Part shown: positions 1-64,000 of the stretch, piece after piece
How positions within the stretch are numbered: the first letter of the stretch is position 1
Layout of the letters: every line of letters starts with the position of its first letter
NCBI GenBank assembly: GCA_016699365.1
Contig: CP064973.1
Location: 139,920 to 203,919, forward strand
Length of the DNA stretch: 64,000 bases
DNA from: Candidatus Nomurabacteria bacterium
GTDB lineage: Bacteria; Patescibacteriota; Minisyncoccia; Phycocordibacterales; UBA9973
Direction: 5' to 3'
The notes under the pieces: generated by a model
What the model was told of the DNA's origin: nothing
What the model saw: only the letters and a program-made list of their open reading frames with translations
Databases searched by the model: none
Made by a program: the position numbers and the translations under genes

Positions 1-1387
1 TAATTGTCATAAATTCAGCAGTATGTCTTGCAGGTTCAACATTATTAAAAATATCATCCGCTTTTTCTGCAATTACACTTGGCGCGAATGGCATAAACTC
101 GCTTCTTTTCAATCTTTTATTCAAAATATCATTCACATCTTTATTTCTAGGATCTGCTACGATTGTTCGAGCACCCAAGGCTCTCGGTCCAAATTCCATT
201 TTCCCGTCAAAAATACCAACGATAGATCCTTCTGCTACTAAACCAGCCACCACCTCCGCTGAGTTTTCAAGGGTACTGTATTTTCTTCCTTTGTTTTCTA
301 ATATTTTTTCAATAGTCTTATTGTCTGTGTGTGTTCCAAAATAAACATGCTCTAACGGATTTTGCTCAGTTCTCGCGCTCTTTACTTCACTAGTATTATT
401 TAGGTACCAAAGAGCAGAACCCAGCACAAGTCCTTCGTCACCCATCGCTGGTTGTATAAAGATATGTTCAATTTTGTTTTTTTCAACTAATCTTTGATTT
501 AATTTTACATTTGCAAAAACTCCACCCGCGAGACAAAGCGATGTGTGTGGATTTTTTTCAAGCAACACCTGCACATGACTAACCATGAGTTCTTCCAATA
601 GTGCTTGTGCAGCAGAAGAAATTTCTTCTTTTGAAAATCCTTCTATTACTAATACCTTGATTTCTTGCATCATTTTTTTATATGGTGCTCGACGAAAATG
701 CATTCCTCCATTAGTATTCCATACCAATGTCTTTCTCATTCGATCTATTAACACGTCAGGGCTTGCATATGCAGCAAGTCCGACAATTTTTCCTTCGTGT
801 TGATTTGGCTTAAATCCCAGCCCTTCAGTAATTGCGCCATAAAAAGTACCAAGTGATTCAGGAGAATCACCTCTTACAAGTCTTTTCCATTTTCCATACT
901 TTACAGAATATGCAGTATGAGAAAGAGTGTCTCCAAGCGCATCACACGTTACAACAAGAGCCTCACTTTTGCCGGAAAAATAATACGCTGAAGCCGCGTG
1001 CGCCAAATGATGGTCGCAAAAAAATATTTTTGCCTGAGGACAAAATGACTTTTTGAATTTTCTTACTTTCAAATCCTTTTTGAAAGAATCAAACATGTTT
1101 AAAAAATGGCCAATAAAAGCTTTAGGTTTCCAAATTTTATATGAACTTAAGAGTGACCACTTTCGTATTGCATAATGAACAGCACTTAGATGCGAGATTG
1201 TCATAACATCTATATCTTTACCTGAAATCCCCGCCTCTTGCACTACAAAATCTATTGACTGGTACGGCCAACCCCAATAAAATTTCTTTCTATTTATGCG
1301 TTCTTCCGAAACACATGAAATAACCACACCATCTTTTAAGATAGCTGCGGAAGCATTATGCCCGTCATGGATTGAAAGTATTATCAT
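1..1387 (-). CDS. Carbamoyltransferase, NodU/CmcH family. N-terminal about 460 aa are in the window; the C-terminus runs off the window start.
   Basis: Own translation of the minus strand from the ATG at 1385-1387 gives MIILSIHDGHNASAAILKDGVVISCVSEERINRKKFYWGWPYQS..., then ...HHLAHAASAYY..., ...LAGGVFANVKLNQRL..., ...PAMGDEGLVLGSALW... and ...EFGPRALG... These are typical of NodU/CmcH O-carbamoyltransferases. It is absent from the ORF track because there is no in-window stop. Its start overlaps the stop of the downstream glycosyltransferase (ATGA). Confidence 0.8.
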   Translation of the reverse strand, partial: MIILSIHDGHNASAAILKDGVVISCVSEERINRKKFYWGWPYQSIDFVVQEAGISGKDIDVMTISHLSAVHYAIRKWSLLSSYKIWKPKAFIGHFLNMFDSFKKDLKVRKFKKSFCPQAKIFFCDHHLAHAASAYYFSGKSEALVVTCDALGDTLSHTAYSVKYGKWKRLVRGDSPESLGTFYGAITEGLGFKPNQHEGKIVGLAAYASPDVLIDRMRKTLVWNTNGGMHFRRAPYKKMMQEIKVLVIEGFSKEEISSAAQALLEELMVSHVQVLLEKNPHTSLCLAGGVFANVKLNQRLVEKNKIEHIFIQPAMGDEGLVLGSALWYLNNTSEVKSARTEQNPLEHVYFGTHTDNKTIEKILENKGRKYSTLENSAEVVAGLVAEGSIVGIFDGKMEFGPRALGARTIVADPRNKDVNDILNKRLKRSEFMPFAPSVIAEKADDIFNNVEPARHTAEFMTI

Positions 1388-2520
1388 ATTGATATAAAAG
1401 ACTGTATTTTAGGTGCTTGCTTAATCTTTTCGTGAACGTACATTTTGGCACGTGCCACCACGTCACCTACATTACCGTCCTTGTTCTTTATCCTCTCCAC
1501 AATTTCCTTGAGTGATTGCGAGAAGTTGTGCTCATCAAAAAACCAACCACGATTTAATTGCTCTCCAATACTATCACGTAATCCCCCCACAGGAAAAGCT
1601 CCCACCAAGACTCCGCACAGCATGGCTTCAAGTAATGAAAGACCTAGTGCCTCAGAACGTGATGGTTGGATATATAAATCAGCAAAATAATAATACGACC
1701 ACACAGCATCATGATTAACTGCTCCGACAAAGTGAACCCTATCATGAATATTTAGTTCTTTACACCTATCTTTTAATTCTTTCATCATGGAACCTTCACC
1801 AACAATGACCAAATGCGCACGAGTGTCTTGAGTTGAAAAAGCTTCGATGAGTAAATCAATACCTTTTTCTTTTTCCAAGCGAGATACAGTTAAGAGTGTC
1901 ATTGATTCATCACTGATACCAAGTTGTCTTTTTATTTCTACTGATTTTAGCTTTGAAAATTCTGGGATATGTTCAAAGGTTTGGGGAGTAAAAGAATGAA
2001 TTGATTCTTCTTTTATTTTTAAATAATTTTTTGCATATTCAAAACTATCACGACTAATTGTCATAGCATGATCAATTCTTCTTCTTACCACAAGCTCAGA
2101 AAGCACAACGTACCAGTACCTCGCCTTGCTTCCAGTTTTTTTTGCCCACACTCGATTTAGTCCGTTAATAAATATACACACCTGAAATCTTTCTTTCTTA
2201 AAAAAGTTGACCCACCACAAGAGTGCTGCATCTGCTGCAACAACAAGATCAGGAATAAATTTTCTTTTTACAATAAAAATAATCGCAACAATGCCTAGAA
2301 AAAAATCTGAGAGCGGACGAGCGTGTTGGAATGGGAATTTTATGACTTTACTTGTTACATTTTTTGAAATAACTTTATCACCTGAAACTGGACCAACTTG
2401 TAAAAAATGGATGACATTATTTTCAGGATCAAACCCATCACGGTTAAGACGCCTGAGGACTTCTTTTGAGTCATGGAGTGAGAAGCCACGCCAATCGTAA
2501 GCAAGGATTAGTATTTTCAT
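1384..2520 (-). CDS. Glycosyltransferase, GT4/GT1 (GT-B fold)
   Basis: 378 aa with the C-terminal motif EALGLSLLEAMLCGVLVGAFPVGGLRDSIGE (the E-x7-E nucleotide-sugar-binding signature of GT4 enzymes). Confidence 0.8.
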   Translation of the reverse strand: MKILILAYDWRGFSLHDSKEVLRRLNRDGFDPENNVIHFLQVGPVSGDKVISKNVTSKVIKFPFQHARPLSDFFLGIVAIIFIVKRKFIPDLVVAADAALLWWVNFFKKERFQVCIFINGLNRVWAKKTGSKARYWYVVLSELVVRRRIDHAMTISRDSFEYAKNYLKIKEESIHSFTPQTFEHIPEFSKLKSVEIKRQLGISDESMTLLTVSRLEKEKGIDLLIEAFSTQDTRAHLVIVGEGSMMKELKDRCKELNIHDRVHFVGAVNHDAVWSYYYFADLYIQPSRSEALGLSLLEAMLCGVLVGAFPVGGLRDSIGEQLNRGWFFDEHNFSQSLKEIVERIKNKDGNVGDVVARAKMYVHEKIKQAPKIQSFISI

Positions 2521-2562
2521 ATAATATTCTTAATAGTATCAAACTTTTCAATCTAATTATAC

Positions 2563-3273
2563 TTGTCAAAAATATCTGCTCGTGATATAAATACAATCAC
2601 AATCATGTCTTCACCTGATAAAAACATTCAAATATTTGGTATCCACAACTACGACGAATATTGGAAAAACAGAAAGAATAAAAATCGAACCTACAAGACG
2701 GATATACACCGCATTCTTGTTGAGCTTGTTGTAAAACATACACCTCAAAAATCAAAAATTTTAGATTTAGGTGTCGGACCAGGACATCTTTTCAAAGAGC
2801 TCCAAGAATTGAAATTTGATATGTATGGAGTTGAAATTTCTGAGGAAGCCTTTGGTCTGTATAATTTTCCTTCAGATCAAATAACAAAACATGATCTCCA
2901 AAAAGGCATCCCTACTATTACTGCCAAGCCATTTAAAACAATCATTGCGAGCCATATCATTCATCACATGCGTGAGCCAATCTCTTTTATTCATCAAGCA
3001 CGTGAAAACTTAGACACGGGTGGTATTTTTATTGTCGCAACTCAGAATATTTCATTTATATTGTACCGATTAAAGTATTTATTTTTTGGTGAATTTCCAA
3101 AGGTAAGTTTTGGACATATAAATTTCATTAGTCCATATGAATATCGAGAAATTCTTAAAAAGTCAGGTTTTGAAATTATTGACATACGCACAACTGGTAG
3201 TCATACATTTTTAAACAAAATTTTTCCGTTCTGGTTTTCTGGTACTTTATTCTTTGTGTGCAGAAAAACCTAG
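2563..3273 (+). CDS. Class I SAM-dependent methyltransferase
   Basis: 236 aa with motif I LDLGVGPGHLFKEL and post-I acidic residue YGVEISEEA, a Rossmann methyltransferase pattern. Confidence 0.7.
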   Translation: MSKISARDINTITIMSSPDKNIQIFGIHNYDEYWKNRKNKNRTYKTDIHRILVELVVKHTPQKSKILDLGVGPGHLFKELQELKFDMYGVEISEEAFGLYNFPSDQITKHDLQKGIPTITAKPFKTIIASHIIHHMREPISFIHQARENLDTGGIFIVATQNISFILYRLKYLFFGEFPKVSFGHINFISPYEYREILKKSGFEIIDIRTTGSHTFLNKIFPFWFSGTLFFVCRKT

Positions 3274-3879
3274 TGTCTTAAGAAGTGATTCCTCTTGTAG
3301 TTTTTCGTACACCAAACGATTTGGCGTACTATGCTCTAAATAATCAATATCAACAAAAAAGAGTTTTTTTGTATCTTTATTTTTATACAGCATATTTTTT
3401 AGCTTGATATCTCCGTGGACAAAACCAGCACCATGCAACAGATTGAGCATCCTAATTGCATCTCTAGCTATAAATTCCCTATCGTCATCTTGTAGTAAGT
3501 GAATCTCTGGTGACCAAAAATCTTCTAAGTACTCCATTGCGATAAAACCCTTTATTTGTGTTACTTGTGGAAAAAAAATGCTTACCTCTTGGGGTAAATT
3601 TTCAAAAGTATGGATTTGTTCCTCTGTGGTAGGATGATTTCTTCCTGAAACAAAATTATACATTGAAGAAAAAGGATTTCTTAGTTTTAGAAAATATTTT
3701 TTATTATCCGTACGCGAAGTTGCCTTATAACAAAAATGAGAAAACGTATACCACTTCTTTACTATCGAAACATTGTGAGTTCTTATTAAATTAAAAATAA
3801 CAAAAATCACTACTGGGAAATACCCCAAAACAATCGAAGTCCTGTTAAGTAACGAGAAAAAATGTTTAATAAAAATCAT
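3247..3879 (-). CDS. Protein-kinase-like fold protein, Kdo/WaaP (lipopolysaccharide kinase) family-like, with an N-terminal TM segment
   Basis: LHGAGFVHGDIKLKNMLY (HGD catalytic loop) followed by LFFVDIDYLE (DxD). Its 3' end overlaps the convergent methyltransferase by 27 nt. Confidence 0.55.
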   Translation of the reverse strand: MIFIKHFFSLLNRTSIVLGYFPVVIFVIFNLIRTHNVSIVKKWYTFSHFCYKATSRTDNKKYFLKLRNPFSSMYNFVSGRNHPTTEEQIHTFENLPQEVSIFFPQVTQIKGFIAMEYLEDFWSPEIHLLQDDDREFIARDAIRMLNLLHGAGFVHGDIKLKNMLYKNKDTKKLFFVDIDYLEHSTPNRLVYEKLQEESLLKTLGFSAHKE

Positions 3880-3885
3880 ACATTA

Positions 3886-4533
3886 TTATTTCTTTGCGAC
3901 AATAAAGTACCCAAGTGGAAATGGTTGTTTTCTTTTCATCCCAGATGGAATTAGTGTATCAAGTAAAAGCGCGAGTGAATTAAAAATAAGTTTAACAGGC
4001 CATATTAAGAAAAATGCATTGAGCGCATATGCACACACACTAAATCTATCACCAATTTGTTCAAGTAACTCAATTTTTAAATTAGACTCTTCTAGTGCTT
4101 TTTCAAACCCTTCTTTAGTAAGTCTGCCGAAATCCCGAGGCTCGGGCATACAATTGACTCCAAATGGATTTGAAATCAGCACACAACCACCATCTTTAAG
4201 TACACGTCTACATTCTACTAAGACATGATTAGTTTTTTCTGCAATATAAAGATTATGAAATAAAAGAACAGTATCGACACTTGAATCCTCATACGGAAAT
4301 CTTTCATTAAAATTAAGAACCTGCGACACTCCTTCTTTTTGAACATAGTCAGTTCTTATGTGTACAATCTCTTTTGGTAAATATTTGGCATATGTGAGAT
4401 TACCGCCTGAACCAATATCAAGTACTCGCCCTTTTATATATCGAGAAGCCTTAAAAACTTCTTGTTGAAATAGTATCCTGTACAGAGTCTTTCCGGAGAT
4501 TGTCTCTCTTAAATAGTCACCTATAAGCATCAT
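3886..4533 (-). CDS. Class I SAM-dependent methyltransferase (Methyltransf_11-like)
   Basis: VLDIGSGGNLTYAKYL motif I and VLKDGGCVLIS motif. Confidence 0.7.
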   Translation of the reverse strand: MMLIGDYLRETISGKTLYRILFQQEVFKASRYIKGRVLDIGSGGNLTYAKYLPKEIVHIRTDYVQKEGVSQVLNFNERFPYEDSSVDTVLLFHNLYIAEKTNHVLVECRRVLKDGGCVLISNPFGVNCMPEPRDFGRLTKEGFEKALEESNLKIELLEQIGDRFSVCAYALNAFFLIWPVKLIFNSLALLLDTLIPSGMKRKQPFPLGYFIVAKK

Positions 4534-5273
4534 CTTCGAACTTTAGCATATATTCCAAAAAATGTTGAGAGTTTAGCCTTAAATGCTAATTTGTCAGTTT
4601 TACTATCAATCGAAATTCTAGGAAGTGAAAATAGATCAGATTGTTGATCCACAAACCCATTTATTGTTGTGACCGCACTACTATATCCTGCTTTCTGTAC
4701 AAAATCTATTTCTCTTTTACTAAACTTTCCACGTGGATATGCAAAAGAATTCTCACTCTTACGTGCAACTTCATTCATCAGTTCATTTACTGAAAGATTT
4801 ATTAATTCTCGATGAGTCATTGCATGTGAACCAATTTCAACTAATGGATTCTTAGATAATAGCACTATTTCATCTTCTACCAGTAATTTACATATTACCC
4901 CGTCAGATGTCTTAATTTCATTTGAATCAACACGTTTTGGCCAAAATAAAGTACTACAAATATTTCTCTTTTCAAACTCTACAAGTGCCGTAGTTAAATA
5001 ATCACGATGGCCATCATCACACGTTATGACAACTACTTTCCGTAATGATTCTTTATTTTTAATTTTTTGTACCATCTGGGATTGTGTCAAAAATACGTAT
5101 TCATTTTTCTTTAAGTAATCCAACTGCCACTCAAAATCTTCCAAAGGAACATTAAAGAACGCGTTTGGTAATTCAAAAGAGTGGTACATTAAAATTCTTG
5201 CCTTGTTATCGGTCAAGAAATAATCAAATAATATACACACTTTATAAAATAGTATTCTCAAAATAGATTTCAT
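4530..5273 (-). CDS. Polysaccharide deacetylase (NodB homology domain, CE4)
   Basis: VVVITCDDGHRDYLTTAL (the TFDDG-type motif 1) and H-rich downstream motifs. Overlaps neighbouring genes by 4 nt. Confidence 0.7.
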   Translation of the reverse strand: MKSILRILFYKVCILFDYFLTDNKARILMYHSFELPNAFFNVPLEDFEWQLDYLKKNEYVFLTQSQMVQKIKNKESLRKVVVITCDDGHRDYLTTALVEFEKRNICSTLFWPKRVDSNEIKTSDGVICKLLVEDEIVLLSKNPLVEIGSHAMTHRELINLSVNELMNEVARKSENSFAYPRGKFSKREIDFVQKAGYSSAVTTINGFVDQQSDLFSLPRISIDSKTDKLAFKAKLSTFFGIYAKVRR

Positions 5274-6316
5274 ATGTACATAGAAAAATTATCCATCAAT
5301 AGTTTCAGACTATGCTTTTTGCCAATCTCAACCAGTGTATCTTGCTCTACATCACAAGAAACAATACACTTTTCAAACATACGTGCTACATCCTCAATTT
5401 CCAATGACTGTATTCCGATTTCTTTTCTTATGCCTTCAGGTAGTTCATCCAAAAAACTTGTATTGTATACAAGTGGAACGCATCCGCAATATGCAGACTC
5501 CCAAATTGTCTTATCAAAACTACCAGATGAAGTCAGGTTTATACAAAATCTATGTGCCGAATATATTTGAGGTAATTTTGTATGATCTACTGAATCAAGA
5601 AATGTAATCTTGCTTGTGAGATTATTTTTATTGATTGTTTCTATCAATGCATCTGTATACTTTTTATCGATATCGCCATCTATGGGTCCAACTAAATTTA
5701 GAGTAAAATCTAAAGTCGAATTCTTGCTAAAAAGCTTTGTGAATGCATTAATTATTATATCTACATTCTTAATTTCGGAAATTCGACCTACATACAAAAA
5801 AGAATGTTGCTTTCTTTCTATATTCCCTACAGGCCGAAACAGATTTTCGTCTATCCCCACAGGCATTTTGATTGAATTTTTAAATTTTGAAGTATACGAT
5901 CCTGAGGAAGTGTAAAAAACTTTTTGAGCCATAAAACCCGCAACTTGTGTCTTCCACGAACCCAGTTTATGATTTCGCCACAAAAACACTTCTTTACACA
6001 AAAATCTCCAAATCACTCCTCCTAAAAGTACGTACTCTTCGTTCATATGAACAAAGACTTTCTCGTAATTTTTCCTTTCTGCGATAATGTATTTAAAGAA
6101 ATTAAAAATATATTTTATTTTAGAAACACCGCTCTCTTTTCCAAGTGTCAGAACCTTAACATTTAACGGGAAATCAAACTCACCTTTTTTAAGACATATA
6201 ACAGTTACAAATTCATATTTTTTTGAAAACTCTATTATCCACGAATGAAAAAAACCCAATATTGGATCATTTCTATCCACCGTCTGAGTCAGTATGAGCA
6301 GTCGATTTTTTTTCAT
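5270..6316 (-). CDS. Glycosyltransferase (GT-B, GT4-like)
   Basis: 348 aa with C-terminal ...WESAYCGCVPLV... nucleotide-binding region. Lies in a glycosyltransferase cluster. Confidence 0.6.
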   Translation of the reverse strand: MKKNRLLILTQTVDRNDPILGFFHSWIIEFSKKYEFVTVICLKKGEFDFPLNVKVLTLGKESGVSKIKYIFNFFKYIIAERKNYEKVFVHMNEEYVLLGGVIWRFLCKEVFLWRNHKLGSWKTQVAGFMAQKVFYTSSGSYTSKFKNSIKMPVGIDENLFRPVGNIERKQHSFLYVGRISEIKNVDIIINAFTKLFSKNSTLDFTLNLVGPIDGDIDKKYTDALIETINKNNLTSKITFLDSVDHTKLPQIYSAHRFCINLTSSGSFDKTIWESAYCGCVPLVYNTSFLDELPEGIRKEIGIQSLEIEDVARMFEKCIVSCDVEQDTLVEIGKKHSLKLLMDNFSMYI

Positions 6317-6320
6317 GACG

Positions 6321-6977
6321 TTATTTTCTTATCGGGTTTCTGGCAACAAATAAAAACATATGAGCAAATGAATACTTAAAAAGCCACGAAAGGAGCCAAA
6401 ACTTTTTTGAGACAATTGGAATAATCTCTACATCACTAAAATGTTTTTCCAAGATCGACCTAAACTCTTTATAGGTAAAATGATTTATGTGAGTTGGGTC
6501 TTGTAATGGTGTATGCTTTTTAATATTGAATATGAAGCGTATCTTTGACTGAAAACTATAAGCAAATGGAACAGAACCTACAAATAAACCGTTATCTTTC
6601 AAAACAAAGGAGGCTTTTTGGGTTATATTTTCTGGATAGTATAAATGTTCTAAAACTTCAGCTGCAACAACAACGTCAAATGTCTTTGCTTGTAAGCCCC
6701 AATCCCCATTCAGGTCAACCTGTCGCACTTTTATAGGAATAAGTGCCTGAGCACGATCTAATGCCTCTTGATCAATATCTAAGCCAAGCACGTTGTTCCC
6801 TTCAAAAAAATATTTTGTTAAAGCCCCATCACGACACCCAATGTCAAGAACATCTTTACCTTTTTCTATAACATCACGAAGAAATGGCCCTCTTTCTTGT
6901 TCCATGGTGATAAAATATTTTCCCCTACGATTAATGTTATGTTCGCTGTAAATCTTTTGAAGTGAATTAGATTCCAT
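6321..6977 (-). CDS. Class I SAM-dependent methyltransferase
   Basis: VLDIGCRDGALTKYF motif I; VLGLDIDQEA; VVVAAEVLEHL. Confidence 0.7.
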   Translation of the reverse strand: MESNSLQKIYSEHNINRRGKYFITMEQERGPFLRDVIEKGKDVLDIGCRDGALTKYFFEGNNVLGLDIDQEALDRAQALIPIKVRQVDLNGDWGLQAKTFDVVVAAEVLEHLYYPENITQKASFVLKDNGLFVGSVPFAYSFQSKIRFIFNIKKHTPLQDPTHINHFTYKEFRSILEKHFSDVEIIPIVSKKFWLLSWLFKYSFAHMFLFVARNPIRK

Positions 6978-6990
6978 AATTAATTTAAAA

Positions 6991-8142
6991 TTATTTATTA
7001 TAACTTATAGCTTTCTGTATATTCATTAATAAGACCTTATTATACTCTAATCTATCCCTATACTCATATTTATGTGGATTGTTAATCAGGTATTCTTTTG
7101 CTTCCTGATATATTTCAAATTTATCTAATAAATAGTCCGTTTTTTGAAAAAAACAAAGACTGTCTTTTGGCGAACAAATCCAACCACTCCTTCCTTCAAT
7201 TATAACTTCTGATGCAATTCCTACATCACTGGCCAAAACTGGAGTACCACAAATCAATGATTCAATAATTGTCAGACCATAACCCTCAAATCTTGAACTT
7301 ATCCAAAATAAATCAGCTATTTTATAATATGGAGCTAAGTCATTAATCCATGGTATAAAAAGTACACTTGATTCAATCTTTAGTCTTTTAACCTTCTCTT
7401 TTAGAAAAAGACTTTGTGATCCTGAGCCAATTATAACCAATCCAATCTTTTGTGGGTATTTTAAATCTAACTTGGAAAAAACATCTAGTGCCATGGAAAT
7501 ATCTTTTTCTATTTCTAATCTCGAGGCCATAAGAATCAAAAATCTTTCTTGTTTAAATAAATCTTTTTTTTGAATTTTTACATTGTTTAAAATTTCATAT
7601 TTTTTTACATCTATAAATACAGGGACAACGTCGATAGCGGCTGTAGTAATTTTTTTTTCTCTCAAACTATTCATTATTCGCTTTGAAACACATCTTATAG
7701 AATCTGCCTGTCTAATTACAAAATATGCAATAATAATCCTTATGTACTGTAAAAAAGTATTTTTAAAAAATGGAGAAAATAAGTCAACATGAATCTGAAT
7801 ATTAAGTGCACAACCTGTGATCTTTGATACAATAAACCCTACAAGGCCACACTCAAAAGGATCTTGTGTCGTAACAACGACATCTTTAAATTTATCTTTG
7901 GGTATATTTTTAATTATTTTAATACTTATAATAACCGCATCAATAATACAAAGTATTTTAAAAAAGGATTTCGTTGGGTAAAGTATAGTATTATTAATAT
8001 ACTGCTTGGCAAAAACATCCTTTTTTAAAGTAAATATAACAGCATGGTATTCATCAAAAGATTTTGCAATGCTTAAAACACGATCTCTGGTAGAACTCTC
8101 AGTAAATAATCTTCTTTCTGTGCCTATTGCTACAACAATCAT
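6991..8142 (-). CDS. Glycosyltransferase family 4/1
   Basis: EGYGLTIIESLICGTPVLASDVGIASEVI motif. Confidence 0.75.
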   Translation of the reverse strand: MIVVAIGTERRLFTESSTRDRVLSIAKSFDEYHAVIFTLKKDVFAKQYINNTILYPTKSFFKILCIIDAVIISIKIIKNIPKDKFKDVVVTTQDPFECGLVGFIVSKITGCALNIQIHVDLFSPFFKNTFLQYIRIIIAYFVIRQADSIRCVSKRIMNSLREKKITTAAIDVVPVFIDVKKYEILNNVKIQKKDLFKQERFLILMASRLEIEKDISMALDVFSKLDLKYPQKIGLVIIGSGSQSLFLKEKVKRLKIESSVLFIPWINDLAPYYKIADLFWISSRFEGYGLTIIESLICGTPVLASDVGIASEVIIEGRSGWICSPKDSLCFFQKTDYLLDKFEIYQEAKEYLINNPHKYEYRDRLEYNKVLLMNIQKAISYNK

Positions 8143-9140
8143 AAAATTATTCTTTCAAAGTCAGTAATAATATCTTCCCAGGTATTAATGTATCTACAAT
8201 TTAAAATATTTTCCCTTAAAGAGGAGTAAATTTTCGGGTCACATATTTTTGTTATACCATCTTTTATAGAATCTAAGTTAAAAGGTTCAATTAAAATACC
8301 CATATTCATAAACCGAATATTTAATCCTGTATGTCTAGTCAAAATGAATGGTTTACCAAAAGAAATACCCTCAAGCACTATATTGGGATTTACCTCCGAA
8401 AAAGAAGGAGCCGCAACAGCGTAAGATGTTTTAATTTGTTCTTGTATATCTTGGTGAGTAGAGATCTTATCAAAGATTTCTACTCCAACACCTTCTTTAG
8501 AAACTTCAGCCACAGCTTGTGTAAACATTGCATTATTTTTTAACTTTATTTTGCGAGAAGAAAGTATAATCTTTTTGTTTTGACTAATACCACAATCATT
8601 AACTCCACTAAAATAATTTTCAATAAGAACAATCTTAAAATCAGGAATCTTGTAATTTTTTAATAAAAAATTACCAAACCACATAGAATTAACAACTACT
8701 TTAGTTGATTTTTTTAGAGTGTATTTTGTCAAACCCTTTATAATATTTTCTTTCACAGAAAAATCATTTTTATCATAAAAAGACTCAAGGGTTATATTTT
8801 GACCTGTATGTTCAATATGATATTCCCAAAGAAAGTCACCACCTATTCTAATAAAGAATTTTTTATTAAACACAAAGCAAGCAATCGCAGTAGGGAATCC
8901 AACACTAACCGCATCTAATAAAATTACCCTATCTGCCCATAAAACTTTAGGTAAAATTTTTATAAAAAAACATATATGTCTAATTAAAGAAGGCATATTT
9001 CTTTCCCAGGTAAAACTAGAAACTTTCACACGGTGCCCTCTTGAGCGAAAACCTTCATTTAAATTAAAGGCATACTGAGCAGGCCCTCCGATTTCTGGAG
9101 GATAAATTCCTGTTGCGATAAGAATGGATTTTCTGTTCAT
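8139..9140 (-). CDS. Glycosyltransferase (GT4-like)
   Basis: N-terminal MNRKSILIATGIYPPEIGGPAQYAFNL (GT4 N-domain) and C-terminal EVNPNIVLEGISFGKPFILT. Confidence 0.6.
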   Translation of the reverse strand: MNRKSILIATGIYPPEIGGPAQYAFNLNEGFRSRGHRVKVSSFTWERNMPSLIRHICFFIKILPKVLWADRVILLDAVSVGFPTAIACFVFNKKFFIRIGGDFLWEYHIEHTGQNITLESFYDKNDFSVKENIIKGLTKYTLKKSTKVVVNSMWFGNFLLKNYKIPDFKIVLIENYFSGVNDCGISQNKKIILSSRKIKLKNNAMFTQAVAEVSKEGVGVEIFDKISTHQDIQEQIKTSYAVAAPSFSEVNPNIVLEGISFGKPFILTRHTGLNIRFMNMGILIEPFNLDSIKDGITKICDPKIYSSLRENILNCRYINTWEDIITDFERIIL

Positions 9141-9194
9141 TATGTTATGAGAATACTACAAGAAATACTTCTGCGCCAGGTATCAAAAATAGGA

Positions 9195-10358
9195 TTATTT
9201 AAATACCTCTTTCATCTCCCCTGCTATCAGATTCCAATCATATTTCTCAATCACCATCGACTTCGCATTTTCTATAATGCGATTTTTTTGTTCAGGATTA
9301 TTTTCAAATCTCATTATTGCTTCTGCAATACTTTTCGGGTTTTCTACTTCACAAAAGTATCCTGTCTCTCCATCTTTCAAAAAGTCTGGTATCCCACCGA
9401 CAGATGTTGCAACTACTGGCAAACTTATTGCCATAGCTTCTAGAAACGAATTGCCCAAGCCTTCTGAAAGTGAAGGTCTCACAAATACATCTGAAATTTT
9501 CAAATACTTTGGCATTTCACTGTGTGGTACATACCCGAGAAAAATAACCCGAGCTTTTAGATGTAAACTGTCAGCTTTTAGCTTTAAATCATTCTCGAGT
9601 GGGCCGTTGCCTAGCACCAGAAAAATAAAATTCTCTGGCAAATATTTTAGTGACTCGATTATATCCCCCACTCCGTTTTTCTTTACGAGACGGGACGTTG
9701 TAATAATCACTTTTTGAGATTTATTTATACCCAATTTTTCCTCTAAAGTCGTGATCTCTCTTAGATCATAATTTCTCGTAAATAAAGATACGTCCACTGC
9801 ATTTGGAATGACCACCGGAGTATCTCGAAATCCCATACTTTTACCGAAATCTGCTAGGTATGTAGATATAGCCTGTATGGTGTCAGCATGGGTAAAAATA
9901 CGCTTCCAGAGTGGGTATACGAGCGCTACACGACGCTTTATGTAGGAAATGGGATCTCCTTCCTGAAGTGTCAAAATGAAGCGTATTTGAGGGTATTTTT
10001 GCTTGAAAAACAAAGCTCCGAACCCAGCATAGTTGGCCATAATCGCCCACATACTTTGGAAACATATCTGCTTCTCGAGTCTCTTTGCTTTCATGTACGA
10101 CTGAAATGGAAATAGGTATTTTGAAATCTGAAAAAACACCTTTCCGACAACAGGAATACCCAGTAGATACGGCCCTACTCTGTGCACTGTAATATTGCCT
10201 ATTTGTTCAACTCGCTTCCGGTCAGTGCGCATAGTTACCATGAAAAAGCTCGCTTCGTCTTTGCCGATACGATCTGTGATCTCTTTCACTGCGACCTCTG
10301 CTCCCCCGACAAAGTTTGGGTAGTATACAAGCGAGAATATTAGAATCTTTTTATTCAT
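9195..10358 (-). CDS. Glycosyltransferase family 4
   Basis: MNKKILIFSLVYYPNFVGGAEV... and SLSEGLGNSFLEAMAISLPVVATSVGGIPDFLKDGETGY. Confidence 0.8.
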   Translation of the reverse strand: MNKKILIFSLVYYPNFVGGAEVAVKEITDRIGKDEASFFMVTMRTDRKRVEQIGNITVHRVGPYLLGIPVVGKVFFQISKYLFPFQSYMKAKRLEKQICFQSMWAIMANYAGFGALFFKQKYPQIRFILTLQEGDPISYIKRRVALVYPLWKRIFTHADTIQAISTYLADFGKSMGFRDTPVVIPNAVDVSLFTRNYDLREITTLEEKLGINKSQKVIITTSRLVKKNGVGDIIESLKYLPENFIFLVLGNGPLENDLKLKADSLHLKARVIFLGYVPHSEMPKYLKISDVFVRPSLSEGLGNSFLEAMAISLPVVATSVGGIPDFLKDGETGYFCEVENPKSIAEAIMRFENNPEQKNRIIENAKSMVIEKYDWNLIAGEMKEVFK

Positions 10359-10423
10359 AAGAAAAGTATACCCTCGGGTAAGTTTTTTACAAAATAACTA
10401 TTTAATATTAAATGTTTTGGTGC

Positions 10424-10451
10424 TAGACAAAATAAATTTTAGTGATATAAT
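10424..10451 (+). promoter_or_regulatory. Sigma70-like promoter (TAGACA-16-TATAAT) upstream of the esterase gene
   Basis: tagaca at 10424-10429, a 16-nt spacer, and tataat at 10446-10451. It lies about 35 nt upstream of the ATG at 10487 in a divergent intergenic region. Confidence 0.35.
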
Positions 10452-10486
10452 ATAAAAATTATCCTACTTTTTTTAAATAAAAAATA

Positions 10487-11377
10487 ATGAAAAAAATCAC
10501 AATACTCACATTACTTTCTTTAATTACAAGCATGTTCCTATTTACAAACGCACAGGCAGCGTTTGTTCCCTACGAATTAGAGACAATCTCTGACGTATAT
10601 TTTGGCACAGTCGATAGTACAGATCTCTACCTCGATGTAATCCGACCTATCGGTACCGCGTACGAAACTCCCGCTATCATATGGGTACACGGAGGAGGAT
10701 GGTCTGCTGGTACACGCTACCAAGAACCAGGTAGTGAGGCTTACACACTCGCAAGTTATGGCTACGCTATCGTCCCTGTAGACTACCGACTCACACCAAC
10801 AGGCACCCTACCTGAACAAATCCATGACGTTCGAGGAGCAATCCGCTTTATCCGAGCACATGCAGAAGAATACAATATCGATGCAGATCATATTGCAGTA
10901 CTCGGTTCGTCTGTCGGTGGAGCTATCGCTTACATGACAACACTTACAAATGATGATCCATTTTACTTTGGAGAAGTAGGAGGAAACCTAGACGAGAGCA
11001 ACGAAGTCCAAGCTGGAATAAACTTCTTCGGATCACTGTCAGTTGAAAGTATCGGAGAACTCAAACCTTCTCACAGAACAAAACTAGCAGACGCACTCGA
11101 CTGTGCCGATGTACTCACACTCGACTGTGCAGAAGAACTCGAGATCATCGACGTGAACTTACTCGCAAATGCAGGAGATGCTCCACTATATACCTTCCAT
11201 GGCAATGCTGACCTAAGTGTCCCCTACACACAGAGTGTCGAAATGTCAGCCGACATCACCGCACTCGGAGGAATATCTTTTCTCAAGATAATCCCAGGAT
11301 ACGATCATGAAATATCGATGATGAACACACAGATCCCTACCCTAAAAAGATTCTTCAAGAAATATTTGGGGGTGTAA
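10487..11377 (+). CDS. Secreted alpha/beta-hydrolase (esterase/lipase-like)
   Basis: Signal peptide MKKITILTLLSLITSMFLFTNAQA. IWVHGGGWSAGT oxyanion-hole motif and GSSVGG nucleophile elbow (GxSxG). Confidence 0.7.
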   Translation: MKKITILTLLSLITSMFLFTNAQAAFVPYELETISDVYFGTVDSTDLYLDVIRPIGTAYETPAIIWVHGGGWSAGTRYQEPGSEAYTLASYGYAIVPVDYRLTPTGTLPEQIHDVRGAIRFIRAHAEEYNIDADHIAVLGSSVGGAIAYMTTLTNDDPFYFGEVGGNLDESNEVQAGINFFGSLSVESIGELKPSHRTKLADALDCADVLTLDCAEELEIIDVNLLANAGDAPLYTFHGNADLSVPYTQSVEMSADITALGGISFLKIIPGYDHEISMMNTQIPTLKRFFKKYLGV

Positions 11378-11392
11378 AAATTGATTGTCATT

Positions 11393-11421
11393 AAAAAAAT
11401 CTACTTAGAGTAGATTTTTTT
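11393..11421. terminator. Bidirectional intrinsic terminator between convergent genes
   Basis: The hairpin aaatctact-tagag-tagattt is flanked by A and T runs. Confidence 0.5.
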
Positions 11422-11449
11422 AATGTTCCTAAAATATTTAAAAAGATTT

Positions 11450-12535
11450 TTATCTTTCATACACCTCAAAAGTTTTTTGAATCATTTGTTCTTTTGAAAA
11501 ATTACTTTTTACCCTCTCGTGCCCCAGCTCGCCCATTTTTTGTAAAGCAGGTTTATCTGAGAATATTTTTTCTAGGACCTCTGCCCATATTTCAGAACTA
11601 GAATCTCTAGGAATCAACACTCCGACATCACTCGACACTGCTTCAGATATTCCTCCAACATCACTTGCAAGCACTGCGCACCCCTCGGCCATCGCTTCGA
11701 GTATTGTCATTGGGAAACCTTCCCATAGTGTAGGTAAGACAAATACAGAACTTTCTCGTAAAGTTTTTCGTACAAGACTCCCATCGCACTCGCCCATCAT
11801 ATGTACATGTGCGCTCAAGTCCAACTTTTTAATTAATATCTCTAAATCAGGTCTTTGTGCCCCATCGCCTATAATAGACAGTTTCGGTAATTCCACACCT
11901 TTGTTTTTTAAAATATGAAGTGCGCGAATCAAAACTTCTGGTTGTTTTGGAGGAACAAGTCTACCAACAAAAACTATTGAATTTGTTTTCTCTGTAGATA
12001 TGTTGTCCACTATAGTTACGCCGTTATATACAGTAACCACTTTCTCATCTCGAAGTAACAAGAATTTTTTTATATTCTTTCTATCGTTTTCCGAAACAGC
12101 AATAATTTTTTTACAAAATCTAGATGCGATAAATTCTGCAACAATCGCAATTGGCTTTCTCCAGAGCGGAGCGCCTTTTGTAAACGCTATACCGTGAGCA
12201 GTGAAAATTGTTGGGTATTTTCTACCCAGAGCAAGTCTGCCGATAAACCCTGCAAAAGAACTATGAACTGAAATTATTTCAGGATTAAATTCTTTTGCGA
12301 CCACTCTCAAGTCTAGGTATGTTTGCAAAATAGAAAAAGGATTGAATGTATTACCAAGTTTTGAAGATACATACACTTCAAAGCCGTATTTGGTAGCTTC
12401 GTCTACCAAATACCCCTCACCTCCAGTTACGAGCAAGACCTGATCTCCTTTTTCTTTATGACTCAGCAAAAGTTCGTGGAGTACACTCTGCGCTCCACCA
12501 CGTTCTGCTTTTGTGATTAGATATAAAATACGCAT
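11450..12535 (-). CDS. Glycosyltransferase family 4
   Basis: MRILYLITKAERGGAQSV... and EGFPMTILEAMAEGCAVLASDVGGISEAV. Confidence 0.8.
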   Translation of the reverse strand: MRILYLITKAERGGAQSVLHELLLSHKEKGDQVLLVTGGEGYLVDEATKYGFEVYVSSKLGNTFNPFSILQTYLDLRVVAKEFNPEIISVHSSFAGFIGRLALGRKYPTIFTAHGIAFTKGAPLWRKPIAIVAEFIASRFCKKIIAVSENDRKNIKKFLLLRDEKVVTVYNGVTIVDNISTEKTNSIVFVGRLVPPKQPEVLIRALHILKNKGVELPKLSIIGDGAQRPDLEILIKKLDLSAHVHMMGECDGSLVRKTLRESSVFVLPTLWEGFPMTILEAMAEGCAVLASDVGGISEAVSSDVGVLIPRDSSSEIWAEVLEKIFSDKPALQKMGELGHERVKSNFSKEQMIQKTFEVYER

Positions 12536-14583
12536 TAAATTTTATCGAAGAAATATAAACTAACTTCAGGAAAAGATTTTATATTTTTATCTATATAAGA
12601 TACAACTTGCTGACTCTTTTCTATGTTTGGATTGATCGCAAGTCCTTTTTGCGCCCACTCACGAGCAAGATTAAATTTACCTTGATACAAAGACAGGACA
12701 GATTTCATCCAATACCCTTGTGGAATCTCAGGATTCATCTCTATAGCTTTGTCTAATACCAAACTTGCTTCCTCGAGCCTATTTACCCCAAGCAGATTGC
12801 TATACATCAACACATCGGCGTAGTTAAAATGCGCGCGAATATCATTTGGATGACTGTCTAAATAATTTTTGTATTCATTTGCAAATATCTCAAGTTCTTT
12901 TTTGAAGTTTTCTTGGTTTTTTGGATTTTCGATTGACGCTGGATTTTCTGATATTCCTCTTTGGAAATCAGTCGATGTTCTCCAGAGAAAAGAAGGCAGA
13001 TCCATAGGTGAACCAAAAAGTACAGGATACATCGGCAATCTCTTCTCAGCACTTCCAACTGTACGAATAGTTCCATTTGTATGTTCAGCTCGAGCTATAG
13101 GCATAGTCCCAGCGAAAAATGCCCAACCAAAATATCCAATCAAACAAACTGCACCTATATATTTTATATATACAGGAACAGCTAAAGTATGATTACTTTC
13201 TTTATTGTTTTCGATATAAGTTTTACGGTATAGATTTGAAGCTAGTGCAATCATAATCAAAACCGCAACCAGAGATATAGTGGTATCAAAAGCTGTTTGA
13301 AGTTCCGCTAAGTGTCCTAAAAAGTAAATTATCAATATTGAAGCTAAGAGTTGATCATTTTTTTCTTTTGATTTTAGTAACACATAAACTAGTGAACCCA
13401 GTACAACAAAATACACAAGCAGGTAGAAAGACAACCCAATATATCCAGTGTCTACTGCTTGATCGATAAATACATTGTGTGCTCTGTCGAACCAAGCTTC
13501 GTTACCGAAACGCTCTTCTAGAAGTCTATTGTCATAATTTTGTTCAAACCCTCGATCAAAGTTGTCAGTTCCCCATCCGAGCAATGGTCTTTCCTTTATC
13601 ATATTTGCAGATAGTTCCCAGACTATAGGTCTAGCACTTGTTGCCTGACTCAAATAAACTCCTCTTAGATACCCATCTTCAGCCAAGAAAGATCTTATCA
13701 GCACAGCAGAAGAGACTAGGGTTATTACTAGAGCACCCCATATCAGCCCTCTCCTTATCTTTGCACTTGATATTTTTGAACCGAAATAAAAAACTACTAA
13801 AGCAAAAAGTGATATAGCTAAAACATACGCACCCGCACGAGCTTCTCCGACAATCCCCATAGGATTAGTAACCAAATCCACCTGCCCCTTCCAAACCTTA
13901 TGACTTATGATATAAGGGTTTATAAAAAATGCGACAGGCAAAAGTCTATGCCACCACTTTTTTTCACTACTTTCTGTCGAGCGAACAAGGTATATAGAAA
14001 TCAAAAATGCAGCAAACAAATACATTGCAGCGAAAGTCGAGTTACCAAAAGAAAACCCATCCCACAACCTTGTTTTAAATATAAGACCCAATCCTTCCGG
14101 ACCTAGTAGAGATAGTACTGAAAAAATACCTGATGAAACTGCAAAAACCTTCAAGAAACCTCTTTGGACTTCTTCGTCTTTAAATAAATATGACAAGAAG
14201 TAGTAAATCATCACAAGATGAGAAAAGAAAAATATACCACTTACGCGTGCTGCCTTAGACCAAAAAGATATTGATGGATCTACACCGTTTAGACCAGCTA
14301 AAACCAAAACAATAAAATACATAGACAAAACTAAGGCTATAGGTGACTTGAAAAGTTTCACTTCCCTGTTTTTTTTAAATAGAGATATGGCAAATATGAT
14401 AGCCAGGATCTCAATTATAATCATCAGAAAAATAGCCCGGGATGATGTTCCGTTGTACAAATAACCTTTAAATAAAATTATTGGGAAAAGTGCAATAAAT
14501 CCCACCAAAACATATCTGATTAGTTCAAATATTCCACTTTTTAATTGATTTTTAGACATGCTTTTATTATACGCACCATTCAT
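12535..14583 (-). CDS. Polytopic membrane protein with Wzy_C/O-antigen-ligase-like domain and C-terminal TPR repeats (candidate oligosaccharyl/polysaccharide ligase)
   Basis: 682 aa. At least 10 hydrophobic segments are followed by a soluble C-terminal region with TPR-like repeats (...ASLVLDKAIEMNPEIPQGYWMKSVLSLYQGKFNLAREWAQKGLAINPN...). The architecture matches O-antigen ligase family proteins with TPR. Confidence 0.6.
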   Translation of the reverse strand: MNGAYNKSMSKNQLKSGIFELIRYVLVGFIALFPIILFKGYLYNGTSSRAIFLMIIIEILAIIFAISLFKKNREVKLFKSPIALVLSMYFIVLVLAGLNGVDPSISFWSKAARVSGIFFFSHLVMIYYFLSYLFKDEEVQRGFLKVFAVSSGIFSVLSLLGPEGLGLIFKTRLWDGFSFGNSTFAAMYLFAAFLISIYLVRSTESSEKKWWHRLLPVAFFINPYIISHKVWKGQVDLVTNPMGIVGEARAGAYVLAISLFALVVFYFGSKISSAKIRRGLIWGALVITLVSSAVLIRSFLAEDGYLRGVYLSQATSARPIVWELSANMIKERPLLGWGTDNFDRGFEQNYDNRLLEERFGNEAWFDRAHNVFIDQAVDTGYIGLSFYLLVYFVVLGSLVYVLLKSKEKNDQLLASILIIYFLGHLAELQTAFDTTISLVAVLIMIALASNLYRKTYIENNKESNHTLAVPVYIKYIGAVCLIGYFGWAFFAGTMPIARAEHTNGTIRTVGSAEKRLPMYPVLFGSPMDLPSFLWRTSTDFQRGISENPASIENPKNQENFKKELEIFANEYKNYLDSHPNDIRAHFNYADVLMYSNLLGVNRLEEASLVLDKAIEMNPEIPQGYWMKSVLSLYQGKFNLAREWAQKGLAINPNIEKSQQVVSYIDKNIKSFPEVSLYFFDKI

Positions 14584-14593
14584 CCAAAAACAA

Positions 14594-14621
14594 CAAAACC
14601 GCCCCGAAGGGCGGTTTTGTT
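14594..14621 (-). terminator. Intrinsic terminator (palindromic, usable on both strands) after the surface-protein gene
   Basis: The hairpin ccgccc-cgaa-gggcgg is flanked by an A-run and a T-run. Confidence 0.6.
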
Positions 14622-14651
14622 TACCTGTAAAATTTACAGTATCAAGCGAGA

Positions 14652-16658
14652 CTAGTTAAGAGTTCCGTATGAAGTCTTAAATGAGTCAAGGTTTGAAGTG
14701 TAAGAGTTACTTGGTGTTGCATCTGTTGATGTTGTTGTCCATCGGATTCCAGATAGTGCAGCGCGGTATAGACCTGCTGCTCCAGCTGTAGGAAGCTGAA
14801 CTGAAACCGTAACCTCAAATGTGTTTTCTTCACCATTTGTAAGTTCAAATAGACCTGCAGCATTTACAGAAGTGTTAGTTGTGTTAGCAAGTACAGCTGA
14901 AACTCCACCTGTTGTAGCAGTTCCTGCACGGTCAACAGTTACAGATGTGTAACCATCTGTGTTTGCACCTGTTGTATCGTCAGCAAGTGAAGAAACGTAA
15001 ATTGTTTCTCCAACAGCCTTCACCTTGTACTTGATAGTAAATGATCCTAGGTCATCGTTTGCTGATCCACCATCAGATATTGAACCAACTGAAGCTGATA
15101 CGAAAGTAACCATGATTCCGTTTGAGCGAAGCTGTTGAGCCTCACCTGTAGCAGTACCAGTTTTCTCTGTATCATCTGTCAATTGATCACCTTCTTCGTC
15201 CTCAGCATCAATGTAGTCATTGTTTGTTGAAGTCAAAGATGCAAGCAATGTGTCTCCTTCTGCGAATACAGTTCCATCGATTTCTTTTATGTCAGCTTGA
15301 ACTTCGAAGTCTACTGTATCACCAGCAGAAAGTGTGAAGTCTAGGTTATCGAATGTGATTGTACCTGTAAGAGCAGCAGTGATTGTCATTGTCTCTGTGT
15401 ATTCCTCACCGTCAATTATCAACTTAACAGATGTAGCGATATCATCGATACCGTTAGCAGTTCCTGAAGAAGTTGCTGTGAAAGTGATAGGAAGTTCATC
15501 GATAATGATGTCTGAATCTCCTTCTGCTTCAAGAGTTCCCATAAGTAGAGATACGTCATCTGTTGAACCTGTATCACTTACCAATGCGATTCCAGCTTCT
15601 GGTGAATCTGAGTCTAGTGTAACTACTAGTTCAGTATCAGCAGCATCTGAGAATGAAACGAAGTCAATAGTAACATCCATTCCTGGCATATCACCTGTTG
15701 AGTCATCAGTTGTTGTAACACCTGATCCATCAACGAATCTTATGTTAAGTACATCAACATCCCATGAATCTCCAGTAAGATCTGAAGAATCGAATGTTCC
15801 TGCAGCATTAACTACGATGTAGAAGTTCTCAGTTTCGTCTGCTCTAATAACAGCACCGTCAAGTGATACTGTTCTTGTGTAGATATCAGATGATTCTGTG
15901 AATTCATCAACGTCTGCTGAGCCAACTTCTGTTGAACCCATCATGATTGAGATTGAATCAATGTAGTCATCTAGGTGTAGTGAACCAGTGTTTCCAGTTG
16001 AATCGAATTGAATCTTCATAGATGAGATTTCGATATCACCATCGTTTGTAGCTTCAACTTCGAAACCTGCAACTGTAACATCATCTTGTCCCTCACCAAC
16101 CTCTTCGCCACTGTATGAACCAAGTTCTGTAACGTTAGAGATATCTCCGAAAGATCCTGCTAGAGGACCAGTTGGAGTTGTTGTTCCTGCACATGAAACT
16201 CCAGTTGTAGGAGAAAATCCTACTGTTGAAGTACATCCTGCTGGAAGAGTTGTAGCTGCAGCACATGAAGCGCCAGTTGTTACACTGTAGCCTGTGTTTG
16301 AAGTACATCCCGCTGGGTAAGAGCCAGTAGCCATACCGTTGATAGATGCTGCAGTCATAGGACCAACAACACCATCAGCTGTAAGACCGTGAGCTGATTG
16401 ATAAGAAACAACAGCTGCCTTAGTCAAAGGACCAAAGTTGCCGTCTGCAGTAAGACCTCCAAGAGCTGTCTGTAGGTTTACTACTTGTGTTCCACTTGAA
16501 CCTTGTGAAAGGTTTGGAGGAACTGTAACCAAAGCATATGTTGATTTTGCTAGTGCAAGAACTGCAACAAAAGCGAAAGCAACAACTGCGAATTTTGTAA
16601 ATTTACTCATAATTAAAATTATCCTTGTTAATCGCCGCGTGGTATTTTTCTTTATCAA
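14652..16658 (-). CDS. Secreted peptidoglycan-binding, Thr/Ser/Asp/Gly-rich acidic repeat protein (putative cell-surface protein). The probable true start is Met17 at about 16610.
   Basis: Signal peptide MSKFTKFAVVAFAFVAVLALA. Tandem PG_binding_1-like motif TQVVNLQTALGGLTADGNFGPLTKAAVVSYQSAHGLTADGVVGPMTAASI. Three copies of AGCTS-x-G(Y/F)S-x-TTG-x-SCA. A following roughly 500-aa low-complexity acidic T/S/D/G-rich region. Confidence 0.6.
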   Translation of the reverse strand: MIKKNTTRRLTRIILIMSKFTKFAVVAFAFVAVLALAKSTYALVTVPPNLSQGSSGTQVVNLQTALGGLTADGNFGPLTKAAVVSYQSAHGLTADGVVGPMTAASINGMATGSYPAGCTSNTGYSVTTGASCAAATTLPAGCTSTVGFSPTTGVSCAGTTTPTGPLAGSFGDISNVTELGSYSGEEVGEGQDDVTVAGFEVEATNDGDIEISSMKIQFDSTGNTGSLHLDDYIDSISIMMGSTEVGSADVDEFTESSDIYTRTVSLDGAVIRADETENFYIVVNAAGTFDSSDLTGDSWDVDVLNIRFVDGSGVTTTDDSTGDMPGMDVTIDFVSFSDAADTELVVTLDSDSPEAGIALVSDTGSTDDVSLLMGTLEAEGDSDIIIDELPITFTATSSGTANGIDDIATSVKLIIDGEEYTETMTITAALTGTITFDNLDFTLSAGDTVDFEVQADIKEIDGTVFAEGDTLLASLTSTNNDYIDAEDEEGDQLTDDTEKTGTATGEAQQLRSNGIMVTFVSASVGSISDGGSANDDLGSFTIKYKVKAVGETIYVSSLADDTTGANTDGYTSVTVDRAGTATTGGVSAVLANTTNTSVNAAGLFELTNGEENTFEVTVSVQLPTAGAAGLYRAALSGIRWTTTSTDATPSNSYTSNLDSFKTSYGTLN

Positions 16659-17213
16659 AAATACTCGCTAGCCATACACGTAATTAATAGTCTAGTTTCG
16701 ACGAAACTAAATTGGTGTGTATGTTGTGCCCGATACTTATCACCGAACACTGTTCAGGCACTTAATTAAGGTGTCTGAACCTTTTGAACTCTCCGATAGG
16801 GAGAATTCATTCTGCCTTGTCGACAGGGCATATTTATCAGTATGTCGCCAAGTGAAAAACAAAAACATCGCGCCAATAAATTGGACGCGAAAAATTATTT
16901 GATTTTCAATGAGCGATCATATTGAAACGAAACACTTTGTTCTTGTCTATGTTCCTATCAACAAACAACAAGAACGTTCTGACAGTGTAGCATATTCTTT
17001 AAAAATAAGCCACAACTGTACATATTCATTATAAGACCCACAATGTTTTAAAGCATAGCGGCTTATGTGGATAACTTGTTAAATAGCAAGCTATTTTTGT
17101 TATCTATGAATATTGAAGCTTCTAGGCTCTATAGGTGTTATCACCCATAAACAGACTTTTCGGCTTCATATAACTAGACGATATATATAGTATGTTTCTT
17201 ACAAATAAAAACT

Positions 17214-18128
17214 CTATATAAGTGAGTATTTTGACCAACGCTTCTCCCCTGTCTTTTTGAGAATATTGTCCTTTACAAGAGCGGTTAATTCACGCTGAAG
17301 TGTCTTTTCGCTACAGTTCTTAACTATAAGAGAAATGTCCTTTACGGTTACTGAGTTATTGTTCTTTAGTGCTAATAGTATTGAATTTCTTCGCTCATTT
17401 TTAATTGCTATATCAACTTTTTTAGATTGACCTGCTTGCTTGTCCTTTTTACTTTCTGTGTTTATGTCTTTTATATTTTTTGTATTAGTGTGTCCTTTAT
17501 AAAAATCGTTTGTTGCAGGACCGGACTGTCCTTGACCATTAGATTTATTTAAAAATATCTTTAGTAGATTATTCTCTTCCGATATTTCAGTAGGTTCACT
17601 TTTAAATTCTTCGCTTGGTCCGAAAGTAAAATTTTTCAAAAAATCAGCTCTTTCTAGATCTAAAGATTTCAATCCTTCTATTGTAAATACAGACTTATTA
17701 TTTTGAATTCTGAGCATAACTAAGTCACTTGAAAGTTTGGTAAGTTCCCGCATTAAAACACTACTGTTCATGGTACCTATAAGTCCAACTATTTGAGATA
17801 TTTCTAGAAAAGAAAGTAGGCTTCTGATTATTTGCTCAGCAGATTCAATTTCAAAGTTTGTCTTTATTGCTGTTTTATTGTCCGTTAGACCAATAGTTTT
17901 TAGAAGGTCCAAAGATGATGTCCTTAATGAACTTTTCATTGGCTCTCCGTCTTCTATGCATTCTGTGACCATATATAAAGCAGTAACTATCTTCTGTGTC
18001 CTTTTAAGCAAAGAACTGGCTTTTGTATTCTGGGCTTTATTTTCAACAGAGAATACAGGAGAACCTATTTCCCCTTCATTTCTGTTTTCTATGTGACTAT
18101 TAGACGAGATGTCCTTTTTAATATCCAT
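17214..18128 (-). CDS. Hypothetical protein with C-terminal winged-helix (DeoR/HTH_11-like) DNA-binding motif
   Basis: C-terminus NSVTVKDISLIVKNCSEKTLQRELTALVKDNILKKTGEKRWSKYSL matches the HTH_11/DeoR-type wHTH pattern. The N-terminal 230 aa have no recognisable motif. Confidence 0.35.
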   Translation of the reverse strand: MDIKKDISSNSHIENRNEGEIGSPVFSVENKAQNTKASSLLKRTQKIVTALYMVTECIEDGEPMKSSLRTSSLDLLKTIGLTDNKTAIKTNFEIESAEQIIRSLLSFLEISQIVGLIGTMNSSVLMRELTKLSSDLVMLRIQNNKSVFTIEGLKSLDLERADFLKNFTFGPSEEFKSEPTEISEENNLLKIFLNKSNGQGQSGPATNDFYKGHTNTKNIKDINTESKKDKQAGQSKKVDIAIKNERRNSILLALKNNNSVTVKDISLIVKNCSEKTLQRELTALVKDNILKKTGEKRWSKYSLI

Positions 18129-18263
18129 GTCCTTTATAAATTAGATGTGTCCTTAATAAAATTCGGCTCACTAAAAATCGTGTCCATTATATATGAGACA
18201 TCATGCATTTGTAAAGCAAATGGGAAAATATCTTTATAAAATAAAAGGAAAAATGCTATACTA

Positions 18264-20470
18264 ATGTTTATCATGGCAAAAAATATAGCTAAAAATAGCA
18301 AGAAGGGTGATGTTGGTAAAAAGACCTCTTCTGATGTAAAAAAAGTGCCTGTTTCTAGATTAAAAGATGAGACAAAAAATGGAGTTTACGCGATATTGTG
18401 TCTGACTATAGCATTCTTTCTACTTCTATCTCTTTGGAACAATGCTGGCGTAGCTGGATCATTTTTCTACAATTTATTTTCAAAATTATTGGGTGTTGGA
18501 TATTATCTACTTCCAATATTTTCTATCGCTCTTGGTATATCTTTTCTTAGATCCGAAAGACCTAGTTTGGCACTAACGCACTCCATAGGAACTGCACTCT
18601 TTTTTATATCTGTTTTAGGTATTATCGATATTGTAGTTTTATCAAACACCTTACCGGGTGGATACATAGGACGGATAATCGCATGGCCTTTTGTCGCACT
18701 ATTTGATACATATGCAAGTATTTTATTTTTAGGAGCACTACTAATAATCTCAATATTTATATTATTTGATACTCGACCAAACATGGGCACACTTCCTGTT
18801 CGGGTTAGAAATTTCTTGTTTGGTAAAAAAGACAACGAAGAAGAAATGGAAACTGAGGCATATGTAGCCAAACCAGAAGACACCACAAATCCTGAGCCAG
18901 AAAAAATAGAAGAAATAAAAAAATCTGAACCAGAAACAAAAAAGAAAGATGGCAAAGATTCTGTGGCAGACGAAGAATTCGTTTTAGCTAAATCAAAAAA
19001 TAAAGCTAGTACTTACACTCCCCCACCTCTATCACTTCTAGAACCAGACAAAGGCAAGCCAAATGTTGGAGACATAAAAGCAAACGCAAATATAATTCAG
19101 CGCACTTTAGCAAACTTTGGAATTATAGTAGAGATGGATGAGATAACTATCGGACCTACTGTTACAAGATACGCACTGAAGCCTGCCCAAGGTGTGAAGC
19201 TTTCTCGTATCGCAGCACTGCAAAATGACCTAGCTCTCGCACTTGCCGCCCATCCTATACGTATGGAGTTGCCTATTCCTGGAAAGTCACTCGTGGGAAT
19301 AGAGATCCCGAACAAAACAAAATCAACTGTCGGTCTCGGTGCACTTCTTGCAGATCCGAACTTTATAAATTCTCCAAAACCTTTGATATTTGCACTTGGA
19401 AGAAATGTTGCGGGTAAGCCTACTCATATAAATATAGCCAAAGCTCCTCATGCCCTTATTGCGGGTACAACTGGATCTGGTAAATCTGTCACCATACACG
19501 CACTTATTACTTCACTTCTATATAGAAACGGACCTGAGGACCTAAAATTCATAATGGTGGATCCAAAACGCGTAGAACTAACTCTATACAACAAGATCCC
19601 CCACCTTCTTACGCCTGTTATTACTGACGCCAAGAAATGTATATTGGCGCTTAAGTGGGCAGCAAAAGAAATGGAAAGACGTTATGACATACTACAGAGT
19701 CATTCTGTTCGAGATATTGAGTCATACCATGACAATATATATGCCAAAAAACCAAAAGATAGTGAAGAGATTATGGACCGTATGCCTTATATAGTTATCA
19801 TAATCGACGAGTTGGCTGATATTATGCAAGCTTATCCTCGTGAACTAGAGAGTGCTATCGTTCGCCTAGCACAAATGTCTCGCGCTGTCGGAATACATCT
19901 TATACTCTCTACTCAGAGACCTGAGGTAAACGTGATCACAGGACTTATCAAGGCAAACGTACCTACTCGTATAGCTCTACGTGTTCCTACTCAAGTAGAC
20001 TCTCGAACAATTCTAGATACAAGCGGAGCTGAAAAACTTCTAGGAGCTGGAGATATGCTCTTCTCTGGAGGAGAAGGTCAACCAGAACGTCTACAATCTG
20101 CATTTATATCAGAAGACGAGGTCAAAAAGTTGTAAAATATCTATCAGAAGCATTTAGAAACGAAGTTCCAGGTGACGATATAGCTTTTTCGGGTCCCCTA
20201 ACAAGCGAACCTAGTATATTTAGCGCGACTCTAGACAACGATACTAGCGAGGATGATGATTTATATGAAGAAGCTAGGCAAATAGTTATAGAAACACAGA
20301 AAGCTTCAACTTCATTCCTTCAGAGAAAACTTGGTATAGGCTACGCAAGAGCAGCTAGACTAATAGATATCCTAGAAGAAAGAGGTGTAGTCGGTCCTGG
20401 TAATGGAGCAAAACCTAGAGAGGTCCTGGAAAAAACTGCTGAAGCAGAGCAATCTGGATTTACTGGATAA
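18264..20470 (+). CDS. ftsK: DNA translocase FtsK/SpoIIIE. It is interrupted by a -1 frameshift in the A5 run at 20124-20128, and the gamma domain is encoded in another frame up to 20470.
   Basis: N-terminal TM segments, Walker [10 protein letters not shown] and Walker [12 protein letters not shown]. The track ORF ends ...SEDEVKKL*, but the -1 frame continues [17 protein letters not shown]...[59 protein letters not shown] (the FtsK gamma winged helix). One extra A in caaaaag restores ...[13 protein letters not shown]... Confidence 0.8.
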
Positions 20471-20473
20471 AAT

Positions 20474-20827
20474 ATGACCTTCAAACAAAAAGCTGGTATG
20501 GGTGCAGGCATTGTATTCGGAATAATAGTTTTTTTATATGCAATTTTTAGACTTCATGACCTAATATTCGGAATAAATATAAAAGTTGAAGGCATAGAGA
20601 ATGGTATGGTTGTCACAGATCCAAATATACAAATAGATGGTAATGCAAAAAGGGCTAGTTTTGTCACCCTAAATGGAAATGAAGTATTTATATCAAAAGA
20701 AGGAGATTTTAGTGAACCAATAGTACTTTTACCAGGAGAGAATGTGGTATCATTGTATGTGAAAGATAAATTCGGTAAAGACACAACCGAGATATATAAA
20801 GTAGTCTATTTAGTAAGTAATCAATAA
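20474..20827 (+). CDS. Hypothetical single-pass membrane protein
   Basis: 117 aa with an N-terminal TM ([18 protein letters not shown]) and a beta-rich C-terminal domain. Confidence 0.4.
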
Positions 20828-20831
20828 ATTT

Positions 20832-21889
20832 ATGGCATTCAAAAAAACAGCCCCAAAAGAAAAGAAGCAAGTAGGAATGGAGATTGAAGATACAATTCGT
20901 TCCATTCAAACAAAATTCGGAGAAGGTGCAATTATGAAACTTGGTGACACACCAAAAGTAGACATAAATACTATTTCTACTGGATCGCTCGGGCTTGATA
21001 TGGCTCTTGGAGTTGGTGGTGTCCCCCGCGGACGTATAATAGAAATATTTGGACCAGAATCATCTGGAAAAACAACTCTTGCGCTTCACATAGTTGCCGA
21101 AGCACAAAAGACTGGAGGTGTTTGTGCATACATAGACGCAGAACATGCAATGGATCCAGTTTATGCAAAAAATCTTGGTGTTAAAACAAATGAACTTCTA
21201 ATTTCTCAACCAGACACAGGAGAGCAAGGTCTTGAAATATGTGAATCACTTGTACGATCTGGAAAAATCGACGTAGTAGTAATAGACTCAGTTGCAGCTC
21301 TTACTCCAAAAGATGAAATCGAAGGTGATATGGGCGCTCAGCACGTGGGCAAACAAGCTCGCCTAATGTCCCAAGCTTTGCGAAAACTTACAGCAATCGT
21401 TGCTCGATCAAAGACAACTGTTATTTTCATAAACCAAATAAGAATGCAGATTGGCGTAATGTTTGGAAATCCTGAAACTACACCAGGAGGAAAGGCGTTG
21501 AAATTCTATACATCAGTTCGACTAGATATACGTCGCATAGCTCAAATTAAAAAGGTGAAGAAGTTGTAGGAGGGCGCACACGAGTAAAAGTAGTAAAAAA
21601 TAAAGTTGCCGCTCCATTTAAACAAACTGAGTTCGATATAATATACGGAGAAGGAATATCCCGCGAAGGTGAACTAATGGCTTTAGGTGAAAAACTTGGA
21701 ATAATCACAAAATCTTCAGGTGGTTCATATGAGTACAAAGGCAAAGATGGCGAAGGTGCAGTGAAACTTGGACGAGGATATGACGCAACACGTACGTTTT
21801 TGAAGGAAAATTCAAAACTATCTAATGAAATTTTGAAACAAGTTAAATCTCGCTTTGGAGAAATACAAGTTTCAAGTAGTGGAGAGTAA
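20832..21889 (+). CDS. recA: Recombinase RecA. It is interrupted by a -1 frameshift in the A5 run at 21549-21553.
   Basis: [13 protein letters not shown] Walker A and a typical RecA core. The track ORF stops at ...[12 protein letters not shown]. The -1 frame continues [45 protein letters not shown]..., the canonical RecA C-terminal half, ending at 21889. One extra A restores ...IKKGEEVVG... Confidence 0.85.
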
Positions 21890-21912
21890 TAAAAAAAGAC
21901 ACTAGCAAGAAT

Positions 21913-21935
21913 TCCCCTTCGGGGGTTTTCTTTTG
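21913..21935 (+). terminator. Intrinsic terminator after recA
   Basis: cccc-ttc-gggg hairpin followed by ttttcttttg. Confidence 0.55.
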
Positions 21936-22035
21936 CCTATAACTTTTATTTCATCAGTGGTAATTTATTGTTTAGTTCTCGGAAAATTTTAAATTACTAA
22001 GTACATGATATGGGTTACAAAAAACAAAAACCCTT

Positions 22036-22056
22036 ACGGGTTTTTTTATATTGTTT
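22036..22056 (-). terminator. Intrinsic terminator
   Basis: aaaccc-ttac-gggttt hairpin with a T-run. Confidence 0.45.
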
Positions 22057-22419
22057 TTATAGAAATACACTATCCAATGTATTTGGAGTAGATGTAATCA
22101 TATTTTTTCTATATGAATTTAAAAAATACCTAACAACTAGCACAGACAGTAGTAGCACAATCATCAAAACGAACTGCTTGTTATCAAATGCAGAATATAT
22201 AATTCGGGCGACTTTTCTTGAAGCGATCAAAAGACACAATATCCCAATTAAAGTAAAATATGGGCTCCATAGGTCTTTTGATTCTGCCAAATACTCCCCT
22301 ACTAATGCATAAAACATTCCAACAATGTATACGCAAATATAAAAAAATATAATTACAAAACTATATATTTCCATAAAAATAGCTTTTCTAGATTGTACTC
22401 CTTGTATAAAATATATCAA
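22057..22419 (-). CDS. Hypothetical membrane protein (3-4 TM)
   Basis: 120 aa, strongly hydrophobic. Confidence 0.35.
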   Translation of the reverse strand: MIYFIQGVQSRKAIFMEIYSFVIIFFYICVYIVGMFYALVGEYLAESKDLWSPYFTLIGILCLLIASRKVARIIYSAFDNKQFVLMIVLLLSVLVVRYFLNSYRKNMITSTPNTLDSVFL

Positions 22420-22428
22420 CCAAAAGAT

Positions 22429-22459
22429 TAAACCCGCTCCGCGAATGCGGAACGGGTTT
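22429..22459 (-). terminator. Intrinsic terminator
   Basis: aaacccgctccgc-gaat-gcggaacgggttt imperfect hairpin. Confidence 0.45.
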
Positions 22460-22464
22460 GTGAA

Positions 22465-22686
22465 TTAGTTTTCCTCAATGCCTTTTGCAATAGCACCCAG
22501 CATCACCGCAAAAGTGATTGTAGATGGAATTGCAAATACAAAGGCTCCCGCAAATACAGTTACCTCTCCTAGAATAGATAGCGGGGTTCCGTATGCACTT
22601 TCTATGACTAAAGTCATAAGTGCCATAATGAACACGAATGCAGCAATGTAAGCCACACAAGAAAATAAGATTACCAATATTCTCAT
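22465..22686 (-). CDS. Hypothetical small membrane protein (2 TM)
   Basis: 73 aa hydrophobic. Confidence 0.35.
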   Translation of the reverse strand: MRILVILFSCVAYIAAFVFIMALMTLVIESAYGTPLSILGEVTVFAGAFVFAIPSTITFAVMLGAIAKGIEEN

Positions 22687-22743
22687 ACGTTTTATTTTTT
22701 TATATTATGTCATATATAGATAGATAAGTCAATAAAATAACCG

Positions 22744-22772
22744 TTGCAAAATAAGGCTGTTTGGGCTAGAAT
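22744..22772 (+). promoter_or_regulatory. Sigma70-like promoter (TTGCAA-17-TAGAAT) upstream of efp
   Basis: ttgcaa at 22744-22749, a 17-nt spacer, and tagaat at 22767-22772, about 45 nt upstream of the efp ATG. Confidence 0.35.
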
Positions 22773-22816
22773 CTTTGTGTTATTAGCTAGAGCCTAACGG
22801 CCTAATTTCATTCAAC

Positions 22817-23407
22817 ATGTCTATACTTTCCTACAGTGAAATAAAAGAAAAAAAGATCATTATTTGGAACGAGGAGCCTTTTGAGGTCCTTGAAAGTCAC
22901 GTTGCTCGCACTCAACAACGCAAACCTCAAAACCAAGTAAAAATGCGCTCACTTATAAACGGTCGCGCAGTAAACGAAACTTTCCGCTCATCTGATACAG
23001 CGAGTGAGGCAGATTTGGAGAAACGTGAAGTAAAATTCCTATATACAAACAAGGGTGAGTTCTGGTTCGCAGACCCTAGCGACCCAAGCAATCGTTTTAA
23101 ACTCGATGAAAAAATACTAGGATCAAATGTAAAATTCCTAAAACCAAATGAGAACGTAACAGCTCTCGTATGGACAGATGAGGATGATGAAGAGAAAATC
23201 ATAAGCATCAATCTTCCTATTAAGATGACATATGTTGTTAAGGAAGCTCCACCCGCAATCAAAGGCGACACTCGAACTGGAGGAAACAAGGTTGTCACTC
23301 TTGAAAACGGTGCTACTATAAACGCTCCCCTGTTTATTGCCGAAGGCGATAAGATAATCGTAAATACAGAAACTGGTGAGTATGTCGAGCGAGCTTCCGA
23401 TAAATAA
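22817..23407 (+). CDS. efp: Translation elongation factor P
   Basis: ...IIWNEEPFEVLESHVARTQQRKPQNQVKMRSLINGRAVNETFRSSD... aligns with the EF-P N-terminal KOW-like domain. Three-domain length (196 aa). Confidence 0.85.
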   Translation: MSILSYSEIKEKKIIIWNEEPFEVLESHVARTQQRKPQNQVKMRSLINGRAVNETFRSSDTASEADLEKREVKFLYTNKGEFWFADPSDPSNRFKLDEKILGSNVKFLKPNENVTALVWTDEDDEEKIISINLPIKMTYVVKEAPPAIKGDTRTGGNKVVTLENGATINAPLFIAEGDKIIVNTETGEYVERASDK

Positions 23408-23422
23408 TCTTTACAAAAAAAG

Positions 23423-23448
23423 AAAACCCGCTGTATAGCGGGTTTTTG
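23423..23448. terminator. Bidirectional intrinsic terminator between convergent efp and the ABC exporter
   Basis: aaacccgc-tgtata-gcgggttt. Confidence 0.6.
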
Positions 23449-23451
23449 TAT

Positions 23452-25212
23452 TTAATTTTGCTCTAAGTTCGCATACTGACGTTCCCAAAGTGAGCGATAA
23501 AGCCCATCAGGTAGATTCATAAGTTCATTATGAGTTCCACGTTCATATACTCGTCCTCCATCGATAACAATGATCTCATCGAGCTGAGCGACAGTAGTAA
23601 GCCTATGGGCTATAACAAGCATTGTCTTGCCTACCATCTCACGAAGCACCATTTGTACTTCATTTTCAGTTTCGGTATCAAGTGCGCTCGTCGGCTCATC
23701 AAGCATGAGTATCTCTGCATCTTTCAAAAATGCAGCAGCGATAGCAAGTCTTTGGCGTTGTCCGCCAGAGAGTTTTACTCCCCGCTCACCTACAAGTGTG
23801 TCATATCCTTTTTCCAATTTCTCGGTTATAAAGCTATGACATGATGCACGTTTTGCAGCAGCTACTATCTCTTCCATTGTTGCATCCGGTTTTCCAAACG
23901 CAATTATTTCTTTTATTTTCCTATGCGGGAAACTTGGATCTTGTGATACATAACTCAAAGTTTGCCTAAGCTCTTTTTGGGTAATATCACGTATGTCCAC
24001 TTTTCCAATAGTAATCGATCCATATCCATCAGGTATATCGAATTGTCTTAGCAAGAGTCTAGTAATAGTTGTCTTACCTGCACCTGTTGTGCCCACAAAT
24101 CCATATCTTTTTCCTGGCTTCAAGCAAAGATTCAAGTGATCCAATACCACCGAATCTTTATTTGGATATTTAAATGACACATCGTTGAAGCAAATCGTAC
24201 GATCACCATTGAGCTTTTTAGGCTCTGGTGTGTCTTGAATCGTAGGATCTTCACTCAACACAATCGACATGTCATATGCATCTGCGAGAGATTTGCGAAT
24301 ATTTGTTATAGCCCTTGAAACTTGCCACATATAACTAGTAAGTGTACCGATATATGAATAGATCAATACTACTGTACCAATAGTTACCAACCCAAGGGTC
24401 GCTTGTCTGATAACTATATACATAGACACAAGCTTGAACGTAAGGACGAGCAGGGATTGTATTGCATTGAATTTATTCCCTAGAAGCCACGCCTTTGCTC
24501 TATGCTTGTATTCATCGTAAGTGGTTTTTTTAAATTCATCGTGCTCTCTGTCTTCAGCGGTATACGAATGAATCATATGAACACTTCCAATAATATCACT
24601 CATGTGTCCTGTTGTATGAGAATCTGCATCTGCAGATCTCAAGTCATATGGCGTTCTCTTTTTAGAAAAATAAAACGACAATAACAAGAACGACAAGGTC
24701 CATACAACAAATACAAACCCCAGTCCAGGCATGGTACTAAATACCACAAAGAATACTCCGCATAATATTATAAAAACACGAAGTAACGTAAAAACAAATT
24801 CATCGAATACTGTTTCTGTGGTCCCAGCAAACCTCCTACTTTTAGCGACTATAGAACCTGCAAACGTACTTAGGAAAAAATCCGTACTACGTTTAAGCAA
24901 ATCCTTGATTGCATAGTCTTTAAGGTATTTTATTATCTTGGTCTCCGTATGAACGATAAACCAGTCTCCAAGTCTATTTGCCATCCAAGCAAATACACCT
25001 CCAACCGCAATAAGACTAAAAAATACAAGCGTGTCACCTTTTTTTGCGACAATAGAATCAATCAACATTTTCCAGAAAACTGGCTCAAGGACTGACTCAA
25101 TAAATATCGCAATACCGTAAAATAGCATTGTTGCAAATGCAATTTTACGGAAAGCATAAAAAGCTTTTTTCCAATGCTTCCATACAGGAGCAAAAAGTTG
25201 TTTCTGTTGCAT
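23452..25212 (-). CDS. ABC exporter with fused permease and ATPase, MsbA/type I exporter-like
   Basis: Six N-terminal TM helices. Walker A GTTGAGKTT, ABC signature LSGGQRQRLAIA and Walker B ILMLDEPTSALD. Confidence 0.85.
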   Translation of the reverse strand: MQQKQLFAPVWKHWKKAFYAFRKIAFATMLFYGIAIFIESVLEPVFWKMLIDSIVAKKGDTLVFFSLIAVGGVFAWMANRLGDWFIVHTETKIIKYLKDYAIKDLLKRSTDFFLSTFAGSIVAKSRRFAGTTETVFDEFVFTLLRVFIILCGVFFVVFSTMPGLGFVFVVWTLSFLLLSFYFSKKRTPYDLRSADADSHTTGHMSDIIGSVHMIHSYTAEDREHDEFKKTTYDEYKHRAKAWLLGNKFNAIQSLLVLTFKLVSMYIVIRQATLGLVTIGTVVLIYSYIGTLTSYMWQVSRAITNIRKSLADAYDMSIVLSEDPTIQDTPEPKKLNGDRTICFNDVSFKYPNKDSVVLDHLNLCLKPGKRYGFVGTTGAGKTTITRLLLRQFDIPDGYGSITIGKVDIRDITQKELRQTLSYVSQDPSFPHRKIKEIIAFGKPDATMEEIVAAAKRASCHSFITEKLEKGYDTLVGERGVKLSGGQRQRLAIAAAFLKDAEILMLDEPTSALDTETENEVQMVLREMVGKTMLVIAHRLTTVAQLDEIIVIDGGRVYERGTHNELMNLPDGLYRSLWERQYANLEQN

Positions 25213-25260
25213 ATTTCTTTATTTATTTTTTTGAATGAACAATATGGTTTAAAACATCCT

Positions 25261-25294
25261 ATTGGTTGCCCGATAGGATGTTTTAAACATTCAA
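25261..25294 (-). terminator. Intrinsic terminator (12-bp perfect stem)
   Basis: aaaacatcctat-tggttgcccg-ataggatgtttt. Confidence 0.55.
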
Positions 25295-25504
25295 GATAGA
25301 TTCTTAAATCCTTTTAACATCCGGTCCGGCCGGGATTGAGATATTTGAAACGACAGAATACGCACGTTCAAAAACGATTGGTGTAACCGCCCCGAACTTA
25401 TGTGCGAGACTGATTGAAGTATTTGATTGTGTGTTTATCATATTCATAACTTTATTATCTTAGCATATTTTTAAAAAAAGTCAAACTATTGTTTGGGGAA
25501 AACA

Positions 25505-25536
25505 AAAACACCCCGCGCCTGCGGGGTGTTTTTGTT
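25505..25536 (-). terminator. Intrinsic terminator immediately after the rpsR stop
   Basis: aacaccccgc-gcct-gcggggtgtt followed by a T-run. Confidence 0.65.
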
Positions 25537-25737
25537 TTATTTTGCGATATAAGGCATCAAACCCATGAAGCGTGATTGCTTTATAGCAAGAGCAAGCTTT
25601 CTTTGGTTCTTTGCAGTCATATTTGTCTTCTTTCGAGACAAGATACGTCCGTTCGGATTCACAAATTTTCGCAAGACATCAATATCTTTGTAGTCGATAT
25701 GCTTGATGTTATTTGCTGAGAAATAATCTTGTTTCAT
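25537..25737 (-). CDS. rpsR: 30S ribosomal protein S18
   Basis: DYKDIDVLRKFVNPNGRILSRKKTNMTAKNQRKLALAIKQSRFMGLMPY. Confidence 0.9.
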   Translation of the reverse strand: MKQDYFSANNIKHIDYKDIDVLRKFVNPNGRILSRKKTNMTAKNQRKLALAIKQSRFMGLMPYIAK

Positions 25738-25755
25738 AGTTTTTATAATTAATTT

Positions 25756-26196
25756 TTAAAACGGTATATCTTCGGCGTTTATGTCTTCAGATGGATATTC
25801 AATTGTATCTGGCTCTCCAGAATTTTTTGAAGGACCTTCTGATTTCGACAAATCTCCACTCGCACCCCCAGAACTTTTTGGACCAAATTGGAAATTTTCG
25901 ACAACTATTTCAGTGCGATATTTCTTTTGACCATCCTGCTCCCAGCTTCTAGTTTGCAGACGTCCGTCTACATATAGAGAATTCCCTTTCTTGCAATACT
26001 GAGATATAAGCTCAGCTGGCTTACCGAAAGCCACTAAGTTGTGGTATTCAGTAGAATCTTGTTTTGCACCATTTGCATCTTTCCAAGATCTATTTGTTGC
26101 TAGACTAAAACTTGCAACTTTCACACCTGACGGAAGAGATTTTAGCTCAGGGTCTCTTGTTAGATTCCCAATGAGCATAGCTTTATTGAGATACAT
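25756..26196 (-). CDS. ssb: Single-stranded DNA-binding protein
   Basis: OB-fold N-terminus MYLNKAMLIGNLTRDPELK... and an acidic C-terminal tail ending DIPF. Confidence 0.9.
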   Translation of the reverse strand: MYLNKAMLIGNLTRDPELKSLPSGVKVASFSLATNRSWKDANGAKQDSTEYHNLVAFGKPAELISQYCKKGNSLYVDGRLQTRSWEQDGQKKYRTEIVVENFQFGPKSSGGASGDLSKSEGPSKNSGEPDTIEYPSEDINAEDIPF

Positions 26197-26277
26197 AATT
26201 ATTTTTATACTTACTTAATAATTCGACGTAAACCTAATTTTCTATATTGTATAACAATTTACAAAACTTATCGTCTT

Positions 26278-26745
26278 TTATTCAGCAGCAACCATCTTCT
26301 CAATTTCTGCATCTACCTCCTCTTTGTTTATAGGAAGTTTTACTTCGTCTTCAGTAGAACGAGTCTTCTTTGCAGAATCTTTACCGAAAGGCTTCTTTGA
26401 TATAAGAGTATTCTCGCGAATAGTCTTTATAGCCAAGAATCTTATTATCTCTTCGTTCATAGCAAGAAGCTTAGAGATTTCTTCGATCTTACTTGGATCA
26501 AGTTCAAATTTTACCCATCCAAAATAAGCCTTCAAAAACTTCTCTTTCTTGTTTGCGATTGTACGATCCATTCTGTATGCAAGATCGATTAGACGAGGAT
26601 GATCTTCAGATATGAATACTCCCCCTCTTTCAGTTATCAAATCTTTGATTGCAGTAACTTTCGCTCCCAATTGCTCCTCAGCTATATGAGGCACAAAAAG
26701 ATAAGATATTTCGTATACAGTTAATTTTTTTATTTCGTTTTCCAT
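26278..26745 (-). CDS. rpsF: 30S ribosomal protein S6 (with C-terminal acidic extension)
   Basis: YEISYLFVPHIAEEQLGAKVTAIKDLITERGGVFISEDHPRLIDLAYRM. Conserved rpsF-ssb-rpsR gene order. Confidence 0.85.
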   Translation of the reverse strand: MENEIKKLTVYEISYLFVPHIAEEQLGAKVTAIKDLITERGGVFISEDHPRLIDLAYRMDRTIANKKEKFLKAYFGWVKFELDPSKIEEISKLLAMNEEIIRFLAIKTIRENTLISKKPFGKDSAKKTRSTEDEVKLPINKEEVDAEIEKMVAAE

Positions 26746-26861
26746 AATAAAAGCGCCGAAAGGCGCCCGAATTTAATTTCGTAAAAATCCCGCTTCGGAC
26801 CAAGGAGCCACAGAGTCAGATCTGTGACTAACGGGATGTGCCCATACTAACAGGGCATAGT
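26746..26861 (-). promoter_or_regulatory. Candidate rpsF 5' leader (possible S6:S18 autoregulatory element). It contains a GC hairpin plus U-run abutting the start codon.
   Basis: On the minus strand ggcgcc-tttc-ggcgc is followed by ttttatt and then the ATG. Further upstream hairpins are cacaga-gtcaga-tctgtg and gggatgtgccc...gggcat. Confidence 0.3.
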
Positions 26862-27635
26862 CTAAAAATCAAGCTTGAAAAACCTTTTAGAGTTTTCAAT
26901 CAAAACATTCCGCACCTCCTCCTCATCTAGGCCTTTTATACGAGCAATTGCTTTATAAACCTCCTCTACCATCCATGGTTCGCAAGTTTTGCCTCTATAA
27001 GGCACTGGGGCTGCGTATGGGGCGTCTGTTTCGGCCATTATAGACTCTAGTGGCAAGAATCGGATCACCTCGTCATAGTCGCCCGAGAAAGTAACCGGCC
27101 CATCAAAACTCATAGTATGTCCGCCTTCGAGCGCTCTTTTAGCTACATCTACATTGCCCACAAAAAAGTGAAAATTGGCACGTACTCCTACTCCACCAAG
27201 AATATTCAAAACTTCTTCATATGCATCCATACTCCCCTTACTTGGACGAGAATGTATCATAAGCGGCTTACCGACTTTTTCTGCAAGTTCGATATGTTTT
27301 AAGAAAATTTCTTTTTGACGAACTTTTGATTCTTCACTCTCGTTTCGGAAATAATCCAAACCTGTCTCACCTATCGCAACAACTTTAGGATTTTTAGCGA
27401 GCTCTTCTAGCTCATCACTCCAAGACTCTTCATGATTTGGATGTATCCCAACTGTCGCATATAAAAAATCATTTTGTTCAGCAAGACGAATAGCTTCACG
27501 AGTTGTCGCAAGCTCTGTTCCAACTGTTATGGTCGCAACACCTTTTTCCTTCATCCGCTCTATCACTTCACTTTGGGTTTCCAAAAGTGGCGAAAGATTT
27601 AAGTGTGAATGTATATCTATATATCGTATTTGCAT
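26862..27635 (-). CDS. tatD: TatD-family metal-dependent hydrolase/DNase
   Basis: MQIRYIDIHSHLNLSP... (the His-x-His metal site) and TIM-barrel TatD motifs along 257 aa. Confidence 0.8.
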   Translation of the reverse strand: MQIRYIDIHSHLNLSPLLETQSEVIERMKEKGVATITVGTELATTREAIRLAEQNDFLYATVGIHPNHEESWSDELEELAKNPKVVAIGETGLDYFRNESEESKVRQKEIFLKHIELAEKVGKPLMIHSRPSKGSMDAYEEVLNILGGVGVRANFHFFVGNVDVAKRALEGGHTMSFDGPVTFSGDYDEVIRFLPLESIMAETDAPYAAPVPYRGKTCEPWMVEEVYKAIARIKGLDEEEVRNVLIENSKRFFKLDF

Positions 27636-27701
27636 CCCTCTACTATCTCATAAAATTGAGCAAAAAGAAAAAGCCTGATTAATTTATCAGACTTTAAAAA
27701 A

Positions 27702-28574
27702 TCACTGAGTGATTAATTCTTTTTTTCCTCTATATAGAAAAGAAAGAATTAATCCAAATACTATAGCTATTAAGCTAAAAATCCAAAAATCAAACCCTGT
27801 ATATATGTTGTACATAAAAATATATGTTATGCATATAATTGGATAGAAATAAAATCTAATTCGATTTTTAGTAAAATTTTCATTAAATCTTTTATTAACT
27901 GCATATATATAGAATATAGTGCAAAGAATTAACAGAATCCAAACAATCAAATTTGAAGCTCCAAACGGCATAATACTATCCGTATTCACAGCTAAAAAAA
28001 TTATTGTCAGTAATCCGATTATAAAACTTATAAAAATCATTCGTAAAGAGTGAGCTCTATATCCATACTTACTAATTAATAGAAAAAACATCGCAGAAAA
28101 AAAAGTTATCCCCAACAAAAAAATAAGATTCTCGAAAGCAAATTTATTTTTTATTTCTACAACTTCTTTTCCGATTACCCTTCCTTCCTTTTTATCCAAA
28201 AGTAAATTTAACTCGGTATTTACATATTTTCCAAAAAAACCATAGTCAGAAAAAGTTCGGGTTTCTGAAATTTTTTTATATGATATATACCCGTTTGTAT
28301 AAATATTCCCCATTTGAAAATTATTTAAGTTCCATTTTGAATCAGATAGGACAAATGACTCTACTGGATACTCAAACGAGCGATTAATCGTACAATTATT
28401 GATGGAGTCACACGTCTTCTGGTCGAGTTGTATGTTATGGATATACCATATCTCATCCCTAACCCTTTTTATCTCTACTCCGAGCTCTTTTTTATCGAGA
28501 ACCACTTCGGACATTGCAGAAAAATAAGCCAATATTGCTACAGCAAAGAACATAATTTTTTTCATAATAATCAA
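27702..28574 (-). CDS. Hypothetical polytopic membrane protein with an N-terminal extracytoplasmic domain
   Basis: Signal/TM, a roughly 140-aa soluble region, then 5 TM segments. Confidence 0.35.
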   Translation of the reverse strand: MIIMKKIMFFAVAILAYFSAMSEVVLDKKELGVEIKRVRDEIWYIHNIQLDQKTCDSINNCTINRSFEYPVESFVLSDSKWNLNNFQMGNIYTNGYISYKKISETRTFSDYGFFGKYVNTELNLLLDKKEGRVIGKEVVEIKNKFAFENLIFLLGITFFSAMFFLLISKYGYRAHSLRMIFISFIIGLLTIIFLAVNTDSIMPFGASNLIVWILLILCTIFYIYAVNKRFNENFTKNRIRFYFYPIICITYIFMYNIYTGFDFWIFSLIAIVFGLILSFLYRGKKELITQ

Positions 28575-28648
28575 TTTTATTTTACAAGATATTACAATAT
28601 ATAAATATTTTTGTCAAAAAGAAAAACCGGAACGATCCGGTTTTATAC

Positions 28649-29137
28649 CTATATGGAGATAAAGTCTTCAGCTTTCCCATTTTTTGTAGCTTTCAATACT
28701 TTGAAGCCAACACCTTGTCCATGGATAATATGGAAATAGTATCCATTATATTCCACCAAGGACGTTGTGAATTCGTTGGGAGTATATTTATCCAACTTTC
28801 TTCTCAAATTAACTTCCTTTCCATTATCTTGAGCAAAATAGAAAGTTCGGTAAAGATTCTTATTTGGATGAGGTTCTATACCTTTGCTCATTAGCCTCCT
28901 CTTATAAGACTCATTATGAGCTTTTCTCAGGCGGTCCATCCACTCATCAAACCTATCCTTTTTAATTACATTTTTAATAAACTCCTTTTCCCAATTATCC
29001 CAGTCAAGTCTAGCTCTGCGTTTCCTGGCTTTTTCCAGAGATAAAATTTTCCTTAATGCCTTTTGTCCTTCTGGGCTATCTAAAAAGTCCAAGGTTTTAC
29101 TAGCCGCTCTGTTAGAAAATTCACTTTTTTTCCCCAT
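28649..29137 (-). CDS. Hypothetical basic protein
   Basis: 162 aa, K/R-rich, no recognised motif. Confidence 0.3.
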   Translation of the reverse strand: MGKKSEFSNRAASKTLDFLDSPEGQKALRKILSLEKARKRRARLDWDNWEKEFIKNVIKKDRFDEWMDRLRKAHNESYKRRLMSKGIEPHPNKNLYRTFYFAQDNGKEVNLRRKLDKYTPNEFTTSLVEYNGYYFHIIHGQGVGFKVLKATKNGKAEDFISI

Positions 29138-29185
29138 TACTAAAATTTTTTATCAGAATACCCCGACATACCCCAAAAGTCAAAT

Positions 29186-30625
29186 CTACCCTACTCTCAA
29201 AAATAGAGGTTGTTCTGGTTTTTTATTTAGTCTTAAATTTTTTTCAATTTCTTTTGCTGTTTGTGGGAGCATAGGAATTATCATTTTTTGAATTTTCCAA
29301 AGTCTTTTAACGCACTCAGTTATTAAGTCTTTTCCTTTTTGTTCATCATCTTTAATTACTTGAAAAGGTTTATTTTCTTGAATAAATTTATCTGTCTCTG
29401 ATATATGATGCCAAACTATATTCATAGCAAAACTTATATCAAAATTATCCATGGAAGAATTGAAGTCAGGAGCTCTGTCTATTCCATCATCCACAATAGG
29501 ATCTTCTAAATACTTTTCAGAAAGTGTTAGTATTCGTGATGTCAGGTTCCCCAATCCATTTGCAAGACCGGCGTTGTATGCGTCTTTGAATCGCTCAAGA
29601 GTAAACGGAGAATCTTCGAAACTAGAAACTTCTTTTAGTAAGAAAAATCGCAACGCATCTACGCCATACTCACGAGCAATGTCTTTCGGGTCAACAGTGT
29701 TCCCTAGACTCTTACTCATCTTTACCCCACCATCTGCTGTTATGTGCCCGTTTACTATTATCTGGTGAGAGTTTGGTAAGTCTGCAGCCATAAGCATCGC
29801 CTGCCACATACTAGCCTGGAAGCGAGTATTGTCTTTACCACAATACTGAGTCGGTGTTCCGTTTTTCCAGTATTTTTCAAAAGTTTTCATATCAGTCGGA
29901 TATCCAACGTTTGCTATATAGTTCACAAGCGCATCGAACCATACGTACATCACGTGCTCAGGATTACCAGGGACTTCTATTCCCCATGGCATTTTGGATT
30001 TAAGACGTGAAATAGAAAAATCTTCAAGTCCGCGCTCGACAAAAGCCCTCACTTCATTGAAACGAAAGTCTGGTATTACGAAGTTTGGATTTTTCTCATA
30101 AAAATTTTTCAACTTTTCAGTAAAGGCAGAATACTTGAAGAAATAGTTTTCTTCGTCTATAAGCTCTAGTTCCATATTTGAATGATCGGGACACTTACCA
30201 TCTACAAGTTCTGAATCTGTCTTTTCGCTTTCACAACCAACGCAATACTTTGTCTGATAGTTTTTCAGATATATGTATCCATTTTTCTCTACCGTGCTCC
30301 AGAATTCTTGTGCGGCCTTTATATGTCGCTCGTCAGATGTTCTTATAAAATGAATATCGTTCTTTACTCCAAAAAGTTTTACTGATTCATAAAATTTTTC
30401 TACGTTTTCATCTACAAAAGTTTTTACATCTTTACCTTCGCTCTCAGCCTTTTTAAATATCTTGCTACCGTGCTCATCTGTGCCAGAATTGAAAAAAACT
30501 TCCTCACCTACAAGTTCATGATATCGAGCTACGGAATCCGCGCGGATAAATTCGAGCGCGTGCCCCATATGTAGTTCCGCGTTAACATACGGCAACGTTG
30601 TTGTTATGTAAAAAGGTTTAGACAT
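29186..30625 (-). CDS. metG: Methionyl-tRNA synthetase (core, no C-terminal EMAP domain)
   Basis: PYVNAELHMGHALEFIRADSVARY (HMGH) and KMSKSLGN. Confidence 0.9.
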   Translation of the reverse strand: MSKPFYITTTLPYVNAELHMGHALEFIRADSVARYHELVGEEVFFNSGTDEHGSKIFKKAESEGKDVKTFVDENVEKFYESVKLFGVKNDIHFIRTSDERHIKAAQEFWSTVEKNGYIYLKNYQTKYCVGCESEKTDSELVDGKCPDHSNMELELIDEENYFFKYSAFTEKLKNFYEKNPNFVIPDFRFNEVRAFVERGLEDFSISRLKSKMPWGIEVPGNPEHVMYVWFDALVNYIANVGYPTDMKTFEKYWKNGTPTQYCGKDNTRFQASMWQAMLMAADLPNSHQIIVNGHITADGGVKMSKSLGNTVDPKDIAREYGVDALRFFLLKEVSSFEDSPFTLERFKDAYNAGLANGLGNLTSRILTLSEKYLEDPIVDDGIDRAPDFNSSMDNFDISFAMNIVWHHISETDKFIQENKPFQVIKDDEQKGKDLITECVKRLWKIQKMIIPMLPQTAKEIEKNLRLNKKPEQPLFLRVG

Positions 30626-30626
30626 T

Positions 30627-31691
30627 TTATACTTCGAGTTTTTTCTTTTCTAAGTCATCAAAAAATTGCAGGAGACAAACTGCGATCGGCACAGCAAGTA
30701 ATATTCCCCAGAAACCAGCAAGAGTTGCACCAATCAATAGAGACAATATAACTATTAGCGGAGAAACCCCGACAACCTTCTTAACAATCATTGGAGCAAG
30801 TATGTATCCTTCGATCTGTTGGACTATTGTATAAAAAAGTATAACTATAACCGCAAGTGAAACTCCCCCGCTCATATATCCAAAGATAATTCCCGGGATT
30901 GCAGCCAATATTATTCCAAAAGGAATAAGTTCACATATAGCCGCCGCAAGAGCTAGCAAGAAGGCATATTCAACTCCCATCAGAGAGAGACCAACATAAG
31001 TAACTACTCCAATAATTAATCCCAAAAGTAATTGACCCTGAACCCAAAGTCCGATCTTGTGCTCTGTTCTCTGCCATAGACCGATCACATAAGCCTCTTT
31101 ATTTTTAGGTGTAACTATTCGCAAAAAACTTTCTATACCCTTCTCTTGCATAGAAAGGTAAAAAGAAATAACTATAAGTAAAACTAGATTGAAAATTCCA
31201 CCAAATAAAACAGATGCCGCGGTAAGGAAACCTCCTGATATACCCGCCACAAAAACCTGGATCTTTGATATTAGAGAAGTAAGAGAAATGTTGTGAGATA
31301 TTCCAGAAACAATAGCCTTTGCTCCATCAACAGTTGAATCATCTTGGAAATTGGAAAGGAAGCTAGACGAAGGAAGGTAGTCGGCCATAAACCTGACTAG
31401 ATTTGAAACTTCATTGGTGAACACAGGTAGAAATGCATAAAATATTGCAACAAGCAGAGCCAAGCCCAAGAAATATATACCGAGCACACTAAGAGTTCTA
31501 TTCATACCAACAATACGATGCATCTTTTTAACCCCAGACTCAACAAAAGAAGCCACTACAATCGAAGCCAATAGGACCAGTACGATATCTTTTATCGCAA
31601 ATATAAAAAGTATAAAAAGCACAATAAGTGCCGCATTTACTAGACTGCGAAAACTTATATGTACACTAATTTCTTTATTGTGTTCGCTCAT
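30627..31691 (-). CDS. AI-2E family transporter (UPF0118/PerM-like)
   Basis: 354 aa with 8 TM helices. C-terminal ...GFWGILLAVPIAVCLLQFFD... is characteristic. Confidence 0.65.
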   Translation of the reverse strand: MSEHNKEISVHISFRSLVNAALIVLFILFIFAIKDIVLVLLASIVVASFVESGVKKMHRIVGMNRTLSVLGIYFLGLALLVAIFYAFLPVFTNEVSNLVRFMADYLPSSSFLSNFQDDSTVDGAKAIVSGISHNISLTSLISKIQVFVAGISGGFLTAASVLFGGIFNLVLLIVISFYLSMQEKGIESFLRIVTPKNKEAYVIGLWQRTEHKIGLWVQGQLLLGLIIGVVTYVGLSLMGVEYAFLLALAAAICELIPFGIILAAIPGIIFGYMSGGVSLAVIVILFYTIVQQIEGYILAPMIVKKVVGVSPLIVILSLLIGATLAGFWGILLAVPIAVCLLQFFDDLEKKKLEV

Positions 31692-31723
31692 AAGAGCATA
31701 ATAGCACTTAGACTATGTCTTTG

Positions 31724-32992
31724 CTAGAAATGTAGGCCTTTTTCCAAAAACTTACTATCTTTGAAAGGCCCTATCAATGCTAGGTTTAGATGTTTGTCGA
31801 TAAATATTTTTTTAGCCATATTGCGCACATCTTCCTTGCTGACTTTTCTGATTTTACGCTCCATGCTTTCCAGTTCTTCGAGCTTCTTCCTCATCACCTC
31901 TTGTCCGCCGAAAAACATCGCATATGCATCAGTAGACTCGAGTTCAAGCTTCATGGTACCTACTATGTATTCTTTTACTTTATTCAACTCATCGTCACTG
32001 ACTAGATTTTCTTTCAAGTCGATGCATTCTTTTAGGATCTCACGCACCACTTCCTCTACACGAGCATTTGTAACTCCAGCTCTGATTTCAAAATATCCAT
32101 GATCCGTATACGCATCATTGTCTGACTTTACATAATACGTAACACCCATCTCTTCGCGAAGTTTTATAAATAGTCTAGATGACATACCTCCACCAAGTAT
32201 AGTCGCAAGGACTGCCAATGAGGCATTGTTTTTACTATAAGCATTTTCAGTTCGAACACCCAACACAAGATGTGTCTGATCTGTAGCTTTGTATTTCAAA
32301 AGAATTTTTGGTGCAGATTGGCGCTCAATTACTTTTTTCTTTGTAGACTTTTTTGTATTTTTTAATTTTGCAAAAACTTTTTTAGCTTCACTTAGCATCT
32401 CACTCTCAGTTACGCTTCCTGCAATCACTACTGTTGTTGCAGAAGGAACATAATGCGCTTTTTTATAATTTACAAAATCTTTTCTTTTCATTGCTCGAAC
32501 ATTTTCGCGAGTTCCTGCAATACACCAACCTGCTGGTTGGTCACCGTATAGAAGTTCCATAAACAAATCTTGCACATGACGTTGAGGCATATCCTCATAC
32601 ATATTGATCTCCTCTACTATCACACCTTTTTCCTTTTCCATCTCTCCTTCTGGAAAAGTTGAATTCAGATATATGTCACTAACTACATCAAAAACTTGTT
32701 TGAAATGCTTTGAATCTGCCTTGGCGTAGTAACCGGTATATTCTTGTGAAGTAAAGGCGTTGTACTGACTACCTAGAGCATCAAGCTCGTGTGATATAGC
32801 GCGAGCTGAGGGACGTCTCTCTGTACCCTTGAAGCACATATGCTCAAGGAAGTGAGATAGGCCATTATTGGCCTTGTTTTCGTATTTTGAGCCTGTTTCT
32901 ACGAGCACTAGTACTGTTACGGTCGGATTGTCTTTCATCGGGATAGTGATAACCCTGAGGCCATTGCCTAGCTTTGTGCGTTTTATTTTCAT
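31724..32992 (-). CDS. M16 family zinc peptidase (pitrilysin/insulinase-like)
   Basis: Inverted zinc motif HFLEHMCFKG (HxxEH) near the N-terminus. Confidence 0.8.
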   Translation of the reverse strand: MKIKRTKLGNGLRVITIPMKDNPTVTVLVLVETGSKYENKANNGLSHFLEHMCFKGTERRPSARAISHELDALGSQYNAFTSQEYTGYYAKADSKHFKQVFDVVSDIYLNSTFPEGEMEKEKGVIVEEINMYEDMPQRHVQDLFMELLYGDQPAGWCIAGTRENVRAMKRKDFVNYKKAHYVPSATTVVIAGSVTESEMLSEAKKVFAKLKNTKKSTKKKVIERQSAPKILLKYKATDQTHLVLGVRTENAYSKNNASLAVLATILGGGMSSRLFIKLREEMGVTYYVKSDNDAYTDHGYFEIRAGVTNARVEEVVREILKECIDLKENLVSDDELNKVKEYIVGTMKLELESTDAYAMFFGGQEVMRKKLEELESMERKIRKVSKEDVRNMAKKIFIDKHLNLALIGPFKDSKFLEKGLHF

Positions 32993-33085
32993 ACCTAGAA
33001 TAATACCAGAAAATAAGGGTTTTTGCCTATATATTTGACTTTAAAGGGTAAACATGCTATAATATTGACAAATCGATATAAAATT

Positions 33086-33469
33086 ATGAAGTTTATACAG
33101 GCTCTTTTAATTCCGGCTTTGATCTCGATCGCCATGTGCAGTTGCACAAAAGAAGAGATTATTGTGGTTGGAGACTATGTGTCTCCTGTTGGAGAAACCA
33201 AAATCGAACTCGCAGAATTACCTGTGGGCAAGGTATATGGTTACCTCGAAAACCAGAATGGTGAGGAGTTCATGGCTGAATTCCTCGTACCGGACACATT
33301 AATAGCCGGTATTGCAGAAGCCCTCCATAACGGAGAAGAGGTGTTGATAAAATATCTCTCCATCGACCAGTCCTATGTAGAGGACGAATCCGGGATGTTC
33401 TCGGAGGAGCACGATATAGTGTTGGCCGAAGGCAACCTCGAAGTGTCCAACTTCAAGGTCATCGAGTAA
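33086..33469 (+). CDS. Hypothetical lipoprotein
   Basis: MKFIQALLIPALISIAMCSC lipobox. The track ORF starts upstream at 33023, but the signal peptide begins at 33086. Confidence 0.45.
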   Translation: MKFIQALLIPALISIAMCSCTKEEIIVVGDYVSPVGETKIELAELPVGKVYGYLENQNGEEFMAEFLVPDTLIAGIAEALHNGEEVLIKYLSIDQSYVEDESGMFSEEHDIVLAEGNLEVSNFKVIE

Positions 33470-33491
33470 AAATATTTTAGGACATTGTGAG

Positions 33492-33520
33492 CCGCAGGAT
33501 TTGTTTCCTGCGGTTTTTTA
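33492..33520 (+). terminator. Intrinsic terminator
   Basis: ccgcagga-tttgtt-tcctgcgg followed by a T-run. Confidence 0.6.
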
Positions 33521-33575
33521 TTTTCTATATAGCAAAAAATTAAACATTGTGGTATAAAAACAAAAAAGTTACTTA

Positions 33576-34109
33576 ATGAAGAAGATAATAACCCTCCTTA
33601 CGTTTATTTGCTTATTTAGCGAAGTTATCAAATCTCAAAATTCTATATCCTGCCCTACATTTCTAAAGAGTGAAAAGAGCGGGCTCAGTCCATGGCAGAA
33701 ATATACAGTTAAAACAGGTCTGGTATTTATTGCTGGAGCAAGCGATGGTGTGAGTCAAACACTAGCATTTCATTACGAATATTTTCAAAATGACTTCCCA
33801 GATGCTCCACAAAACTACTGGAATCCAGACAGCAGCTGGTATAACAAGTGGGCAAATGGTGACCCCAACCAAGGTGAGGCGTTTCCAGGAAGCTCCACAA
33901 TGTTCGTCTGGACAACTGACGGATACCATTTATTTAGAACAATCTCGAAGACCTCGTTGGTTTCGGGAATATGTTTTGGAACAGTGGTAAATGTATATGA
34001 CCAAAAAAAATGGTGGATATATTTAACGGACTTCGTATTATATTCCGTCGCATATTCCGCAGGATTTCATCTAACATACACACTCATGTTTGGTAAACCA
34101 ACGGAGTAA
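33576..34109 (+). CDS. Hypothetical secreted Trp-rich protein
   Basis: Signal peptide MKKIITLLTFICLFSEVIKSQ. No recognised domain. Confidence 0.4.
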   Translation: MKKIITLLTFICLFSEVIKSQNSISCPTFLKSEKSGLSPWQKYTVKTGLVFIAGASDGVSQTLAFHYEYFQNDFPDAPQNYWNPDSSWYNKWANGDPNQGEAFPGSSTMFVWTTDGYHLFRTISKTSLVSGICFGTVVNVYDQKKWWIYLTDFVLYSVAYSAGFHLTYTLMFGKPTE

Positions 34110-34114
34110 AAATA

Positions 34115-34144
34115 AACCACAGAATTTTCTGTGGTTTTTGTTTT
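34115..34144 (+). terminator. Intrinsic terminator
   Basis: aaccacaga-atttt-ctgtggtt followed by a T-run. Confidence 0.6.
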
Positions 34145-34192
34145 CATTGACATTGGAGACGCTCAAGAGTTTAATTAAGAAAAGACTGTATT

Positions 34193-34900
34193 ATGAAAAT
34201 AAATTTGGTTTTACTTGCCACAATGGTACTACTTCCCTTTTTGGCAAAAAGCCAAAAAGAAGATTCTTTGAAAACAGAAAAAGTTTATATAGATTATACT
34301 TTTGGCCATATTCAAAATAGAACTTTTGTTGGATTGAAAAATGACTTTGACAACCAAAAAATATTTTTTGGTGACAATATTGAAGCTTCCTTCGACCTAA
34401 AAAATCCGCATTTTGGAATTGGAGCAAATATGATGGTCTATAAAAAAATCGATGCTGTGTTTTTTGAAACAAAAAAAGAGTTTAGTGTAGCACTCGCAAC
34501 TTTTACTTATTCTCCTTTTATTACAGAAAACTTTTTAATAAGAGTGGGAATTGGTAGTACTTCAAAACAAGATATTGCGAGCTCTTACTCTGCTAGATAT
34601 CTGATAGATTCTATATTCCCTTCTGGAAGTATATTTTTTGAAGGAAACGCAGTATTACTAGGCGACGACCTAGATTACAACGCGCTAGCCTTTATAGCTA
34701 AAAATGGATATTTCGTTGGAGGGTACTATACAAACAACGGAGTGAGTGGAGTATGCTTTGGGGCGATCGAGCAGTGGATGATGTTAAAGATTGTTCTTTG
34801 GAATGATCGAATCGAAGGAAGGAACATGTTCTCAAATGCATTCCAACTAGACCTAACTTTCCCACTAGTTAGAAAAACACCTAAATTGATTTACAAATAA
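34193..34900 (+). CDS. Hypothetical secreted beta-rich protein
   Basis: Signal peptide MKINLVLLATMVLLPFLAKSQ. Alternating hydrophobic pattern. Confidence 0.4.
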   Translation: MKINLVLLATMVLLPFLAKSQKEDSLKTEKVYIDYTFGHIQNRTFVGLKNDFDNQKIFFGDNIEASFDLKNPHFGIGANMMVYKKIDAVFFETKKEFSVALATFTYSPFITENFLIRVGIGSTSKQDIASSYSARYLIDSIFPSGSIFFEGNAVLLGDDLDYNALAFIAKNGYFVGGYYTNNGVSGVCFGAIEQWMMLKIVLWNDRIEGRNMFSNAFQLDLTFPLVRKTPKLIYK

Positions 34901-34903
34901 AAA

Positions 34904-34949
34904 AACCCGCATTCGCAAAATTTAAAGCGAAGCGGGTTTTATTTTTTTT
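34904..34949. terminator. Bidirectional intrinsic terminator between convergent genes
   Basis: aaacccgc(a)ttcgc-...-gcgaagcgggttt is flanked by A and T runs. Confidence 0.55.
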
Positions 34950-36264
34950 ATACCAATCTTTCTTTTATATAAGAAACGAGCTCATCTATTGATACACGTT
35001 CCTGTTTGCCAGTATCGCGATCACGAATAGTAACTGTGTTCAATAAATCTGGATTTTCACCTAAAGTATCGAAGTCTATAACAATACACCATGGAGTACC
35101 AATCTCGTCTTGTCTACGATAACGCTTGCCGATGTTTCCATTGTCATCGTATGCCACTCTTCCAAATTCCTTCTTCAACATACTGAAAACTTCTCTAGAT
35201 TTATCTACAAGTTCAGGCTTATTTTTCAAAAGTGGCGATACAGCACATACAATAGGAGCAATACTTGGTTTTAATTTTAAATATTCTCGCACTTCTCCAT
35301 TCATTTCATCTTCTGTGTACGCAGAAAGTAATACCGCTAAAAATGCTCTGTCTGCACCAAAAGAAGGTTCAATACAGTGAGGTGTAATCTTCCCACCCCC
35401 TTCTTCATCTATATATTCAAGTTTATGAGTCTTCAGATCGTAATCAGTTCTGTATGCTAAGCCGAAAAGTTCTTTCCTACCAAAAGGATAATCAAACTCG
35501 AAGTCTACAGTTTTTTTAGAATAAAAAGCTCTATCTTCATCGCTTACAAGTAGCTCATGAGTTTTTGCTGTGTCTATCCCAACCTCATTCATCCATTCAA
35601 TCATAGCGCCTTTCCAAAAATCAAAAGTCTTTTCCCAGTCTTCTTCACGAACAAAATATTCTATTTCCATTTGTTCAAATTCACGCTGACGAAAAAGAAA
35701 ATCTCGTGGAGTAATCTCATTTCGAAAAGCCTTACCTATCTGAGCAATACCGAAAGGAAGCTTTGGATGATATGCGTCTACTACATTTTTGAAGTTTACA
35801 AATATTCCCTGAGCTGTTTCTGGACGAAGGTATGATATAGCAGAAGAATCTTCTGAGGCTCCAACTTTTGTTTGAAACATCATATTGAATTGTTTTGGTT
35901 CACTTAATTTACCATCACATTCTGCGCATTTTTCTTTATCTTCTATTTGGTCTGCACGAAAACGTCTCTTACATTTTTCGCACTCAACCATCGGATCAGC
36001 AAAATTGTCTACATGGCCTGTAGCTTGCCAGACTTCTTGGCGCATAAGTATTGCAGCGCGAATACCATACATATCTTCACGATTTGAAACAAATTTTTTC
36101 CACCAAGAATCTTTTATATTATTCAGAAGTTCCGCACCTAAATGTCCGTAATCGTAAGTCCCCGCAAGTCCTCCATACACTTCAGATCCTTGAAACACAA
36201 AACCACGGCGCTTGCAGAGCGAAATTATCTTTTCCATCAAATTGTCTTCTTGTTTATTTTCCAT
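34948..36264 (-). CDS. glyQS: Glycyl-tRNA synthetase, alpha2 (class II, archaeal/eukaryote-like) type
   Basis: ...GFVFQGSEVYGGLAGTYDYGHLGAELLNNIK... N-terminus plus class II motifs and a C-terminal anticodon-binding domain. 438 aa. Confidence 0.85.
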   Translation of the reverse strand: MENKQEDNLMEKIISLCKRRGFVFQGSEVYGGLAGTYDYGHLGAELLNNIKDSWWKKFVSNREDMYGIRAAILMRQEVWQATGHVDNFADPMVECEKCKRRFRADQIEDKEKCAECDGKLSEPKQFNMMFQTKVGASEDSSAISYLRPETAQGIFVNFKNVVDAYHPKLPFGIAQIGKAFRNEITPRDFLFRQREFEQMEIEYFVREEDWEKTFDFWKGAMIEWMNEVGIDTAKTHELLVSDEDRAFYSKKTVDFEFDYPFGRKELFGLAYRTDYDLKTHKLEYIDEEGGGKITPHCIEPSFGADRAFLAVLLSAYTEDEMNGEVREYLKLKPSIAPIVCAVSPLLKNKPELVDKSREVFSMLKKEFGRVAYDDNGNIGKRYRRQDEIGTPWCIVIDFDTLGENPDLLNTVTIRDRDTGKQERVSIDELVSYIKERLV

Positions 36265-36269
36265 ATATA

Positions 36270-37346
36270 TTAAGGAGTTACCTTACCCATTCCAGTTATA
36301 AAATTATTATCATTATACAGGGCTGTAGTCAATGCAGAGCGAGAACTACGAATTATTGTGTCAGTAAATGAATCTGTACCCGTAAGAACAGTTTCTAGGA
36401 TAATTTGTGGAGTAGTATCTATCTGACTAGTAGATGGAGTAAGAGCTATTTTGAAAGAACCTTCTCGAATAGTCTTAGTTAGTCCTGTGCCAGATAAAAC
36501 ATTGCCAAGTTTCCATGTGACTGTCCGGGTTGTATCATCGTATATTATATTTTCACTAGCAGGATAAGTAGCTCCAGCATACTTAACATAAGTAGGCAAA
36601 ACTGCTTTTGCTTCTGCGCCCGTTACATCAGAGGATGAGTTTGTAACTGACCAAGTTATTGTATAAGTAGTCTCCTGTTCTGCGCGAGGTGGCATAGGCC
36701 CTGTGTTTACAAAAGGACCTTGAAAATACAGAGCCTTACCCGCAACTTGTAAATCGGTTGCAACCTTAACTGTTCTTTTTTGAAAATTAGTAACTTCTGT
36801 AACTAGCCCACCAAGTGAAGGTTGTTTACCTTTTATACTAATCTCCACAATTATAGAAGGACTTTCAAGTAATGTATTCCCGGAATATAGAGGGACAGAA
36901 GATAGATCAAATGAAACAGTTCCACTATCTCCAGGCTCAACAGCTACAAATCCGTTTGTAGTGCTTTTATCCCAAATAATTTTATTATTCAAAGAATCAT
37001 AAAAACCACTTCCAAGAGTCAGTGAATTCTCGTCATAGGCATTGCCTGTTATTTTTGCAGTCATCTCTAGATCAGTAACACGTGTAGGAAGATTGTTTTT
37101 CCAATTTATTTCAAATTCAATATCTTTACCGCCAGAAACTATTACGTCTTCTGAGTTTGATCCGTTTATAAACAACTCTGTTTCAAGAAAAGGTTTCTTG
37201 ATTAAAATGATATGTGAGAGTGATGTATAGGTAACACCTAAAGAAGTTAAGTTATCCGCGGAAGCTTCTCCTACATAAACCCTAAAGGCGCGCTCTTCGC
37301 CATCCTGACCATTTAGAGAACCTTTTATAGTCACAGTCTTTTCCAT
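36270..37346 (-). CDS. Hypothetical beta-rich protein. It is possibly the C-terminal part of one gene together with 37431-38216.
   Basis: 358 aa, Thr/Ser/Gly-rich beta-strand pattern. It is in frame with the upstream ORF and separated only by one TAG. Confidence 0.4.
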   Translation of the reverse strand: MEKTVTIKGSLNGQDGEERAFRVYVGEASADNLTSLGVTYTSLSHIILIKKPFLETELFINGSNSEDVIVSGGKDIEFEINWKNNLPTRVTDLEMTAKITGNAYDENSLTLGSGFYDSLNNKIIWDKSTTNGFVAVEPGDSGTVSFDLSSVPLYSGNTLLESPSIIVEISIKGKQPSLGGLVTEVTNFQKRTVKVATDLQVAGKALYFQGPFVNTGPMPPRAEQETTYTITWSVTNSSSDVTGAEAKAVLPTYVKYAGATYPASENIIYDDTTRTVTWKLGNVLSGTGLTKTIREGSFKIALTPSTSQIDTTPQIILETVLTGTDSFTDTIIRSSRSALTTALYNDNNFITGMGKVTP

Positions 37347-37430
37347 ACCAGAAGATATGTCTCCAAGTTCCCAAACATTGTCTAGTGAGGCTGGCGCAGG
37401 AGTGGAGTCACTAAATCTAAATCCTGATGG

Positions 37431-38216
37431 CTACTCAACGCGCATCAGCATATTTTCAGCACTTTTCTCTGCACTGGAAGCAACTTTCATAACTAGGGTT
37501 ATGTCTTGATTTGAAGCACTCTCTGTAGGAGCATCAATAGATAAAGTTACAGGGGCAGAATTTATTGTTACGGGGAAATTTATATCTTTCACAAAAATTG
37601 CACTAGATCCTTGGATTCTATATTCAAGAGAAACTTTTACATCTTTTATACTACCCTGCTCTCCAAACAAAACTACTTTTATATTTTCTCCGTGTGTGCG
37701 TCCAGAATCTATAGTACCTATGTTTATTCTAGGCAACCTCACGATATCACTACCAGAAACAGTCGCTCCGCCTTTTGGATATTCAACCAACAAATCTGCG
37801 AGTTCAAGAGGTACAGAATTTCTATTTGTAATTTCAATCTGTAAAGATAGCTCTTCTCCGCCTTCTGCAAACGAATTACCTAAAACTACTATATCTATGT
37901 TGTCATTTGAAACAGTCGCAGGTCCACCAAAAAGTTTATATCCAGCAAAAACCAAAGACCCTAATAGGACAATTAGAGAGTAGATAAAAATTTTTTTAAA
38001 AAAAGATGGTTTCATTGAATCGGTGAGGGAATTTATTTTTGAAATATTAATTTTACTAGAAACAGGATCCGCGTCACTCCCCCAAGTCGGAGATACGGCA
38101 AAATCTTTTTTATGCAACACACTAGAAGATTTCTTGTTTACAACAGAATCGTCTTTTGTATATAAGTGTTTTTCAAGCTCATTTAAGCTATTTGGAGCTT
38201 CATCTCTTTTATCCAT
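37431..38216 (-). CDS. Hypothetical single-pass membrane protein with an extracytoplasmic beta-rich domain
   Basis: TM FFKKIFIYSLIVLLGSLVFAGYKLF, then repeated beta-sandwich-like segments. Confidence 0.4.
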   Translation of the reverse strand: MDKRDEAPNSLNELEKHLYTKDDSVVNKKSSSVLHKKDFAVSPTWGSDADPVSSKINISKINSLTDSMKPSFFKKIFIYSLIVLLGSLVFAGYKLFGGPATVSNDNIDIVVLGNSFAEGGEELSLQIEITNRNSVPLELADLLVEYPKGGATVSGSDIVRLPRINIGTIDSGRTHGENIKVVLFGEQGSIKDVKVSLEYRIQGSSAIFVKDINFPVTINSAPVTLSIDAPTESASNQDITLVMKVASSAEKSAENMLMRVE

Positions 38217-38257
38217 GTAGAAAATTATAGCACAGTGAAGTATGTGTGGTCGATAAA

Positions 38258-38842
38258 TTAGAGATGACTCTCTTTTAGAGCTCGATTGATCTCAAACAAT
38301 ATAGTTTTCTTTTCAAGCTTCTGATAGATTTCTCTGTTTGGATCAAATACATCATCCAAAATTGGAGCAAATTTTTCGACATCACCAATATACCCAAGAT
38401 GATGAAGAATGCGCAAAACCAAAACCAATTCCGTTTTTTGTTTGTTTTCTATGCTTAAATTTTCTTGATTATAAAAACGTAGGCCAAAAAGTAGGTCTTC
38501 AAAAATTTTTTCATTTTTCTCTTCCCCTGCGCACAGGCGTATAACTAAAGAAGCAATTTGTTTTATCGTAGAAAAAGCCTGTAAATCTCTATAAGTATGA
38601 CTAAAAGACTCTCTAGCAACGGCTGTTGTTACTCTCCATACATCTTTGCCTCTAACAAGATCGATTTCAGCATATGAATAATCCTGTAAAGCATATCGAA
38701 GCTTGGAACTCTCCTTGCGTATACTTTGCACCCTTGCACTAATTAAACCCAGCTCACGTGTATATAAATACAAGGTCTTGTTTGATTCACCAAGATTTTT
38801 ACTACCTAGAATGATTGCGTGGGTGTGGTGTATATGATGCAT
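38258..38842 (-). CDS. recO: DNA repair protein RecO (compact form)
   Basis: HAIILGSKNLGESNKTLYLYTRELGLISARVQSIRKESSKLRYALQDYSYAEIDLVRGKDVWRVT matches the RecO N-terminal OB-fold consensus. Confidence 0.55.
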   Translation of the reverse strand: MHHIHHTHAIILGSKNLGESNKTLYLYTRELGLISARVQSIRKESSKLRYALQDYSYAEIDLVRGKDVWRVTTAVARESFSHTYRDLQAFSTIKQIASLVIRLCAGEEKNEKIFEDLLFGLRFYNQENLSIENKQKTELVLVLRILHHLGYIGDVEKFAPILDDVFDPNREIYQKLEKKTILFEINRALKESHL

Positions 38843-38876
38843 ATATTAGAAAATAATAATCAGACACAGAAAAATA

Positions 38877-39641
38877 TTACCAGGAATTGTATTTATTGTC
38901 TGATTCTTCAAAAGTATCTTCGAGCTCTTTATGATGTGTATCTAAAAAATCTGAAATATTATCTTGATGCAGAGTTTCTCTATCGATATATTTTTCTTTG
39001 TCTTTCATATCCCCAAAAACTAAATCTTGTTTCGATTTTGCAAGCTCTCCTCTATAAGCTCTTTCAATTTTCTTTGGGTCAGATTTGTTTAGTGTTTTTA
39101 AATTTTCTAATCTTTTTGAATGATGCCTCACTTTTTCTCTCCAACCATCATTGCCACTATTAGGAGCCAGTGGTTGCCTTAAAAGACCCAAGTGAGACGC
39201 TTCAATCTTGTCCATTTCTGATAAATTATCGTCGGGCTTAATTTCCTCTTCAATTTTTTCTTTTTCTTCAGATCCAGCTTTTTTAGCATTATAAAAAGCC
39301 CTGTCATACGGATCATCCATATCAAGATAATGACCTTCAAAATAAAATGCAGATTTTTTCTGTTCAGTGTTTTCCAAACTTACTCTGTCATCTTCAAGTT
39401 CCCCTACATAAATATCTGCATTACTATGAGCACTTAGACCTTCCCCATACCTTTTCCAGGAGTCATCTGCTTGGTCATGAACTTCGTCTATTGGAACATA
39501 TTTATGTTTGTGGTGTTTCGGTTCTGGGTCTTCCTCAGACTGCTCTGGTAGGAAAGACTTTGAGATAAAATTTTTCATATACCTTATTATATCAGTCAAA
39601 AAAATAAAGGAAAACCGCTCATAGAGCGGTTTTTTTATCAT
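38877..39641 (-). CDS. Hypothetical acidic protein. The start is uncertain; an internal Met at about 39578 is the more likely start.
   Basis: Charged low-complexity sequence. The terminator-like hairpin at 39611-39637 lies within the annotated first 10 codons. Confidence 0.3.
   Translation of the reverse strand: MIKKPLYERFSFIFLTDIIRYMKNFISKSFLPEQSEEDPEPKHHKHKYVPIDEVHDQADDSWKRYGEGLSAHSNADIYVGELEDDRVSLENTEQKKSAFYFEGHYLDMDDPYDRAFYNAKKAGSEEKEKIEEEIKPDDNLSEMDKIEASHLGLLRQPLAPNSGNDGWREKVRHHSKRLENLKTLNKSDPKKIERAYRGELAKSKQDLVFGDMKDKEKYIDRETLHQDNISDFLDTHHKELEDTFEESDNKYNSW
39611..39637 (-). terminator. Intrinsic terminator downstream of the 39638-40300 gene
   Basis: aaaaccgctc-ata-gagcggtttttt. Confidence 0.5.
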
Positions 39642-40300
39642 ACACCTATTGGTTTCTGATCTATTTTTTGAGATTTCTTTTCAGCCGGAACTTTGTAGTT
39701 CCGATAAATAATTGTAACTACCATTGCTCCCCAGAGAAATAATATAGAAACAAGATCTAAATTGACATACAAAGAGGATTGCAGTCCTAAAAAGTCTACG
39801 AACCTAAAAAATAAAATCATAAACAAAAAGAATACAATCCCAGCAGATAGACTTACTTTGTCATAAGCCTTTCTATTTCTAACACCAAATATTCCGTTGG
39901 AAGAAAACCTATCAGATACCCATAGTACAATAAAAGACCAAATAAATATTGCGATCCAGACATTGTATTGTCCTTTTGCTAATTCTCGACCAACTTCGTT
40001 GGTATAAATAGTATTCCAACCTTTATTGAAATTGTACGACTTTTCGTATCGTATATTCCAAACTTTTTTTGGGAAAATAGGTAATCCTAAAACTTTGGCG
40101 TATTCTCGCTCTCTTTCTACAAAAGTTACGACGAGTTGCTCACCTTGATTTTTGAACAAAAATGCTGCATCTTCTGCCGAAATATATTTTGGCTTAGTCC
40201 TGATGATATACCTTGGTACACCATATTCAGGGTCCAATTCTGCCGAAGCAGAAGTAACTAAAAACAGAAAAAATAAGAGGGTTGTTACTGTTTTTTTCAT
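39638..40300 (-). CDS. Hypothetical secreted/membrane protein
   Basis: Signal peptide MKKTVTTLLFFLFLVTSASA, plus 3 C-terminal TM segments. Confidence 0.35.
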   Translation of the reverse strand: MKKTVTTLLFFLFLVTSASAELDPEYGVPRYIIRTKPKYISAEDAAFLFKNQGEQLVVTFVEREREYAKVLGLPIFPKKVWNIRYEKSYNFNKGWNTIYTNEVGRELAKGQYNVWIAIFIWSFIVLWVSDRFSSNGIFGVRNRKAYDKVSLSAGIVFFLFMILFFRFVDFLGLQSSLYVNLDLVSILFLWGAMVVTIIYRNYKVPAEKKSQKIDQKPIGV

Positions 40301-40345
40301 AGTACTTTTTTTATCAAAGTACTCTAAAAAGATATGCTTGTCAAT

Positions 40346-40768
40346 CTATTTGGAATCTATATTTATAGGGTGGTATTTGCGCCAGTATTTTCTCCATGGA
40401 GTGTAGAGTAGGAATATGAGTACACCAGCGAGCGCTGAGTATGCACCGAGAATTAGAAAATATAAAAACCAGCAAAGTTCTTTCGCATAAAAATAATAAT
40501 TGAGTTTGTAATAACAGTGTACATCGGCAATACTTGTTGTCTTTTTCTTGTGCTCTTCCCGCTCCTCGAGGCGACTAGCAATAGATGTGTGACAAAATGT
40601 GAAAAATACTGCGAGTACACCGAGCCACTCGATCGGACCTTTTCCTGAAACTGCTCCGACAAAAAGCAGAGCAATCAAAACAAAAGCATATTCAACATGG
40701 TATGTTCTACATTTAAAAATAGACTTTATTTCTTCGACTGTCCTGATTAGAAGTGGGGTATGTTTCAT
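40346..40768 (-). CDS. Hypothetical small membrane protein
   Basis: 140 aa, 3 hydrophobic segments. Confidence 0.3.
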   Translation of the reverse strand: MKHTPLLIRTVEEIKSIFKCRTYHVEYAFVLIALLFVGAVSGKGPIEWLGVLAVFFTFCHTSIASRLEEREEHKKKTTSIADVHCYYKLNYYFYAKELCWFLYFLILGAYSALAGVLIFLLYTPWRKYWRKYHPINIDSK

Positions 40769-40769
40769 A

Positions 40770-41351
40770 CTATTTCATCATTTCTCTTAATACATCTAAT
40801 GCTTCCGGAAGTTCGCGCACATTATCTAATCCTGTAAAATGACCTCGCTCGTGAAGCGTGATAGTTTCCGCATTCAATTCTTTTTCAAGTAAAATTTTAT
40901 TTTCTGTGAGCAATACATACGGATCATTGTCGGAAAAAATACCTGCGATTTTATCAGTGTGTATACGGATGTGATTGAAACTGATCGGAGTTTTTAACCA
41001 AGGTGTCGCAATATCTGGAGATTCTCCATCATCTAGACTCTCTAAGGTGAATACAAACCACGGTGCAATAAGTAAAATACCTCCGATTTTTATATTCTCT
41101 GGGAGAGTTGCAATATATCGAAGCGTCGTCTGACAGCCCACACTGTGTCCGACAAAATAAGTATCTTCATCTGGGAGCCCTACTGAATTTCCTAGTGCAG
41201 GAACCCAGTCTTCTATTGTCGGTGTATCAGGATGTGGCATAAGAGGCGCTATGACCTCGCAACCCTCGCTTTCCATAGATTCCCTGATCCATTTGAGCAT
41301 TGACTCATCAGGACTACCACCCCAACCGTGTGCAATTATGATTCTTTTCAT
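40770..41351 (-). CDS. Serine hydrolase, YdeN/RBBP9-like alpha/beta hydrolase (Ser_hydrolase family)
   Basis: MKRIIIAHGWGGSPD... N-terminus and FVGHSVGCQT nucleophile elbow. About 190 aa. Confidence 0.6.
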   Translation of the reverse strand: MKRIIIAHGWGGSPDESMLKWIRESMESEGCEVIAPLMPHPDTPTIEDWVPALGNSVGLPDEDTYFVGHSVGCQTTLRYIATLPENIKIGGILLIAPWFVFTLESLDDGESPDIATPWLKTPISFNHIRIHTDKIAGIFSDNDPYVLLTENKILLEKELNAETITLHERGHFTGLDNVRELPEALDVLREMMK

Positions 41352-41352
41352 A

Positions 41353-44300
41353 TTAGTTTATTCTAATCTTTTCCTCACCATCTCCAAATGTGATATCCGA
41401 AACTCCTGCGGTCTTTTTCAAATCTTCTTCAAACCCTTGAACTGTTTCCTTGTATTCATTTGCAAGCGTAAGCTTAATAACATCACTAGGTTTCAAGCCT
41501 TTTTCTTTTCGCATGTCTTGGATAGAGCGGAGTAGCTCACGATAGTCTCCTTCACGTTTTAGTTCGGGAGTTATATTTGTGTCGAATGAAACTTCACTTC
41601 CAACTTCAACATCTTTTACATTTAGCTCGTCTTTTATTATTTCTACAAACTCAGAAGATAATTTTTCTTTTACAAAGAAAGTAGCGAGTGGCTGTCTTAG
41701 AGGAATATTTAATTTTTTTCGAATAGAATTTCCTTCAGTACAAAGATCTCGAACTTTTTGCATCTCTGATATTATTTCTTTATTTATTTTTCCTGCTTTT
41801 GGCCAATCACACAAATGAACTGACTCGACATCACTCTCAAGTTTCAATTTCTGCCACATGTCCTCTGCACTAAATGGTGCAAATGGTGCAATAATTTTCG
41901 CCAATGTTTTTAATACAACATACATAGTCATCTTTGCTGAAAGTGACCCGTCTTTCAATCTGTCTCGTGAACGGCGAAGGTACCAAGTCGAAAAGTCGTC
42001 GATAAAGTCGCGTGTTGCACGCACAGGTTCGAGAAGCTTGAAATTGTCTAGGTTATTTGTTGAAAGTTCTACAAGCTGGTCTAGCCTAGCGAGAATCCAT
42101 TGATCCAAAACAATTGTTGTAGATCTAACTTCTTTTTCTGCATCTATCTCAGCATCTCTTTCTCGATAAAGTTCATAGAAAGCTAGTACGTTGTATAGAA
42201 GTCCGAAGAACTTACGATGAAGATCAAGCACTGTTTTCTCGTCGAAGTTTTTTGAGTCTCCTGGCTGGTTTACAGAATACATCCACAATCTGAGTGTATC
42301 TGCACCATACTTCTCTATCATCTCCCAAGGCTCCACGATGTTGCCAAGTGACTTACTCATTTTCTTGCCCTCTGCGTCTAGGATGTGCCCAAGACAGATT
42401 ACATTCTTGTATGCCTTGCCAGTGCCCATAAGCGCTCCTATGGCGTGAAGTGTATAGAACCACCCTCGAGTCTGGTCGATGGCCTCACAGATGAAATCTG
42501 CTGGATAACCACGAGTCTTTTTGAAGAATCCTTTTTAGGCTGAAAAACATTTTTGTCATTTCCAAATGGATAGTTGTCTTGCGCGAAAGGCATCGCACCA
42601 GAGTCGAACCACACATCCATAACCTCTTTTACACGCTTGAACTTTTTACCGTCTTTTTCTAATTCAACAGAGTCGATAAATGGCTTATGTAAGTCGAGTT
42701 CAAAGTTTTCGTTGTGAGGAAGAGGAGTAAAATCTAATTTTCTAAATTCTCCATTTTGTAAATATCTATATTCGCTTTCTTTTTGAACTATTCTTAAAGA
42801 TTCTTCTGGTGTATATCCGCTTGCACCAGAAAAGAGTAGCCATGCTGGCCCACCATGTGTGACTATAAGAATATTTTTTCCAGCATATTTACTATCTAGT
42901 TCATACAGAAAATTTGTTACTCTTTTCTTTATTTCATTATGAGATTCCCCTCCAGGCATTTTCTTATCGAAATTTTCTGGTATTTTAGGTAAAGCTTTGT
43001 GGAATTCTGACCATTTTGTTCCACCAAAATCTCCAGGATTAAATTCTCCCAGCTCATCATGATAAGAAATACTTTTTTCATCTAACCCTAGAACATCTTT
43101 TACAATACTAGATGTTTCTTTGGTTCTGATAAATGGCGAAGAAACAATAAAATCTATTTTTTCAGACTTCAACATCTCTGCATATTTTTTTACCTGCAGC
43201 TTACCATTTTCATTTATATGGTCTTTTGCATCTTTATTTACACTTATTGAACCAGTTAGATTATTGTCAGATTCTCCATGCCGCATTACAAAATATTTAT
43301 TTCCACTTTTCTTTGTATATTTCTTGAGTGTATCGACAGAGTCGACAACTATTCGCTCGCCGTCTTCTGCCTCCCATATCGGAAGTGGGGTTCCCCAATA
43401 CCGCTCACGAGATATCGCCCAGTCTTTTACTTCACGAAGCCATTCACCAAAACGTCCGTCTTTTATATGACTTGGTTCCCATTTAATACTATCGTTTTCT
43501 TTAAGTAATTGATTCCTGAGTTTTGACATTCCGATATACCAAGAATCCCGCGCATAATATATAAGCGGAGTTTTGCATCTCCAGCAGTGTGGATATGAGT
43601 GCTCGTATTTTTCTTTCTTGAATAGAAGCCCCCGGTGTGCGAGGTCCTTAATGATATCTATCGCAACTTCTTCATCCTTTACAAATCGTCCTGACAGAAA
43701 ATCCATACCTTCCAAGAAATGTCCATCTTCTTTTACCAAATGGAACTTCGGCATACCGACTTTTGTTCCGAGTTCGAAGTCTACTTGTCCGTACATGACT
43801 GCGGTGTGCACCAAACCTGTTCCGTCAGTAGTTGTAACGAAGTCTGCAGAATGCACTTTGTATGCATTTTTCATATCTATATCTTTTGGAGCAAGATTTT
43901 TGAAATACGAATACAGTGATTCATATGATAATCCAACAAATGCTTTGCCTTTCAATTCCTCTATGATTTCATATTCACCTTCGACTATAGAGAGTCTTTC
44001 TTTAGCAAGAATCAGAATATCGTTTTCTTTTTTTATTTTTACATAATCGATATTCTCCCCCACCGCAAGACCTACGTTTCCCGGAAGTGTCCACGGAGTT
44101 GTAGTCCATGCTAGAAAATATGTATTCTCCTGACCAACAACTTTAAACTTTGCAGTCACCGATAAATCTTTGTCATCTTGATATCCTTGTGCGAGCTCAT
44201 GCGAAGAAAGTGCAGTTCCACAACGTGGACACCAAGGAAGAACTTTGTAGTCTTTGTATAAAAGTTTTTTCTTTTCTGTTTCTGCCAAAATATTCCACAC

Positions 44301-44780
44301 AGATTCGATATATGAATTGTGATACGTGACATATGGATTCTTGTGGTCCACCCAGTATGCAACACGGTCAGTGAACTTTTCCCATTCGTCGATATATTTC
44401 CAGACAGATTCACGGCACTTCTGATTGAATTTCTCTACACCATATTCCTCGATTTCCTTTTTGGATTTGAGACCCAGTTCTTTCTCGACCTGGAGCTCCA
44501 CAGGAAGTCCATGTGTGTCCCAGCCACCTTTGCGACGAACATGGTACCCTCGCATAGTTTTGTATCGAGGTATAGCATCTTTGAAACAGCGAGGTTCGAG
44601 ATGGTGCAGTCCTGGCATACCGTTTGCAGTCGGAGGTCCGTCGAAGAATACGAACTCCCCTTCTGGAGAATCCTTTGCAAGGGTTTTACTGAAAATATCT
44701 TTCTCCTGCCACAATTTCAAAACTGCTTCTTCTCTTAAAGCTGATTCGGATTTATTTGGTTTTTGGTTTTCTTCTGACAT
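41353..44780 (-). CDS. ileS: Isoleucyl-tRNA synthetase. It is split by a -1 frameshift in the T5 run at 42532-42536 and carries an inserted histidine-phosphatase (PGAM-like) domain.
   Basis: N-terminal PPTANGMPGLHH, CP1 editing motif TTTPWTLP, then DWAISRERYWGTPLPIW, the DVWFDSG motif, and KMSKSLGN in the downstream ORF. One extra A restores ...[48 protein letters not shown]... Confidence 0.85.
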
Positions 44781-44825
44781 ATTGACAAATTATATTATAG
44801 ATGGTAATTTTAAAAAAAATATTGT

Positions 44826-45038
44826 ATGAAACATATTATAAATTTCATCTTTGGCACAATTGGCGGCATAATAATTACACTGCTTATTGTAGGAGTAACA
44901 GCTTTATTTGATGATCAAATGAAAAAAGTTCCTTGGGAAGCAGTCCTCTTTGAAGGAATAATAATGGGTATACTTTTTGCCATATCAAGATACTTTAGTG
45001 ATAAAGATGACAAAAAGAATGATCCACATGTATTCTAA
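44826..45038 (+). CDS. Hypothetical small membrane protein
   Basis: 70 aa, 2 TM. Confidence 0.3.
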   Translation: MKHIINFIFGTIGGIIITLLIVGVTALFDDQMKKVPWEAVLFEGIIMGILFAISRYFSDKDDKKNDPHVF

Positions 45039-45267
45039 ACAAAAAACTCGTCCTAAAATTACGACAAAAGTCATAATTCAAGGACGAGTTTCTTTTTTTA
45101 TCCAAGAAATCGTGGTACCACCTCGGTTCCCCTTTCGGGCTTATTACAGCTTTTACGGGCTTGCCCGCTGGGGTCTACTTAATTTCTTCCCAGAGCATTG
45201 GAGTTGATATCTCCTAATCGCGCTTATACACTTATACTATATAAAATGAGAAAAAATGCAATAAAAC

Positions 45268-45293
45268 AAAACCCCGGAATTCCGGGGTTTTAA
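45268..45293 (-). terminator. Intrinsic terminator
   Basis: aaaaccccgg-aat-tccggggtttt. Confidence 0.6.
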
Positions 45294-45296
45294 ATT

Positions 45297-45638
45297 TCAA
45301 TTCAATTTGGGGTAAAGCGAACGCCAAGCTATTTCTGCAGATTTATCAGTAATCAATAAATTGTCATTGTTGTCGAAATACAATTCATGCCACAGATCAA
45401 ACGCATACTCATCATCATCTGAAGCAAGGAATAAATCAAATAAATGCTTTGCTCCTGGTACGCCAACTGGTTTTTTTAAAAGTTCATATTTTGATTTAAA
45501 AAATCTTTTTAAATCTTCAGCAGATAGAAACTGAGCTGAAGTTCTTTTAAATTCTTTCTCGAGCTCATCGATTTCAGTCTGTGTGTATAATTTTTCCATA
45601 ATTCTACGATTTCCGAAACTATATATCCTGGCGCACAT
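45297..45638 (-). CDS. Hypothetical protein (likely start MEKLYTQ...)
   Basis: About 100 aa, no motif. Confidence 0.3.
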   Translation of the reverse strand: MCARIYSFGNRRIMEKLYTQTEIDELEKEFKRTSAQFLSAEDLKRFFKSKYELLKKPVGVPGAKHLFDLFLASDDDEYAFDLWHELYFDNNDNLLITDKSAEIAWRSLYPKLN

Positions 45639-45664
45639 TAAGTCAACAGTGTTACAATAGCTAC

Positions 45665-45907
45665 ATGGATCTCTTGTCTTTTTCTCAAAATATACTTGGA
45701 TATATAACTAATCCTGAAAATATAATTTTTGTTTTTTGGGTGATTGTACTTATAGTTATATTTATATCTCTAATTATGATACTTCATTGGAAACAATATG
45801 CTGAAAATATATTAGGCGGTATTGTTTTGTTTACTGTCTACGGAATCGGAGTATTTATATTAATCAGTAATATTTATCAAAAATTACAAACATTTATCGG
45901 TGTATGA
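45665..45907 (+). CDS. Hypothetical 2-TM membrane protein
   Basis: 80 aa. Overlaps the downstream gene by 4 nt. Confidence 0.35.
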   Translation: MDLLSFSQNILGYITNPENIIFVFWVIVLIVIFISLIMILHWKQYAENILGGIVLFTVYGIGVFILISNIYQKLQTFIGV

Positions 45908-46434
45908 AATTAAATCCTGGAGAAAAGAAAATAGCAGTATTTCGCAAACATTGGTTTTATCTCGGACTAGAGGCTCTGATGTTTGCACTAATCGCAATAC
46001 TTCCCTACCTGATGGTATATTTTGGTGGGATATACTTCGATATTTCTATCCCCGAGCGGTTTGTGCCTCTGTATGAACTCTTTTATAGTCTGTGGCTGGT
46101 GTTTGTATGGGTTGGATTCTTTGTTTCGATCACAAACTATCTACTTGATATATGGATACTCACATCTGAGCGACTCATAGATGTGGAACAGTTTGGACTT
46201 TTTTCTCGTAGAATATCTACTCTGCAGATTGATAAAATACAGGATGTGACCGTAGCTGTATCTGGAATAATTGAGGAGATTATCAGTAGTGGAAATGTTT
46301 CTGTACAAACTGCTGGTGAAACTCATGAGTTCCATATACCACACGCTCAGAATCCTGAAAAAATGAAGGAGAGAATACTGACTGTAGTTCGAGTAAAAGC
46401 CAACGAAATAAAAACTGTTAGAATAGAAAATTAG
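45904..46434 (+). CDS. Membrane protein with bacterial PH-like domain (bPH_2/DUF304, YdbS-like)
   Basis: Two TM segments followed by ...ERLIDVEQFGLFSRRISTLQIDKIQDVTVAVSGIIEEIISSGNVSVQTAG..., typical of DUF304. Confidence 0.5.
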   Translation: MKLNPGEKKIAVFRKHWFYLGLEALMFALIAILPYLMVYFGGIYFDISIPERFVPLYELFYSLWLVFVWVGFFVSITNYLLDIWILTSERLIDVEQFGLFSRRISTLQIDKIQDVTVAVSGIIEEIISSGNVSVQTAGETHEFHIPHAQNPEKMKERILTVVRVKANEIKTVRIEN

Positions 46435-46468
46435 AAAAACCACCCATTAAAAAGGTGGTTTTATTTTT
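46434..46468. terminator. Bidirectional intrinsic terminator
   Basis: aaaaccacc-cattaaaaa-ggtggtttt. Confidence 0.55.
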
Positions 46469-47013
46469 TAAAACAGAAAAAGTTCGTACGAGCACATAGA
46501 GTTGTAACTATGCGTATCGACAACCTTCTGTTGGTCTTCGAACCCGTAGATTATTCTGTAGCCATATGTAACAGGTGTACTGTTAGATGTTATAAGCATG
46601 ATTGATTTTATCTTGTGGTCGTTTGTGGCGACAAGATTGTATCGGCGTACCTCATGCAGCATATCATTCCAATAAATATGTTTCTGCGGATTGTCTGTGG
46701 TCATGGTAAGTCCATCTGGATGACGAGGATTTTCGGTGTAAAATATCTCGTCTAGAGTGGCCATCACAATCTCTTTTTTTATTTTCGCATCTCTTGCAAA
46801 GATGGATTTTTTGAAAAAAATAAGTGTGACTATTCCAAAACCAATAGTTGCAATTATAGGCAACAACAACTGCTGTATATTTTCCGCAAGTGTAAAATTA
46901 TTTAGGGATATACATGTTAAAACCAGGGCTACTAACCCAATGAAAAGGTTATTCCTTTCATTTTTTGTGAGAGGGTTTTTTTCCTCAATCCGAGCTTTTT
47001 CGATTTGATTCAT
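46468..47013 (-). CDS. Hypothetical membrane-anchored protein
   Basis: One TM, then a 100-aa soluble domain. Confidence 0.3.
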   Translation of the reverse strand: MNQIEKARIEEKNPLTKNERNNLFIGLVALVLTCISLNNFTLAENIQQLLLPIIATIGFGIVTLIFFKKSIFARDAKIKKEIVMATLDEIFYTENPRHPDGLTMTTDNPQKHIYWNDMLHEVRRYNLVATNDHKIKSIMLITSNSTPVTYGYRIIYGFEDQQKVVDTHSYNSMCSYELFLF

Positions 47014-47080
47014 TTTTTGTTTTTTTTGGTGAACTTTATCAGTGTTATATTAACACATAATATGATTTTAGTCCAATATT

Positions 47081-47110
47081 AAAACCGTCTCACAAATGTG
47101 GGACGGTTTT
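47081..47110 (-). terminator. Intrinsic terminator
   Basis: aaaaccgtc-...-gacggttttt. Confidence 0.5.
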
Positions 47111-47115
47111 TAGGT

Positions 47116-47811
47116 CTAATATTCTGTTTCTAGGGGTTCTAGCTTTTCATCTATAATACCCCCTTCGATAAGCTCCTCCTTGTAACGCTCCCAGAAGGAA
47201 CGAAGGAAAGTAACTCTCTTTTGGGCAAGTCTTTTGCCTTCGTTTGTACTCATTGTTTTAGCTACAACAAAAAGTCTTTTCTTAAACAATTCTATGCTTG
47301 CACCAACTTTTTCGGTTACTTCACCTGCACACAGAGGATCAAGCGGATTATAAAACGGCCTGTTCATCTCTCCACCAGAACTAAAAGTACGCATAATAGC
47401 AAGAGCTCCAACACTTTCAAGCTTGTCTGCGTCTTGTAAAATTGCGGATTCCCAGGTAGATGGTTCAATGCCGTTTGAAAAAGAGCATTCTTGTATGCAA
47501 TCTTTGACTCTTTTTATTTTTATCTCTGGGTATCCAGGGACACTTTTTAGTAAGACTTCCGCCAAGTCCGCGCTCTTACTAGGTGCAAGATTGTTCCTTG
47601 GGTCATCCTTACGGAAAATTACCGAGTCGTGAAAAATAAGTGCGGGGATCAAAATATCATAATCAGTTACTTGTATTGTCTCGCTCTTTGCTATTCGCAT
47701 TCCGAGGTTAAATACACGCCGCATATGCTCAAGATCATGAGATTTGTCATGTTCGCCTATGTGAGGCATAAGCAATCTAAAACAATCAATCATCAATTTG
47801 TTTTTGTCCAT
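47116..47811 (-). CDS. HD-domain metal-dependent phosphohydrolase
   Basis: H...HD...H...D pattern: SHDLEHMRRV, LIFHDSV and LQDADKL. Confidence 0.65.
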   Translation of the reverse strand: MDKNKLMIDCFRLLMPHIGEHDKSHDLEHMRRVFNLGMRIAKSETIQVTDYDILIPALIFHDSVIFRKDDPRNNLAPSKSADLAEVLLKSVPGYPEIKIKRVKDCIQECSFSNGIEPSTWESAILQDADKLESVGALAIMRTFSSGGEMNRPFYNPLDPLCAGEVTEKVGASIELFKKRLFVVAKTMSTNEGKRLAQKRVTFLRSFWERYKEELIEGGIIDEKLEPLETEY

Positions 47812-47855
47812 TTAAATAACTTTTTTAGAACAATAACAGATTGTGCCGAATTAGT

Positions 47856-49571
47856 CTACATTTTTTCTGGAGCTTTTATGCCTAAGATATATAAACCGTT
47901 CTTTTGAATTGTCGCAAAGGCACTTGTTATCATGACTTTATAGCCACTTGTTTTGTCTGTGTCATCCACTATCTGAGTCTCGGCATAAAAAGAATTGAAA
48001 CTGCGAGCAAGCTCTACCAAATATGAAGCAATCGCATGTGGAGCGTATTCTTTGTAAGCCATTGCCACAACTTCTGGGAATCTGTACAACAGTCTTTCTA
48101 TCTCAAAAATACTTTCTGTAGGACTATCGGCGGAAATTTCTATAGAAGCCGTTTTTGCCTTTTCTATAATTGACCTAGCGCGAGCATGAGAATAGGAAAG
48201 ATATGGCCCTGAATCACCTTCAAAAGAAAGTGATTTATCAAAATCAAAAATTATATCTCTACCTGTCGCTTGTTTTAAGACGGAATATTTCAAAGCTGAA
48301 ACTGCAATATCATTCACAAGATTTTTGTCTTCTGCTCTGTTACTCTCTTTCATTTTTTCTGCTACTTTTTCTCCAATATCAGAAAGCAAGGAATCCCCCG
48401 TTACTACATCTCCAGTACGAGAAGACATCTTACCTGTAGGAAGACGGAGCATCCCGTGGGATATATGTTTGGTTTTTTTGGCTAAGTCTGGAAATACTTG
48501 ATTCATTGCTTCGAGTAACACACGAAAATAGTCATTGATCTCATTGCCTGTTACTACGATTGATTCATCGTAGCCGTAAGTATCAAATTTAATCTTTGAA
48601 AGACCCAATTCTTTTGCTTCGTATGTTGGAAGACCTTGGGAATTTATAAAAACACGAGTATGGAGTTTTGGGTTATATTTCTCGCCCTTAAAAACAATCG
48701 CACCATTTTCACCATTTTCAAAAACCCCGTTTTCTATGTTGGACAAAACTATATCTTTACCAAATTCTCCAGTTTTACTTTCAAAGAAATAAAAATCAAA
48801 TTTTGTTCCAAGCTTTTTATATATCTCTTCAAAATATTCCAAACTCTTTGCTCTTCCAAGGTCATAGAATCTATTTATTTCAGAATCAGACCTATCATAT
48901 ATTTTTTTATTAAAATCTTTGATTGTATTTTTATCCTCTTCGGTATCCCCCTCAAGTTTTGAACCGAGCGCATAGCAAGAACCCAAGAATTTCGCCCAAA
49001 CCTCGATTGGAGCCTCTTCACTCGGCAAGCTGTCTTTATTTTCAATCATCCCAAAAATTGCTTTTGCTACATGCAACCCTACGTCACCTTGGTAACACGC
49101 ACGTTTTATTTCTGCCCCATTCCATTCAATTATGCGAGAAAGTGTCTCACCTATTGTATTGCTCATCAGGTGTCCTATATGAAATTCTTTGAATGGATTT
49201 GGGTCTGTATATTCTATTATCACCTTTTTACCAGAAAGAGTATCTGTTTTACCAAAATTTTGATCATTAAAAATATGGTCGATTGATTGTATAAAAAATT
49301 GATGGGACAAATAAATATTTATAAACCCAGCACCCGCGACTTCTACCCTGTCTATCTCTTTTGGTAAATCAGACTTTATCGAATCGACAATTTCCTGAGC
49401 CACTTCTTTTGGATTCTTACCAACCTTTTTTGAAGCAATTAGAGCTATGTTTGTAGAATAATCACCGTTCGACAAATCTGCCGGGTGTTCCCAGTTTATA
49501 TCTATAGATTCTATCCCCAAGACCGCTACTCTGGCCTTTATTTTTTCACTTAAAACATCTAGTACTACCAT
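47856..49571 (-). CDS. argS: Arginyl-tRNA synthetase
   Basis: N-terminal Arg_tRNA_synt_N-like domain, FHIGHLMSNTIGETL (HIGH) and a C-terminal DALR anticodon-binding region. 571 aa. Confidence 0.9.
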   Translation of the reverse strand: MVVLDVLSEKIKARVAVLGIESIDINWEHPADLSNGDYSTNIALIASKKVGKNPKEVAQEIVDSIKSDLPKEIDRVEVAGAGFINIYLSHQFFIQSIDHIFNDQNFGKTDTLSGKKVIIEYTDPNPFKEFHIGHLMSNTIGETLSRIIEWNGAEIKRACYQGDVGLHVAKAIFGMIENKDSLPSEEAPIEVWAKFLGSCYALGSKLEGDTEEDKNTIKDFNKKIYDRSDSEINRFYDLGRAKSLEYFEEIYKKLGTKFDFYFFESKTGEFGKDIVLSNIENGVFENGENGAIVFKGEKYNPKLHTRVFINSQGLPTYEAKELGLSKIKFDTYGYDESIVVTGNEINDYFRVLLEAMNQVFPDLAKKTKHISHGMLRLPTGKMSSRTGDVVTGDSLLSDIGEKVAEKMKESNRAEDKNLVNDIAVSALKYSVLKQATGRDIIFDFDKSLSFEGDSGPYLSYSHARARSIIEKAKTASIEISADSPTESIFEIERLLYRFPEVVAMAYKEYAPHAIASYLVELARSFNSFYAETQIVDDTDKTSGYKVMITSAFATIQKNGLYILGIKAPEKM

Positions 49572-49596
49572 AATCGAGATTCTATCATAAAAAAGA

Positions 49597-49626
49597 AAAA
49601 ACTCCTGTTATGGGAGTTTTGTTTTT
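49597..49626 (-). terminator. Intrinsic terminator
   Basis: aaaaactcc-tgttatg-ggagtttt followed by a T-run. Confidence 0.55.
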
Positions 49627-50407
49627 AAAAAATTTTGACTTTAGGCTTGTCCAGTTTTTTCACCACTTCTTCAATATAAGAAGTTTCGTATTTTTGACTT
49701 TCTAGAAAAATTTTTATAACAGATACAGGTATTTTGTTCTTGTAATACTTATATCTTTGGTGTTTAATTTTCTGCCTATCAAATAAATCGACGAGCATTT
49801 TGCTCAAAGATTCAATTCGCATTCCAGAAGACTCATCGCCATACTGATCTATTTGAATCGCCTCTTTAAACCGCTCGATTGGAAAAGATTTTTCAATTTC
49901 TGGCTTGTATACCTCTACTTCCCTATTGTGATGAATCTGAAAAATAGAATTGCCGTCTTTTTTCTCTTCCAAAGTAAAACCTTCAGATAAAAGATATTCA
50001 TAATACTCAAAGTCTTCACTCAAAAATTTATCGAGTAAATCTTTCAGTATGAAAAATTCAACATTCCAACTATCAAGAGGATTATACTCTTTGTACTTAT
50101 TCTTGTAGAAAATCAACATCGAATGCGTACTTCTTGCTTCTTTATCAAATCCCAAAAGAGTACTTATATCCTTCAAAATTAAGACCTTTTCAAGATGCTC
50201 AAGCAACTTGATACACAGCAAAGCTCTACACATAACTCTATATTTTGCCCTAGAACCCTTTTTCCCAGAGTACAAAATTTCTGTTTCTGTTATAGAGAGT
50301 CTGGGCTTACTGGACTCTACTATGGATCTCAGAATTATACTTGCGAGTTTTCTGTCAGAGTCTTTAAGAATTCTCTTTTTTAGAAAGCGTCTTTTTTTTC
50401 TAGCCAT
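49625..50407 (-). CDS. Hypothetical protein with basic N-terminus
   Basis: 260 aa. MARKKRRFLKKRILK... No motif recognised. Confidence 0.3.
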   Translation of the reverse strand: MARKKRRFLKKRILKDSDRKLASIILRSIVESSKPRLSITETEILYSGKKGSRAKYRVMCRALLCIKLLEHLEKVLILKDISTLLGFDKEARSTHSMLIFYKNKYKEYNPLDSWNVEFFILKDLLDKFLSEDFEYYEYLLSEGFTLEEKKDGNSIFQIHHNREVEVYKPEIEKSFPIERFKEAIQIDQYGDESSGMRIESLSKMLVDLFDRQKIKHQRYKYYKNKIPVSVIKIFLESQKYETSYIEEVVKKLDKPKVKIF

Positions 50408-50471
50408 TTTGTGCTTTTTTTAACACTATACAAGAAACTAGATAAATGTAAACCATTAAAATACAAAATAA

Positions 50472-50498
50472 AAATCCCCCGATTTCGGGGGATTTGTT
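50472..50498 (-). terminator. Intrinsic terminator
   Basis: aaatcccccg-atttc-gggggattt followed by a T-run. Confidence 0.6.
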
Positions 50499-51092
50499 TT
50501 ACTTAACGAGAAATGGAGAAACTATTTCCCAAATATCATCATGAACTTCTTCGACTGATCTATTGGCATTTACAATACTCCAGTTAAATTCTTTGGCTAG
50601 ATCCAGGTGTATAAGCCGGATTCTTTCAGTTTTTTCATCGTCTGTTTCAAAACGATGCCCCGCTTCTACGCTATCCATAAATCTCTTGCCGTCGAGAAGA
50701 ACTGAAACTGTGGGCAGGAGTAGGTGCTTATTTATCTCTATCATATGATCCTTATTGAGGCCGTCACCTGTCCCGTATGCAATACCAGTTCCGGTATACA
50801 TCTCTGCAATCACAATATCAAGAGAGCTTAACATTTCTTTTAGTCTTGGCTCAAAATCAGATCTATTCTGAACATTTAACTCCTGCAAACCAAGAGCAGA
50901 AATATTATTAGGATTGCCCTGTTTCAGACACTTATGTATAGAAGGACCTGTCGGCTCAAGACTATAAATCGGATATTTAACATATGCAAAACTCTTGCCT
51001 TTGTTAATTAATTTTTCAGTCAAACGAATAAGTTGAGTAGTCTTACCAAGATTGGTCACACCCATTAAAGTAAAAAATATACCTTTCTTCAT
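50499..51092 (-). CDS. tmk: Thymidylate kinase-like P-loop kinase
   Basis: P-loop FFTLMGVTNLGKTTQ. DRY-like/LID segments align with Tmk: IVIAEMYTGTGIAYGTGDGL, HRFETDDEKTERIRLIHLDLAKE and NANRSVEEVHDDIWEIV. Confidence 0.65.
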   Translation of the reverse strand: MKKGIFFTLMGVTNLGKTTQLIRLTEKLINKGKSFAYVKYPIYSLEPTGPSIHKCLKQGNPNNISALGLQELNVQNRSDFEPRLKEMLSSLDIVIAEMYTGTGIAYGTGDGLNKDHMIEINKHLLLPTVSVLLDGKRFMDSVEAGHRFETDDEKTERIRLIHLDLAKEFNWSIVNANRSVEEVHDDIWEIVSPFLVK

Positions 51093-51152
51093 AAAAGAGC
51101 AGTTTTTGTTTCATAGACATTTATACTACAAATAAACAAAAAGGAAGTATTG

Positions 51153-52316
51153 CTACTTCCTTAAAACTGTGTTGATTTTTTGGGCGATTTTTATCATATC
51201 TTTCTCTGTTTTTCCTATCGTAGTTTCGGCTGCTGTGCCGAGCCTGATGCCGGATGGGTCAAATGGTGAACGAAGTTCAAACGGAATTGTATTTTTATTT
51301 ACAATAATTCCAGTTTTCTCCAAACGCTCGCTCGCCTCTTTTCCTGAAATACCTTTTCCATTCATCCATGTATCAACCAGTATCAAATGTGAATCTGTAC
51401 CACCAGACACAATCCTCCAACCAAGTTTCTTTAATTCAACCGCTAAAGCTTTTGAATTTTTTATAACTTGTTTTGCGTATTTTTTAAAACTAGGTGTACT
51501 CGCTTCTTTTAGCGCTACTGCGATAGCGGCAATCTGGTTTTCATGCGGACCACCTTGCAAACCTGGAAAAACTGCTTTGTCTATTTTTTCTGCGTATTGT
51601 TTTTTGGAAAAAATTATTGCACCACGCGGACCCCGCAATGTTTTATGAGTTGTAGTGGTTACAATATCTGCGTATTTAAAAGGACTAGGATAAACACCGC
51701 CGGCTACAAGACCTGCTATGTGTGACATGTCCACCAAAAGTAAAGCTCCGACAGAATCAGCAATATGACGAAATTTTTCCCAATCAACAATTCTTGGATA
51801 TGCAGTAAACCCAGCGACGATTATATCTGGTTTGTGGAGTGCGGCTTCACGTTTCAAATCCTCATAATCTAAAACTTCTTTATCTTTATCTACTGAGTAC
51901 GGAACTTGTTTCCAAAAAATTCCTGATGCTGAAACCTTGTGGCCATGTGTCAGATGCCCTCCACTTTCAAGTGACATACCAAATATTTTCCCCCCTTTTG
52001 GAACAAGCGCAGTATAGACTGCCAAGTTTGCCGGAGACCCAGACAAGGCCTGAACATTCACTCCCCACTCGTCCTTATTTAATTTAAATAGCTTCAAAGC
52101 TCGCTCCTGCGCCAATTTTTCAATCTTGTCTATTGTTTCATTGCCTCCATAATACCTTTTCCCAGGATAACCTTCTGCATATTTGTTTGTAAGCTCACTA
52201 CCGAGTGCTTCCAAAACATCTTTTGAAACATAGTTCTCTGAAGCAACAAGATTGATTACACTCTTCTGGCGCTTTTTTTCTTCTGATATTAGTTTTCCAA
52301 TCTGTAAGTCTTTCAT
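51153..52316 (-). CDS. glyA: Serine hydroxymethyltransferase
   Basis: PLP-lysine motif TTTTHKTLRGPRGAIIF. N-terminal ...VINLVASENYVSKDVLEALGSELTNKYAEGYPGKRYYGG. Confidence 0.9.
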   Translation of the reverse strand: MKDLQIGKLISEEKKRQKSVINLVASENYVSKDVLEALGSELTNKYAEGYPGKRYYGGNETIDKIEKLAQERALKLFKLNKDEWGVNVQALSGSPANLAVYTALVPKGGKIFGMSLESGGHLTHGHKVSASGIFWKQVPYSVDKDKEVLDYEDLKREAALHKPDIIVAGFTAYPRIVDWEKFRHIADSVGALLLVDMSHIAGLVAGGVYPSPFKYADIVTTTTHKTLRGPRGAIIFSKKQYAEKIDKAVFPGLQGGPHENQIAAIAVALKEASTPSFKKYAKQVIKNSKALAVELKKLGWRIVSGGTDSHLILVDTWMNGKGISGKEASERLEKTGIIVNKNTIPFELRSPFDPSGIRLGTAAETTIGKTEKDMIKIAQKINTVLRK

Positions 52317-52364
52317 TATGTTTTAGATATTAGCATGTAATCAAAAAAAGAATAAGTAAAAAAT

Positions 52365-52392
52365 AAAACCCCGAAAATCGGGGTTTTGGTTA
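52365..52392 (-). terminator. Intrinsic terminator
   Basis: aaaacccc-gaaaatc-ggggtttt. Confidence 0.6.
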
Positions 52393-52394
52393 TT

Positions 52395-53846
52395 TTATTT
52401 TTCAACAATATCATGCAATCCACGCTTCATATCCCATTCACTATCGGACATCTCTACGTGAAGCTTCAAATCTGGAAACTCTCTCATCATCCACTCTGCA
52501 CATTTCTTTTCCATATTGCGCACGGTCGGATGTACAGCAAGACCAGTGCGAAGTTCCTGCACAAACACCTCTGAAACCAGATTACGGGAGAATTCGCACG
52601 GACACTTGTAGCCCATTGGAATAAAATACTGCAAATCAAATTTTGAAATTTGAGTACTGAGTTCGAATACCAACTTTTCAACCTCTCTCAAAAGAGATAT
52701 GGCACGATCTTTGAGGTTCTCAGGTAACTGTTTCAAGTACCAGTTTTCAAAACCATATTTAATCGTCAACAACGGAATCTCTGTAATACCATTTCGTTGG
52801 CGCTGAATATCTCTGAAAGAGCGATAGTCCAAAAGAGTCTTGAAGTGAATATCTCCTAACTTACCCATGACTTTTGGAAGCTCAGTCTTTTTAGGGCGTG
52901 CGTCGATGTATTTTTGATATTTCCTGAAGTCCGTCATGTGTACTGTGCCCCACATTTGAAATTCTGGCCAAGTAGTATCGTCAGGATCAAAGTAACATAA
53001 ATCTTCTGCACACATCTTCCAGTATTCTTCTTGCTCAGGATAGCTTTTCTTCTTTGTGTATGTTGCTGGAAAATTTGATTTCAGAACATTCAAAATATTT
53101 TCCGCTATACCCGAAACTTCACCTGATGGATTGTAAACTAACAATCTTTGCTGTTCATCAATCTGTCTCAGGTTCATATGTATTGAAGCATTGGTGCGGG
53201 CACCAGCGGGCAAAAATGCCCCGAGGATATCATACATCTTTGCATTAATAGTCTTCTCGTACTGAGCTTTATGCTCCCCATCTGTTTTATCTGAAGGCTT
53301 AGGATCCATAGGAAAACGAGCCTTAAGATATTCAGGTAATACCCTGATGCCTTCTTCGTAGAAATCCATCAGCATATCGATGATCATTCTAGTGTTTTCT
53401 AAATCAATAGGGTCATAACAACCAAGCTTGGTCATCGCAACATATCTCGTACTAGTTTCCTGTCCACTATAAAGTGGCCAGTTCTGAAGTTGCTTTGCAG
53501 CAATCATAGATATGCCGTCGAGATAAATGGTAACAGTACCACAATCTCCGATTGATTTGTCTCCATAATTTACATAGAAACTTTCCATGAAATCACTTGA
53601 GCCTTTGAGTAAAACTTTACGCAAATTCACAAACATACCACCGGAACTTCTGGAATTGAGCGACTGAAGCATCGCACTGTCTTCCGGACTTGGAAGATTA
53701 AACAATGCCACTATCGCACCCGTATCTGTCTCTTCGGCAGAGATTGTATGCAATAATTTTTCTACTTCTTCACGTCTTTCCTCTGGAACAGACGCGAGTA
53801 AACCATCCATTTTATTCTGGACAATTGGGTTGATTTCTTTTTTCAT
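52395..53846 (-). CDS. Double-length Thy1/ThyX-like protein (putative flavin-dependent thymidylate synthase, divergent)
   Basis: 483 aa. Two ThyX-signature-like segments: ...QLQNWPLYSGQETSTRYV... and ...DYRSFRDIQRQRNG..., in RHR-x7-S / QSxRY positions, but the first lacks RHR. Lies between glyA and a dCTP-deaminase-like gene. Confidence 0.4.
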   Translation of the reverse strand: MKKEINPIVQNKMDGLLASVPEERREEVEKLLHTISAEETDTGAIVALFNLPSPEDSAMLQSLNSRSSGGMFVNLRKVLLKGSSDFMESFYVNYGDKSIGDCGTVTIYLDGISMIAAKQLQNWPLYSGQETSTRYVAMTKLGCYDPIDLENTRMIIDMLMDFYEEGIRVLPEYLKARFPMDPKPSDKTDGEHKAQYEKTINAKMYDILGAFLPAGARTNASIHMNLRQIDEQQRLLVYNPSGEVSGIAENILNVLKSNFPATYTKKKSYPEQEEYWKMCAEDLCYFDPDDTTWPEFQMWGTVHMTDFRKYQKYIDARPKKTELPKVMGKLGDIHFKTLLDYRSFRDIQRQRNGITEIPLLTIKYGFENWYLKQLPENLKDRAISLLREVEKLVFELSTQISKFDLQYFIPMGYKCPCEFSRNLVSEVFVQELRTGLAVHPTVRNMEKKCAEWMMREFPDLKLHVEMSDSEWDMKRGLHDIVEK

Positions 53847-53943
53847 CTATATTTAATTTTGGTGAAATTTGTCTTATTTCTACCTTAATTCTCTACCCAA
53901 GTCAACAAAAGAAAATCCGCCCCAAAATCGGGACGGATTAAAT

Positions 53944-55074
53944 TTAAATAAATTGTTTTGCAAGTTTCGCCTTGATCTGGCGAGTATAATTTGAAGGAAT
54001 CGAATCGTAGTGTATGTTTGGAATCTCAGCCAAATGCTCATACTTGAGTCGAGCAATCGGCTGGCGATGGCGAACTACCATACTTTCAAAGGCTCTTACT
54101 TCGAGCGTAAGCGGTCTTCCGAAACCTTTCCCATCTTCTCCAACACCCCAACCCGGATCAATAAATCCAGCATAGTGTGAACGAAATTCTCCGAAACGAT
54201 CATCGATAGACGCCATCTCACTTGCATAACCAACCGGAACCACAACGTGCTCATATGATGAGAGAATATAGAATTTCCCAACCTGAAGAATAATCATATT
54301 ATTCTTGCTTTCAACTGTCTTAAAGAAATCTTCTGTCTTGTAGGTACTCTTGATATCGATCACAAGATCTTTATCATTATTTGCGACATATCCAAGTGGT
54401 ATATCAGTAGAAATGGCATCAATAGTTAAGATGACCGATCTTTGGTTATCTTTGGCTTGCATTTCTTTTAACCCAATTCGATTGTTTGTATTGGGATCAA
54501 AAAGTACACCCGGACTCTGCATCAGAGACTCTAATTCAAATCCCCCAATGCGTGTATCGCTATAACAAAGACGTAATTGGTTTAGAGAAATATTCGGATA
54601 AAGTTTTATATTAAAAGATTTTGGCTTTATAAGAACCCACAAATCTCCTTTCCATCCTTTTCTGTAAATAGAGTCGTATGGCGATATACAATCAGCCAAT
54701 AATCTAACATGCAAATCTAATCTACCGGATGTTGATTTAGGATTTGCATATCCATAAACATTTTGAGGCAAATCCAAACTTTCGTTTAATTTTGCAACAT
54801 ATGTGCGATTTACCCTGATGGGTTTATCGATGGAATGTTTTATATAACCGACTTCATTTATAGTTTCCCATACTGTTTTATTCTCGGGAACCTGAAAAGA
54901 ATTTTTAACTTCATAAATCTCACCGGATATAGACAAGTCAATCGAAGCTGGCTTTATGTTGTCTTTTTTAAGACCAATAATAAATCTGTTTTCAGCGAGC
55001 ACGCTTAAGTGCTGTGCGGGCAATGCCCCTCTAGAACTTTCAATATTTTTCATCAAATTTACTGTTTTTTTCAC
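53944..55074 (-). CDS. dCTP deaminase family protein, long (about 370 aa) form
   Basis: AGFIDPGWGVGEDGKGFGRPLTLEVRAFE matches the dCTP deaminase/dUTPase beta-hairpin motif (IDPGf.G...tLE). N-terminal ASIDLSISGEIYEV and KSTSGRLDLHV. Confidence 0.55.
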   Translation of the reverse strand: MKKTVNLMKNIESSRGALPAQHLSVLAENRFIIGLKKDNIKPASIDLSISGEIYEVKNSFQVPENKTVWETINEVGYIKHSIDKPIRVNRTYVAKLNESLDLPQNVYGYANPKSTSGRLDLHVRLLADCISPYDSIYRKGWKGDLWVLIKPKSFNIKLYPNISLNQLRLCYSDTRIGGFELESLMQSPGVLFDPNTNNRIGLKEMQAKDNQRSVILTIDAISTDIPLGYVANNDKDLVIDIKSTYKTEDFFKTVESKNNMIILQVGKFYILSSYEHVVVPVGYASEMASIDDRFGEFRSHYAGFIDPGWGVGEDGKGFGRPLTLEVRAFESMVVRHRQPIARLKYEHLAEIPNIHYDSIPSNYTRQIKAKLAKQFI

Positions 55075-55169
55075 ATTAACACAAAAGACCCAAATTGCAA
55101 TTCAATAGTTTTTTGAATGTATACAAAAGATACATTATGTGGTACTCTCAGCCTAAGAAAATATGTTAT

Positions 55170-55694
55170 ATGAAAATTACAATCGTAGCCGCGCTACAGA
55201 GTTCGGATAATCCGAAACTCAATAGAGGTATAGGCAAAGACAATAAATTACTCTTCAGGCTTCCACCTGACATAAAGCGTTTAAAAAAATTAACTTTAGG
55301 GCATCCAGTGATTATGGGTAGATTGACCTATGAATCATTACCGGATGATTTTCGTCCACTTCCTGGAAGAAAAAATATTGTTATAAGTAAAAACCCACAA
55401 TTTAAACCACATAAAGATGTGGAAGTTGTGGAATCACTTGCTGAAGCGATAAAATATGCGAGCACACTAAACGACGAAGATGTGTTCATAATTGGAGGAG
55501 GACAAATCTACAAAGAAGCTATAAATAGCGGGGTTGTAGATCGACTTGAATTAACTCTAATAAAAGGTAAAGAAAAAGCCGACACATTTTTCCCAGAATT
55601 TGAGAACTTTGGAAAAATTACGGATTCGTCTTCCTTTCATTATGAGGAAGGTGACCTGGACTACCAGTTCATAACGATCGAAAAAAATAAATAA
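55170..55694 (+). CDS. folA: Dihydrofolate reductase
   Basis: MKITIVAALQSSDNPKLNRGIGKDNKLLFRLPPDIKRLKKLTLGHPVIMGRLTYESLP matches DHFR (IAA...IG..N.LPW...D...FK..T....VIMGR.T.ES). The track ORF begins at 55095, but homology starts at the Met at 55170. Confidence 0.8.
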   Translation: MKITIVAALQSSDNPKLNRGIGKDNKLLFRLPPDIKRLKKLTLGHPVIMGRLTYESLPDDFRPLPGRKNIVISKNPQFKPHKDVEVVESLAEAIKYASTLNDEDVFIIGGGQIYKEAINSGVVDRLELTLIKGKEKADTFFPEFENFGKITDSSSFHYEEGDLDYQFITIEKNK

Positions 55695-55696
55695 AA

Positions 55697-55721
55697 AAAG
55701 CAGTCATCTCGACTGCTTTTA
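55697..55721 (+). terminator. Intrinsic terminator after folA
   Basis: aaagcagtc-atctc-gactgcttt followed by a T-run. Confidence 0.55.
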
Positions 55722-55730
55722 ATTTTTTAT

Positions 55731-55768
55731 AAAAAAACACCCTCACATTTGTGTGAGGGTGTTTTTTT
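55731..55768 (-). terminator. Intrinsic terminator after rplK
   Basis: caccctcaca-tttg-tgtgagggtg (a 10-bp stem) is flanked by A and T runs. Confidence 0.65.
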
Positions 55769-55770
55769 AT

Positions 55771-56193
55771 TTATATAACGTCGATTCCTGCTGAGCGTGC
55801 TGAACCTTCTACGATTTTCATTGCTCCTTCGATATCTTTTGCATTCAAGTCTACTAGTTTCTTTTCTGCAATTTCTCGAACTTGAGCTTTTGTAATCTTT
55901 CCAGCTTTTGAAGTGTTTGGTCTTCCAGAACCCTTCTCGATTCCAGCGGCTTTAAATATAAGTCCTGCTACTGGTGGAGTTTTGATTACGAAATCATAAG
56001 TTCTGTCTTCGTAAACAGATATTTGTACTCCGACAATGTCCCCAGCCATACTAGATGTAGCAGCATTAAACTTAGTAACGAAGTCACCGATGTTTATACC
56101 TGCTTGTCCAAGTGCTGGTCCAAGTGGTGGAGCTGGTGTCGCCTTTGCAGCCGGCACCTGTAGTTTTACTTTTTTGATAATTTTCTTTGCCAT
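55771..56193 (-). CDS. rplK: 50S ribosomal protein L11
   Basis: [36 protein letters not shown]... Confidence 0.95.
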
Positions 56194-56289
56194 AAATGTT
56201 TATTTAAATGCCTATTTTTAGGTTTTTAGGCAACCTTGAAGCTAACGCGTAACGGGTTTAGATTAACAGAAAATACGCGATGTGTAAAG

Positions 56290-56838
56290 CTATAATTTTT
56301 TGACCTGAAGGAAGTCTAGTTCAACCGGAGTCTCACGACCGAACATTGAAACTAGTACTTTTACTTTACCTCTTTCATGATCTATCTCATCTACTCTACC
56401 TTCTAGATCTTTGAAAGGACCGTCTGCGATGCGGATAATTTCTCCAACATCAAGATTGATGTTGTGTTTTGCAGTTTTATCAACTTCCATTTTACCGAAT
56501 AGGGCATTTACTTCATCTTGGTTTAGAGGAACTGGGTTTACACCTGCTCCAACGAAACCTGTAACACGCGGAGTGTTACGCACAACGAACCATGAGTCGT
56601 CAGTAACTATCATGTCTACTAAAACATAACCAGGATAGACTTTTTCATCCTGCTCAACTCTTTTGCCACCCTTTATTTTTATCTTCTTTTCAACAGGAAC
56701 AATAACGTTGAAAATCTTGTCTTGCATTCCAAGGGATTCAATACGCTGCATTAGATTACGCATAACAGCATTTTCATAACCTGAATATGTGTGTATTGCG
56801 TACCAGTTTCGTGCACCTTGTGCTTCTTGTTTTGCCAT
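56290..56838 (-). CDS. nusG: Transcription termination/antitermination factor NusG
   Basis: NGN domain WYAIHTYSGYENAV... and KOW GEIIRIADGPFKDLEGRVDEIDHERGKVKVLVSMFGRETPVELDF. Confidence 0.9.
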   Translation of the reverse strand: MAKQEAQGARNWYAIHTYSGYENAVMRNLMQRIESLGMQDKIFNVIVPVEKKIKIKGGKRVEQDEKVYPGYVLVDMIVTDDSWFVVRNTPRVTGFVGAGVNPVPLNQDEVNALFGKMEVDKTAKHNINLDVGEIIRIADGPFKDLEGRVDEIDHERGKVKVLVSMFGRETPVELDFLQVKKL

Positions 56839-56865
56839 ATAGTTTAGTAGATATTATTTAAAAAA

Positions 56866-57048
56866 TTAATAAATTAAAATCTTTTGTAGACCGGAAGAAA
56901 ATATAAAATCAAAAAATCCAAGCAAATATGCAACAAAACCAGATATAACCAAAACTGCAAGTGTATATAAAATTGCTTGGCTTTTAGTTGGCCAATTCAC
57001 ATGTTTTAACTCTGCTTTTGTTTCTCTTAAATAATTTAGTATTTTCAT
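56866..57048 (-). CDS. secE: Preprotein translocase subunit SecE (minimal form)
   Basis: ETKAELKHVNWPTKSQAILYTLAVLVISGFVAYLLGFF. Conserved secE-nusG-rplK order. Confidence 0.8.
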   Translation of the reverse strand: MKILNYLRETKAELKHVNWPTKSQAILYTLAVLVISGFVAYLLGFFDFIFSSGLQKILIY

Positions 57049-57150
57049 ATATTTATCTAGGGTAGCTTAATTGTATAAAAAATTCTTTATAAAAAAACAC
57101 CCTTCGGGGGGTCGTTTATTTAACAAGTATATCAGACTCTATCAAAATGT

Positions 57151-57178
57151 AAAGGCCGGAATATTCCGGCCTTTTTTT
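57151..57178 (-). terminator. Intrinsic terminator
   Basis: aaaggccgg-aatatt-ccggccttttttt. Confidence 0.6.
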
Positions 57179-57653
57179 ACAAAACTAGTATAAAATCGGG
57201 GTCCAACCAAAGGTGGTTTATAGTGTCCAACCTTTGCTTGTGAGTCCTTCCATCGCGAAACATAAATTCAAAAACATGTTTCAACTTTTCAATATTTTTA
57301 CATCCATATTGTCCTTCTTTTAGAACAATATCCAAGTTACCAATCTGCTCGACATATATCATCTTGCTGCCGAAATATTTGTTTCTATTTATTTCATCTG
57401 CAATTTGATGAACATTCAATGTGCCGAAAAGAACATGCCACAAAATATGTTTTGTTTTTGGAGCATTTCTGTAAAGATTGTTTTTTTGAGAAGTCCCTCC
57501 TATAGAACGAGGACGTCTGTGGTGGTCATTGCGACCTGAAACATTAAAAAATTGGATCGTGTTTTGGTCTTTCTTGATTTTGTACGCGATTGCTTTGTCG
57601 ATCACCTGTCCTTCATAAGGCAAGATGATCTTGCTGGTACTACCTGGTTCCAA
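57177..57653 (-). CDS. HNH-endonuclease-like domain protein (Cys-less variant), putative
   Basis: NDHHRRPRSIGGTSQKNNLYRNAPKTKHILWH resembles the HNH core (DHH..P.S.GG....NL......H...H). Confidence 0.4.
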   Translation of the reverse strand: MEPGSTSKIILPYEGQVIDKAIAYKIKKDQNTIQFFNVSGRNDHHRRPRSIGGTSQKNNLYRNAPKTKHILWHVLFGTLNVHQIADEINRNKYFGSKMIYVEQIGNLDIVLKEGQYGCKNIEKLKHVFEFMFRDGRTHKQRLDTINHLWLDPDFILVL

Positions 57654-57752
57654 ATTGAATTATTTTTTTGATTAGAAAATAGCTTGTTTAATCTATTATA
57701 CCCTGTGACACAACTATTACAAATATGTTGATAAATAAAAATACCCATATAA

Positions 57753-57790
57753 AAAACCACTATCTACTTTTACGTGGATAGTGGTTTTTT
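57753..57790 (-). terminator. Intrinsic terminator
   Basis: ccactatc-tacttttacgtg-gatagtgg is flanked by A6 and T6. Confidence 0.55.
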
Positions 57791-57794
57791 ATAA

Positions 57795-58574
57795 TTAACG
57801 TATTTCGTAAGTTATTGATACAGAAGAAGTAAATTTATTTTCTCCCAATGGAACCTCTGGGATAGAAGAAGCATCCTTTTCCATAGCCATAAAGCTATCA
57901 TTACCCATATAATTATAAGGCATCTCTCCATTTTCTTGAAAGCTAACTATTTGAACCAACTTAACATCTAAATCTTTAGCTAAGATTTTTGCTTTCTCTT
58001 TTGCTATATCGATTGCGTTAGCTCTAGCAAGTGCTTGAACTGCATCCTCATCATCTATTGCATAATTTGGACCGTAAACGAGAGTCACGCCATTTTCACC
58101 AAGAAGAGCGAGCACTGCCCCTGTCATTGAAGTATCGTGCAATTTTACCTCTATGCTTTCTGAGACTGTATAGCCAATTATTTTCTGTTCATTGTATCTA
58201 CAAGAATAGTAAGTACACGGAACACCACTATATTTAGGAGTAGACGTATATGATGTTGTCTTTATATCTTTATCTAAAATTCCTAAATCTCTAATACTTT
58301 TCAAATTAAGAGCTATCGCTTCTGTTGTTTTATCTTGAGCTTCCTTTACTGACTCTCCGTCATTTGTAATTGTAAAATTAATTAGTGCTACATCAGGTAT
58401 TGCAAAGGCCTCTCCACTCCCAGATACAGTAATCGTAGAAAATGGATTGTTATCACCCCTACCTAGATCTGAAACTGCATCGACAAACTTTACAAAAACA
58501 AACAGGGTCAGTACTACTGACAGTATTGCAACACTATTCATCGCAAACTTCTTTTCATCTATATTTAAATTCAT
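57795..58574 (-). CDS. SIMPL-domain (DUF541) secreted/membrane-anchored protein
   Basis: N-terminal TM, then ITVSGSGEAFAIPDVALINFTITNDGESVKEAQDKTTEAIALNLKSIR, typical of the SIMPL family. Confidence 0.6.
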   Translation of the reverse strand: MNLNIDEKKFAMNSVAILSVVLTLFVFVKFVDAVSDLGRGDNNPFSTITVSGSGEAFAIPDVALINFTITNDGESVKEAQDKTTEAIALNLKSIRDLGILDKDIKTTSYTSTPKYSGVPCTYYSCRYNEQKIIGYTVSESIEVKLHDTSMTGAVLALLGENGVTLVYGPNYAIDDEDAVQALARANAIDIAKEKAKILAKDLDVKLVQIVSFQENGEMPYNYMGNDSFMAMEKDASSIPEVPLGENKFTSSVSITYEIR

Positions 58575-58614
58575 ATCTTTTTGCGCAAAGCGCTATTAAA
58601 ATAATAAAAATAAT

Positions 58615-59019
58615 CTAGCTAACAAACTTATCTTTCGTGCTCTGAATTATCTCTTTGGTCTTTTCATAAGGGTCTACTCCCAAAAGTGTATGCATAGCAC
58701 CCTCTTTTTTAGCATGTGCTGCCAATATGTTTATAAAGCGCAACATGGTTCCTATACCTAAAAATATATAGACCATTGTAAATATTTTTCCTGCAATTGT
58801 TGCAGGGGAAATATTATCGGCCCCTACTGTTGAAAGAGTTGTTACAGAAAAATACAAAGAATCTAAGTATGACCATTTTTCAACCAGGTGATAAAAAATC
58901 GACCCAGACAATAATATGATCAATAAAAATACGAGAACACTTCTAACTTCACGCTCACGCAATGCATCACGCAGGGTCCTACCAAACCTAACAAACATCA
59001 AAATAAAAATTGAATTCAT
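58615..59019 (-). CDS. Two-TM pore-loop ion channel (KcsA/NaK-like) with non-canonical selectivity filter TVGADN
   Basis: M1 helix, then pore helix plus filter YFSVTTLSTVGADNISPATIAGKIF, then M2 TMVYIFLGIG. 134 aa. Confidence 0.55.
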   Translation of the reverse strand: MNSIFILMFVRFGRTLRDALREREVRSVLVFLLIILLSGSIFYHLVEKWSYLDSLYFSVTTLSTVGADNISPATIAGKIFTMVYIFLGIGTMLRFINILAAHAKKEGAMHTLLGVDPYEKTKEIIQSTKDKFVS

Positions 59020-59020
59020 C

Positions 59021-59497
59021 TTATTCTACAGCGAGCAATTCAACTTCAAAAATCAAAGTTGCTCCACCTGGTATAACACCCGGGATACCACTTGGACCAT
59101 AAGCAAGATCACTTGGAATTGTAAGAATTCTAGTTTCTCCTACTTTCATACCAGCCACACCCTCGTCCCAACCTCTAATAACCTGAGAAGCTCCTAGGTT
59201 GAAAGAAAATGGTGTTCCACGATCACGACTTGAATCAAATTTAGAACCATTTTCAAGCGTTCCTACATAATGAACACTAACTTTACTACCCTCTGTAGCC
59301 ACTTCTCCAGTACCGACGACTTTAATTTCATAAGAAAGGCCACTTGCTGTTGTGATTTTATCCATAGATATTTCTGTTGTTTTTATATCTGTATTTTCTG
59401 GAGCCTTAACGGAGCTCGGGAAAACACGGAAAATTATAATTAATAAAATAATAAAAACTACTATAATTACTATATTTAAAAGCGTTTTTTTATTCAT
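59021..59497 (-). CDS. FKBP-type peptidyl-prolyl cis-trans isomerase (membrane-anchored/secreted)
   Basis: N-terminal TM, then GLSYEIKVVGTGEVATEGSKVSVHYVGTLENGSKFDSSRDRGTPFSFNLGASQVIRGWDEGVAGMKVGETRILTIPSDLAYG. Confidence 0.9.
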   Translation of the reverse strand: MNKKTLLNIVIIVVFIILLIIIFRVFPSSVKAPENTDIKTTEISMDKITTASGLSYEIKVVGTGEVATEGSKVSVHYVGTLENGSKFDSSRDRGTPFSFNLGASQVIRGWDEGVAGMKVGETRILTIPSDLAYGPSGIPGVIPGGATLIFEVELLAVE

Positions 59498-59551
59498 TTA
59501 AATAGTATATCCTACCTTTACTGTATATAAAAGCGCATATATAATCTAATT

Positions 59552-59992
59552 ATGATAGAAACAAATACACTAGCTCCAGACTTTTCACTACCAGATGAAA
59601 ATGGAGAATTTCACTCATTAGAAGAATATAGGGGATCTTGGGTATTGTTATATTTTTACCCCAAAGATGATACGCCAGGATGCACAAAAGAAGCGTGTTC
59701 TTTACGTGACCACGCCCTAGATTATGAACAAAATGACTTGATTGTGGTTGGAATATCAAACGACAGCGGAGAAAACCATCAAAAATTTATATCTAAATAC
59801 AAACTACCCTTCACTCTTCTTTCGGACGAAAAAGAGAAAGTAATAAACATGTATGGAGCCGGAGGTGCACTTGGAACTAAGAGAATATCCTATCTTATAG
59901 ATCCTGAAGGCATGGTAGAAAAGGTTTATCCAAAAGTTGATCCTGAAAATCACGCAGGAGAAGTTTTAAAAGATCTAGAATCTCTTAGATAA
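59552..59992 (+). CDS. bcp: Peroxiredoxin, Bcp/PrxQ type
   Basis: YFYPKDDTPGCTKEACSLRD (peroxidatic Cys in the PxxxTxxC motif). Confidence 0.85.
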   Translation: MIETNTLAPDFSLPDENGEFHSLEEYRGSWVLLYFYPKDDTPGCTKEACSLRDHALDYEQNDLIVVGISNDSGENHQKFISKYKLPFTLLSDEKEKVINMYGAGGALGTKRISYLIDPEGMVEKVYPKVDPENHAGEVLKDLESLR

Positions 59993-60679
59993 CTCCCCTT
60001 TGTGTTTTCTGATTGCATCCAACACCTCTTCATGAGTGTCTAAAACCTTATATATATTTACATCTGTTTTATCTATTGCTTCATGCAACTCCAAAACATT
60101 TTCTCTTATGAATTTATCCATTGGACCCCAATAATCTGAACCCATCAAAAATATTGGTGCTTTTGGAATTTTATTGGTTTGAGTGAGTGTAAGTATTTCA
60201 AAAAGCTCATCGAGCGTACCAAAACCTCCAGGATAAAATATATATGCACTTGCAGCATATGTAAGAGTGGTTTTGCGAGCGGAAAAATTATTGAAACGTA
60301 CTGCATCAGTTACGTATTTGTTTACATTCTCTTCGTTTTTAAGTCTGATCGGTAAACCCAAGGATATTCCACCCGCTTCTTTTGCTCCCTTGTTTGCGGC
60401 TTCCATAATACCCGGACCTCCGCCAGTTACGACTATAAAATCTAACTCATTAACAATTTTATAAGCTAAATCAAGCGCATCTATATAGTGCTCATTTTCT
60501 TCAGTAAATCTTGCAGAGCCAAAGAAAGACACAGAATCCTTGTAACTTTCTATAAACTCAAATCCCTGTTTAAATTCCCTATTTATACTACAAAGACGAG
60601 CTGTACTCTTGTCATTTCTGCTTTCGTCTAAACATTCAATCTCTATCTCTTCTGGTGTAAGCCATTTATTTTTATCCAT
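59975..60679 (-). CDS. LOG family protein (TIGR00730, cytokinin riboside 5'-monophosphate phosphoribohydrolase-like)
   Basis: VVTGGGPGIMEAANKGAKEAGGISLGL and PGGFGTLDELFEILTLTQ. Confidence 0.8.
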   Translation of the reverse strand: MDKNKWLTPEEIEIECLDESRNDKSTARLCSINREFKQGFEFIESYKDSVSFFGSARFTEENEHYIDALDLAYKIVNELDFIVVTGGGPGIMEAANKGAKEAGGISLGLPIRLKNEENVNKYVTDAVRFNNFSARKTTLTYAASAYIFYPGGFGTLDELFEILTLTQTNKIPKAPIFLMGSDYWGPMDKFIRENVLELHEAIDKTDVNIYKVLDTHEEVLDAIRKHKGELSKRF

Positions 60680-60680
60680 T

Positions 60681-61508
60681 TTATTTTGTCATAGTTATCG
60701 CTTCTTTATAAATCTGTTCTGCTAATTGTTTTTCAATTCCAAATTTTTCATGAATAGTCTTTGGATTAAAAAGTATAATATCTTGTGCAAGCATTATATT
60801 ATTTTTAGAAAAAATATCTAAAACATCCTTGTCTACTGACGGCAGTACAGTAACTGGAAATAATTTGTTCTTTACAATCATATCTTCTAGACTATCACCT
60901 TCTGGGTAATTCCACCCGGTAATTTTTATAGACCTACACTTAGCATACCTTACAGCTGTATCCGTAAATTTGGTGTTAGTGATGACCCACATTTTGTGAT
61001 CAAATTTATTTCTCTCTTTTTTGTTTTCAGCCTCTTCAATATCAAGCAATCTTGCATAAGCATACATAACAACTGGAACGTGTGTACGTATACCTTGCTC
61101 ATTGTGATATTTAGCTTCAACCAAAAAATGCGTATCCTCTTTTTCTGCAGCAACATCAACCTCATGTTCTATGCACGCACCCTTCATTATTTGATTTAAT
61201 TTAGTCTTGTAGCCATATGACTCAAGGATTGTGGCAATATATCTTTCAAATATAAAACCAGCTGGACCAAGAGCTGAAACAGCCTTCCGCAGACTATAAA
61301 CAGCGGCCAGTGTGAGGTCTTCTTTTATTAAGTAAGATAAGGCTTTTCTGTATATATTACTAGTCGTTATGTCTGGGTCAATCTCAGATGATATGGATTC
61401 ACAAACTGTTTTTGCCAATTCCTTTGGAGCCCCAGAATGCTCTAAAGAAGAACATAATTTTTCTTTATCAAATAATTCTTTCTCCCCTGTAGATTTTATA
61501 ACTTGCAT
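60681..61508 (-). CDS. ATP-cone domain fused to Mrr-like restriction-endonuclease (PD-(D/E)xK) domain
   Basis: N-terminus MQVIKSTGEKELFDKEKLCSSLEHSG... (ATP-cone). Then GFIFERYIATILESYGY...EHEVDVAAEKEDTHFLVEAKYHNEQG (Mrr_cat-like D...EAK). Confidence 0.5.
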   Translation of the reverse strand: MQVIKSTGEKELFDKEKLCSSLEHSGAPKELAKTVCESISSEIDPDITTSNIYRKALSYLIKEDLTLAAVYSLRKAVSALGPAGFIFERYIATILESYGYKTKLNQIMKGACIEHEVDVAAEKEDTHFLVEAKYHNEQGIRTHVPVVMYAYARLLDIEEAENKKERNKFDHKMWVITNTKFTDTAVRYAKCRSIKITGWNYPEGDSLEDMIVKNKLFPVTVLPSVDKDVLDIFSKNNIMLAQDIILFNPKTIHEKFGIEKQLAEQIYKEAITMTK

Positions 61509-61876
61509 ATTTTGATTATAACCTGCAATAGGAGCATTACAAAAAATATATTTTGAAAAATAATATCTTTATGATAAAGTCTGAAAATCATGGAAAGAAT
61601 ATGGAAAATATTGATGCTGTTTGGACTTGCGATTATATATCTACCGTCTTTTTTAGTAGTTACACACCTTACAGAAACTTGGTCAGATTTACTCGAAGAT
61701 TCCCTAGGACTCTAAATACCAATCAGAGCGCTCTCGTATAGAGCGTCTTTTTGTTTATAGTAACTATCAGCGGTATTTATAATTTTTCTTTGAGTGTAGT
61801 CAATAATAAATGCAATCAAAAGTGCATTTATTATCAAAAGTGCGTATAAAAATGGGCTTTTGCGATTGTGCATATA

Positions 61877-63016
61877 TTATTGATTATTTTCTCTTCTGTC
61901 TAATTCTTTTTTTACATATTCTAATTCACTTTGTTTTGCAAATAGATCAAGCTCTAGATCAGTCTTTATATCTTTATATAAAAGTTTGCGTATTTCTTCC
62001 TCGTCCACAAGTCCGTTTAGCACACCTTTCAAAATCTGATATTTCATATTTATATCCCACAAATTTTCTGGTCCTCCAGGTTTTTTATCTTCAGCCCATT
62101 TTCTATAGGTAGAAGATAATTTCTCAACGGGCATAACAACAAGCATTATGTCATCTACCTCTCTTTCATGCTTTCTCTTAGACTTACCCTTTAGATTCCT
62201 CCTTGATCTTTCAACTTGTTTCTTTTTAAAATCTTCTTTGGCTTTATTTAAAGTAAACTGAACACCGATAATTTTATCGTCTTCAGTTACACCTACAGCA
62301 CGATTGTGGTTTTTTCTTCTGATTAAAAAATCAATTTTCTGCTCTACGTCCTGATAAACATCAGCTTCTTCTATTTCAAAATCTGCACCTTCAATAGAAA
62401 GCTTCGCTAACAGGCCTTTGATCATTTTTTCAGCTAAAAAGCCTTCAAACTTATCTTGATTATCTTTGCTTTTTTTAATCTCAAGATATGCCTTTTGTTT
62501 AAAAGTATCCGTAGTTGGACTGGTAGATTCATCTAAAATAATCTGCTCATCCAATTTATTTGCAATTTCCCTTTTTGCCTCACTTAAAATATATTTTTTC
62601 TGGACACTTTTTGGAACAGAATTATCAAATCCATAAGTTATACCCCATTCACCATCAGTCAAAATATCAGAAATATCTAAAAAAATTATAGTATCTTTAC
62701 TGTTAGAATAGTAAAACTTTCCCGAATTTTTATCAAAAGAAACGATTCTTGTCTTTTCTAGTGACTCAATTACACCTCCATTATCAAGCTTTCTAAATTG
62801 CTTGTGCATTTTGCGCATTATATTCTGTTTTGATTTTTGTATATTTAAAATTTCTGCTTGAACTTCAGCTGAATTTCCTCTTTTTTTAGAAGATTTTTCT
62901 ATTAAATTACCGGCTTCTTCTTGCAAAAAAACTCTCTCTTCTTTAGAGATCTTTGTTGCAGTATCTTTGGCGTGAGTATTGTATTCGTTTAAAATTTCTT
63001 TGAAATTTTCACGCAT
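61877..63016 (-). CDS. Hypothetical Lys/Glu-rich protein
   Basis: 379 aa, highly charged and likely helical. No motif recognised. Confidence 0.3.
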   Translation of the reverse strand: MRENFKEILNEYNTHAKDTATKISKEERVFLQEEAGNLIEKSSKKRGNSAEVQAEILNIQKSKQNIMRKMHKQFRKLDNGGVIESLEKTRIVSFDKNSGKFYYSNSKDTIIFLDISDILTDGEWGITYGFDNSVPKSVQKKYILSEAKREIANKLDEQIILDESTSPTTDTFKQKAYLEIKKSKDNQDKFEGFLAEKMIKGLLAKLSIEGADFEIEEADVYQDVEQKIDFLIRRKNHNRAVGVTEDDKIIGVQFTLNKAKEDFKKKQVERSRRNLKGKSKRKHEREVDDIMLVVMPVEKLSSTYRKWAEDKKPGGPENLWDINMKYQILKGVLNGLVDEEEIRKLLYKDIKTDLELDLFAKQSELEYVKKELDRRENNQ

Positions 63017-63019
63017 ATA

Positions 63020-63208
63020 TTAACCTAAAATCCCAAGTGTAAGAGCTAGGGTAAAAGATATTCCTAATATGCCTAGAATTGGATGGATTCTGTATAAAAT
63101 AATAGAAGCCACAACTAGTATAAAAAACTTCACATAACCAACTACTTCTATCGCGTTTATAATAGGAATCAAAAATGATGGTGTATTCATACAAGAATTA
63201 TAACACAA
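63020..63208 (-). CDS. Hypothetical small 2-TM membrane protein
   Basis: 62 aa hydrophobic. Confidence 0.3.
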   Translation of the reverse strand: MCYNSCMNTPSFLIPIINAIEVVGYVKFFILVVASIILYRIHPILGILGISFTLALTLGILG

Positions 63209-63979
63209 TCATTTGTTGCTATCCCATATCTTTCTCCAGTCTTGTAAATTATCCTTGTGGTTATCGCAAAAAACTTTAAATTCATCTATAGAAACTATAT
63301 TTGCACTTATGTTTTCACTATTTTTAATACCAAAAATTCTAGCACCGTCGAGTGCAATTATCTTATCTTTGTAACGCAGTTCTATCTGCAAGTGTAATCT
63401 CGGGACCATACCGCGAGTATCTCCACTATTACCAACAGTTCCAATAGAGCGCGTAGTCTTGATAGGAATATTTGGATAGGTATGAAAACTCATTTCACGA
63501 AGCATTTTTTGATATCTCGTAAATTTAATCTTATTTTTATCCAAGTGCATATAAATACTCCAAAGTGAGAAACCGTCATCGGTCTTTAGGTCTGGATGAG
63601 ATACCAATACATATTTTCCATTGGTCCTACTAAAACCTGAATATTCAAATATGCCTGGCAATATAGGATAAACTGGTGTTTTGTAATCGGCTAAGATATC
63701 TATACCTATATGAAAATAATTGGCTGTGTGAATTATAGGATGAAACCTAAGACCAAAGTGACCAAAATATTCATCTATTTTTATCTGTTTAGTTTTTATA
63801 GGATAGCGTAAGCCTATGATTTTAGACAGTCTATTATAAAAATCTTCCCAAAACTCATCGTAAGTGAGGTCGGGAATATAGTGCTCTATCTTGTATTGAT
63901 AAGACCCTGGTCTTCTAATAATTCTATCTTCAATCGGTGGTAAAACCTGCATAAAAACAGTATACCGCGAAGGAGCCAA
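63209..63979 (-). CDS. M23 family metallopeptidase (LytM-like)
   Basis: YFHIGIDILADYKTPVYPI (HxxxD) and LWSIYMHLD (HxH), characteristic of M23 peptidases. Confidence 0.6.
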   Translation of the reverse strand: MAPSRYTVFMQVLPPIEDRIIRRPGSYQYKIEHYIPDLTYDEFWEDFYNRLSKIIGLRYPIKTKQIKIDEYFGHFGLRFHPIIHTANYFHIGIDILADYKTPVYPILPGIFEYSGFSRTNGKYVLVSHPDLKTDDGFSLWSIYMHLDKNKIKFTRYQKMLREMSFHTYPNIPIKTTRSIGTVGNSGDTRGMVPRLHLQIELRYKDKIIALDGARIFGIKNSENISANIVSIDEFKVFCDNHKDNLQDWRKIWDSNK

Positions 63980-64000
63980 ATAGCTAAAATTGATTATTCG

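Follow-up and report, generated by a model that had tools for sequence, protein, structure and literature searches.

A surface-sugar gene cluster of a Candidatus Nomurabacteria bacterium and the lipid-carrier pathway it may encode

Which pathway do the sugar-modifying genes at the start of this Candidatus Nomurabacteria sequence serve? A preliminary description of the 64,000-nucleotide stretch analysed here (the window) read them as a contiguous envelope-glycan island with a Nod-factor-like toolkit. Pfam profile searches bore out the island, with its carbamoyl-, methyl- and deacetyl-type tailoring enzymes, and the first 14.6 kb is confirmed as a genuine surface-sugar gene cluster of this tiny Patescibacteria/CPR bacterium. 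The locus is of an ordinary type, built on a lipid carrier, and is not a Nod-factor-like system.

Gene content of the island

All 14 genes described earlier were found in positions 1-14583, at the coordinates given for them, 12 on the minus strand. The domains named for them were recovered in 13 genes, the exception being the kinase. At five junctions the stop codon of one gene overlaps the start codon of the next, a sign of operons. A scan of 20 further open reading frames in the window found none related to glycans. The island is cut at the left window edge, within the carbamoyltransferase gene. Both recA and ftsK in the window carry frameshifts, so small sequence errors elsewhere in it are possible. 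The genes, with the adjacent surface-protein gene, are as follows.

2..1387, minus: O-carbamoyltransferase (NodU/CmcH/TobZ family); Carbam_trans_N 157 bits, Carbam_trans_C 87.3 bits
1384..2520, minus: GT_a, GT4 glycosyltransferase; Glycos_transf_1 122.7 bits
2563..3273, plus: MT_a, SAM methyltransferase; Methyltransf_23 74.8 bits
3247..3879, minus: RIO-like mini-kinase, membrane-anchored, 210 aa; RIO1 25.0
3886..4533, minus: MT_b, SAM methyltransferase; Methyltransf_11 32 bits
4530..5273, minus: CE4 polysaccharide deacetylase; Polysacc_deac_1 37.5 bits (cut-off 23.1)
5270..6316, minus: GT_b, GT4 glycosyltransferase; Glycos_transf_1 43 bits
6321..6977, minus: MT_c, core SAM methyltransferase; Methyltransf_23 59 bits, Methyltransf_11 53.7 bits
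6991..8142, minus: GT_c, GT4 glycosyltransferase; Glycos_transf_1 107.9 bits
8139..9140, minus: GT_d, divergent GT4-like glycosyltransferase; Glyco_transf_4 28.5 bits
9195..10358, minus: GT_e, GT4 glycosyltransferase; Glycos_transf_1 154.4 bits
10487..11377, plus: BD-FAE / alpha-beta-hydrolase esterase; BD-FAE 139.9 bits
11450..12535, minus: GT_f, GT4 glycosyltransferase; Glycos_transf_1 118 bits, Glyco_transf_4 75 bits
12535..14583, minus: WaaL/PglL-superfamily ligase with C-terminal TPR; Wzy_C 52.8 bits (cut-off 31.7)
14652..16658, minus: secreted PG_binding_1 protein; PG_binding_1 43.3 bits

The earlier count of six glycosyltransferases holds, with five clear Glycos_transf_1 matches (GT_a, GT_b, GT_c, GT_e and GT_f) and one marginal. 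GT_d scored exactly at the Glyco_transf_4 cut-off and below that of Glycos_transf_1 (25.2 against 26.4); its length and position are kept in four loci of relatives (L001, L002, L088, L089). The stop codon of GT_a overlaps the start of the carbamoyltransferase gene. GT_a lies directly upstream of that gene in all relatives and is 80% identical to its L001 counterpart. The position of GT_b is kept in L001, L002, L004-L008, L088 and L089. GT_c has a low GC content (0.285). GT_e shares 82% identity with its L086 counterpart. For GT_f, which comes next after the ligase gene, identity reaches 59% in L086 but no more than 36-38% in L001 and L002.

The secreted esterase has a signal-like N-terminus, an HGGG motif starting at residue 68 and a GSSVG motif starting at residue 140. 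With 0.45, its GC content lies above the background of 0.364, and a promoter-like site of its own is found at 10424-10451. None of the three closest syntenic relatives (L001, L002 and L086) has it. Although first listed with the toolkit, it is a strain-specific insertion and probably does not belong to the conserved pathway.

Tailoring enzymes and the mini-kinase

The window holds the N-terminal 462 of about 554 residues of the carbamoyltransferase, whose gene runs out at the left end. The motifs HDGHNAS (residues 7-13) and CDHHLAHA (124-131) are present, as are both the Kae1-like Carbam_trans_N and the YrdC-like Carbam_trans_C domains. This two-domain architecture, common to the NodU, CmcH, TobZ, NovN and GdmN O-carbamoyltransferases, places the enzyme in the NodU/CmcH/TobZ family. 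A full-length protein 98% identical to it (P0001) matched the TobZ, GdmN and NovN structures end to end, with E values of 1e-57 to 1e-61. The presumed substrate differs from those of NodU/TobZ-type enzymes, being a lipid-linked surface oligosaccharide instead of a Nod factor or an antibiotic.

MT_a, on the opposite strand, belongs to a variable module; L001 has a counterpart with 86% identity, L002 has none. MT_b has a VLDIGSG motif from residue 37 and a hydrophobic C-terminal tail (segment 166-191). It is translationally coupled to the deacetylase, and the pair is also found in L001 and L089. The identity of MT_c is 85% in L001, 68% in L002 and 48-54% in loci of Kaiserbacteria and Paceibacterota. 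The deacetylase carries the metal-binding and catalytic motifs of family CE4 (TCDDG at 84-88 and SHAMTH at 149-154) and matched PDB entry 6dq3 with an E value of 2e-7. A search of the deacetylase for a signal peptide or a transmembrane-like peak found neither; since it has no signal peptide, it is probably cytoplasmic. The carbamoyltransferase and the methyltransferases likewise have neither a signal peptide nor an N-terminal transmembrane segment. Carbamoyl phosphate/ATP and SAM are cytoplasmic substrates.

The small kinase was the one domain call that failed. It had been described as a Kdo/WaaP-like sugar kinase, but its score for the LPS kinase model Kdo (PF06293) was 20.1, below the gathering threshold of 21.3, and in fold it comes closest to RIO kinases rather than to WaaP. 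The RIO1 score lies above its cut-off of 22; Pkinase, at 26.1, falls below 31.7. A catalytic Lys, an HxD...N loop, a metal-binding Asp and a bilobal fold place the protein in the protein-kinase-like superfamily, and its family is very rare. With RIO/Bud32 and WaaP/KdkA it shares a minimal protein-kinase-like fold that has no activation segment, and within a glycan locus it occupies a place comparable to that of the LPS core kinases WaaP/KdkA. It differs from all of these by an N-terminal transmembrane helix and by its small size. Its substrate could just as well be a protein or a lipid.

Relatives of the island and the adjacent ligase

The gene order, for which a synteny check had been proposed beforehand, is conserved in relatives and not dispersed, so the island is not a chance clustering. 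The series GT_f-GT_e-GT_d-GT_c-GT_b...GT_a-carbamoyltransferase runs in the same order in L001, L002 and L089, and in part also in L088 and L004-L008. Within this backbone decoration genes are swapped, with a sulfotransferase, radical-SAM and possibly phosphonate genes among them. In some genomes the site is without an island. The content of the island is mosaic and hypervariable. The backbone recurs together with the carbamoyltransferase in Patescibacteria relatives, which does not support the earlier view that such chemistry is unusual for a small-genome bacterium.

Relatives also show how the locus continues past the left edge. On a 3-kb contig (L085), 95% nucleotide-identical to window positions 1-2007, the carbamoyltransferase gene is directly followed by a convergent gene for a Wzx homologue. 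This MOP-family (Polysacc_synt) flippase, whose gene lies just outside the window, is 71% identical to the Polysacc_synt protein of L001. In L001 (carbamoyltransferase 89% identical) the same gene order is followed by Polysacc_synt and Bac_transf genes, the latter above the TIGR03025 cut-off (330.8 against 295.55). The carbamoyltransferase is kept beside GT_a and Wzx in L001, L002/3, L085, L088 and L089, and all of these but L085 share the ending GT_a-carbamoyltransferase-Wzx-PGT. Bac_transf lies from two genes (L001, L089) to five (L088) beyond the carbamoyltransferase, and none is inside the window. We infer the window's own flippase from the near-identical contig, and its initiating transferase from the relatives. 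The presence of a Wzx flippase and Bac_transf in the relatives points to a flippase-dependent glycan locus with a polyprenyl-phosphate carrier.

The Wzy_C-TPR membrane protein was correctly described as ligase-like. Wzy_C scored well above its gathering threshold, the profile matches TPR proteins, and the AlphaFold model (pLDDT 87.5, pTM 0.88) has a WaaL-like polytopic fold, which places the protein in the WaaL/PglL superfamily. Its top Foldseek hit in the PDB is WaaL (7tpg; E value 9.3e-6, target-normalised TM-score 0.57). More than 350 homologues are of uniform length (655-690 aa) and 45-57% identical. Invariant residues include R318, GWG at 336-338 and D366-R367-H369-N370, with Arg and His in the loop 316-370. 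A helix count and the positive-inside rule place the TPR domain on the same side as the catalytic loop.

Conservation of the ligase far exceeds that of the glycosyltransferases. Its identity is 84% in L086, which has a different island content, and 44-51% in L087, L090 and L091, which lack the island. The ligase gene adjoins the island as part of the conserved core and lies outside the variable region. Such conservation is more in keeping with a ligase whose acceptor is conserved than with a polymerase specific for one repeat unit. Since the gene is kept in genomes that have no adjacent island, its donor may come from elsewhere, and its link with the island is one of adjacency. The PglL_A motif sets PglL apart from WaaL (PMC3643930). 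PglL_A (PF15864) gave no hit in the ligase at E <= 0.01 in the Pfam scan, though the model was built from proteobacterial PglL and is a weak test for a CPR protein. An assignment as a protein O-OTase is thus contextual.

That context is the neighbouring gene. The PG_binding_1 protein is the upstream neighbour of the ligase in six of six informative contexts (the window, L002, L086, L087, L090 and L091), and a strong terminator (14621-14592) follows its gene. It has a signal-like N-terminus, and from residue 111 to the end it contains 26% S+T, 17% D+E and 2.7% K+R. We regard it as a candidate surface or S-layer protein anchored in the wall, and as a possible acceptor of the glycan. Genes for O-oligosaccharyltransferases often adjoin those of their targets (PMC3643930), and the architecture of Wzy_C with a C-terminal TPR has been reported for the S-layer O-OTase WsfB and for PglL (PMC2943079).

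Proposed pathway and its alternatives

Taken together, the island is probably a surface-glycan biosynthesis locus with a polyprenyl-phosphate carrier, a flippase and WaaL-like en bloc transfer, a surface protein being the likeliest acceptor. A Bac_transf phosphoglycosyltransferase, encoded just left of the window as in the relatives, would initiate the glycan on polyprenyl-phosphate. The six GT4 enzymes would elongate it to about seven sugars if each acts once. Tailoring may then take place in the cytoplasm before flipping, through the O-carbamoyltransferase, the three SAM methyltransferases, the CE4 de-N-acetylase and possibly the RIO-like kinase. The finished unit would be moved outward by the Wzx-type flippase, whose gene likewise is placed just left of the window, and the WaaL-like Wzy_C-TPR protein would transfer it en bloc to the acceptor. 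Transfer of the lipid-linked glycan onto Ser/Thr of a protein is putative, and is suggested by the C-terminal TPR and the constant neighbour. The likeliest acceptor would be that neighbour, the peptidoglycan-anchored acidic Ser/Thr-rich protein.

Could the locus instead make a Wzx/Wzy-dependent polymer, such as a capsule, an exopolysaccharide or a secondary cell-wall polymer? The Wzy_C-TPR protein would then be the repeat-unit polymerase, and genes for attachment or release would lie elsewhere. Some Wzy polymerases do contain a Wzy_C domain, a Wzx flippase is present, a repeat unit would suit six glycosyltransferases, and the TIGR03025 model that the relatives' initiating transferase passes is that of an 'exopolysaccharide biosynthesis polyprenyl glycosylphosphotransferase'. 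However, none of the eight loci examined has a Wzz/PCP protein, an export component or an LCP ligase, and neither Wzz/PCP nor a separate polymerase was found in the window cluster, L001, L002, L086, L088 or L089. Polymerases normally co-vary with their repeat unit, whereas this protein changes little when the island does and persists where the island is lacking. Its top structural match is moreover a ligase. We regard a polymer as unlikely. Somewhat harder to sustain is a true WaaL-type ligase acting on a non-protein acceptor, either a membrane glycolipid (LOS- or lipoglycan-like) or peptidoglycan. The WaaL fold and the missing PglL_A motif would both suit it, and any conserved acceptor is compatible with the strong conservation of the ligase. 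To our knowledge, no lipid acceptor of the LOS or lipoglycan kind is known in this lineage. An extracytoplasmic TPR domain and an invariant Ser/Thr-rich secreted neighbour point to a protein partner, and lipid A/LPS biosynthesis is reportedly missing from CPR genomes (PMC5220378).

The Nod-factor framing, in which a Nod-factor- or antibiotic-sugar-like toolkit would act on a chitin-type oligosaccharide or a secondary metabolite, is highly improbable. Its appeal lies in the co-occurrence of deacetylase, carbamoyltransferase and methyltransferases, and in a deacetylase that is coupled to a methyltransferase and has no signal peptide, which resembles the logic of NodB followed by NodS; NodB-like enzymes act before export, so no signal peptide is expected of them. 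The carbamoyltransferase nevertheless scored only 84.9 bits against the NodU equivalog NF041651 (nodul_NodU), whose cut-off is 1000, and was rejected as a NodU orthologue. The deacetylase was rejected as NodB, its best NCBIfam matches being IcaB/PgaB, all far below their cut-offs. No island methyltransferase hit the NodS family, NodC and NodA had no match, and the cluster has neither a GT2 enzyme nor an acyltransferase; its glycosyltransferases all belong to GT4 rather than to the GT2 type of a chitin-oligosaccharide synthase. Polyketide, NRPS and aminoglycoside genes are also absent, and the genes are flanked by a ligase and, in relatives, by the Bac_transf initiating transferase of a lipid carrier and the Wzx flippase.

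The favoured reading, en bloc transfer to a surface protein, can be set beside two known kinds of locus. With Wzx/Wzy O-antigen and capsule loci that use WaaL, the island shares Bac_transf, GT4 enzymes, a MOP-family flippase, a WaaL-like Wzy_C membrane protein, and low mosaic GC with hypervariable content at a fixed chromosomal site. It differs from them in having no Wzz, separate polymerase or lipid A-core acceptor, and in that its ligase is a conserved core gene with a C-terminal TPR outside the variable region. The slg clusters of Geobacillus stearothermophilus and Paenibacillus alvei and the 27-kb cluster of Tannerella forsythia have in common with it assembly on a lipid carrier, an initiating phosphoglycosyltransferase, several glycosyltransferases, SAM methyltransferases, a Wzx flippase, a Wzy_C-family oligosaccharyltransferase carrying or paired with TPR, a surface-protein gene nearby, and conserved ends around a strain-variable middle (PMC2943079, PMC6120980). 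The Tannerella protein O-glycosylation cluster contains Wzx, five glycosyltransferases and three methyltransferases (PMC6120980). In comparison with these clusters, the island adds a NodU/TobZ-type carbamoyltransferase, a CE4 deacetylase and a RIO-like kinase, and its candidate acceptor has PG_binding_1, with no SLH domain detected. The S-layer and the glycan are here predictions from the genes. The pairing of the ligase with an adjacent acidic Ser/Thr-rich surface protein suggests S-layer-type protein O-glycosylation in this bacterium.

Gene content and conserved backbone of the cluster

The ORF listing and profile searches place 14 consecutive glycan-related genes between base 2 and base 14583, with 12 of the 14 on the minus strand. 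The features needed here are as follows.

2-1387, carbamoyltransferase fragment
3247-3879 (-), RIO-like membrane-anchored kinase, 210 aa
8139-9140, sixth GT4 glycosyltransferase
10487-11377 (+), BD-FAE esterase
12535-14583 (-), Wzy_C-TPR protein (the ligase)
14652-16658 (-), PG_binding_1 surface protein

Both family domains were recovered in the carbamoyltransferase fragment (157 and 87 bits), and its ATG start overlaps the stop codon of the glycosyltransferase upstream. Profile searches also recovered three SAM methyltransferases (MT_a, MT_b and MT_c), a CE4 deacetylase whose Asp-Asp and His-x3-His motifs are intact, the esterase, the Wzy_C protein with its TPR repeats, and the GT4 glycosyltransferases (GT_a to GT_f), of which five are clear and one, GT_d at 8139-9140, is marginal. 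Except for the Kdo/WaaP label of the kinase, the domains named for the first 14.6 kb in the preliminary description were thus recovered, the marginal glycosyltransferase included, and the contiguous, mostly co-oriented island described there holds. Overlaps of 1-4 bases at five gene junctions indicate translational coupling. The 20 other window ORFs that were scanned contained no glycan-related gene, being housekeeping or without a family match. Scanned for tRNA genes as possible marks of an integration site, the window had none. Homologues of the cluster genes, the kinase aside, occur in Paceibacterota, Kaiserbacteria, Buchananbacteria and other Patescibacteria.

Comparison of the window cluster with relatives by tblastn revealed a collinear backbone, GT_f-GT_e-GT_d-GT_c-[MT_c]-GT_b ... 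GT_a-carbamoyltransferase-Wzx-PGT, in which Wzx is a Polysacc_synt flippase and PGT a Bac_transf initiating phosphoglycosyltransferase. The whole backbone is collinear in loci L001, L002 and L089 and partly so in L088, and the sub-block GT_e-GT_d-GT_c-GT_b-MT_c is also found in more distant lineages, e.g. Kaiserbacteria and Paceibacterota. The island is real, syntenic and non-random, its gene order being kept in relatives as the earlier proposal of a coherent island implied. L001 is most similar to the window in the carbamoyltransferase (89% identity) and least similar in GT_f (38%), and GC content within the cluster runs from 0.285 (GT_c) to 0.45 (esterase), with a background of 0.364 +/- 0.031. 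The tailoring genes differ from relative to relative.

Tailoring genes in the window and its relatives
Window and L001: deacetylase-MT_b-kinase-MT_a module
L002: deacetylase-MT_b-kinase-MT_a module absent
L089: deacetylase-MT_b, a glycosyltransferase-sulfotransferase fusion (4756-6633) and a Methyltransf_21 protein
L088: radical-SAM/SPASM enzyme (4685-5731) and three methyltransferases

The sulfotransferase fusion of L089 and the radical-SAM/SPASM enzyme of L088 indicate that relatives freely exchange decoration chemistry while the glycosyltransferase backbone stays conserved. L086, whose RecA is 96-99.6% identical to that of the window, matches the window frame as far as GT_e, and its island is wholly different thereafter, with EamA, three other glycosyltransferases, a TPP-dependent enzyme and an Fe-alcohol dehydrogenase. 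The last two form the end of the island (L086 19277-21551), the TPP-dependent enzyme having a phosphonopyruvate-decarboxylase-like architecture; the sequence hints at a phosphonate decoration replacing the carbamoyl/methyl set. The esterase was considered as an O-acetyl esterase of the pathway glycan and downgraded. It is missing in L001, L002 and L086, its GC content differs, and a promoter-like site of its own precedes it. Its absence from these three syntenic relatives, together with that site, makes it look like a strain-specific insertion, probably not part of the toolkit in which it had been included.

The window edge interrupts the cluster, and its left flank was inferred from L085 and relatives. 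L085, a 3.1-kb contig, is 95% identical to window positions 1-2007 and carries, directly after the carbamoyltransferase, a convergent gene 71% identical to a Polysacc_synt (Wzx-type) flippase. L001, with its 89% identical carbamoyltransferase, reproduces the gene order of the entire window cluster and continues with a flippase and then a Bac_transf protein that exceeds the NCBIfam subfamily cut-off for polyprenyl glycosylphosphotransferases. The same ending is present in L002/L003, L088 and L089, with rplJ-rplL soon after it in L002 and L089. Judged from sequence, this is the arrangement typical of a lipid-carrier, flippase-dependent glycan pathway.

The sequence comparison with L086 also bears on other parts of the window. 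Relative to the intact L086 orthologues, recA (20832-21886) is split by a frameshift, its residues 1-241 (99.6% identity) and 241-352 (96%) lying in different frames, and so is ftsK (18264-20467), where the frame changes near 20123-20132. Indels in the assembly, not real pseudogenes, are the probable explanation, which calls for caution on sequence quality. Between the two genes lies a 117-aa protein with a Glucodextran_B-like domain (20474-20827, +), kept there in L086, L087 and L090. At 41353-44780 (-), a class I aminoacyl-tRNA synthetase extends across two ORFs, the first (780 aa) with tRNA-synt_1 and, after it, a His_Phos_1 histidine-phosphatase domain (residues 497-666) and the second (358 aa) with the rest of the catalytic part and the anticodon-binding domain. 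It appears to be either an unusual domain insertion/fusion or a split gene.

The ligase and its surface-protein neighbor

The Wzy_C-TPR family is large, with a very uniform length of 655-690 aa, identities of 45-57% and many invariant residues, including R318, GWG 336-338 and DRAHN 366-370. The predicted model of the window ligase (pLDDT 87.5, pTM 0.88) has the WaaL O-antigen ligase as its best match (E 9e-6). The TPR repeats occupy the C-terminal 170 residues and, from the helix count and the positive-inside rule, would be extracellular, like the catalytic loop.

In every checkable context the upstream neighbor of the ligase gene encodes a secreted protein of about 650 aa. The window protein has an N-terminal PG_binding_1 domain, and beyond residue 110 it is 26% Ser+Thr, 17% acidic and 2.7% basic. 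The pair is present in six of six checkable contexts, including L087, L090 and L091, where no glycan island lies from the ligase to rplJ/rplL. Its retention without the island in three of the six marks the ligase as a conserved core gene and the island as an accessory insertion alongside. Between the two genes is a strong intrinsic-terminator-like hairpin (14592-14621, -; 13-bp stem, seven GC pairs, T tail), which suggests that the surface-protein gene is a separate transcription unit. Upstream of the surface protein, a 304-aa protein (17214-18128, -) has no Pfam/NCBIfam match, and a 225-304 aa unknown gene takes the matching position in L086, L087, L090 and L091. The 304-aa-type gene, the surface protein and the ligase form a conserved three-gene set. 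None of the loci examined has a chain-length regulator, another polymerase-like protein or an LCP ligase.

The RIO-like kinase

The kinase is the least ordinary component of the cluster. A search of 5.8 billion proteins gave only two clusters at 90% identity, and one of 1.84 billion only 36 representatives at E <= 1e-3. Members are about 200 aa long and have a hydrophobic helix at the N terminus, together with a conserved Lys, the loop HGDIKxKN and a metal-binding Asp. The window chain stops about 30 residues past that Asp (D177 of 210), leaving no activation segment or C-lobe extension. Its context suggests a glycan or lipid-linked substrate; a protein would fit the results equally well.

Two partnerships were weighed. 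The methyltransferase-then-kinase gene order matches the domain order of E. coli WbdD, as would be expected of a split methyltransferase-kinase pair making a methyl-phosphate cap. WbdD was not listed in the sequence searches with the kinase and MT_b, the kinase-family profile search or two kinase fold searches against solved structures, in which RIO kinases rank first, and the pair is kept solely as an analogy. A Bud32-like partnership with the Kae1-like domain of the carbamoyltransferase was rejected, since L002, L088 and L089 have a carbamoyltransferase but no kinase.

Proposed glycosylation route and putative acceptor

The preliminary description had read the locus as a Nod-factor-like toolkit. 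The coupling of a deacetylase and then a methyltransferase resembles NodB-NodS logic, both window enzymes being without signal peptides. Every test of Nod-family membership failed for the window genes, and the pathway around the tailoring genes is a lipid-carrier surface-glycan route, so the Nod comparison was given up. The carbamoyltransferase does belong to the NodU/CmcH/TobZ family, which is huge (at least 7,900 matches listed in one search) and common in Patescibacteria clusters of this kind. The predicted chemistry, earlier called unusual for a small-genome bacterium, is therefore not unusual for the lineage.

The best-supported reading of the locus is a five-step route. The initiating transferase would begin the glycan on a polyprenyl-phosphate carrier, and the six GT4 enzymes would extend it. 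Tailoring would follow by the carbamoyltransferase, methyltransferases and deacetylase, all without signal peptides; the kinase, kept at the membrane by its N-terminal helix, may act at this stage too. Wzx would then flip the unit outward, and the WaaL-like ligase would transfer it en bloc. Protein O-glycosylation of an S-layer-like protein agrees with the strong conservation of the ligase beside a varying set of glycosyltransferases, with the predicted external position of its TPR domain, and with its constant place next to a Ser/Thr-rich wall-anchored protein, the putative acceptor. A Pfam scan detected no PglL_A motif in the ligase. Its position beside the surface-protein gene resembles that of Wzy_C-type O-OTases that adjoin their targets (PMC3643930), and its C-terminal TPR parallels the motifs carried by WsfB and PglL (PMC2943079). 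In content, the locus parallels a Tannerella cluster that combines Wzx with five glycosyltransferases and three methyltransferases (PMC6120980).

The locus is a hypervariable surface-glycan locus of the O-antigen/S-layer-glycan type and obeys the well-known logic of such loci, with no new category. A broader joint reading, which we consider rather unlikely as a whole, is a lineage-wide, Paceibacteria-type CPR system of (S-layer-type) protein O-glycosylation. Its conserved triad may consist of the small unknown protein, the PG-anchored acidic Ser/Thr-rich surface protein and the Wzy_C-TPR transferase, with a hypervariable island that may insert between the transferase gene and rplJ/rplL. Close relatives may exchange carbamoyl, methyl, sulfate and possibly phosphate and phosphonate decorations, and the transmembrane-anchored RIO-like kinase may be of a previously undescribed kind, acting on lipid-linked oligosaccharide.

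To our knowledge, the cell envelope of CPR/Patescibacteria is essentially uncharacterized. Published work goes no further than to take the abundance of glycosyltransferases in them as a sign of polysaccharides or a glycosylated S-layer (PMC5220378). Nothing specific was found in the literature on this locus in CPR bacteria. The locus offers a concrete, testable layout, a conserved ligase/surface-protein pair beside a strain-variable glycan island. Such variability is expected of structures exposed to hosts and phages, and it could therefore matter for the attachment of these episymbionts and their recognition by their viruses. The significance would be greater if the pair turned out to be a CPR-wide glycoprotein system or the RIO-like kinase a new glycan kinase.

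Follow-up and report, generated by a model that had tools for sequence, protein, structure and literature searches.

A candidate protein O-glycosylation locus in a Nomurabacteria genome: a Wzy_C-TPR membrane enzyme encoded beside a peptidoglycan-binding surface protein

In the tiny genome of a candidate-phylum bacterium (Candidatus Nomurabacteria, Patescibacteria), the genes for a surface protein, a Wzy_C membrane enzyme and a variable glycan island lie side by side within the window, the 64-kb stretch of DNA that was analysed. The best explanation of this arrangement, held with moderate confidence, is a locus resembling the S-layer-glycosylation (slg) loci in a monoderm-type Patescibacterium, in which the enzyme would act as an O-oligosaccharyltransferase. 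Glycosylation of the surface protein by this enzyme is the most likely interpretation of the gene context. The two open reading frames at the centre of the preliminary description (12535-14583 and 14652-16658, both on the minus strand) are real and have these coordinates. The features of the locus are as follows.

16611..17213, minus strand: non-coding leader and promoter region, 5' of the surface-protein gene (ORF and Rfam scans)
14652..16610, minus strand: surface-protein gene, candidate glycosylation target
16191..16307, minus strand: part of that gene coding for the linker with Cys-bracketed S/T loops (motif search, homologue comparison)
14592..14621, minus strand: strong intrinsic terminator between the surface-protein and enzyme genes (hairpin and T-run)
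12535..14583, minus strand: Wzy_C-TPR membrane enzyme gene (682 aa as listed)
11450..12535, minus strand: GT4 glycosyltransferase, first gene of the glycan island (Pfam Glycos_transf_1, E 4e-34)
1..11377, no strand assigned: variable low-GC island for glycan building and decoration (Pfam, GC, locus comparison)

The 682-aa protein had been read as a Wzy_C protein with TPR repeats. This reading agrees with a Pfam Wzy_C (PF04932) match over residues 247-388 (E 4.8e-14; 52.8 bits against a cut-off of 31.7) and with a 3-TPR module. E. coli WaaL scores 50.0 bits with the same profile library. Translation probably starts at M8 (ATG at 14562), giving about 675 aa, because the closest homologues are 674 aa long and begin with MSK. 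Topology prediction gives 13 TM helices, and in structure comparison the fold, expected to have 12-13 TM helices, superposes on a solved member of the Wzy_C superfamily. The C-terminal domain (495-682) is predicted to be extracytoplasmic. It consists of a strongly conserved juxtamembrane segment followed by the 3-TPR module, which resembles peptide-binding TPRs, and the whole extracytoplasmic domain is conserved.

Conserved loop Arg and His residues had been named as a check of Wzy_C function, and they are present. The predicted extracytoplasmic catalytic loop (301-376) contains R318, GWG336-338, E362 and D366-R-A-H369-N370. R318 and the D366-R-A-H369-N370…G380..G383 pattern are invariant in the enzyme alignment, and R318 and the H369 region are counterparts of the reference catalytic residues, the loop Arg (WaaL R288) and the His (WaaL H338, PglL H349). 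RAHN falls on WaaL HLH338N in a weak hhalign alignment (E 0.053, probability 1%), and the ARPIVWE segment around R318 resembles WaaL ARLAMYE by eye. The profile search reached WaaL only at E 0.049, and a PDB sequence search with the catalytic region alone returned nothing useful. H424 and E427 are also invariant, at +55 and +58 from H369; E. coli WaaL has S388-D389 there, the equivalence of the positions being judged by eye. The by-eye counterpart of the second conserved Arg (WaaL R215, PglL R224) is R248, a position that is R, Q, F, K or M in A1. The invariant R113 and R367 might replace it.

Membership of the PglL group by motif was ruled out. PglL_A (PF15864) did not match the whole protein at E up to 0.01 or residues 395-460 alone at E up to 10, and Wzy_C_2 was not detected on the whole enzyme or on the relevant segment at E up to 10. 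PF13425 (O-antigen_lig) also gave no match at E up to 0.01. Neither the Wzy_C fold nor the motifs tell acceptor types apart.

The open reading frame upstream of the enzyme encodes, as described, a secreted protein with a peptidoglycan-binding domain, as indicated by a signal peptide and a PG_binding_1 match (E 4.1e-11). The length of 668 aa requires correction: the true product has 652 aa and begins at the ATG at 16610, and the TTG at 16658 is not a start. It matches NCBI protein P0121, named 'peptidoglycan-binding protein [Candidatus Nomurabacteria bacterium]', with 100% identity. Its parts, in order, are the signal peptide, the N-terminal PG_binding_1 domain, a 64-aa linker of S, T, G, A and P, and an acidic all-beta body of about 500 aa (D+E 18%). 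Calling this body extremely Thr/Ser-rich was an overstatement. Its S+T content is 25%, about twice the 11.5-12% of the FtsK and Wzy_C proteins from the fetched related loci, and it is folded and not of low complexity. In the AF2 model (mean pLDDT 83), residues 157-652 are all-beta and form confident beta-sandwich domains. Foldseek matched the body only to tandem Ig-like domains, a generic result, with structural matches from integrin legs and MSCRAMM adhesins. The confident beta-sandwich array and these generic matches ruled out the folded body as a mucin-like acceptor.

The mucin-like part of the protein is the linker, a flexible low-complexity segment with 36% S/T and a pLDDT of about 55. 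The acceptor is likely to be the linker and not the folded body. The linker holds two Cys-bracketed 15-mers, CTSNTGYSVTTGASC and CTSTVGFSPTTGVSC, which form S/T loops. In the six-frame translation of the window this motif occurs solely at 16191..16307, and the region is the most plausible candidate acceptor site. A linker is present in 32/32 homologues and is hypervariable (21-71 aa, 20-57% S/T, with frequent poly-Thr runs). The Cys-bracketed motif is found in 17/32 homologues, at 0-2 copies each; for this reason it was ruled out as a universal sequon.

The pairing of the two genes recurs widely, as the preliminary description had asked to be checked. Relatives are encoded by 486 genomes. A total of 51 orthologous loci were found, 49 of them with upstream DNA, and in all 49 a surface-protein homologue lies directly upstream of the enzyme on the same strand. 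Enzyme identity across the paired loci is 40-84%. Single-gene insertions between the pair occur occasionally (12 loci), and no wider separation was ever seen. Synteny breaks directly downstream of the enzyme and never between the enzyme and surface-protein genes. The proposal that glycan genes, enzyme and target are encoded together stands as regards adjacency and the glycan island beside the enzyme. It does not stand as a common simple operon, because a strong terminator separates the surface-protein and enzyme genes. The terminator has a 13-bp stem with 7 G-C pairs and a 4-nt loop, followed by a T-run; a hairpin of -10 kcal/mol or below with a T-run follows the surface-protein stop codon in 48/49 orthologous loci.

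The pair also sits within a wider syntenic block, with EF-P in 28, RecA in 35, FtsK in 39 and hyp304 in 42 of the 51 orthologous loci. Thus, synteny alone is weak evidence, and the adjacency of enzyme and surface protein could be inherited gene order. Mirror-tree partial correlations were 0.40 for the surface protein with the Wzy_C enzyme and 0.46 for the surface protein with FtsK, which served as the control; the signal for the pair is significant but not specific. Since the surface protein also tracks FtsK, co-evolution by this measure was not counted as evidence.

A second line of information comes from a paralogous Wzy_C-TPR family of 22-29% identity. Its members adjoin PG_binding_1 proteins with poly-Ser/Thr linkers, and this like neighbour recurs in different genomic contexts. 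All 8 of the PG_binding_1 open reading frames found for this family lie within 2.5 kb of the enzyme, against 0 in the other 232 kb. At the paralogue loci, S/T-rich open reading frames make up 16/97 of the adjacent and 2/173 of the non-adjacent ones. Each of the 6 candidate PG-binding open reading frames that were scanned matches PG_binding_1, in 5 cases above Pfam's cut-off, and has an S/T- or Pro/Ala-rich low-complexity linker alongside.

On its other side the enzyme is flanked by the glycosyltransferase island, and the GT4, methyltransferase and deacetylase genes of this island lie at 1-12535. The ATG of the first GT4 gene overlaps the TAA stop of the enzyme (TAATG), a junction that suggests translational coupling of the two genes. 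In 8 relatives, the enzyme is followed by a homologous GT4 after 0-15 bp. The remainder of the island (1..11377) contains five more GT4 genes, three methyltransferases, a polysaccharide deacetylase, a small kinase-like protein and a secreted BD-FAE esterase on the plus strand; an open reading frame called by eye as carbamoyltransferase-like runs off the window start. At 2-10 kb the GC content is 0.30-0.33; most of the remaining window has about 0.35-0.40. One island protein is without a record, and another is known only from a 2.8-kb contig. The island is variable. Its individual genes occur in only 0-19 of the 51 orthologous loci, and elsewhere the enzyme is followed by different islands or directly by rplJ/rplL. 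Only about half of the relatives have a glycosyltransferase island next to the enzyme. Genes for a priming phosphoglycosyltransferase, a flippase, Wzx, Wzm/Wzt, a WsaP-like enzyme and rml functions are absent from the window ORFs scanned, and the island continues past the window start. An ABC exporter is encoded at 23452-25212; it is unrelated and not syntenic.

Among known systems, the slg loci of Geobacillus stearothermophilus and Paenibacillus alvei, with their predicted enzymes WsaB and WsfB, share with this locus a monoderm-type envelope. C-terminal TPRs are described for WsfB and PglL, and S-layer genes are monocistronic and sometimes lie near slg clusters (PMC2943079). The present locus likewise has a Wzy_C-TPR enzyme (with TPR in cis in WsfB, and as the neighbouring WsaA for WsaB) beside glycosyltransferase and modification genes, near a monocistronic surface-protein gene, and it shares the methyltransferases, low GC and overlapping stop and start codons of slg clusters (PMC2943079). 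The likeness to WsaB and WsfB lies in these described features. The candidate target here is anchored by PG_binding_1, whereas slg targets are anchored by SLH domains. The Wzm/Wzt transporter, the WsaP-like priming enzyme and the rml genes of slg clusters have no counterparts in the window, and the scanned window ORFs include neither a priming phosphoglycosyltransferase nor an exporter belonging to the cluster.

The Gram-negative enzymes PglL, PglS, TfpO and PilO are similar in Wzy_C, in the WaaL-like 13-TM fold with a large outward C-terminal domain, in the catalytic His and Arg and, as judged by eye, perhaps in a His/Glu pair about 55 residues past the catalytic His. PglL genes frequently adjoin their targets (PMC3643930), and flexible segments that are rich in S/T or bracketed by Cys serve as acceptors (PMC3643930, PMC12800693); a gene position beside a plausible acceptor is what the orthologous loci with upstream DNA display throughout. 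They differ in the PglL_A and Wzy_C_2 motifs, undetected here, and the neighbouring target is no pilin. The present organism has no outer membrane, and the C-terminal domain of its enzyme, a juxtamembrane segment plus TPR, is distinct.

The O-antigen ligase WaaL (PDB 7TPG and 7TPJ; E. coli WaaL) differs in that the present gene is outside any waa cluster, the enzyme has an extra 190-aa extracytoplasmic TPR domain, and the by-eye equivalent of R215 is not conserved. A Parcubacterium genome is missing the lipid A/LPS genes lpxC and kdsA (PMC5220378), and no waa or lpx genes occur in the 64-kb window; a lipid A-core acceptor is therefore unlikely, and WaaL in the strict sense was ruled out for want of an LPS context. 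For WpaA and WpaB of Bacillus anthracis (PF13425), which belong to the clan of Wzy and WaaL, polymerisation or ligation of wall polysaccharide has been proposed (PMC6030368). They too come from a monoderm bacterium, and they are clan relatives tied to assembly of the surface layer. They fall in another Pfam family, which the enzyme does not match, have no reported TPR, and have a proposed acceptor that is wall polysaccharide and not protein.

For the O-oligosaccharyltransferase reading, the following pathway may be proposed. In the cytoplasm, GT4 enzymes would build a glycan on a polyprenyl-pyrophosphate carrier together with enzymes for methyl, carbamoyl and deacetyl modification, and a transporter encoded outside the window would flip this glycan outward. 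The 13-TM Wzy_C enzyme would then move the glycan en bloc onto protein hydroxyl groups, using the extracytoplasmic Arg/His loop (R318, H369), while the outward TPR domain may hold the acceptor polypeptide. The preferred acceptor would be the Ser/Thr-rich linker, a flexible segment next to the peptidoglycan-binding domain of the presumably abundant surface protein whose gene lies directly upstream. Several observations count against this reading: the terminator, the wider syntenic block, the undetected PglL_A and Wzy_C_2 motifs, the non-conserved by-eye equivalent of WaaL R215, the window without primer or exporter genes, the roughly half of relatives that have no adjacent glycosyltransferase island, and the folded target body, which is not a typical PglL-type acceptor.

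In the main alternative, the enzyme would work in the manner of WpaA/WpaB and ligate or polymerise a non-protein glycopolymer of the envelope, for instance a secondary cell-wall polysaccharide or a glycan anchored to lipid. The neighbouring surface protein would then be linked by shared wall function, or the polymer would help to retain or organise it. This appears rather unlikely. It draws on the clan shared by WpaA/WpaB with Wzy and WaaL and on the disturbed S-layer assembly seen on their depletion (PMC6030368), and the neutrality of the Wzy_C fold and motifs as to acceptor, the absent PglL_A motif, the terminator and the broader syntenic block all agree with it. Against these stand the lack of a PF13425 match, the likeness of the outward TPR module to peptide-binding TPRs, the absence of LCP-type ligase or wall-polymer genes from the window, and the two paralogous enzyme families, which both adjoin proteins sharing a poly-S/T linker beside PG_binding_1.

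As a rule, Wzy polymerases are specific for their repeat unit and highly divergent. An enzyme of this type, polymerising an exopolysaccharide or capsule made by the island with the TPR as scaffold or chain-length element, is quite improbable here. Some polymerases do fall within Wzy_C, and the gene appears coupled to GT4 at the head of a glycan island; yet the enzyme, its whole extracytoplasmic domain included, is conserved at 41-84% identity beside different islands or with no adjacent island, and neither Wzx nor a chain-length regulator (Wzz or PCP) was found in the window. The enzyme remains 41-49% identical beside several different islands, which fits a donor-tolerant ligase or transferase better than a repeat-unit-specific polymerase. 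Improbable too is the absence of any functional link, with the genes (EF-P, RecA, FtsK, hyp304, surface protein, Wzy_C) neighbours by clade synteny and the linker a mere spacer. The broad synteny, the terminator and the non-specific mirror-tree signal speak for it; against it stand the same kind of neighbour for the paralogous family in different contexts, and a break of synteny right after the enzyme and never within the pair, where only single-gene insertions occur.

The Patescibacteria envelope is largely undefined, and according to one genome paper its formation and structure 'remain unclear' (PMC5220378). Because these bacteria live on other cells or depend on them, the cell surface has a central place in their biology. 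Should protein O-glycosylation lie behind the pairing, a conserved major surface protein and its decorating enzyme would be identified, and there would be a reason for the variable glycosyltransferase islands in these small genomes. The range of Wzy_C-type O-oligosaccharyltransferases would also grow by a new bacterial lineage, in which the acceptor is anchored through PG_binding_1; no report of protein O-oligosaccharyltransferases in Patescibacteria was found within the limited literature searched. A wider proposal is offered tentatively, as possible but somewhat short of probable: Paceibacteria/Parcubacteria may have lineage-wide dedicated O-oligosaccharyltransferases, in at least 2 paralogous Wzy_C-TPR families without PglL motifs, whose TPR docks PG_binding_1 proteins and whose target is the Ser/Thr linker, the swappable downstream islands giving strain-specific 'serotypes'. 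If true, the Candidate Phyla Radiation would gain its first protein glycosylation system and its first defined envelope glycoconjugate. The linker sequence, H369 and the TPR domain provide testable targets.

The leader of the surface-protein gene (16611..17213) contains no family-matching open reading frame, the longest being 61 aa, and no Rfam family matched it; Rfam and tRNA scans of the whole window were empty. A promoter consensus scan found fewer sites than in shuffled sequence and was uninformative. Across 41 orthologous loci the corresponding gap is 314-983 bp long, with a median of 532 bp. The long leader and the strong terminator are indirect hints of high surface-protein expression.

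The locus is best read, with moderate confidence, as a protein O-glycosylation locus resembling S-layer glycosylation (slg) clusters. The Wzy_C-TPR membrane enzyme would move a lipid-linked glycan onto the Ser/Thr linker of the adjacent wall-anchored surface protein. The main features are as follows.

1-1390, minus strand: carbamoyltransferase-like ORF of at least 466 aa, called by eye and cut by the window start
10487-11377, plus strand: secreted BD-FAE / alpha-beta hydrolase esterase, on the strand opposite to the rest of the glycan island (1-12535)
12535-14583, minus strand: Wzy_C-TPR enzyme
14621-14592, minus strand: strong intrinsic terminator past the surface-protein stop codon
14652-16610, minus strand: surface protein
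16611-17213, minus strand: non-coding stretch upstream of the surface-protein gene
17214-18128, minus strand: conserved protein of 304 aa (hyp304)

ORF calling found both ORFs of the preliminary description in place. The enzyme matches Pfam Wzy_C (E 4.8e-14), and its C-terminus, scanned by itself, passes the TPR_2 and TPR_17 cut-offs. ATG 14562 is the probable true start, since the nearest homologues have 674 aa and begin with MSK. Topology prediction gives 13 TM helices, with Lys+Arg concentrated in the even-numbered loops (17 versus 6); the N-terminus is therefore placed inside, and the catalytic loop (301-376) and the entire C-terminal 188 residues outside. In the homologue alignment the invariant residues include R318, GWG336-338, E362, D366-R-A-H369-N370, G380, G383, H424 and E427, and the juxtamembrane segment 495-545 is strongly conserved. 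Profile comparison aligned RAH369N with HLH338N of E. coli WaaL, a short and weak match (E 0.053), and by eye SAR318PIVWE resembles WaaL GAR288LAMYE. Of the loop Arg and His residues proposed as a check for this enzyme class, R318 and H369 are invariant; the position matched by eye to WaaL R215 varies. The H424/E427 pair lies about 55 residues past the catalytic His, at a place where, by eye, E. coli WaaL has Ser-Asp, and is no more than suggestive.

No Pfam PglL_A match was found in the enzyme. C-terminal TPR motifs have been reported in WsfB and PglL (PMC2943079), and PglS is described as a 13-TM, WaaL-like protein whose large periplasmic C-terminal domain forms a cleft (PMC12800693). The enzyme family is large, with 2084 cluster representatives at E <=1e-10, or 171 at the stricter E <=1e-30, for which 'O-antigen ligase family protein' is the sole source annotation.

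The surface protein starts at ATG 16610, not TTG 16658, and its 652-aa product is 100% identical to the NCBI entry 'peptidoglycan-binding protein [Candidatus Nomurabacteria bacterium]'. A signal peptide and then PG_binding_1 (Pfam E 4e-11) form its N-terminal part, in agreement with the peptidoglycan-binding domain claimed earlier; a 64-aa linker joins them to the body, which spans about 500 aa and had been called extremely Ser/Thr-rich. Its S+T content of 25% (D+E 18%) is indeed about twice the 11.5-12% of the FtsK and Wzy_C proteins of the fetched related loci, but the wording was overstated for a folded domain array whose sequence is well conserved among homologues. Structure prediction gave confident beta-sandwich domains (mean pLDDT 83), which in a structure search matched only generic Ig-like arrays. 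The linker has a low pLDDT (about 55) and is hypervariable in all 32 homologues examined (21-71 aa, 20-57% S/T, 24-48% G/A/P), with frequent poly-Thr runs. The Cys-bracketed 15-mer CxxxxG[FY]SxTTGxxC occurs in one or two copies in 17 of these 32 linkers, and in two copies here. The linker is the most plausible candidate acceptor region.

One genome per species was scanned; 486 genomes contained a relative, and 80 loci were fetched, 51 with orthologues (40-84% identity) and 29 with a paralogous Wzy_C-TPR family (22-29%). The pairing of the two genes recurs in relatives: in all 49 orthologous loci with upstream DNA, a surface-protein homologue in the same orientation immediately precedes the enzyme gene, usually at a distance of 30-200 bp. 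Two cautions apply to its weight. The pair belongs to a wider syntenic block (hyp304 in 42 of the 51 orthologous loci, FtsK in 39, RecA in 35, EF-P in 28), and a partial Mantel test gave a signal not specific to the pair. The terminator, moreover, separates the two genes and has an equivalent in 48 of 49 orthologous loci, so the surface-protein gene probably forms a separate, strongly terminated transcript. S-layer genes close to slg clusters are described as arranged in this way (PMC2943079).

The paralogous family, which occupies different genomic contexts, supplies the best case for a functional link. ORFs with at least 22% S+T made up 16 of 97 within two genes of the paralogous enzyme versus 2 of 173 farther off (Fisher p 2.5e-6, a statistic that ignores shared ancestry). 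All 8 PG_binding_1 ORFs in these loci are at most 2.5 kb from the enzyme, with 0 in the other 232 kb. Six of six scanned neighbours match PG_binding_1, 5 above the Pfam cut-off, and in each the domain adjoins a linker of low complexity, which for most of them is poly-Ser/Thr. One kind of neighbour is thus common to two distant enzyme families. That the two genes have no functional link is unlikely.

In five paralogous loci (L059, L061, L068, L074, L077) a gene pair recurs beside the enzyme (e.g. L061 12421-13134 and 13170-13946). The first protein (about 210-280 aa, zero Pfam match) has a hydrophobic helix at its N-terminus, repeats rich in S/T and, at the C-terminus, a Cys pair (…C…ACPK); the second is secreted and carries, besides a beta domain and PG_binding_1, a long linker of low complexity (poly-Ser/Thr in most of the loci).

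Downstream, the ATG of a GT4 gene overlaps the enzyme's TAA stop (TAATG). The remaining island genes are five GT4, three methyltransferases, a deacetylase, a small kinase-like protein, the esterase and the carbamoyltransferase-like ORF. Island G+C is low (0.30-0.33), and its genes are present in only 0-19 of the 51 orthologous loci; elsewhere the enzyme is followed by different GT, methyltransferase, GDP-mannose-dehydratase or epimerase sets, or directly by a small ORF and rplJ/rplL. The esterase, with a counterpart in 0 of 80 related loci, may be a recent insertion. Neither a priming phosphoglycosyltransferase nor a flippase or Wzm/Wzt exporter was found among the window ORFs scanned. Since the ORF at its edge crosses the window start, the island reaches past it, and any clustered genes for export and priming could be located there.

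A conserved enzyme with a swappable island fits a ligase or transferase tolerant of different donors. A repeat-unit-specific Wzy polymerase fits this less well and is unlikely. A lipid A-core ligase is also unlikely, because the window contains no waa/lpx genes and lipid A/LPS genes are missing from a Parcubacterium genome (PMC5220378). A ligase or polymerase acting on a wall or lipid glycopolymer, similar to WpaA/WpaB (PMC6030368), is a tentative alternative of lower probability than protein O-glycosylation.

An O-oligosaccharyltransferase with its target and glycan cluster is a kind of system already known. New here are an enzyme family without PglL motifs, its conserved outward TPR domain, a candidate acceptor anchored by PG_binding_1, and a host lineage with an undefined envelope. 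A literature search of limited reach found no report of protein O-oligosaccharyltransferases in Patescibacteria, to whose Parcubacteria group Candidatus Nomurabacteria belongs.

Several minor observations were made. The non-coding stretch, at about 600 bp, is of a length unusual in compact genomes and has equivalents in 41 orthologous loci (median 532 bp, range 314-983). It has zero matches in an Rfam family search, contains short hairpins and ATTATTAA-like motifs close to the start codon, and may be a stabilising 5' leader. Hyp304, encoded upstream of the surface-protein gene and without Pfam match, appears by eye to end in a winged-helix DNA-binding domain and may regulate that gene. In one relative (locus L015), a second Wzy_C-like ORF (4022-5866, 614 aa) separates the surface-protein gene from the orthologous enzyme; going by its N-terminal sequence alone, it resembles a tandem paralogue.

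The window has a G+C of about 37% and zero matches in tRNA and Rfam scans. FtsK (18264-20480) and RecA (20832-21900), on the plus strand, are each broken by a frameshift at a five-A run (GTCAAAAAGTTG, ATTAAAAAGGTG), and what remains of each protein (gamma domain of FtsK, C-terminus of RecA) is read in a different frame. Homopolymer indel errors from long-read assembly are the probable cause; truncated ORFs elsewhere in the window therefore call for caution. Isoleucyl-tRNA synthetase is seemingly divided over two ORFs (41353-42429 and 42438-44780, minus strand), and the upstream one has, past the catalytic core, an inserted or fused domain of the histidine-phosphatase type (His_Phos_1), either real or an assembly artefact.

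Follow-up and report, generated by a model that had tools for sequence, protein, structure and literature searches.

The break in ftsK at this locus raises the question of whether the organism carries a truncated DNA translocase, makes a complete one from two reading frames, or has an ordinary gene that is misrepresented in the deposited sequence. Within the window, by which we mean the whole 64,000-nucleotide stretch of contig CP064973.1 that was analysed, the zero-frame part of ftsK occupies positions 18264-20135 (+) and encodes a 623-aa ORF with the 4TM, alpha and motor regions (Pfam FtsK_4TM, FtsK_alpha and FtsK_SpoIIIE, the last with E=3e-58), sharing 97% amino acid identity with residues 1-631 of the intact FtsK frame of two related contigs (L001 and L002; 743 aa from stop to stop, 735 aa as the called protein). 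This part ends at an apparently spurious stop codon (20133-20135) shortly after an A5 run (20124-20128, +) in the context gag gtc AAA AAG ttg TAA. The -1 frame, which is open from 20033 to 20467 and closes with a stop at 20468-20470, supplies the linker and the gamma winged-helix (20129-20470, +), and its match to Pfam FtsK_gamma (E=2.2e-29) is far above chance. The initial annotation had described a motor ORF that stops after the A5 run, with the gamma domain following in the -1 frame up to 20470, and had proposed that lengthening the run to A6 would give a continuous FtsK; coordinates and Pfam domains agree with the former, and the addition of one A indeed restores a single ORF encoding a 4TM-alpha-motor-gamma protein. 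The repaired protein has two intact homologues, P0001 at 98% identity (735 aa) and another at 91% (723 aa), and gamma is included in both. All the hallmarks of an FtsK/SpoIIIE translocase, namely 4TM, alpha, a P-loop motor and the gamma winged-helix, are present and distributed over two frames; once one A is added, the full architecture is shared with the canonical bacterial FtsK/SpoIIIE DNA translocase, from which the window gene differs solely by a split that is very probably artefactual. The gene that directly precedes ftsK lies on the other strand (17214-18128, -) and encodes a 304-aa protein with no recorded Pfam family; this neighbourhood is syntenic in all related contigs.

Two further housekeeping genes in the window are interrupted in the same manner. 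The initial annotation had claimed that the AAAAAG-context lesion recurs in recA and ileS, and A5/T5 splits were found in both. The zero-frame part of recA (20832-21569, +) ends at a spurious stop following an A5 run (ttAAAAAgg; 21549-21553, +), and the C-terminal part continues in the -1 frame (21554-21889, +); positions 3-228 of the RecA profile are matched in frame 0, and positions 227-262 together with RecA_C in the -1 frame. On the opposite strand, the N-terminal part of ileS (42438-44780, -) terminates in a 30-aa out-of-frame tail, the run being A5 on the coding strand (cctAAAAAgga) and T5 on the plus strand (42532-42536), and the -1 frame (41353-42531, -) encodes the end of the catalytic core, the anticodon-binding domain and DUF5915. 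Each of the three runs is read in the zero frame as AAA AAG, and one added A generates a single ORF in each gene. When all translated ORFs (80 aa or longer) of seven related loci were searched against the window by tblastn, covering about 43 kb of it, FtsK, RecA and IleS were the only proteins that switched frame, and neither same-strand overlapping open frames across the window nor the inspected junctions yielded a further convincing split gene. The frameshifted IleS product is already public: QQR76827.1 (780 aa), an ordinary NCBI CDS named 'class I tRNA ligase family protein' from Candidatus Nomurabacteria bacterium, is identical to it over 780/780 residues, including the 30-residue nonsense tail DSSKRLVVIQQISSVRPSTRLEGGSIHFTP. 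Since this entry was deposited with the tail, what appears to be an assembly error has now entered the protein databases.

Comparison with relatives, which the initial annotation had named as a check, revealed the longer run in every close relative (ftsK, 16 contigs; recA, 10; ileS, 5). The ftsK site, AAAAAG in the window, reads AAAAAAG in six contigs (L001-L006) from two lineages at 94.6% and 83% nucleotide identity, and A6 is also present in ten contigs at 98-99.5% nucleotide identity, comprising three NCBI MAGs and seven ENA SPAdes assemblies retrieved through exact look-up of a neighbouring 117-aa protein; all 16/16 independent contigs therefore carry A6. FtsK is intact wherever a close contig holds the whole gene (735 aa, or 732 aa in L089, where a later start was called), and across relatives at 83-99.5% nucleotide identity it measures 723-735 aa. 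RecA is 352 aa long in those of the ten close contigs that reach recA, and its site carries A6 in eight of the ten (L087-L094) as well as in L004 and L005. At the ileS site, five independent contigs (L097-L101) read CC-TTTTTT-AGG, as opposed to T5 in the window, at 98% local identity; the corresponding codons are CCA GAA AAA GG in L007-L009 and CCT AAA AAA GG in L012, and in 80/80 loci taken from more distant GTDB species genomes a single frame spans the junction. A truncated FtsK, RecA or IleS was encountered in no relative compared. Because the relatives carry the longer run or stay in frame, the deficit of one base is private to the window assembly at all three sites. The nearest relatives in this comparison are 0.5-2% divergent from the window, and none of them is an independent assembly of the identical strain. 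Two scans of JGI metagenome contigs returned 0 matches to the A5-or-A6 patterns of the ftsK and recA sites, exact searches with the truncated FtsK and RecA products, with three neighbouring window proteins and with QQR76827.1 returned no match in the index searched, and the best match in the genome-contig scan was 81%.

The sequences beyond the three runs show no sign of degeneration. After the A-run, ftsK differs from L001 at 21 nucleotides, 19 of them in third positions, with 0 amino acid changes; the C-terminal part of recA is nucleotide-identical to L087 and L090 (0 nucleotide, 0 third-position and 0 amino acid differences); and the C-terminal part of ileS shows 127 nucleotide differences from L097, including 87 in third positions, with 26 amino acid changes. 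Judged by this substitution pattern, purifying selection acts on the downstream frames. Relaxed constraint 3' of the lesions, which would mark a degenerating pseudogene, was not seen in ftsK, recA or ileS, and old pseudogenes are excluded because these nucleotide and amino acid difference counts show no decay.

The lesion is not restricted to coding DNA. Tabulation of all indels between the window and near-identical contigs disclosed three shortened intergenic runs: A7 followed by G at 21891-21897 (+; A8 in seven close relatives), A7 followed by G at 23415-23421 (+; A9 in five close relatives), and T7 after C at 45093-45099 (+; T8 in five close relatives), the last being an A-run followed by G on the other strand. 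Altogether, the six deficits of one or two bases (starting at 20124, 21549, 21891, 23415, 42532 and 45093) all fall in A-runs that precede a G. A census covered A/T runs of at least 6 with identical flanks and counted T-runs after C as A-runs followed by G; 5/36 runs in this context (~14%) were shorter in the window, versus 0/90 in other contexts (Fisher one-sided p=0.0015). Given this census and the affected intergenic runs, the lesion tracks DNA context and not codon phase. A lesion that is bound to context on both strands, in coding and non-coding DNA alike, is what a bias in base calling or in the consensus should produce, and not what a translational recoding signal should. Specificity for codon phase, considered as a possible pointer to translation, was rejected: the phase of the coding sites adds nothing, because 20/29 sites with A6 followed by G are in phase anyway and the lesion is found at intergenic sites too. 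The idea that A6 runs were undercalled throughout was likewise rejected, as the window retains 77 A6 and 93 T6 runs along with 17 in-phase AAA AAA G sites; the error would be only partial, since the majority of long A/T runs there have kept their full length. The region at 45243-54535 (9.3 kb) aligns at 99.3% identity and is gap-free. Some of the intergenic run-length differences could be genuine polymorphisms between strains about 1% apart. Only one homopolymer is longer in the window, an intergenic T8 at 34942-34949 (T7 in L097 and L098), which may be either a real polymorphism or an overcall.

The origin of the record offers a ready source for such an error. CP064973 is the circular MAG EsbW_18-Q3-R4-48_MAXAC.200_cln of 705,143 bp (Singleton et al. 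2021, PMC8012365, Supplementary Data 3), classified as Patescibacteria; Paceibacteria; UBA9983_A; UBA9973 and covered 9.4x by Illumina and 20.3x by Nanopore reads (PMC8012365). In the workflow of Singleton et al. (2021), the Nanopore reads were assembled with CANU and the result passed through Racon, two runs of medaka v0.6.5 and one round of Racon with Illumina reads (PMC8012365). Later work from the same research group reported that the Nanopore R9.4.1 consensus retains homopolymer indels that lead to frameshifts, and that bins under ~40x require Illumina polishing (PMC9262707). More generally, Cooley and Wright found that many pseudogenes in databases are artefacts dependent on platform, assembler and coverage (PMC11017572). 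The three window splits share with R9-era Oxford Nanopore homopolymer errors the one-base deletion in an A/T run and the splitting of several conserved genes (PMC9262707, PMC11017572, PMC8012365), as well as their absence from short-read assemblies of close relatives and their source in a low-coverage Nanopore MAG; they differ in the shortness of the runs, just 6 bases, and in the restriction of the losses to A-runs with a G after them (p=0.0015). A preference of Nanopore homopolymer errors for this context was not found documented in the literature; it could reflect a context bias of the pore model or of medaka, a base modification, or the behaviour of Racon at low coverage.

We consider it very probable that the ftsK break is a homopolymer undercall of A6 and that the gene is normal and continuous. 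The A5 at 20124-20128 would then be an A6 from which the deposited assembly dropped one base, and the real gene would be one continuous ftsK of ~735 codons encoding 4TM, alpha, motor, linker and gamma. The recA and ileS breaks almost certainly represent one missing A each and the same artefact; recA and ileS would have been split by an identical error, with at least three intergenic A/T runs shortened as well. The probable source is Nanopore assembly combined with low-coverage Illumina polishing, a workflow known to leave residual homopolymer deletions, and the reads themselves would be predicted to show A6. What was observed corresponds to an undercall in each respect: a change in homopolymer length, absence from independent short-read assemblies, non-coding cases and a long-read source. 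The suggestion of the initial annotation that a homopolymer undercall or polishing artefact is at work is hence borne out by the private lesion, the non-coding cases and the Nanopore MAG, but not in a blanket form, as only ~14% of the runs in the susceptible context are affected.

Three other readings accept A5 as real, and the first is translational. The initial annotation had raised -1 ribosomal slippage on the AAA AAG pair; on this reading, full-length FtsK, RecA and IleS would be produced through -1 slippage of tRNA-Lys, whether programmed or tolerated. AAG is a known shift-prone Lys codon, as exemplified by E. coli dnaX and IS911, and the window sites resemble the dnaX-type frameshift (A AAA AAG) in that AAA AAG lies in the zero frame at all three of them, the -1 frame encodes the remainder of the protein, a -1 shift restores the complete product, and the downstream frames are intact and conserved. 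The likeness ends there. The X XXY YYZ form is missing, with C AAA AAG in ftsK and T AAA AAG in both recA and ileS, so only the A-site codon can fully re-pair; 80 nt downstream of each site show no excess of stimulatory RNA structure over shuffled sequences (z = +1.35, +0.35 and +0.12); and no upstream Shine-Dalgarno-like element common to the three sites was seen by eye. Nor is the site conserved, the relatives being in frame at all three positions, and the sequence tests of this alternative are therefore negative with respect to heptamer, structure and conservation alike. Elsewhere in the window, about 31 in-phase AAA AAG sites require no shift, and translation cannot account for the loss of one base in intergenic A-runs followed by G. 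Moreover, the dnaX shift creates a shorter alternative product, whereas a shift in the window genes would give the only functional product, and the essential ileS would need near-complete frameshifting. If slippage were nevertheless true, ftsK, recA and ileS would hinge on efficient slippage at N AAA AAG, and this would imply a recent genome-wide tolerance of Lys-Lys frameshifts in a reduced-genome strain of Paceibacteria; we regard this as very improbable.

Equally improbable, in our estimation, are real inactivating or gene-splitting deletions that would leave FtsK without gamma and RecA and IleS truncated, as pseudogenes or split genes. Homopolymer slippage is the most frequent real indel mutation, E. 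coli FtsK without gamma is viable, and strains ~1% apart do vary at some intergenic runs. Yet this reading would place three broken, conserved housekeeping genes within 64 kb of a reduced 705-kb genome, one of which, ileS, is essential and single-copy, and it is at odds with downstream fragments that lack starts of their own and show no decay, and with relatives among which the truncation never occurs. A last reading would retain the real A5 and let RNA polymerase slippage add an A to a fraction of the transcripts, a mechanism known from Buchnera, Blochmannia and Thermus dnaX. It agrees with lesions that lie within an A-run and require exactly one added A. Known transcriptional slippage, on the other hand, occurs at A or T runs of ~8-9 or more, and the window runs, only 5 long, fall below that range; the arguments against a real A5 apply equally, and this reading seems to us scarcely credible.

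Under the preferred explanation, a base missing from the assembly, ftsK, recA and ileS are almost certainly intact in the organism, and the ftsK frameshift is almost certainly not a real biological feature. The biological weight of the finding is small, and its practical value lies in a flag on the CP064973 record and on the out-of-frame protein entry: the public record carries frameshifted housekeeping genes, and at least one out-of-frame product stands in databases. At a rate of three coding errors per 64 kb, the 705-kb genome would be predicted to hold a few dozen split genes, and these could distort analyses of gene content, completeness and pseudogenes in a 'closed' CPR genome. The bias towards A-runs followed by G may be of use in polishing older Nanopore assemblies.

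Two additional observations concern the ileS region. A histidine-phosphatase domain is present in full within IleS (Pfam His_Phos_1, E=4e-33; window positions 42783-43292, -), where it interrupts the catalytic core, with the WGTPLPIW motif on one side and DLHKPFID/DVWFDSG on the other, and with putative catalytic motifs recognizable by eye as RHG (FVMRHGES) and a second His (IVTHGG). PF00300 is present in 120/120 IleS homologues among the matches listed, and 80/80 Paceibacteria genome loci match IleS over its full length. A literature search pairing IleS with histidine phosphatase found no paper combining both terms among the results listed, and the arrangement may be an undescribed, lineage-wide fusion. 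In addition, the segments at 40330-45240 (the ileS region), 28616-29224 and 9207-10352 are only ~90% identical to strains that match the flanks at 99.3-99.5%, and the closest full-length IleS has 85% protein identity; such a mosaic pattern is suggestive of recombination or of the replacement of alleles, ileS included.

Follow-up and report, generated by a model that had tools for sequence, protein, structure and literature searches.

The break in recA on contig CP064973 is, with high probability, a consensus error in which one A is missing from a run of six (A6), and not a biological frameshift. The window, by which we mean the whole 64-kb stretch (64,000 nucleotides) of that contig analysed here, carries similar breaks in ftsK and ileS. 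We propose that the real recA would read AAA AAA at this point, coding for Lys-Lys, with one A dropped in the deposited assembly, and that ftsK and ileS would have suffered the same single-base homopolymer deletion, as probably did the A-run just after recA. If the run of five (A5) is a consensus error, the organism would therefore make a normal 352-aa RecA. A homopolymer-length error was also the explanation preferred in a preliminary description of this DNA, and it gains its support from A6 at all three sites in conspecific assemblies, from a recA that is otherwise identical to theirs, and from a low-coverage Nanopore source.

The recA frame on the + strand (20832-21569) is closed by a premature TAG at 21567-21569, where it reads ...CAA ATT AAA AAG GTG AAG AAG TTG TAG and its translation ends in ...IKKVKKL and the stop. 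The -1 frame, starting from 21554 (GGT GAA GAA GTT GTA...), stays open until a TAA at 21887-21889 and codes for the remainder of RecA. The parts of the locus are as follows.

20832..21569, + strand: recA upstream reading frame, 245 codons, premature TAG; Pfam RecA profile positions 3-228 of 262, E 8.6e-121
21549..21553, + strand: A5 run in recA, probable site of the missing base; A6 in every other assembly of the species (15 loci)
21554..21889, + strand: recA downstream part in the -1 frame, 111 codons plus stop; RecA profile positions 228-262 and RecA_C

The upstream Pfam match ends at profile position 228 and the downstream match resumes at 228, and the two pieces are therefore one gene cut cleanly at a single point; this continuity rules out a chance open reading frame. 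The downstream piece matched RecA positions 228-262 (E 1.1e-10) and RecA_C positions 1-56 of 57 (E 9.1e-9), so that over both pieces the core profile PF00154 and the C-terminal profile PF21096 (RecA_C) were found, and direct reading of the protein places the Walker A (P-loop) ATP-binding motif GPESSGKT at residues about 74-81. Once repaired, the protein matched a 352-aa RecA with E 1.6e-220 and had full-length homologues throughout the Paceibacteria (CPR/Patescibacteria group). Coordinates, frames and Pfam matches all agree with the initial claim that recA is broken at an A5 run and continues in the -1 frame.

When neighbouring same-strand open frames were scanned, exactly three genes in the 64 kb proved convincingly split, namely recA, ftsK and ileS. 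The pieces of the other two are listed here.

18264..20135, + strand: ftsK upstream frame, reading GTC AAA AAG TTG TAA, with the premature TAA just past the A5 run at 20124-20128
20129..20470, + strand: ftsK downstream part in the -1 frame, FtsK_gamma domain, E 1.3e-29 (Pfam)
42438..44780, - strand: ileS upstream frame, 780 codons, reading CCT AAA AAG GAT, with the A5 run at 42532-42536 (T5 on the + strand)
41353..42531, - strand: ileS downstream part in the -1 frame; repaired protein of 1142 aa with no internal stop

All three genes have AAA AAG in the upstream frame and continue in the -1 frame, and in each the conserved protein is regained by one extra A or by a -1 slip on AAG; the shared AAAAAG context reported earlier is thus an accurate description of all three. 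For ileS the -1 frame goes on as GFFKKTRGYPADF, and because a TAA lies in that frame directly upstream of the run, the shift must fall at the run itself. The truncated 780-aa IleRS is on record as GenBank QQR76827.1. Neither the 245-aa truncated RecA nor the 623-aa truncated FtsK had an exact match on record, and we know of no other assembly with the same break.

Conspecific assemblies were retrieved through the window's EF-P, a neighbouring 117-aa protein and SHMT, and were 98-99.5% identical to the window. The set consisted of three NCBI MAGs (GCA_020047435.1, GCA_018061905.1 and GCA_017991335.1), many ENA SPAdes assemblies and several Logan contigs; their ileS region was reached through SHMT. 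The run was A6 at each of the three sites: at recA in 15 conspecific loci (RecA of 352 aa), at ftsK in 12 (FtsK of 735 aa), and at ileS in the two conspecific loci covering the site, which read CCT AAA AAA GGA TTC (IleRS of 1145 aa). The preliminary description had stated that changing A5 to A6 restores RecA, and insertion of one A indeed gave a recA of 1062 nt encoding 352 aa, with 0 differences over those 1062 nt from at least 13 independent conspecific assemblies. The repaired protein is on record exactly as MBP6854632.1 and MBP9772356.1 (NCBI; likewise in ENA and Logan entries). Over 20510-21905 the window showed no substitution relative to the conspecifics and two one-base deletions, both in A-runs and with the window shorter each time. 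One run in this stretch lies outside the coding sequence.

21891..21897, + strand: intergenic A7 run just 3' of recA; A8 in 15 other assemblies

This run is probably a further undercall. A scan of JGI metagenomes with a pattern across the recA site that allowed A5 or A6 returned 0 matches, and so is silent on either length.

More distant relatives carry the same intact frame. Among the matches listed from a GTDB scan with RecA, which were more distant relatives only and included neither the source genome nor the species' own representative, more than 40 species-level relatives had IKKG in frame, mostly as AAA AAA GG. Downstream of the break, comparison with recA from a relative whose DNA is 94% identical gave 15-17 synonymous changes and 0 non-synonymous ones; purifying selection thus still acts on this part of the gene in the shifted frame. 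An old pseudogene is ruled out by the 0 non-synonymous changes downstream together with the 0 differences from intact recA alleles.

The origin of the contig is consistent with an error of this kind. CP064973 is the circular 705,143-bp MAG EsbW_18-Q3-R4-48_MAXAC.200_cln, placed in Paceibacteria, order UBA9983_A, family UBA9973, with coverage of 9.4x Illumina and 20.3x Nanopore (Singleton et al. 2021, Supplementary Data 3, PMC8012365). For the MAGs of that study, Nanopore reads were assembled and the result was polished with Racon, twice with medaka and once more with Racon, this time using Illumina reads (PMC8012365). In assemblies of this type, above all below about 40x, residual homopolymer indels are a documented cause of fragmented gene calls (PMC9262707). 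We infer that base-calling of Nanopore R9.4.1 data would under-count homopolymers, that at about 20x Nanopore coverage Racon and medaka would fail to remove some of these deletions from the consensus, and that a single Racon round with Illumina reads at about 9x would not mend every one of them. At recA the indel lies inside a homopolymer, the other length occurs with otherwise identical sequence in independent short-read conspecific assemblies, and the source is a long-read assembly of modest coverage in which ftsK, recA and ileS all go from A6 to A5.

Long runs are frequent in the window, with 77 A6, 34 A7 and 4 A8 runs as well as 93 T6, 53 T7, 7 T8 and 1 T9. A genome-wide count of runs of A6 or longer had been suggested earlier on the grounds that a deficit would imply systematic undercalling; made on the window, it revealed no deficit, as A6, A7 and A8 runs are plentiful. 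Because only 2 of the approximately 88 comparable A6/T6 runs (about 2%) are shortened in the window, however, such a test is without power. Between 16 and 34 kb, 2 of 25 comparable A6 runs were shorter than in the conspecifics, one A9 run and the A8 run that follows recA were shorter too, and near 33084 there is one A5-to-A4 difference that lies in a divergent stretch and is ambiguous. From 45.2 to 62.3 kb, by contrast, no indel was found in 17 kb although there are 76 A or T runs of length 6 or more. Three of the shortened runs fall within 1.8 kb around recA. The homopolymer error is thus sporadic and locally clustered, not systematic. This uneven spread is a point against the error reading unless it has a local cause; the clustering around recA may, for instance, mark a stretch of the draft that Illumina polishing left uncorrected. 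Every one of the shortened A-runs at 20124, 21549, 21891, 23415 and 42532 (the last on the - strand) has C or T before it and G after it, a context which may reflect a sequence-context bias of the base-caller or chance.

One of these runs is genuinely variable among strains.

23415..23421, + strand: intergenic A7 run; A9 in 13 other assemblies, with A7 confirmed by a same-strain contig

Two Logan contigs from run SRR11674038 were 100% identical to the window, L107 over 5739-7080 and L118 over 22191-24411. Together they amount to 3.6 kb in strain-specific regions, with the recA, ftsK and ileS sites outside both. We take SRR11674038 to be a short-read run, since noisy long reads could not yield 2.2 kb of perfect identity. 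The exact match of both contigs means that the assembly is accurate where same-strain contigs exist, which weighs somewhat against the error reading. As L118 agrees with the window at 23415, the A7-versus-A9 difference is a true homopolymer-length polymorphism between strains and not an error, and it follows that a run length unlike that of other strains need not be an error.

Other parts of the window vary among strains as well. At 22476-22687 there is a small hydrophobic 73-aa ORF (22465-22686, - strand; no Pfam match) where conspecifics have a 76-aa ORF; the segment could not be aligned to conspecifics by megablast, both flanks are about 99% identical, and the window's version is confirmed by L118. 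An insertion at 27683-28616, absent from conspecifics, holds a 290-aa ORF (27702-28574, - strand; no Pfam match) between tatD and a 162-aa gene, and is bounded by the direct repeat CAAAAAGAAAAA at about 27660 and about 28614. The most strain-variable part is the glycosyltransferase and Wzy-like polymerase (PF04932) cluster at 1-14400, with 90-97% identity to conspecifics and a Wzy_C protein of 682 aa in the window versus 397, 434 and 674 aa in other assemblies.

The ileS region is a further case. Positions 41400-45240 are about 90% identical to conspecifics, whereas the adjacent 45.2-62.3 kb is 99.5% identical, and this suggests a divergent or recombined allele in the strain. Look-up of the neighbouring proteins of this region (193 aa, 140 aa and GlyRS) found nothing on record, which we attribute to the apparent divergence of that part of the window. 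A 225-aa query across the ileS junction returned only distant partial IleRS with at most 71% identity over most of the query, reaching up to 83% only where the matching fragment spanned less than half of the query; known close matches were not returned. Within ileS, 42834-43295 (- strand) encodes an inserted histidine-phosphatase domain (RHGESDNN ... THGGPAWLL; PF00300 His_Phos_1) that sits between two parts of the tRNA-synt_1 core. The domain was present in all of the best 120 IleRS matches from related Paceibacteria, and by sequence it is a conserved, lineage-wide insertion.

It is improbable that the deletions are real in the strain or in a sub-population, so that recA, ftsK and ileS would be recent pseudogenes or the consensus would have caught a defective minority variant. 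Run-length variation between strains does exist, as the L118-confirmed A7 versus A9 at 23415 demonstrates; flanking DNA shows 0.5-2% divergence between the window strain and the other assemblies, and 0 non-synonymous changes downstream in recA would also fit a very recent event. Under such an account, however, ileS, recA and ftsK would each have been inactivated by an independent deletion, all three within 25 kb and one of them in the gene for the indispensable IleRS, in a strain abundant enough for a closed circular assembly. It must also accommodate a recA with no other change relative to intact alleles and a source that is exactly the type of assembly that yields such artefacts.

Less probable still is a true A5 state in which recoding lets the genes be expressed, whether tRNA-Lys slips back by one base (-1) from AAG to AAA at AAA_AAG or RNA polymerase slips on the A-run. 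In bacteria, -1 slippage is known to occur at A_AAG and A_AAA_AAG (e.g., in dnaX and IS elements); the upstream frame reads AAA AAG at each of the three breaks, and slipping back by one base there gives the conserved protein exactly (recA ...IKKGEEVV...). The sites themselves, however, are U_AAA_AAG, C_AAA_AAG and U_AAA_AAG; a full X_XXY_YYZ heptamer is present at none, and only the A-site codon can re-pair. Compared with shuffled sequence, the 70 nt downstream show no stronger folding (z = -0.43, +1.75 and +0.21 at the three sites), and reading of the sequence at the three sites found no Shine-Dalgarno-like element at a consistent upstream position. Nor is AAA AAG avoided: Lys codon usage predicts about 33 in-frame pairs in the 64 crude gene calls, and 38 occur. 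Of these, 35 are read through normally, including nine perfect A_AAA_AAG heptamers (in FtsK, EF-P, SHMT, ArgRS and others) and one pair just 12 nt downstream of the ileS break. The shift is shared by no relative examined. Expression of recA, ftsK and ileS through tRNA-Lys slippage at AAA_AAG with no stimulatory element is accordingly a reading to which we give hardly any credence, and were it true, several essential genes of a CPR bacterium would depend on frameshifting. Slippage during transcription fares no better, as known tracts need roughly 8-9 A or more and an A5 run is far below that length. The recoding or pseudogenisation of recA that the preliminary description had held out as alternatives is thus unsupported, with no hairpin, no heptamer, no conservation, and a recA otherwise identical to intact alleles.

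A consensus error in recA has a value that is practical, not biological, although the A5 runs would matter greatly if true. Residual single-base homopolymer deletions persist in a "closed" genome that serves as reference for an uncultured Paceibacteria lineage, and they break about 3 of 64 genes in the window. The breaks in recA, ftsK and ileS could be mistaken for gene loss or recoding in a reduced CPR genome. Claims that the CP064973 MAG is missing functions in recombination, division or tRNA charging should first be compared with conspecific short-read assemblies.

Among known systems, the joined pieces correspond to bacterial RecA (PF00154 plus PF21096), forming a complete, typical 352-aa protein with 80-91% identity to other Paceibacteria RecA and no difference left once the missing base is put back. 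The likeness to dnaX-type -1 frameshifting at A_AAA_AAG extends to AAA AAG in the upstream frame and to a -1 slip that gives the correct protein. It differs here in the lack of a full heptamer, a stimulatory hairpin or conservation, and in a motif that is common and read normally elsewhere; furthermore, the shifted product would be the sole functional product and not an alternative isoform. In the insect endosymbionts Buchnera and Blochmannia, poly(A) transcriptional slippage at tracts of about 9 A or longer rescues genes whose frameshifts are confirmed by sequencing. The window resembles these in that A-runs interrupt essential genes of a small AT-rich genome, but its run is only 5 A and its relatives have an in-frame A6. 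The closest counterpart is the Nanopore R9.4.1 assembly with homopolymer indels (PMC9262707), from which nothing material differs, the oddities here being three events within 1.8 kb and a G after each run. The two share the single-base deletion in A or T runs of at least 5, the several unrelated genes affected and the low coverage, and here the repaired gene is identical to that of conspecific short-read assemblies.
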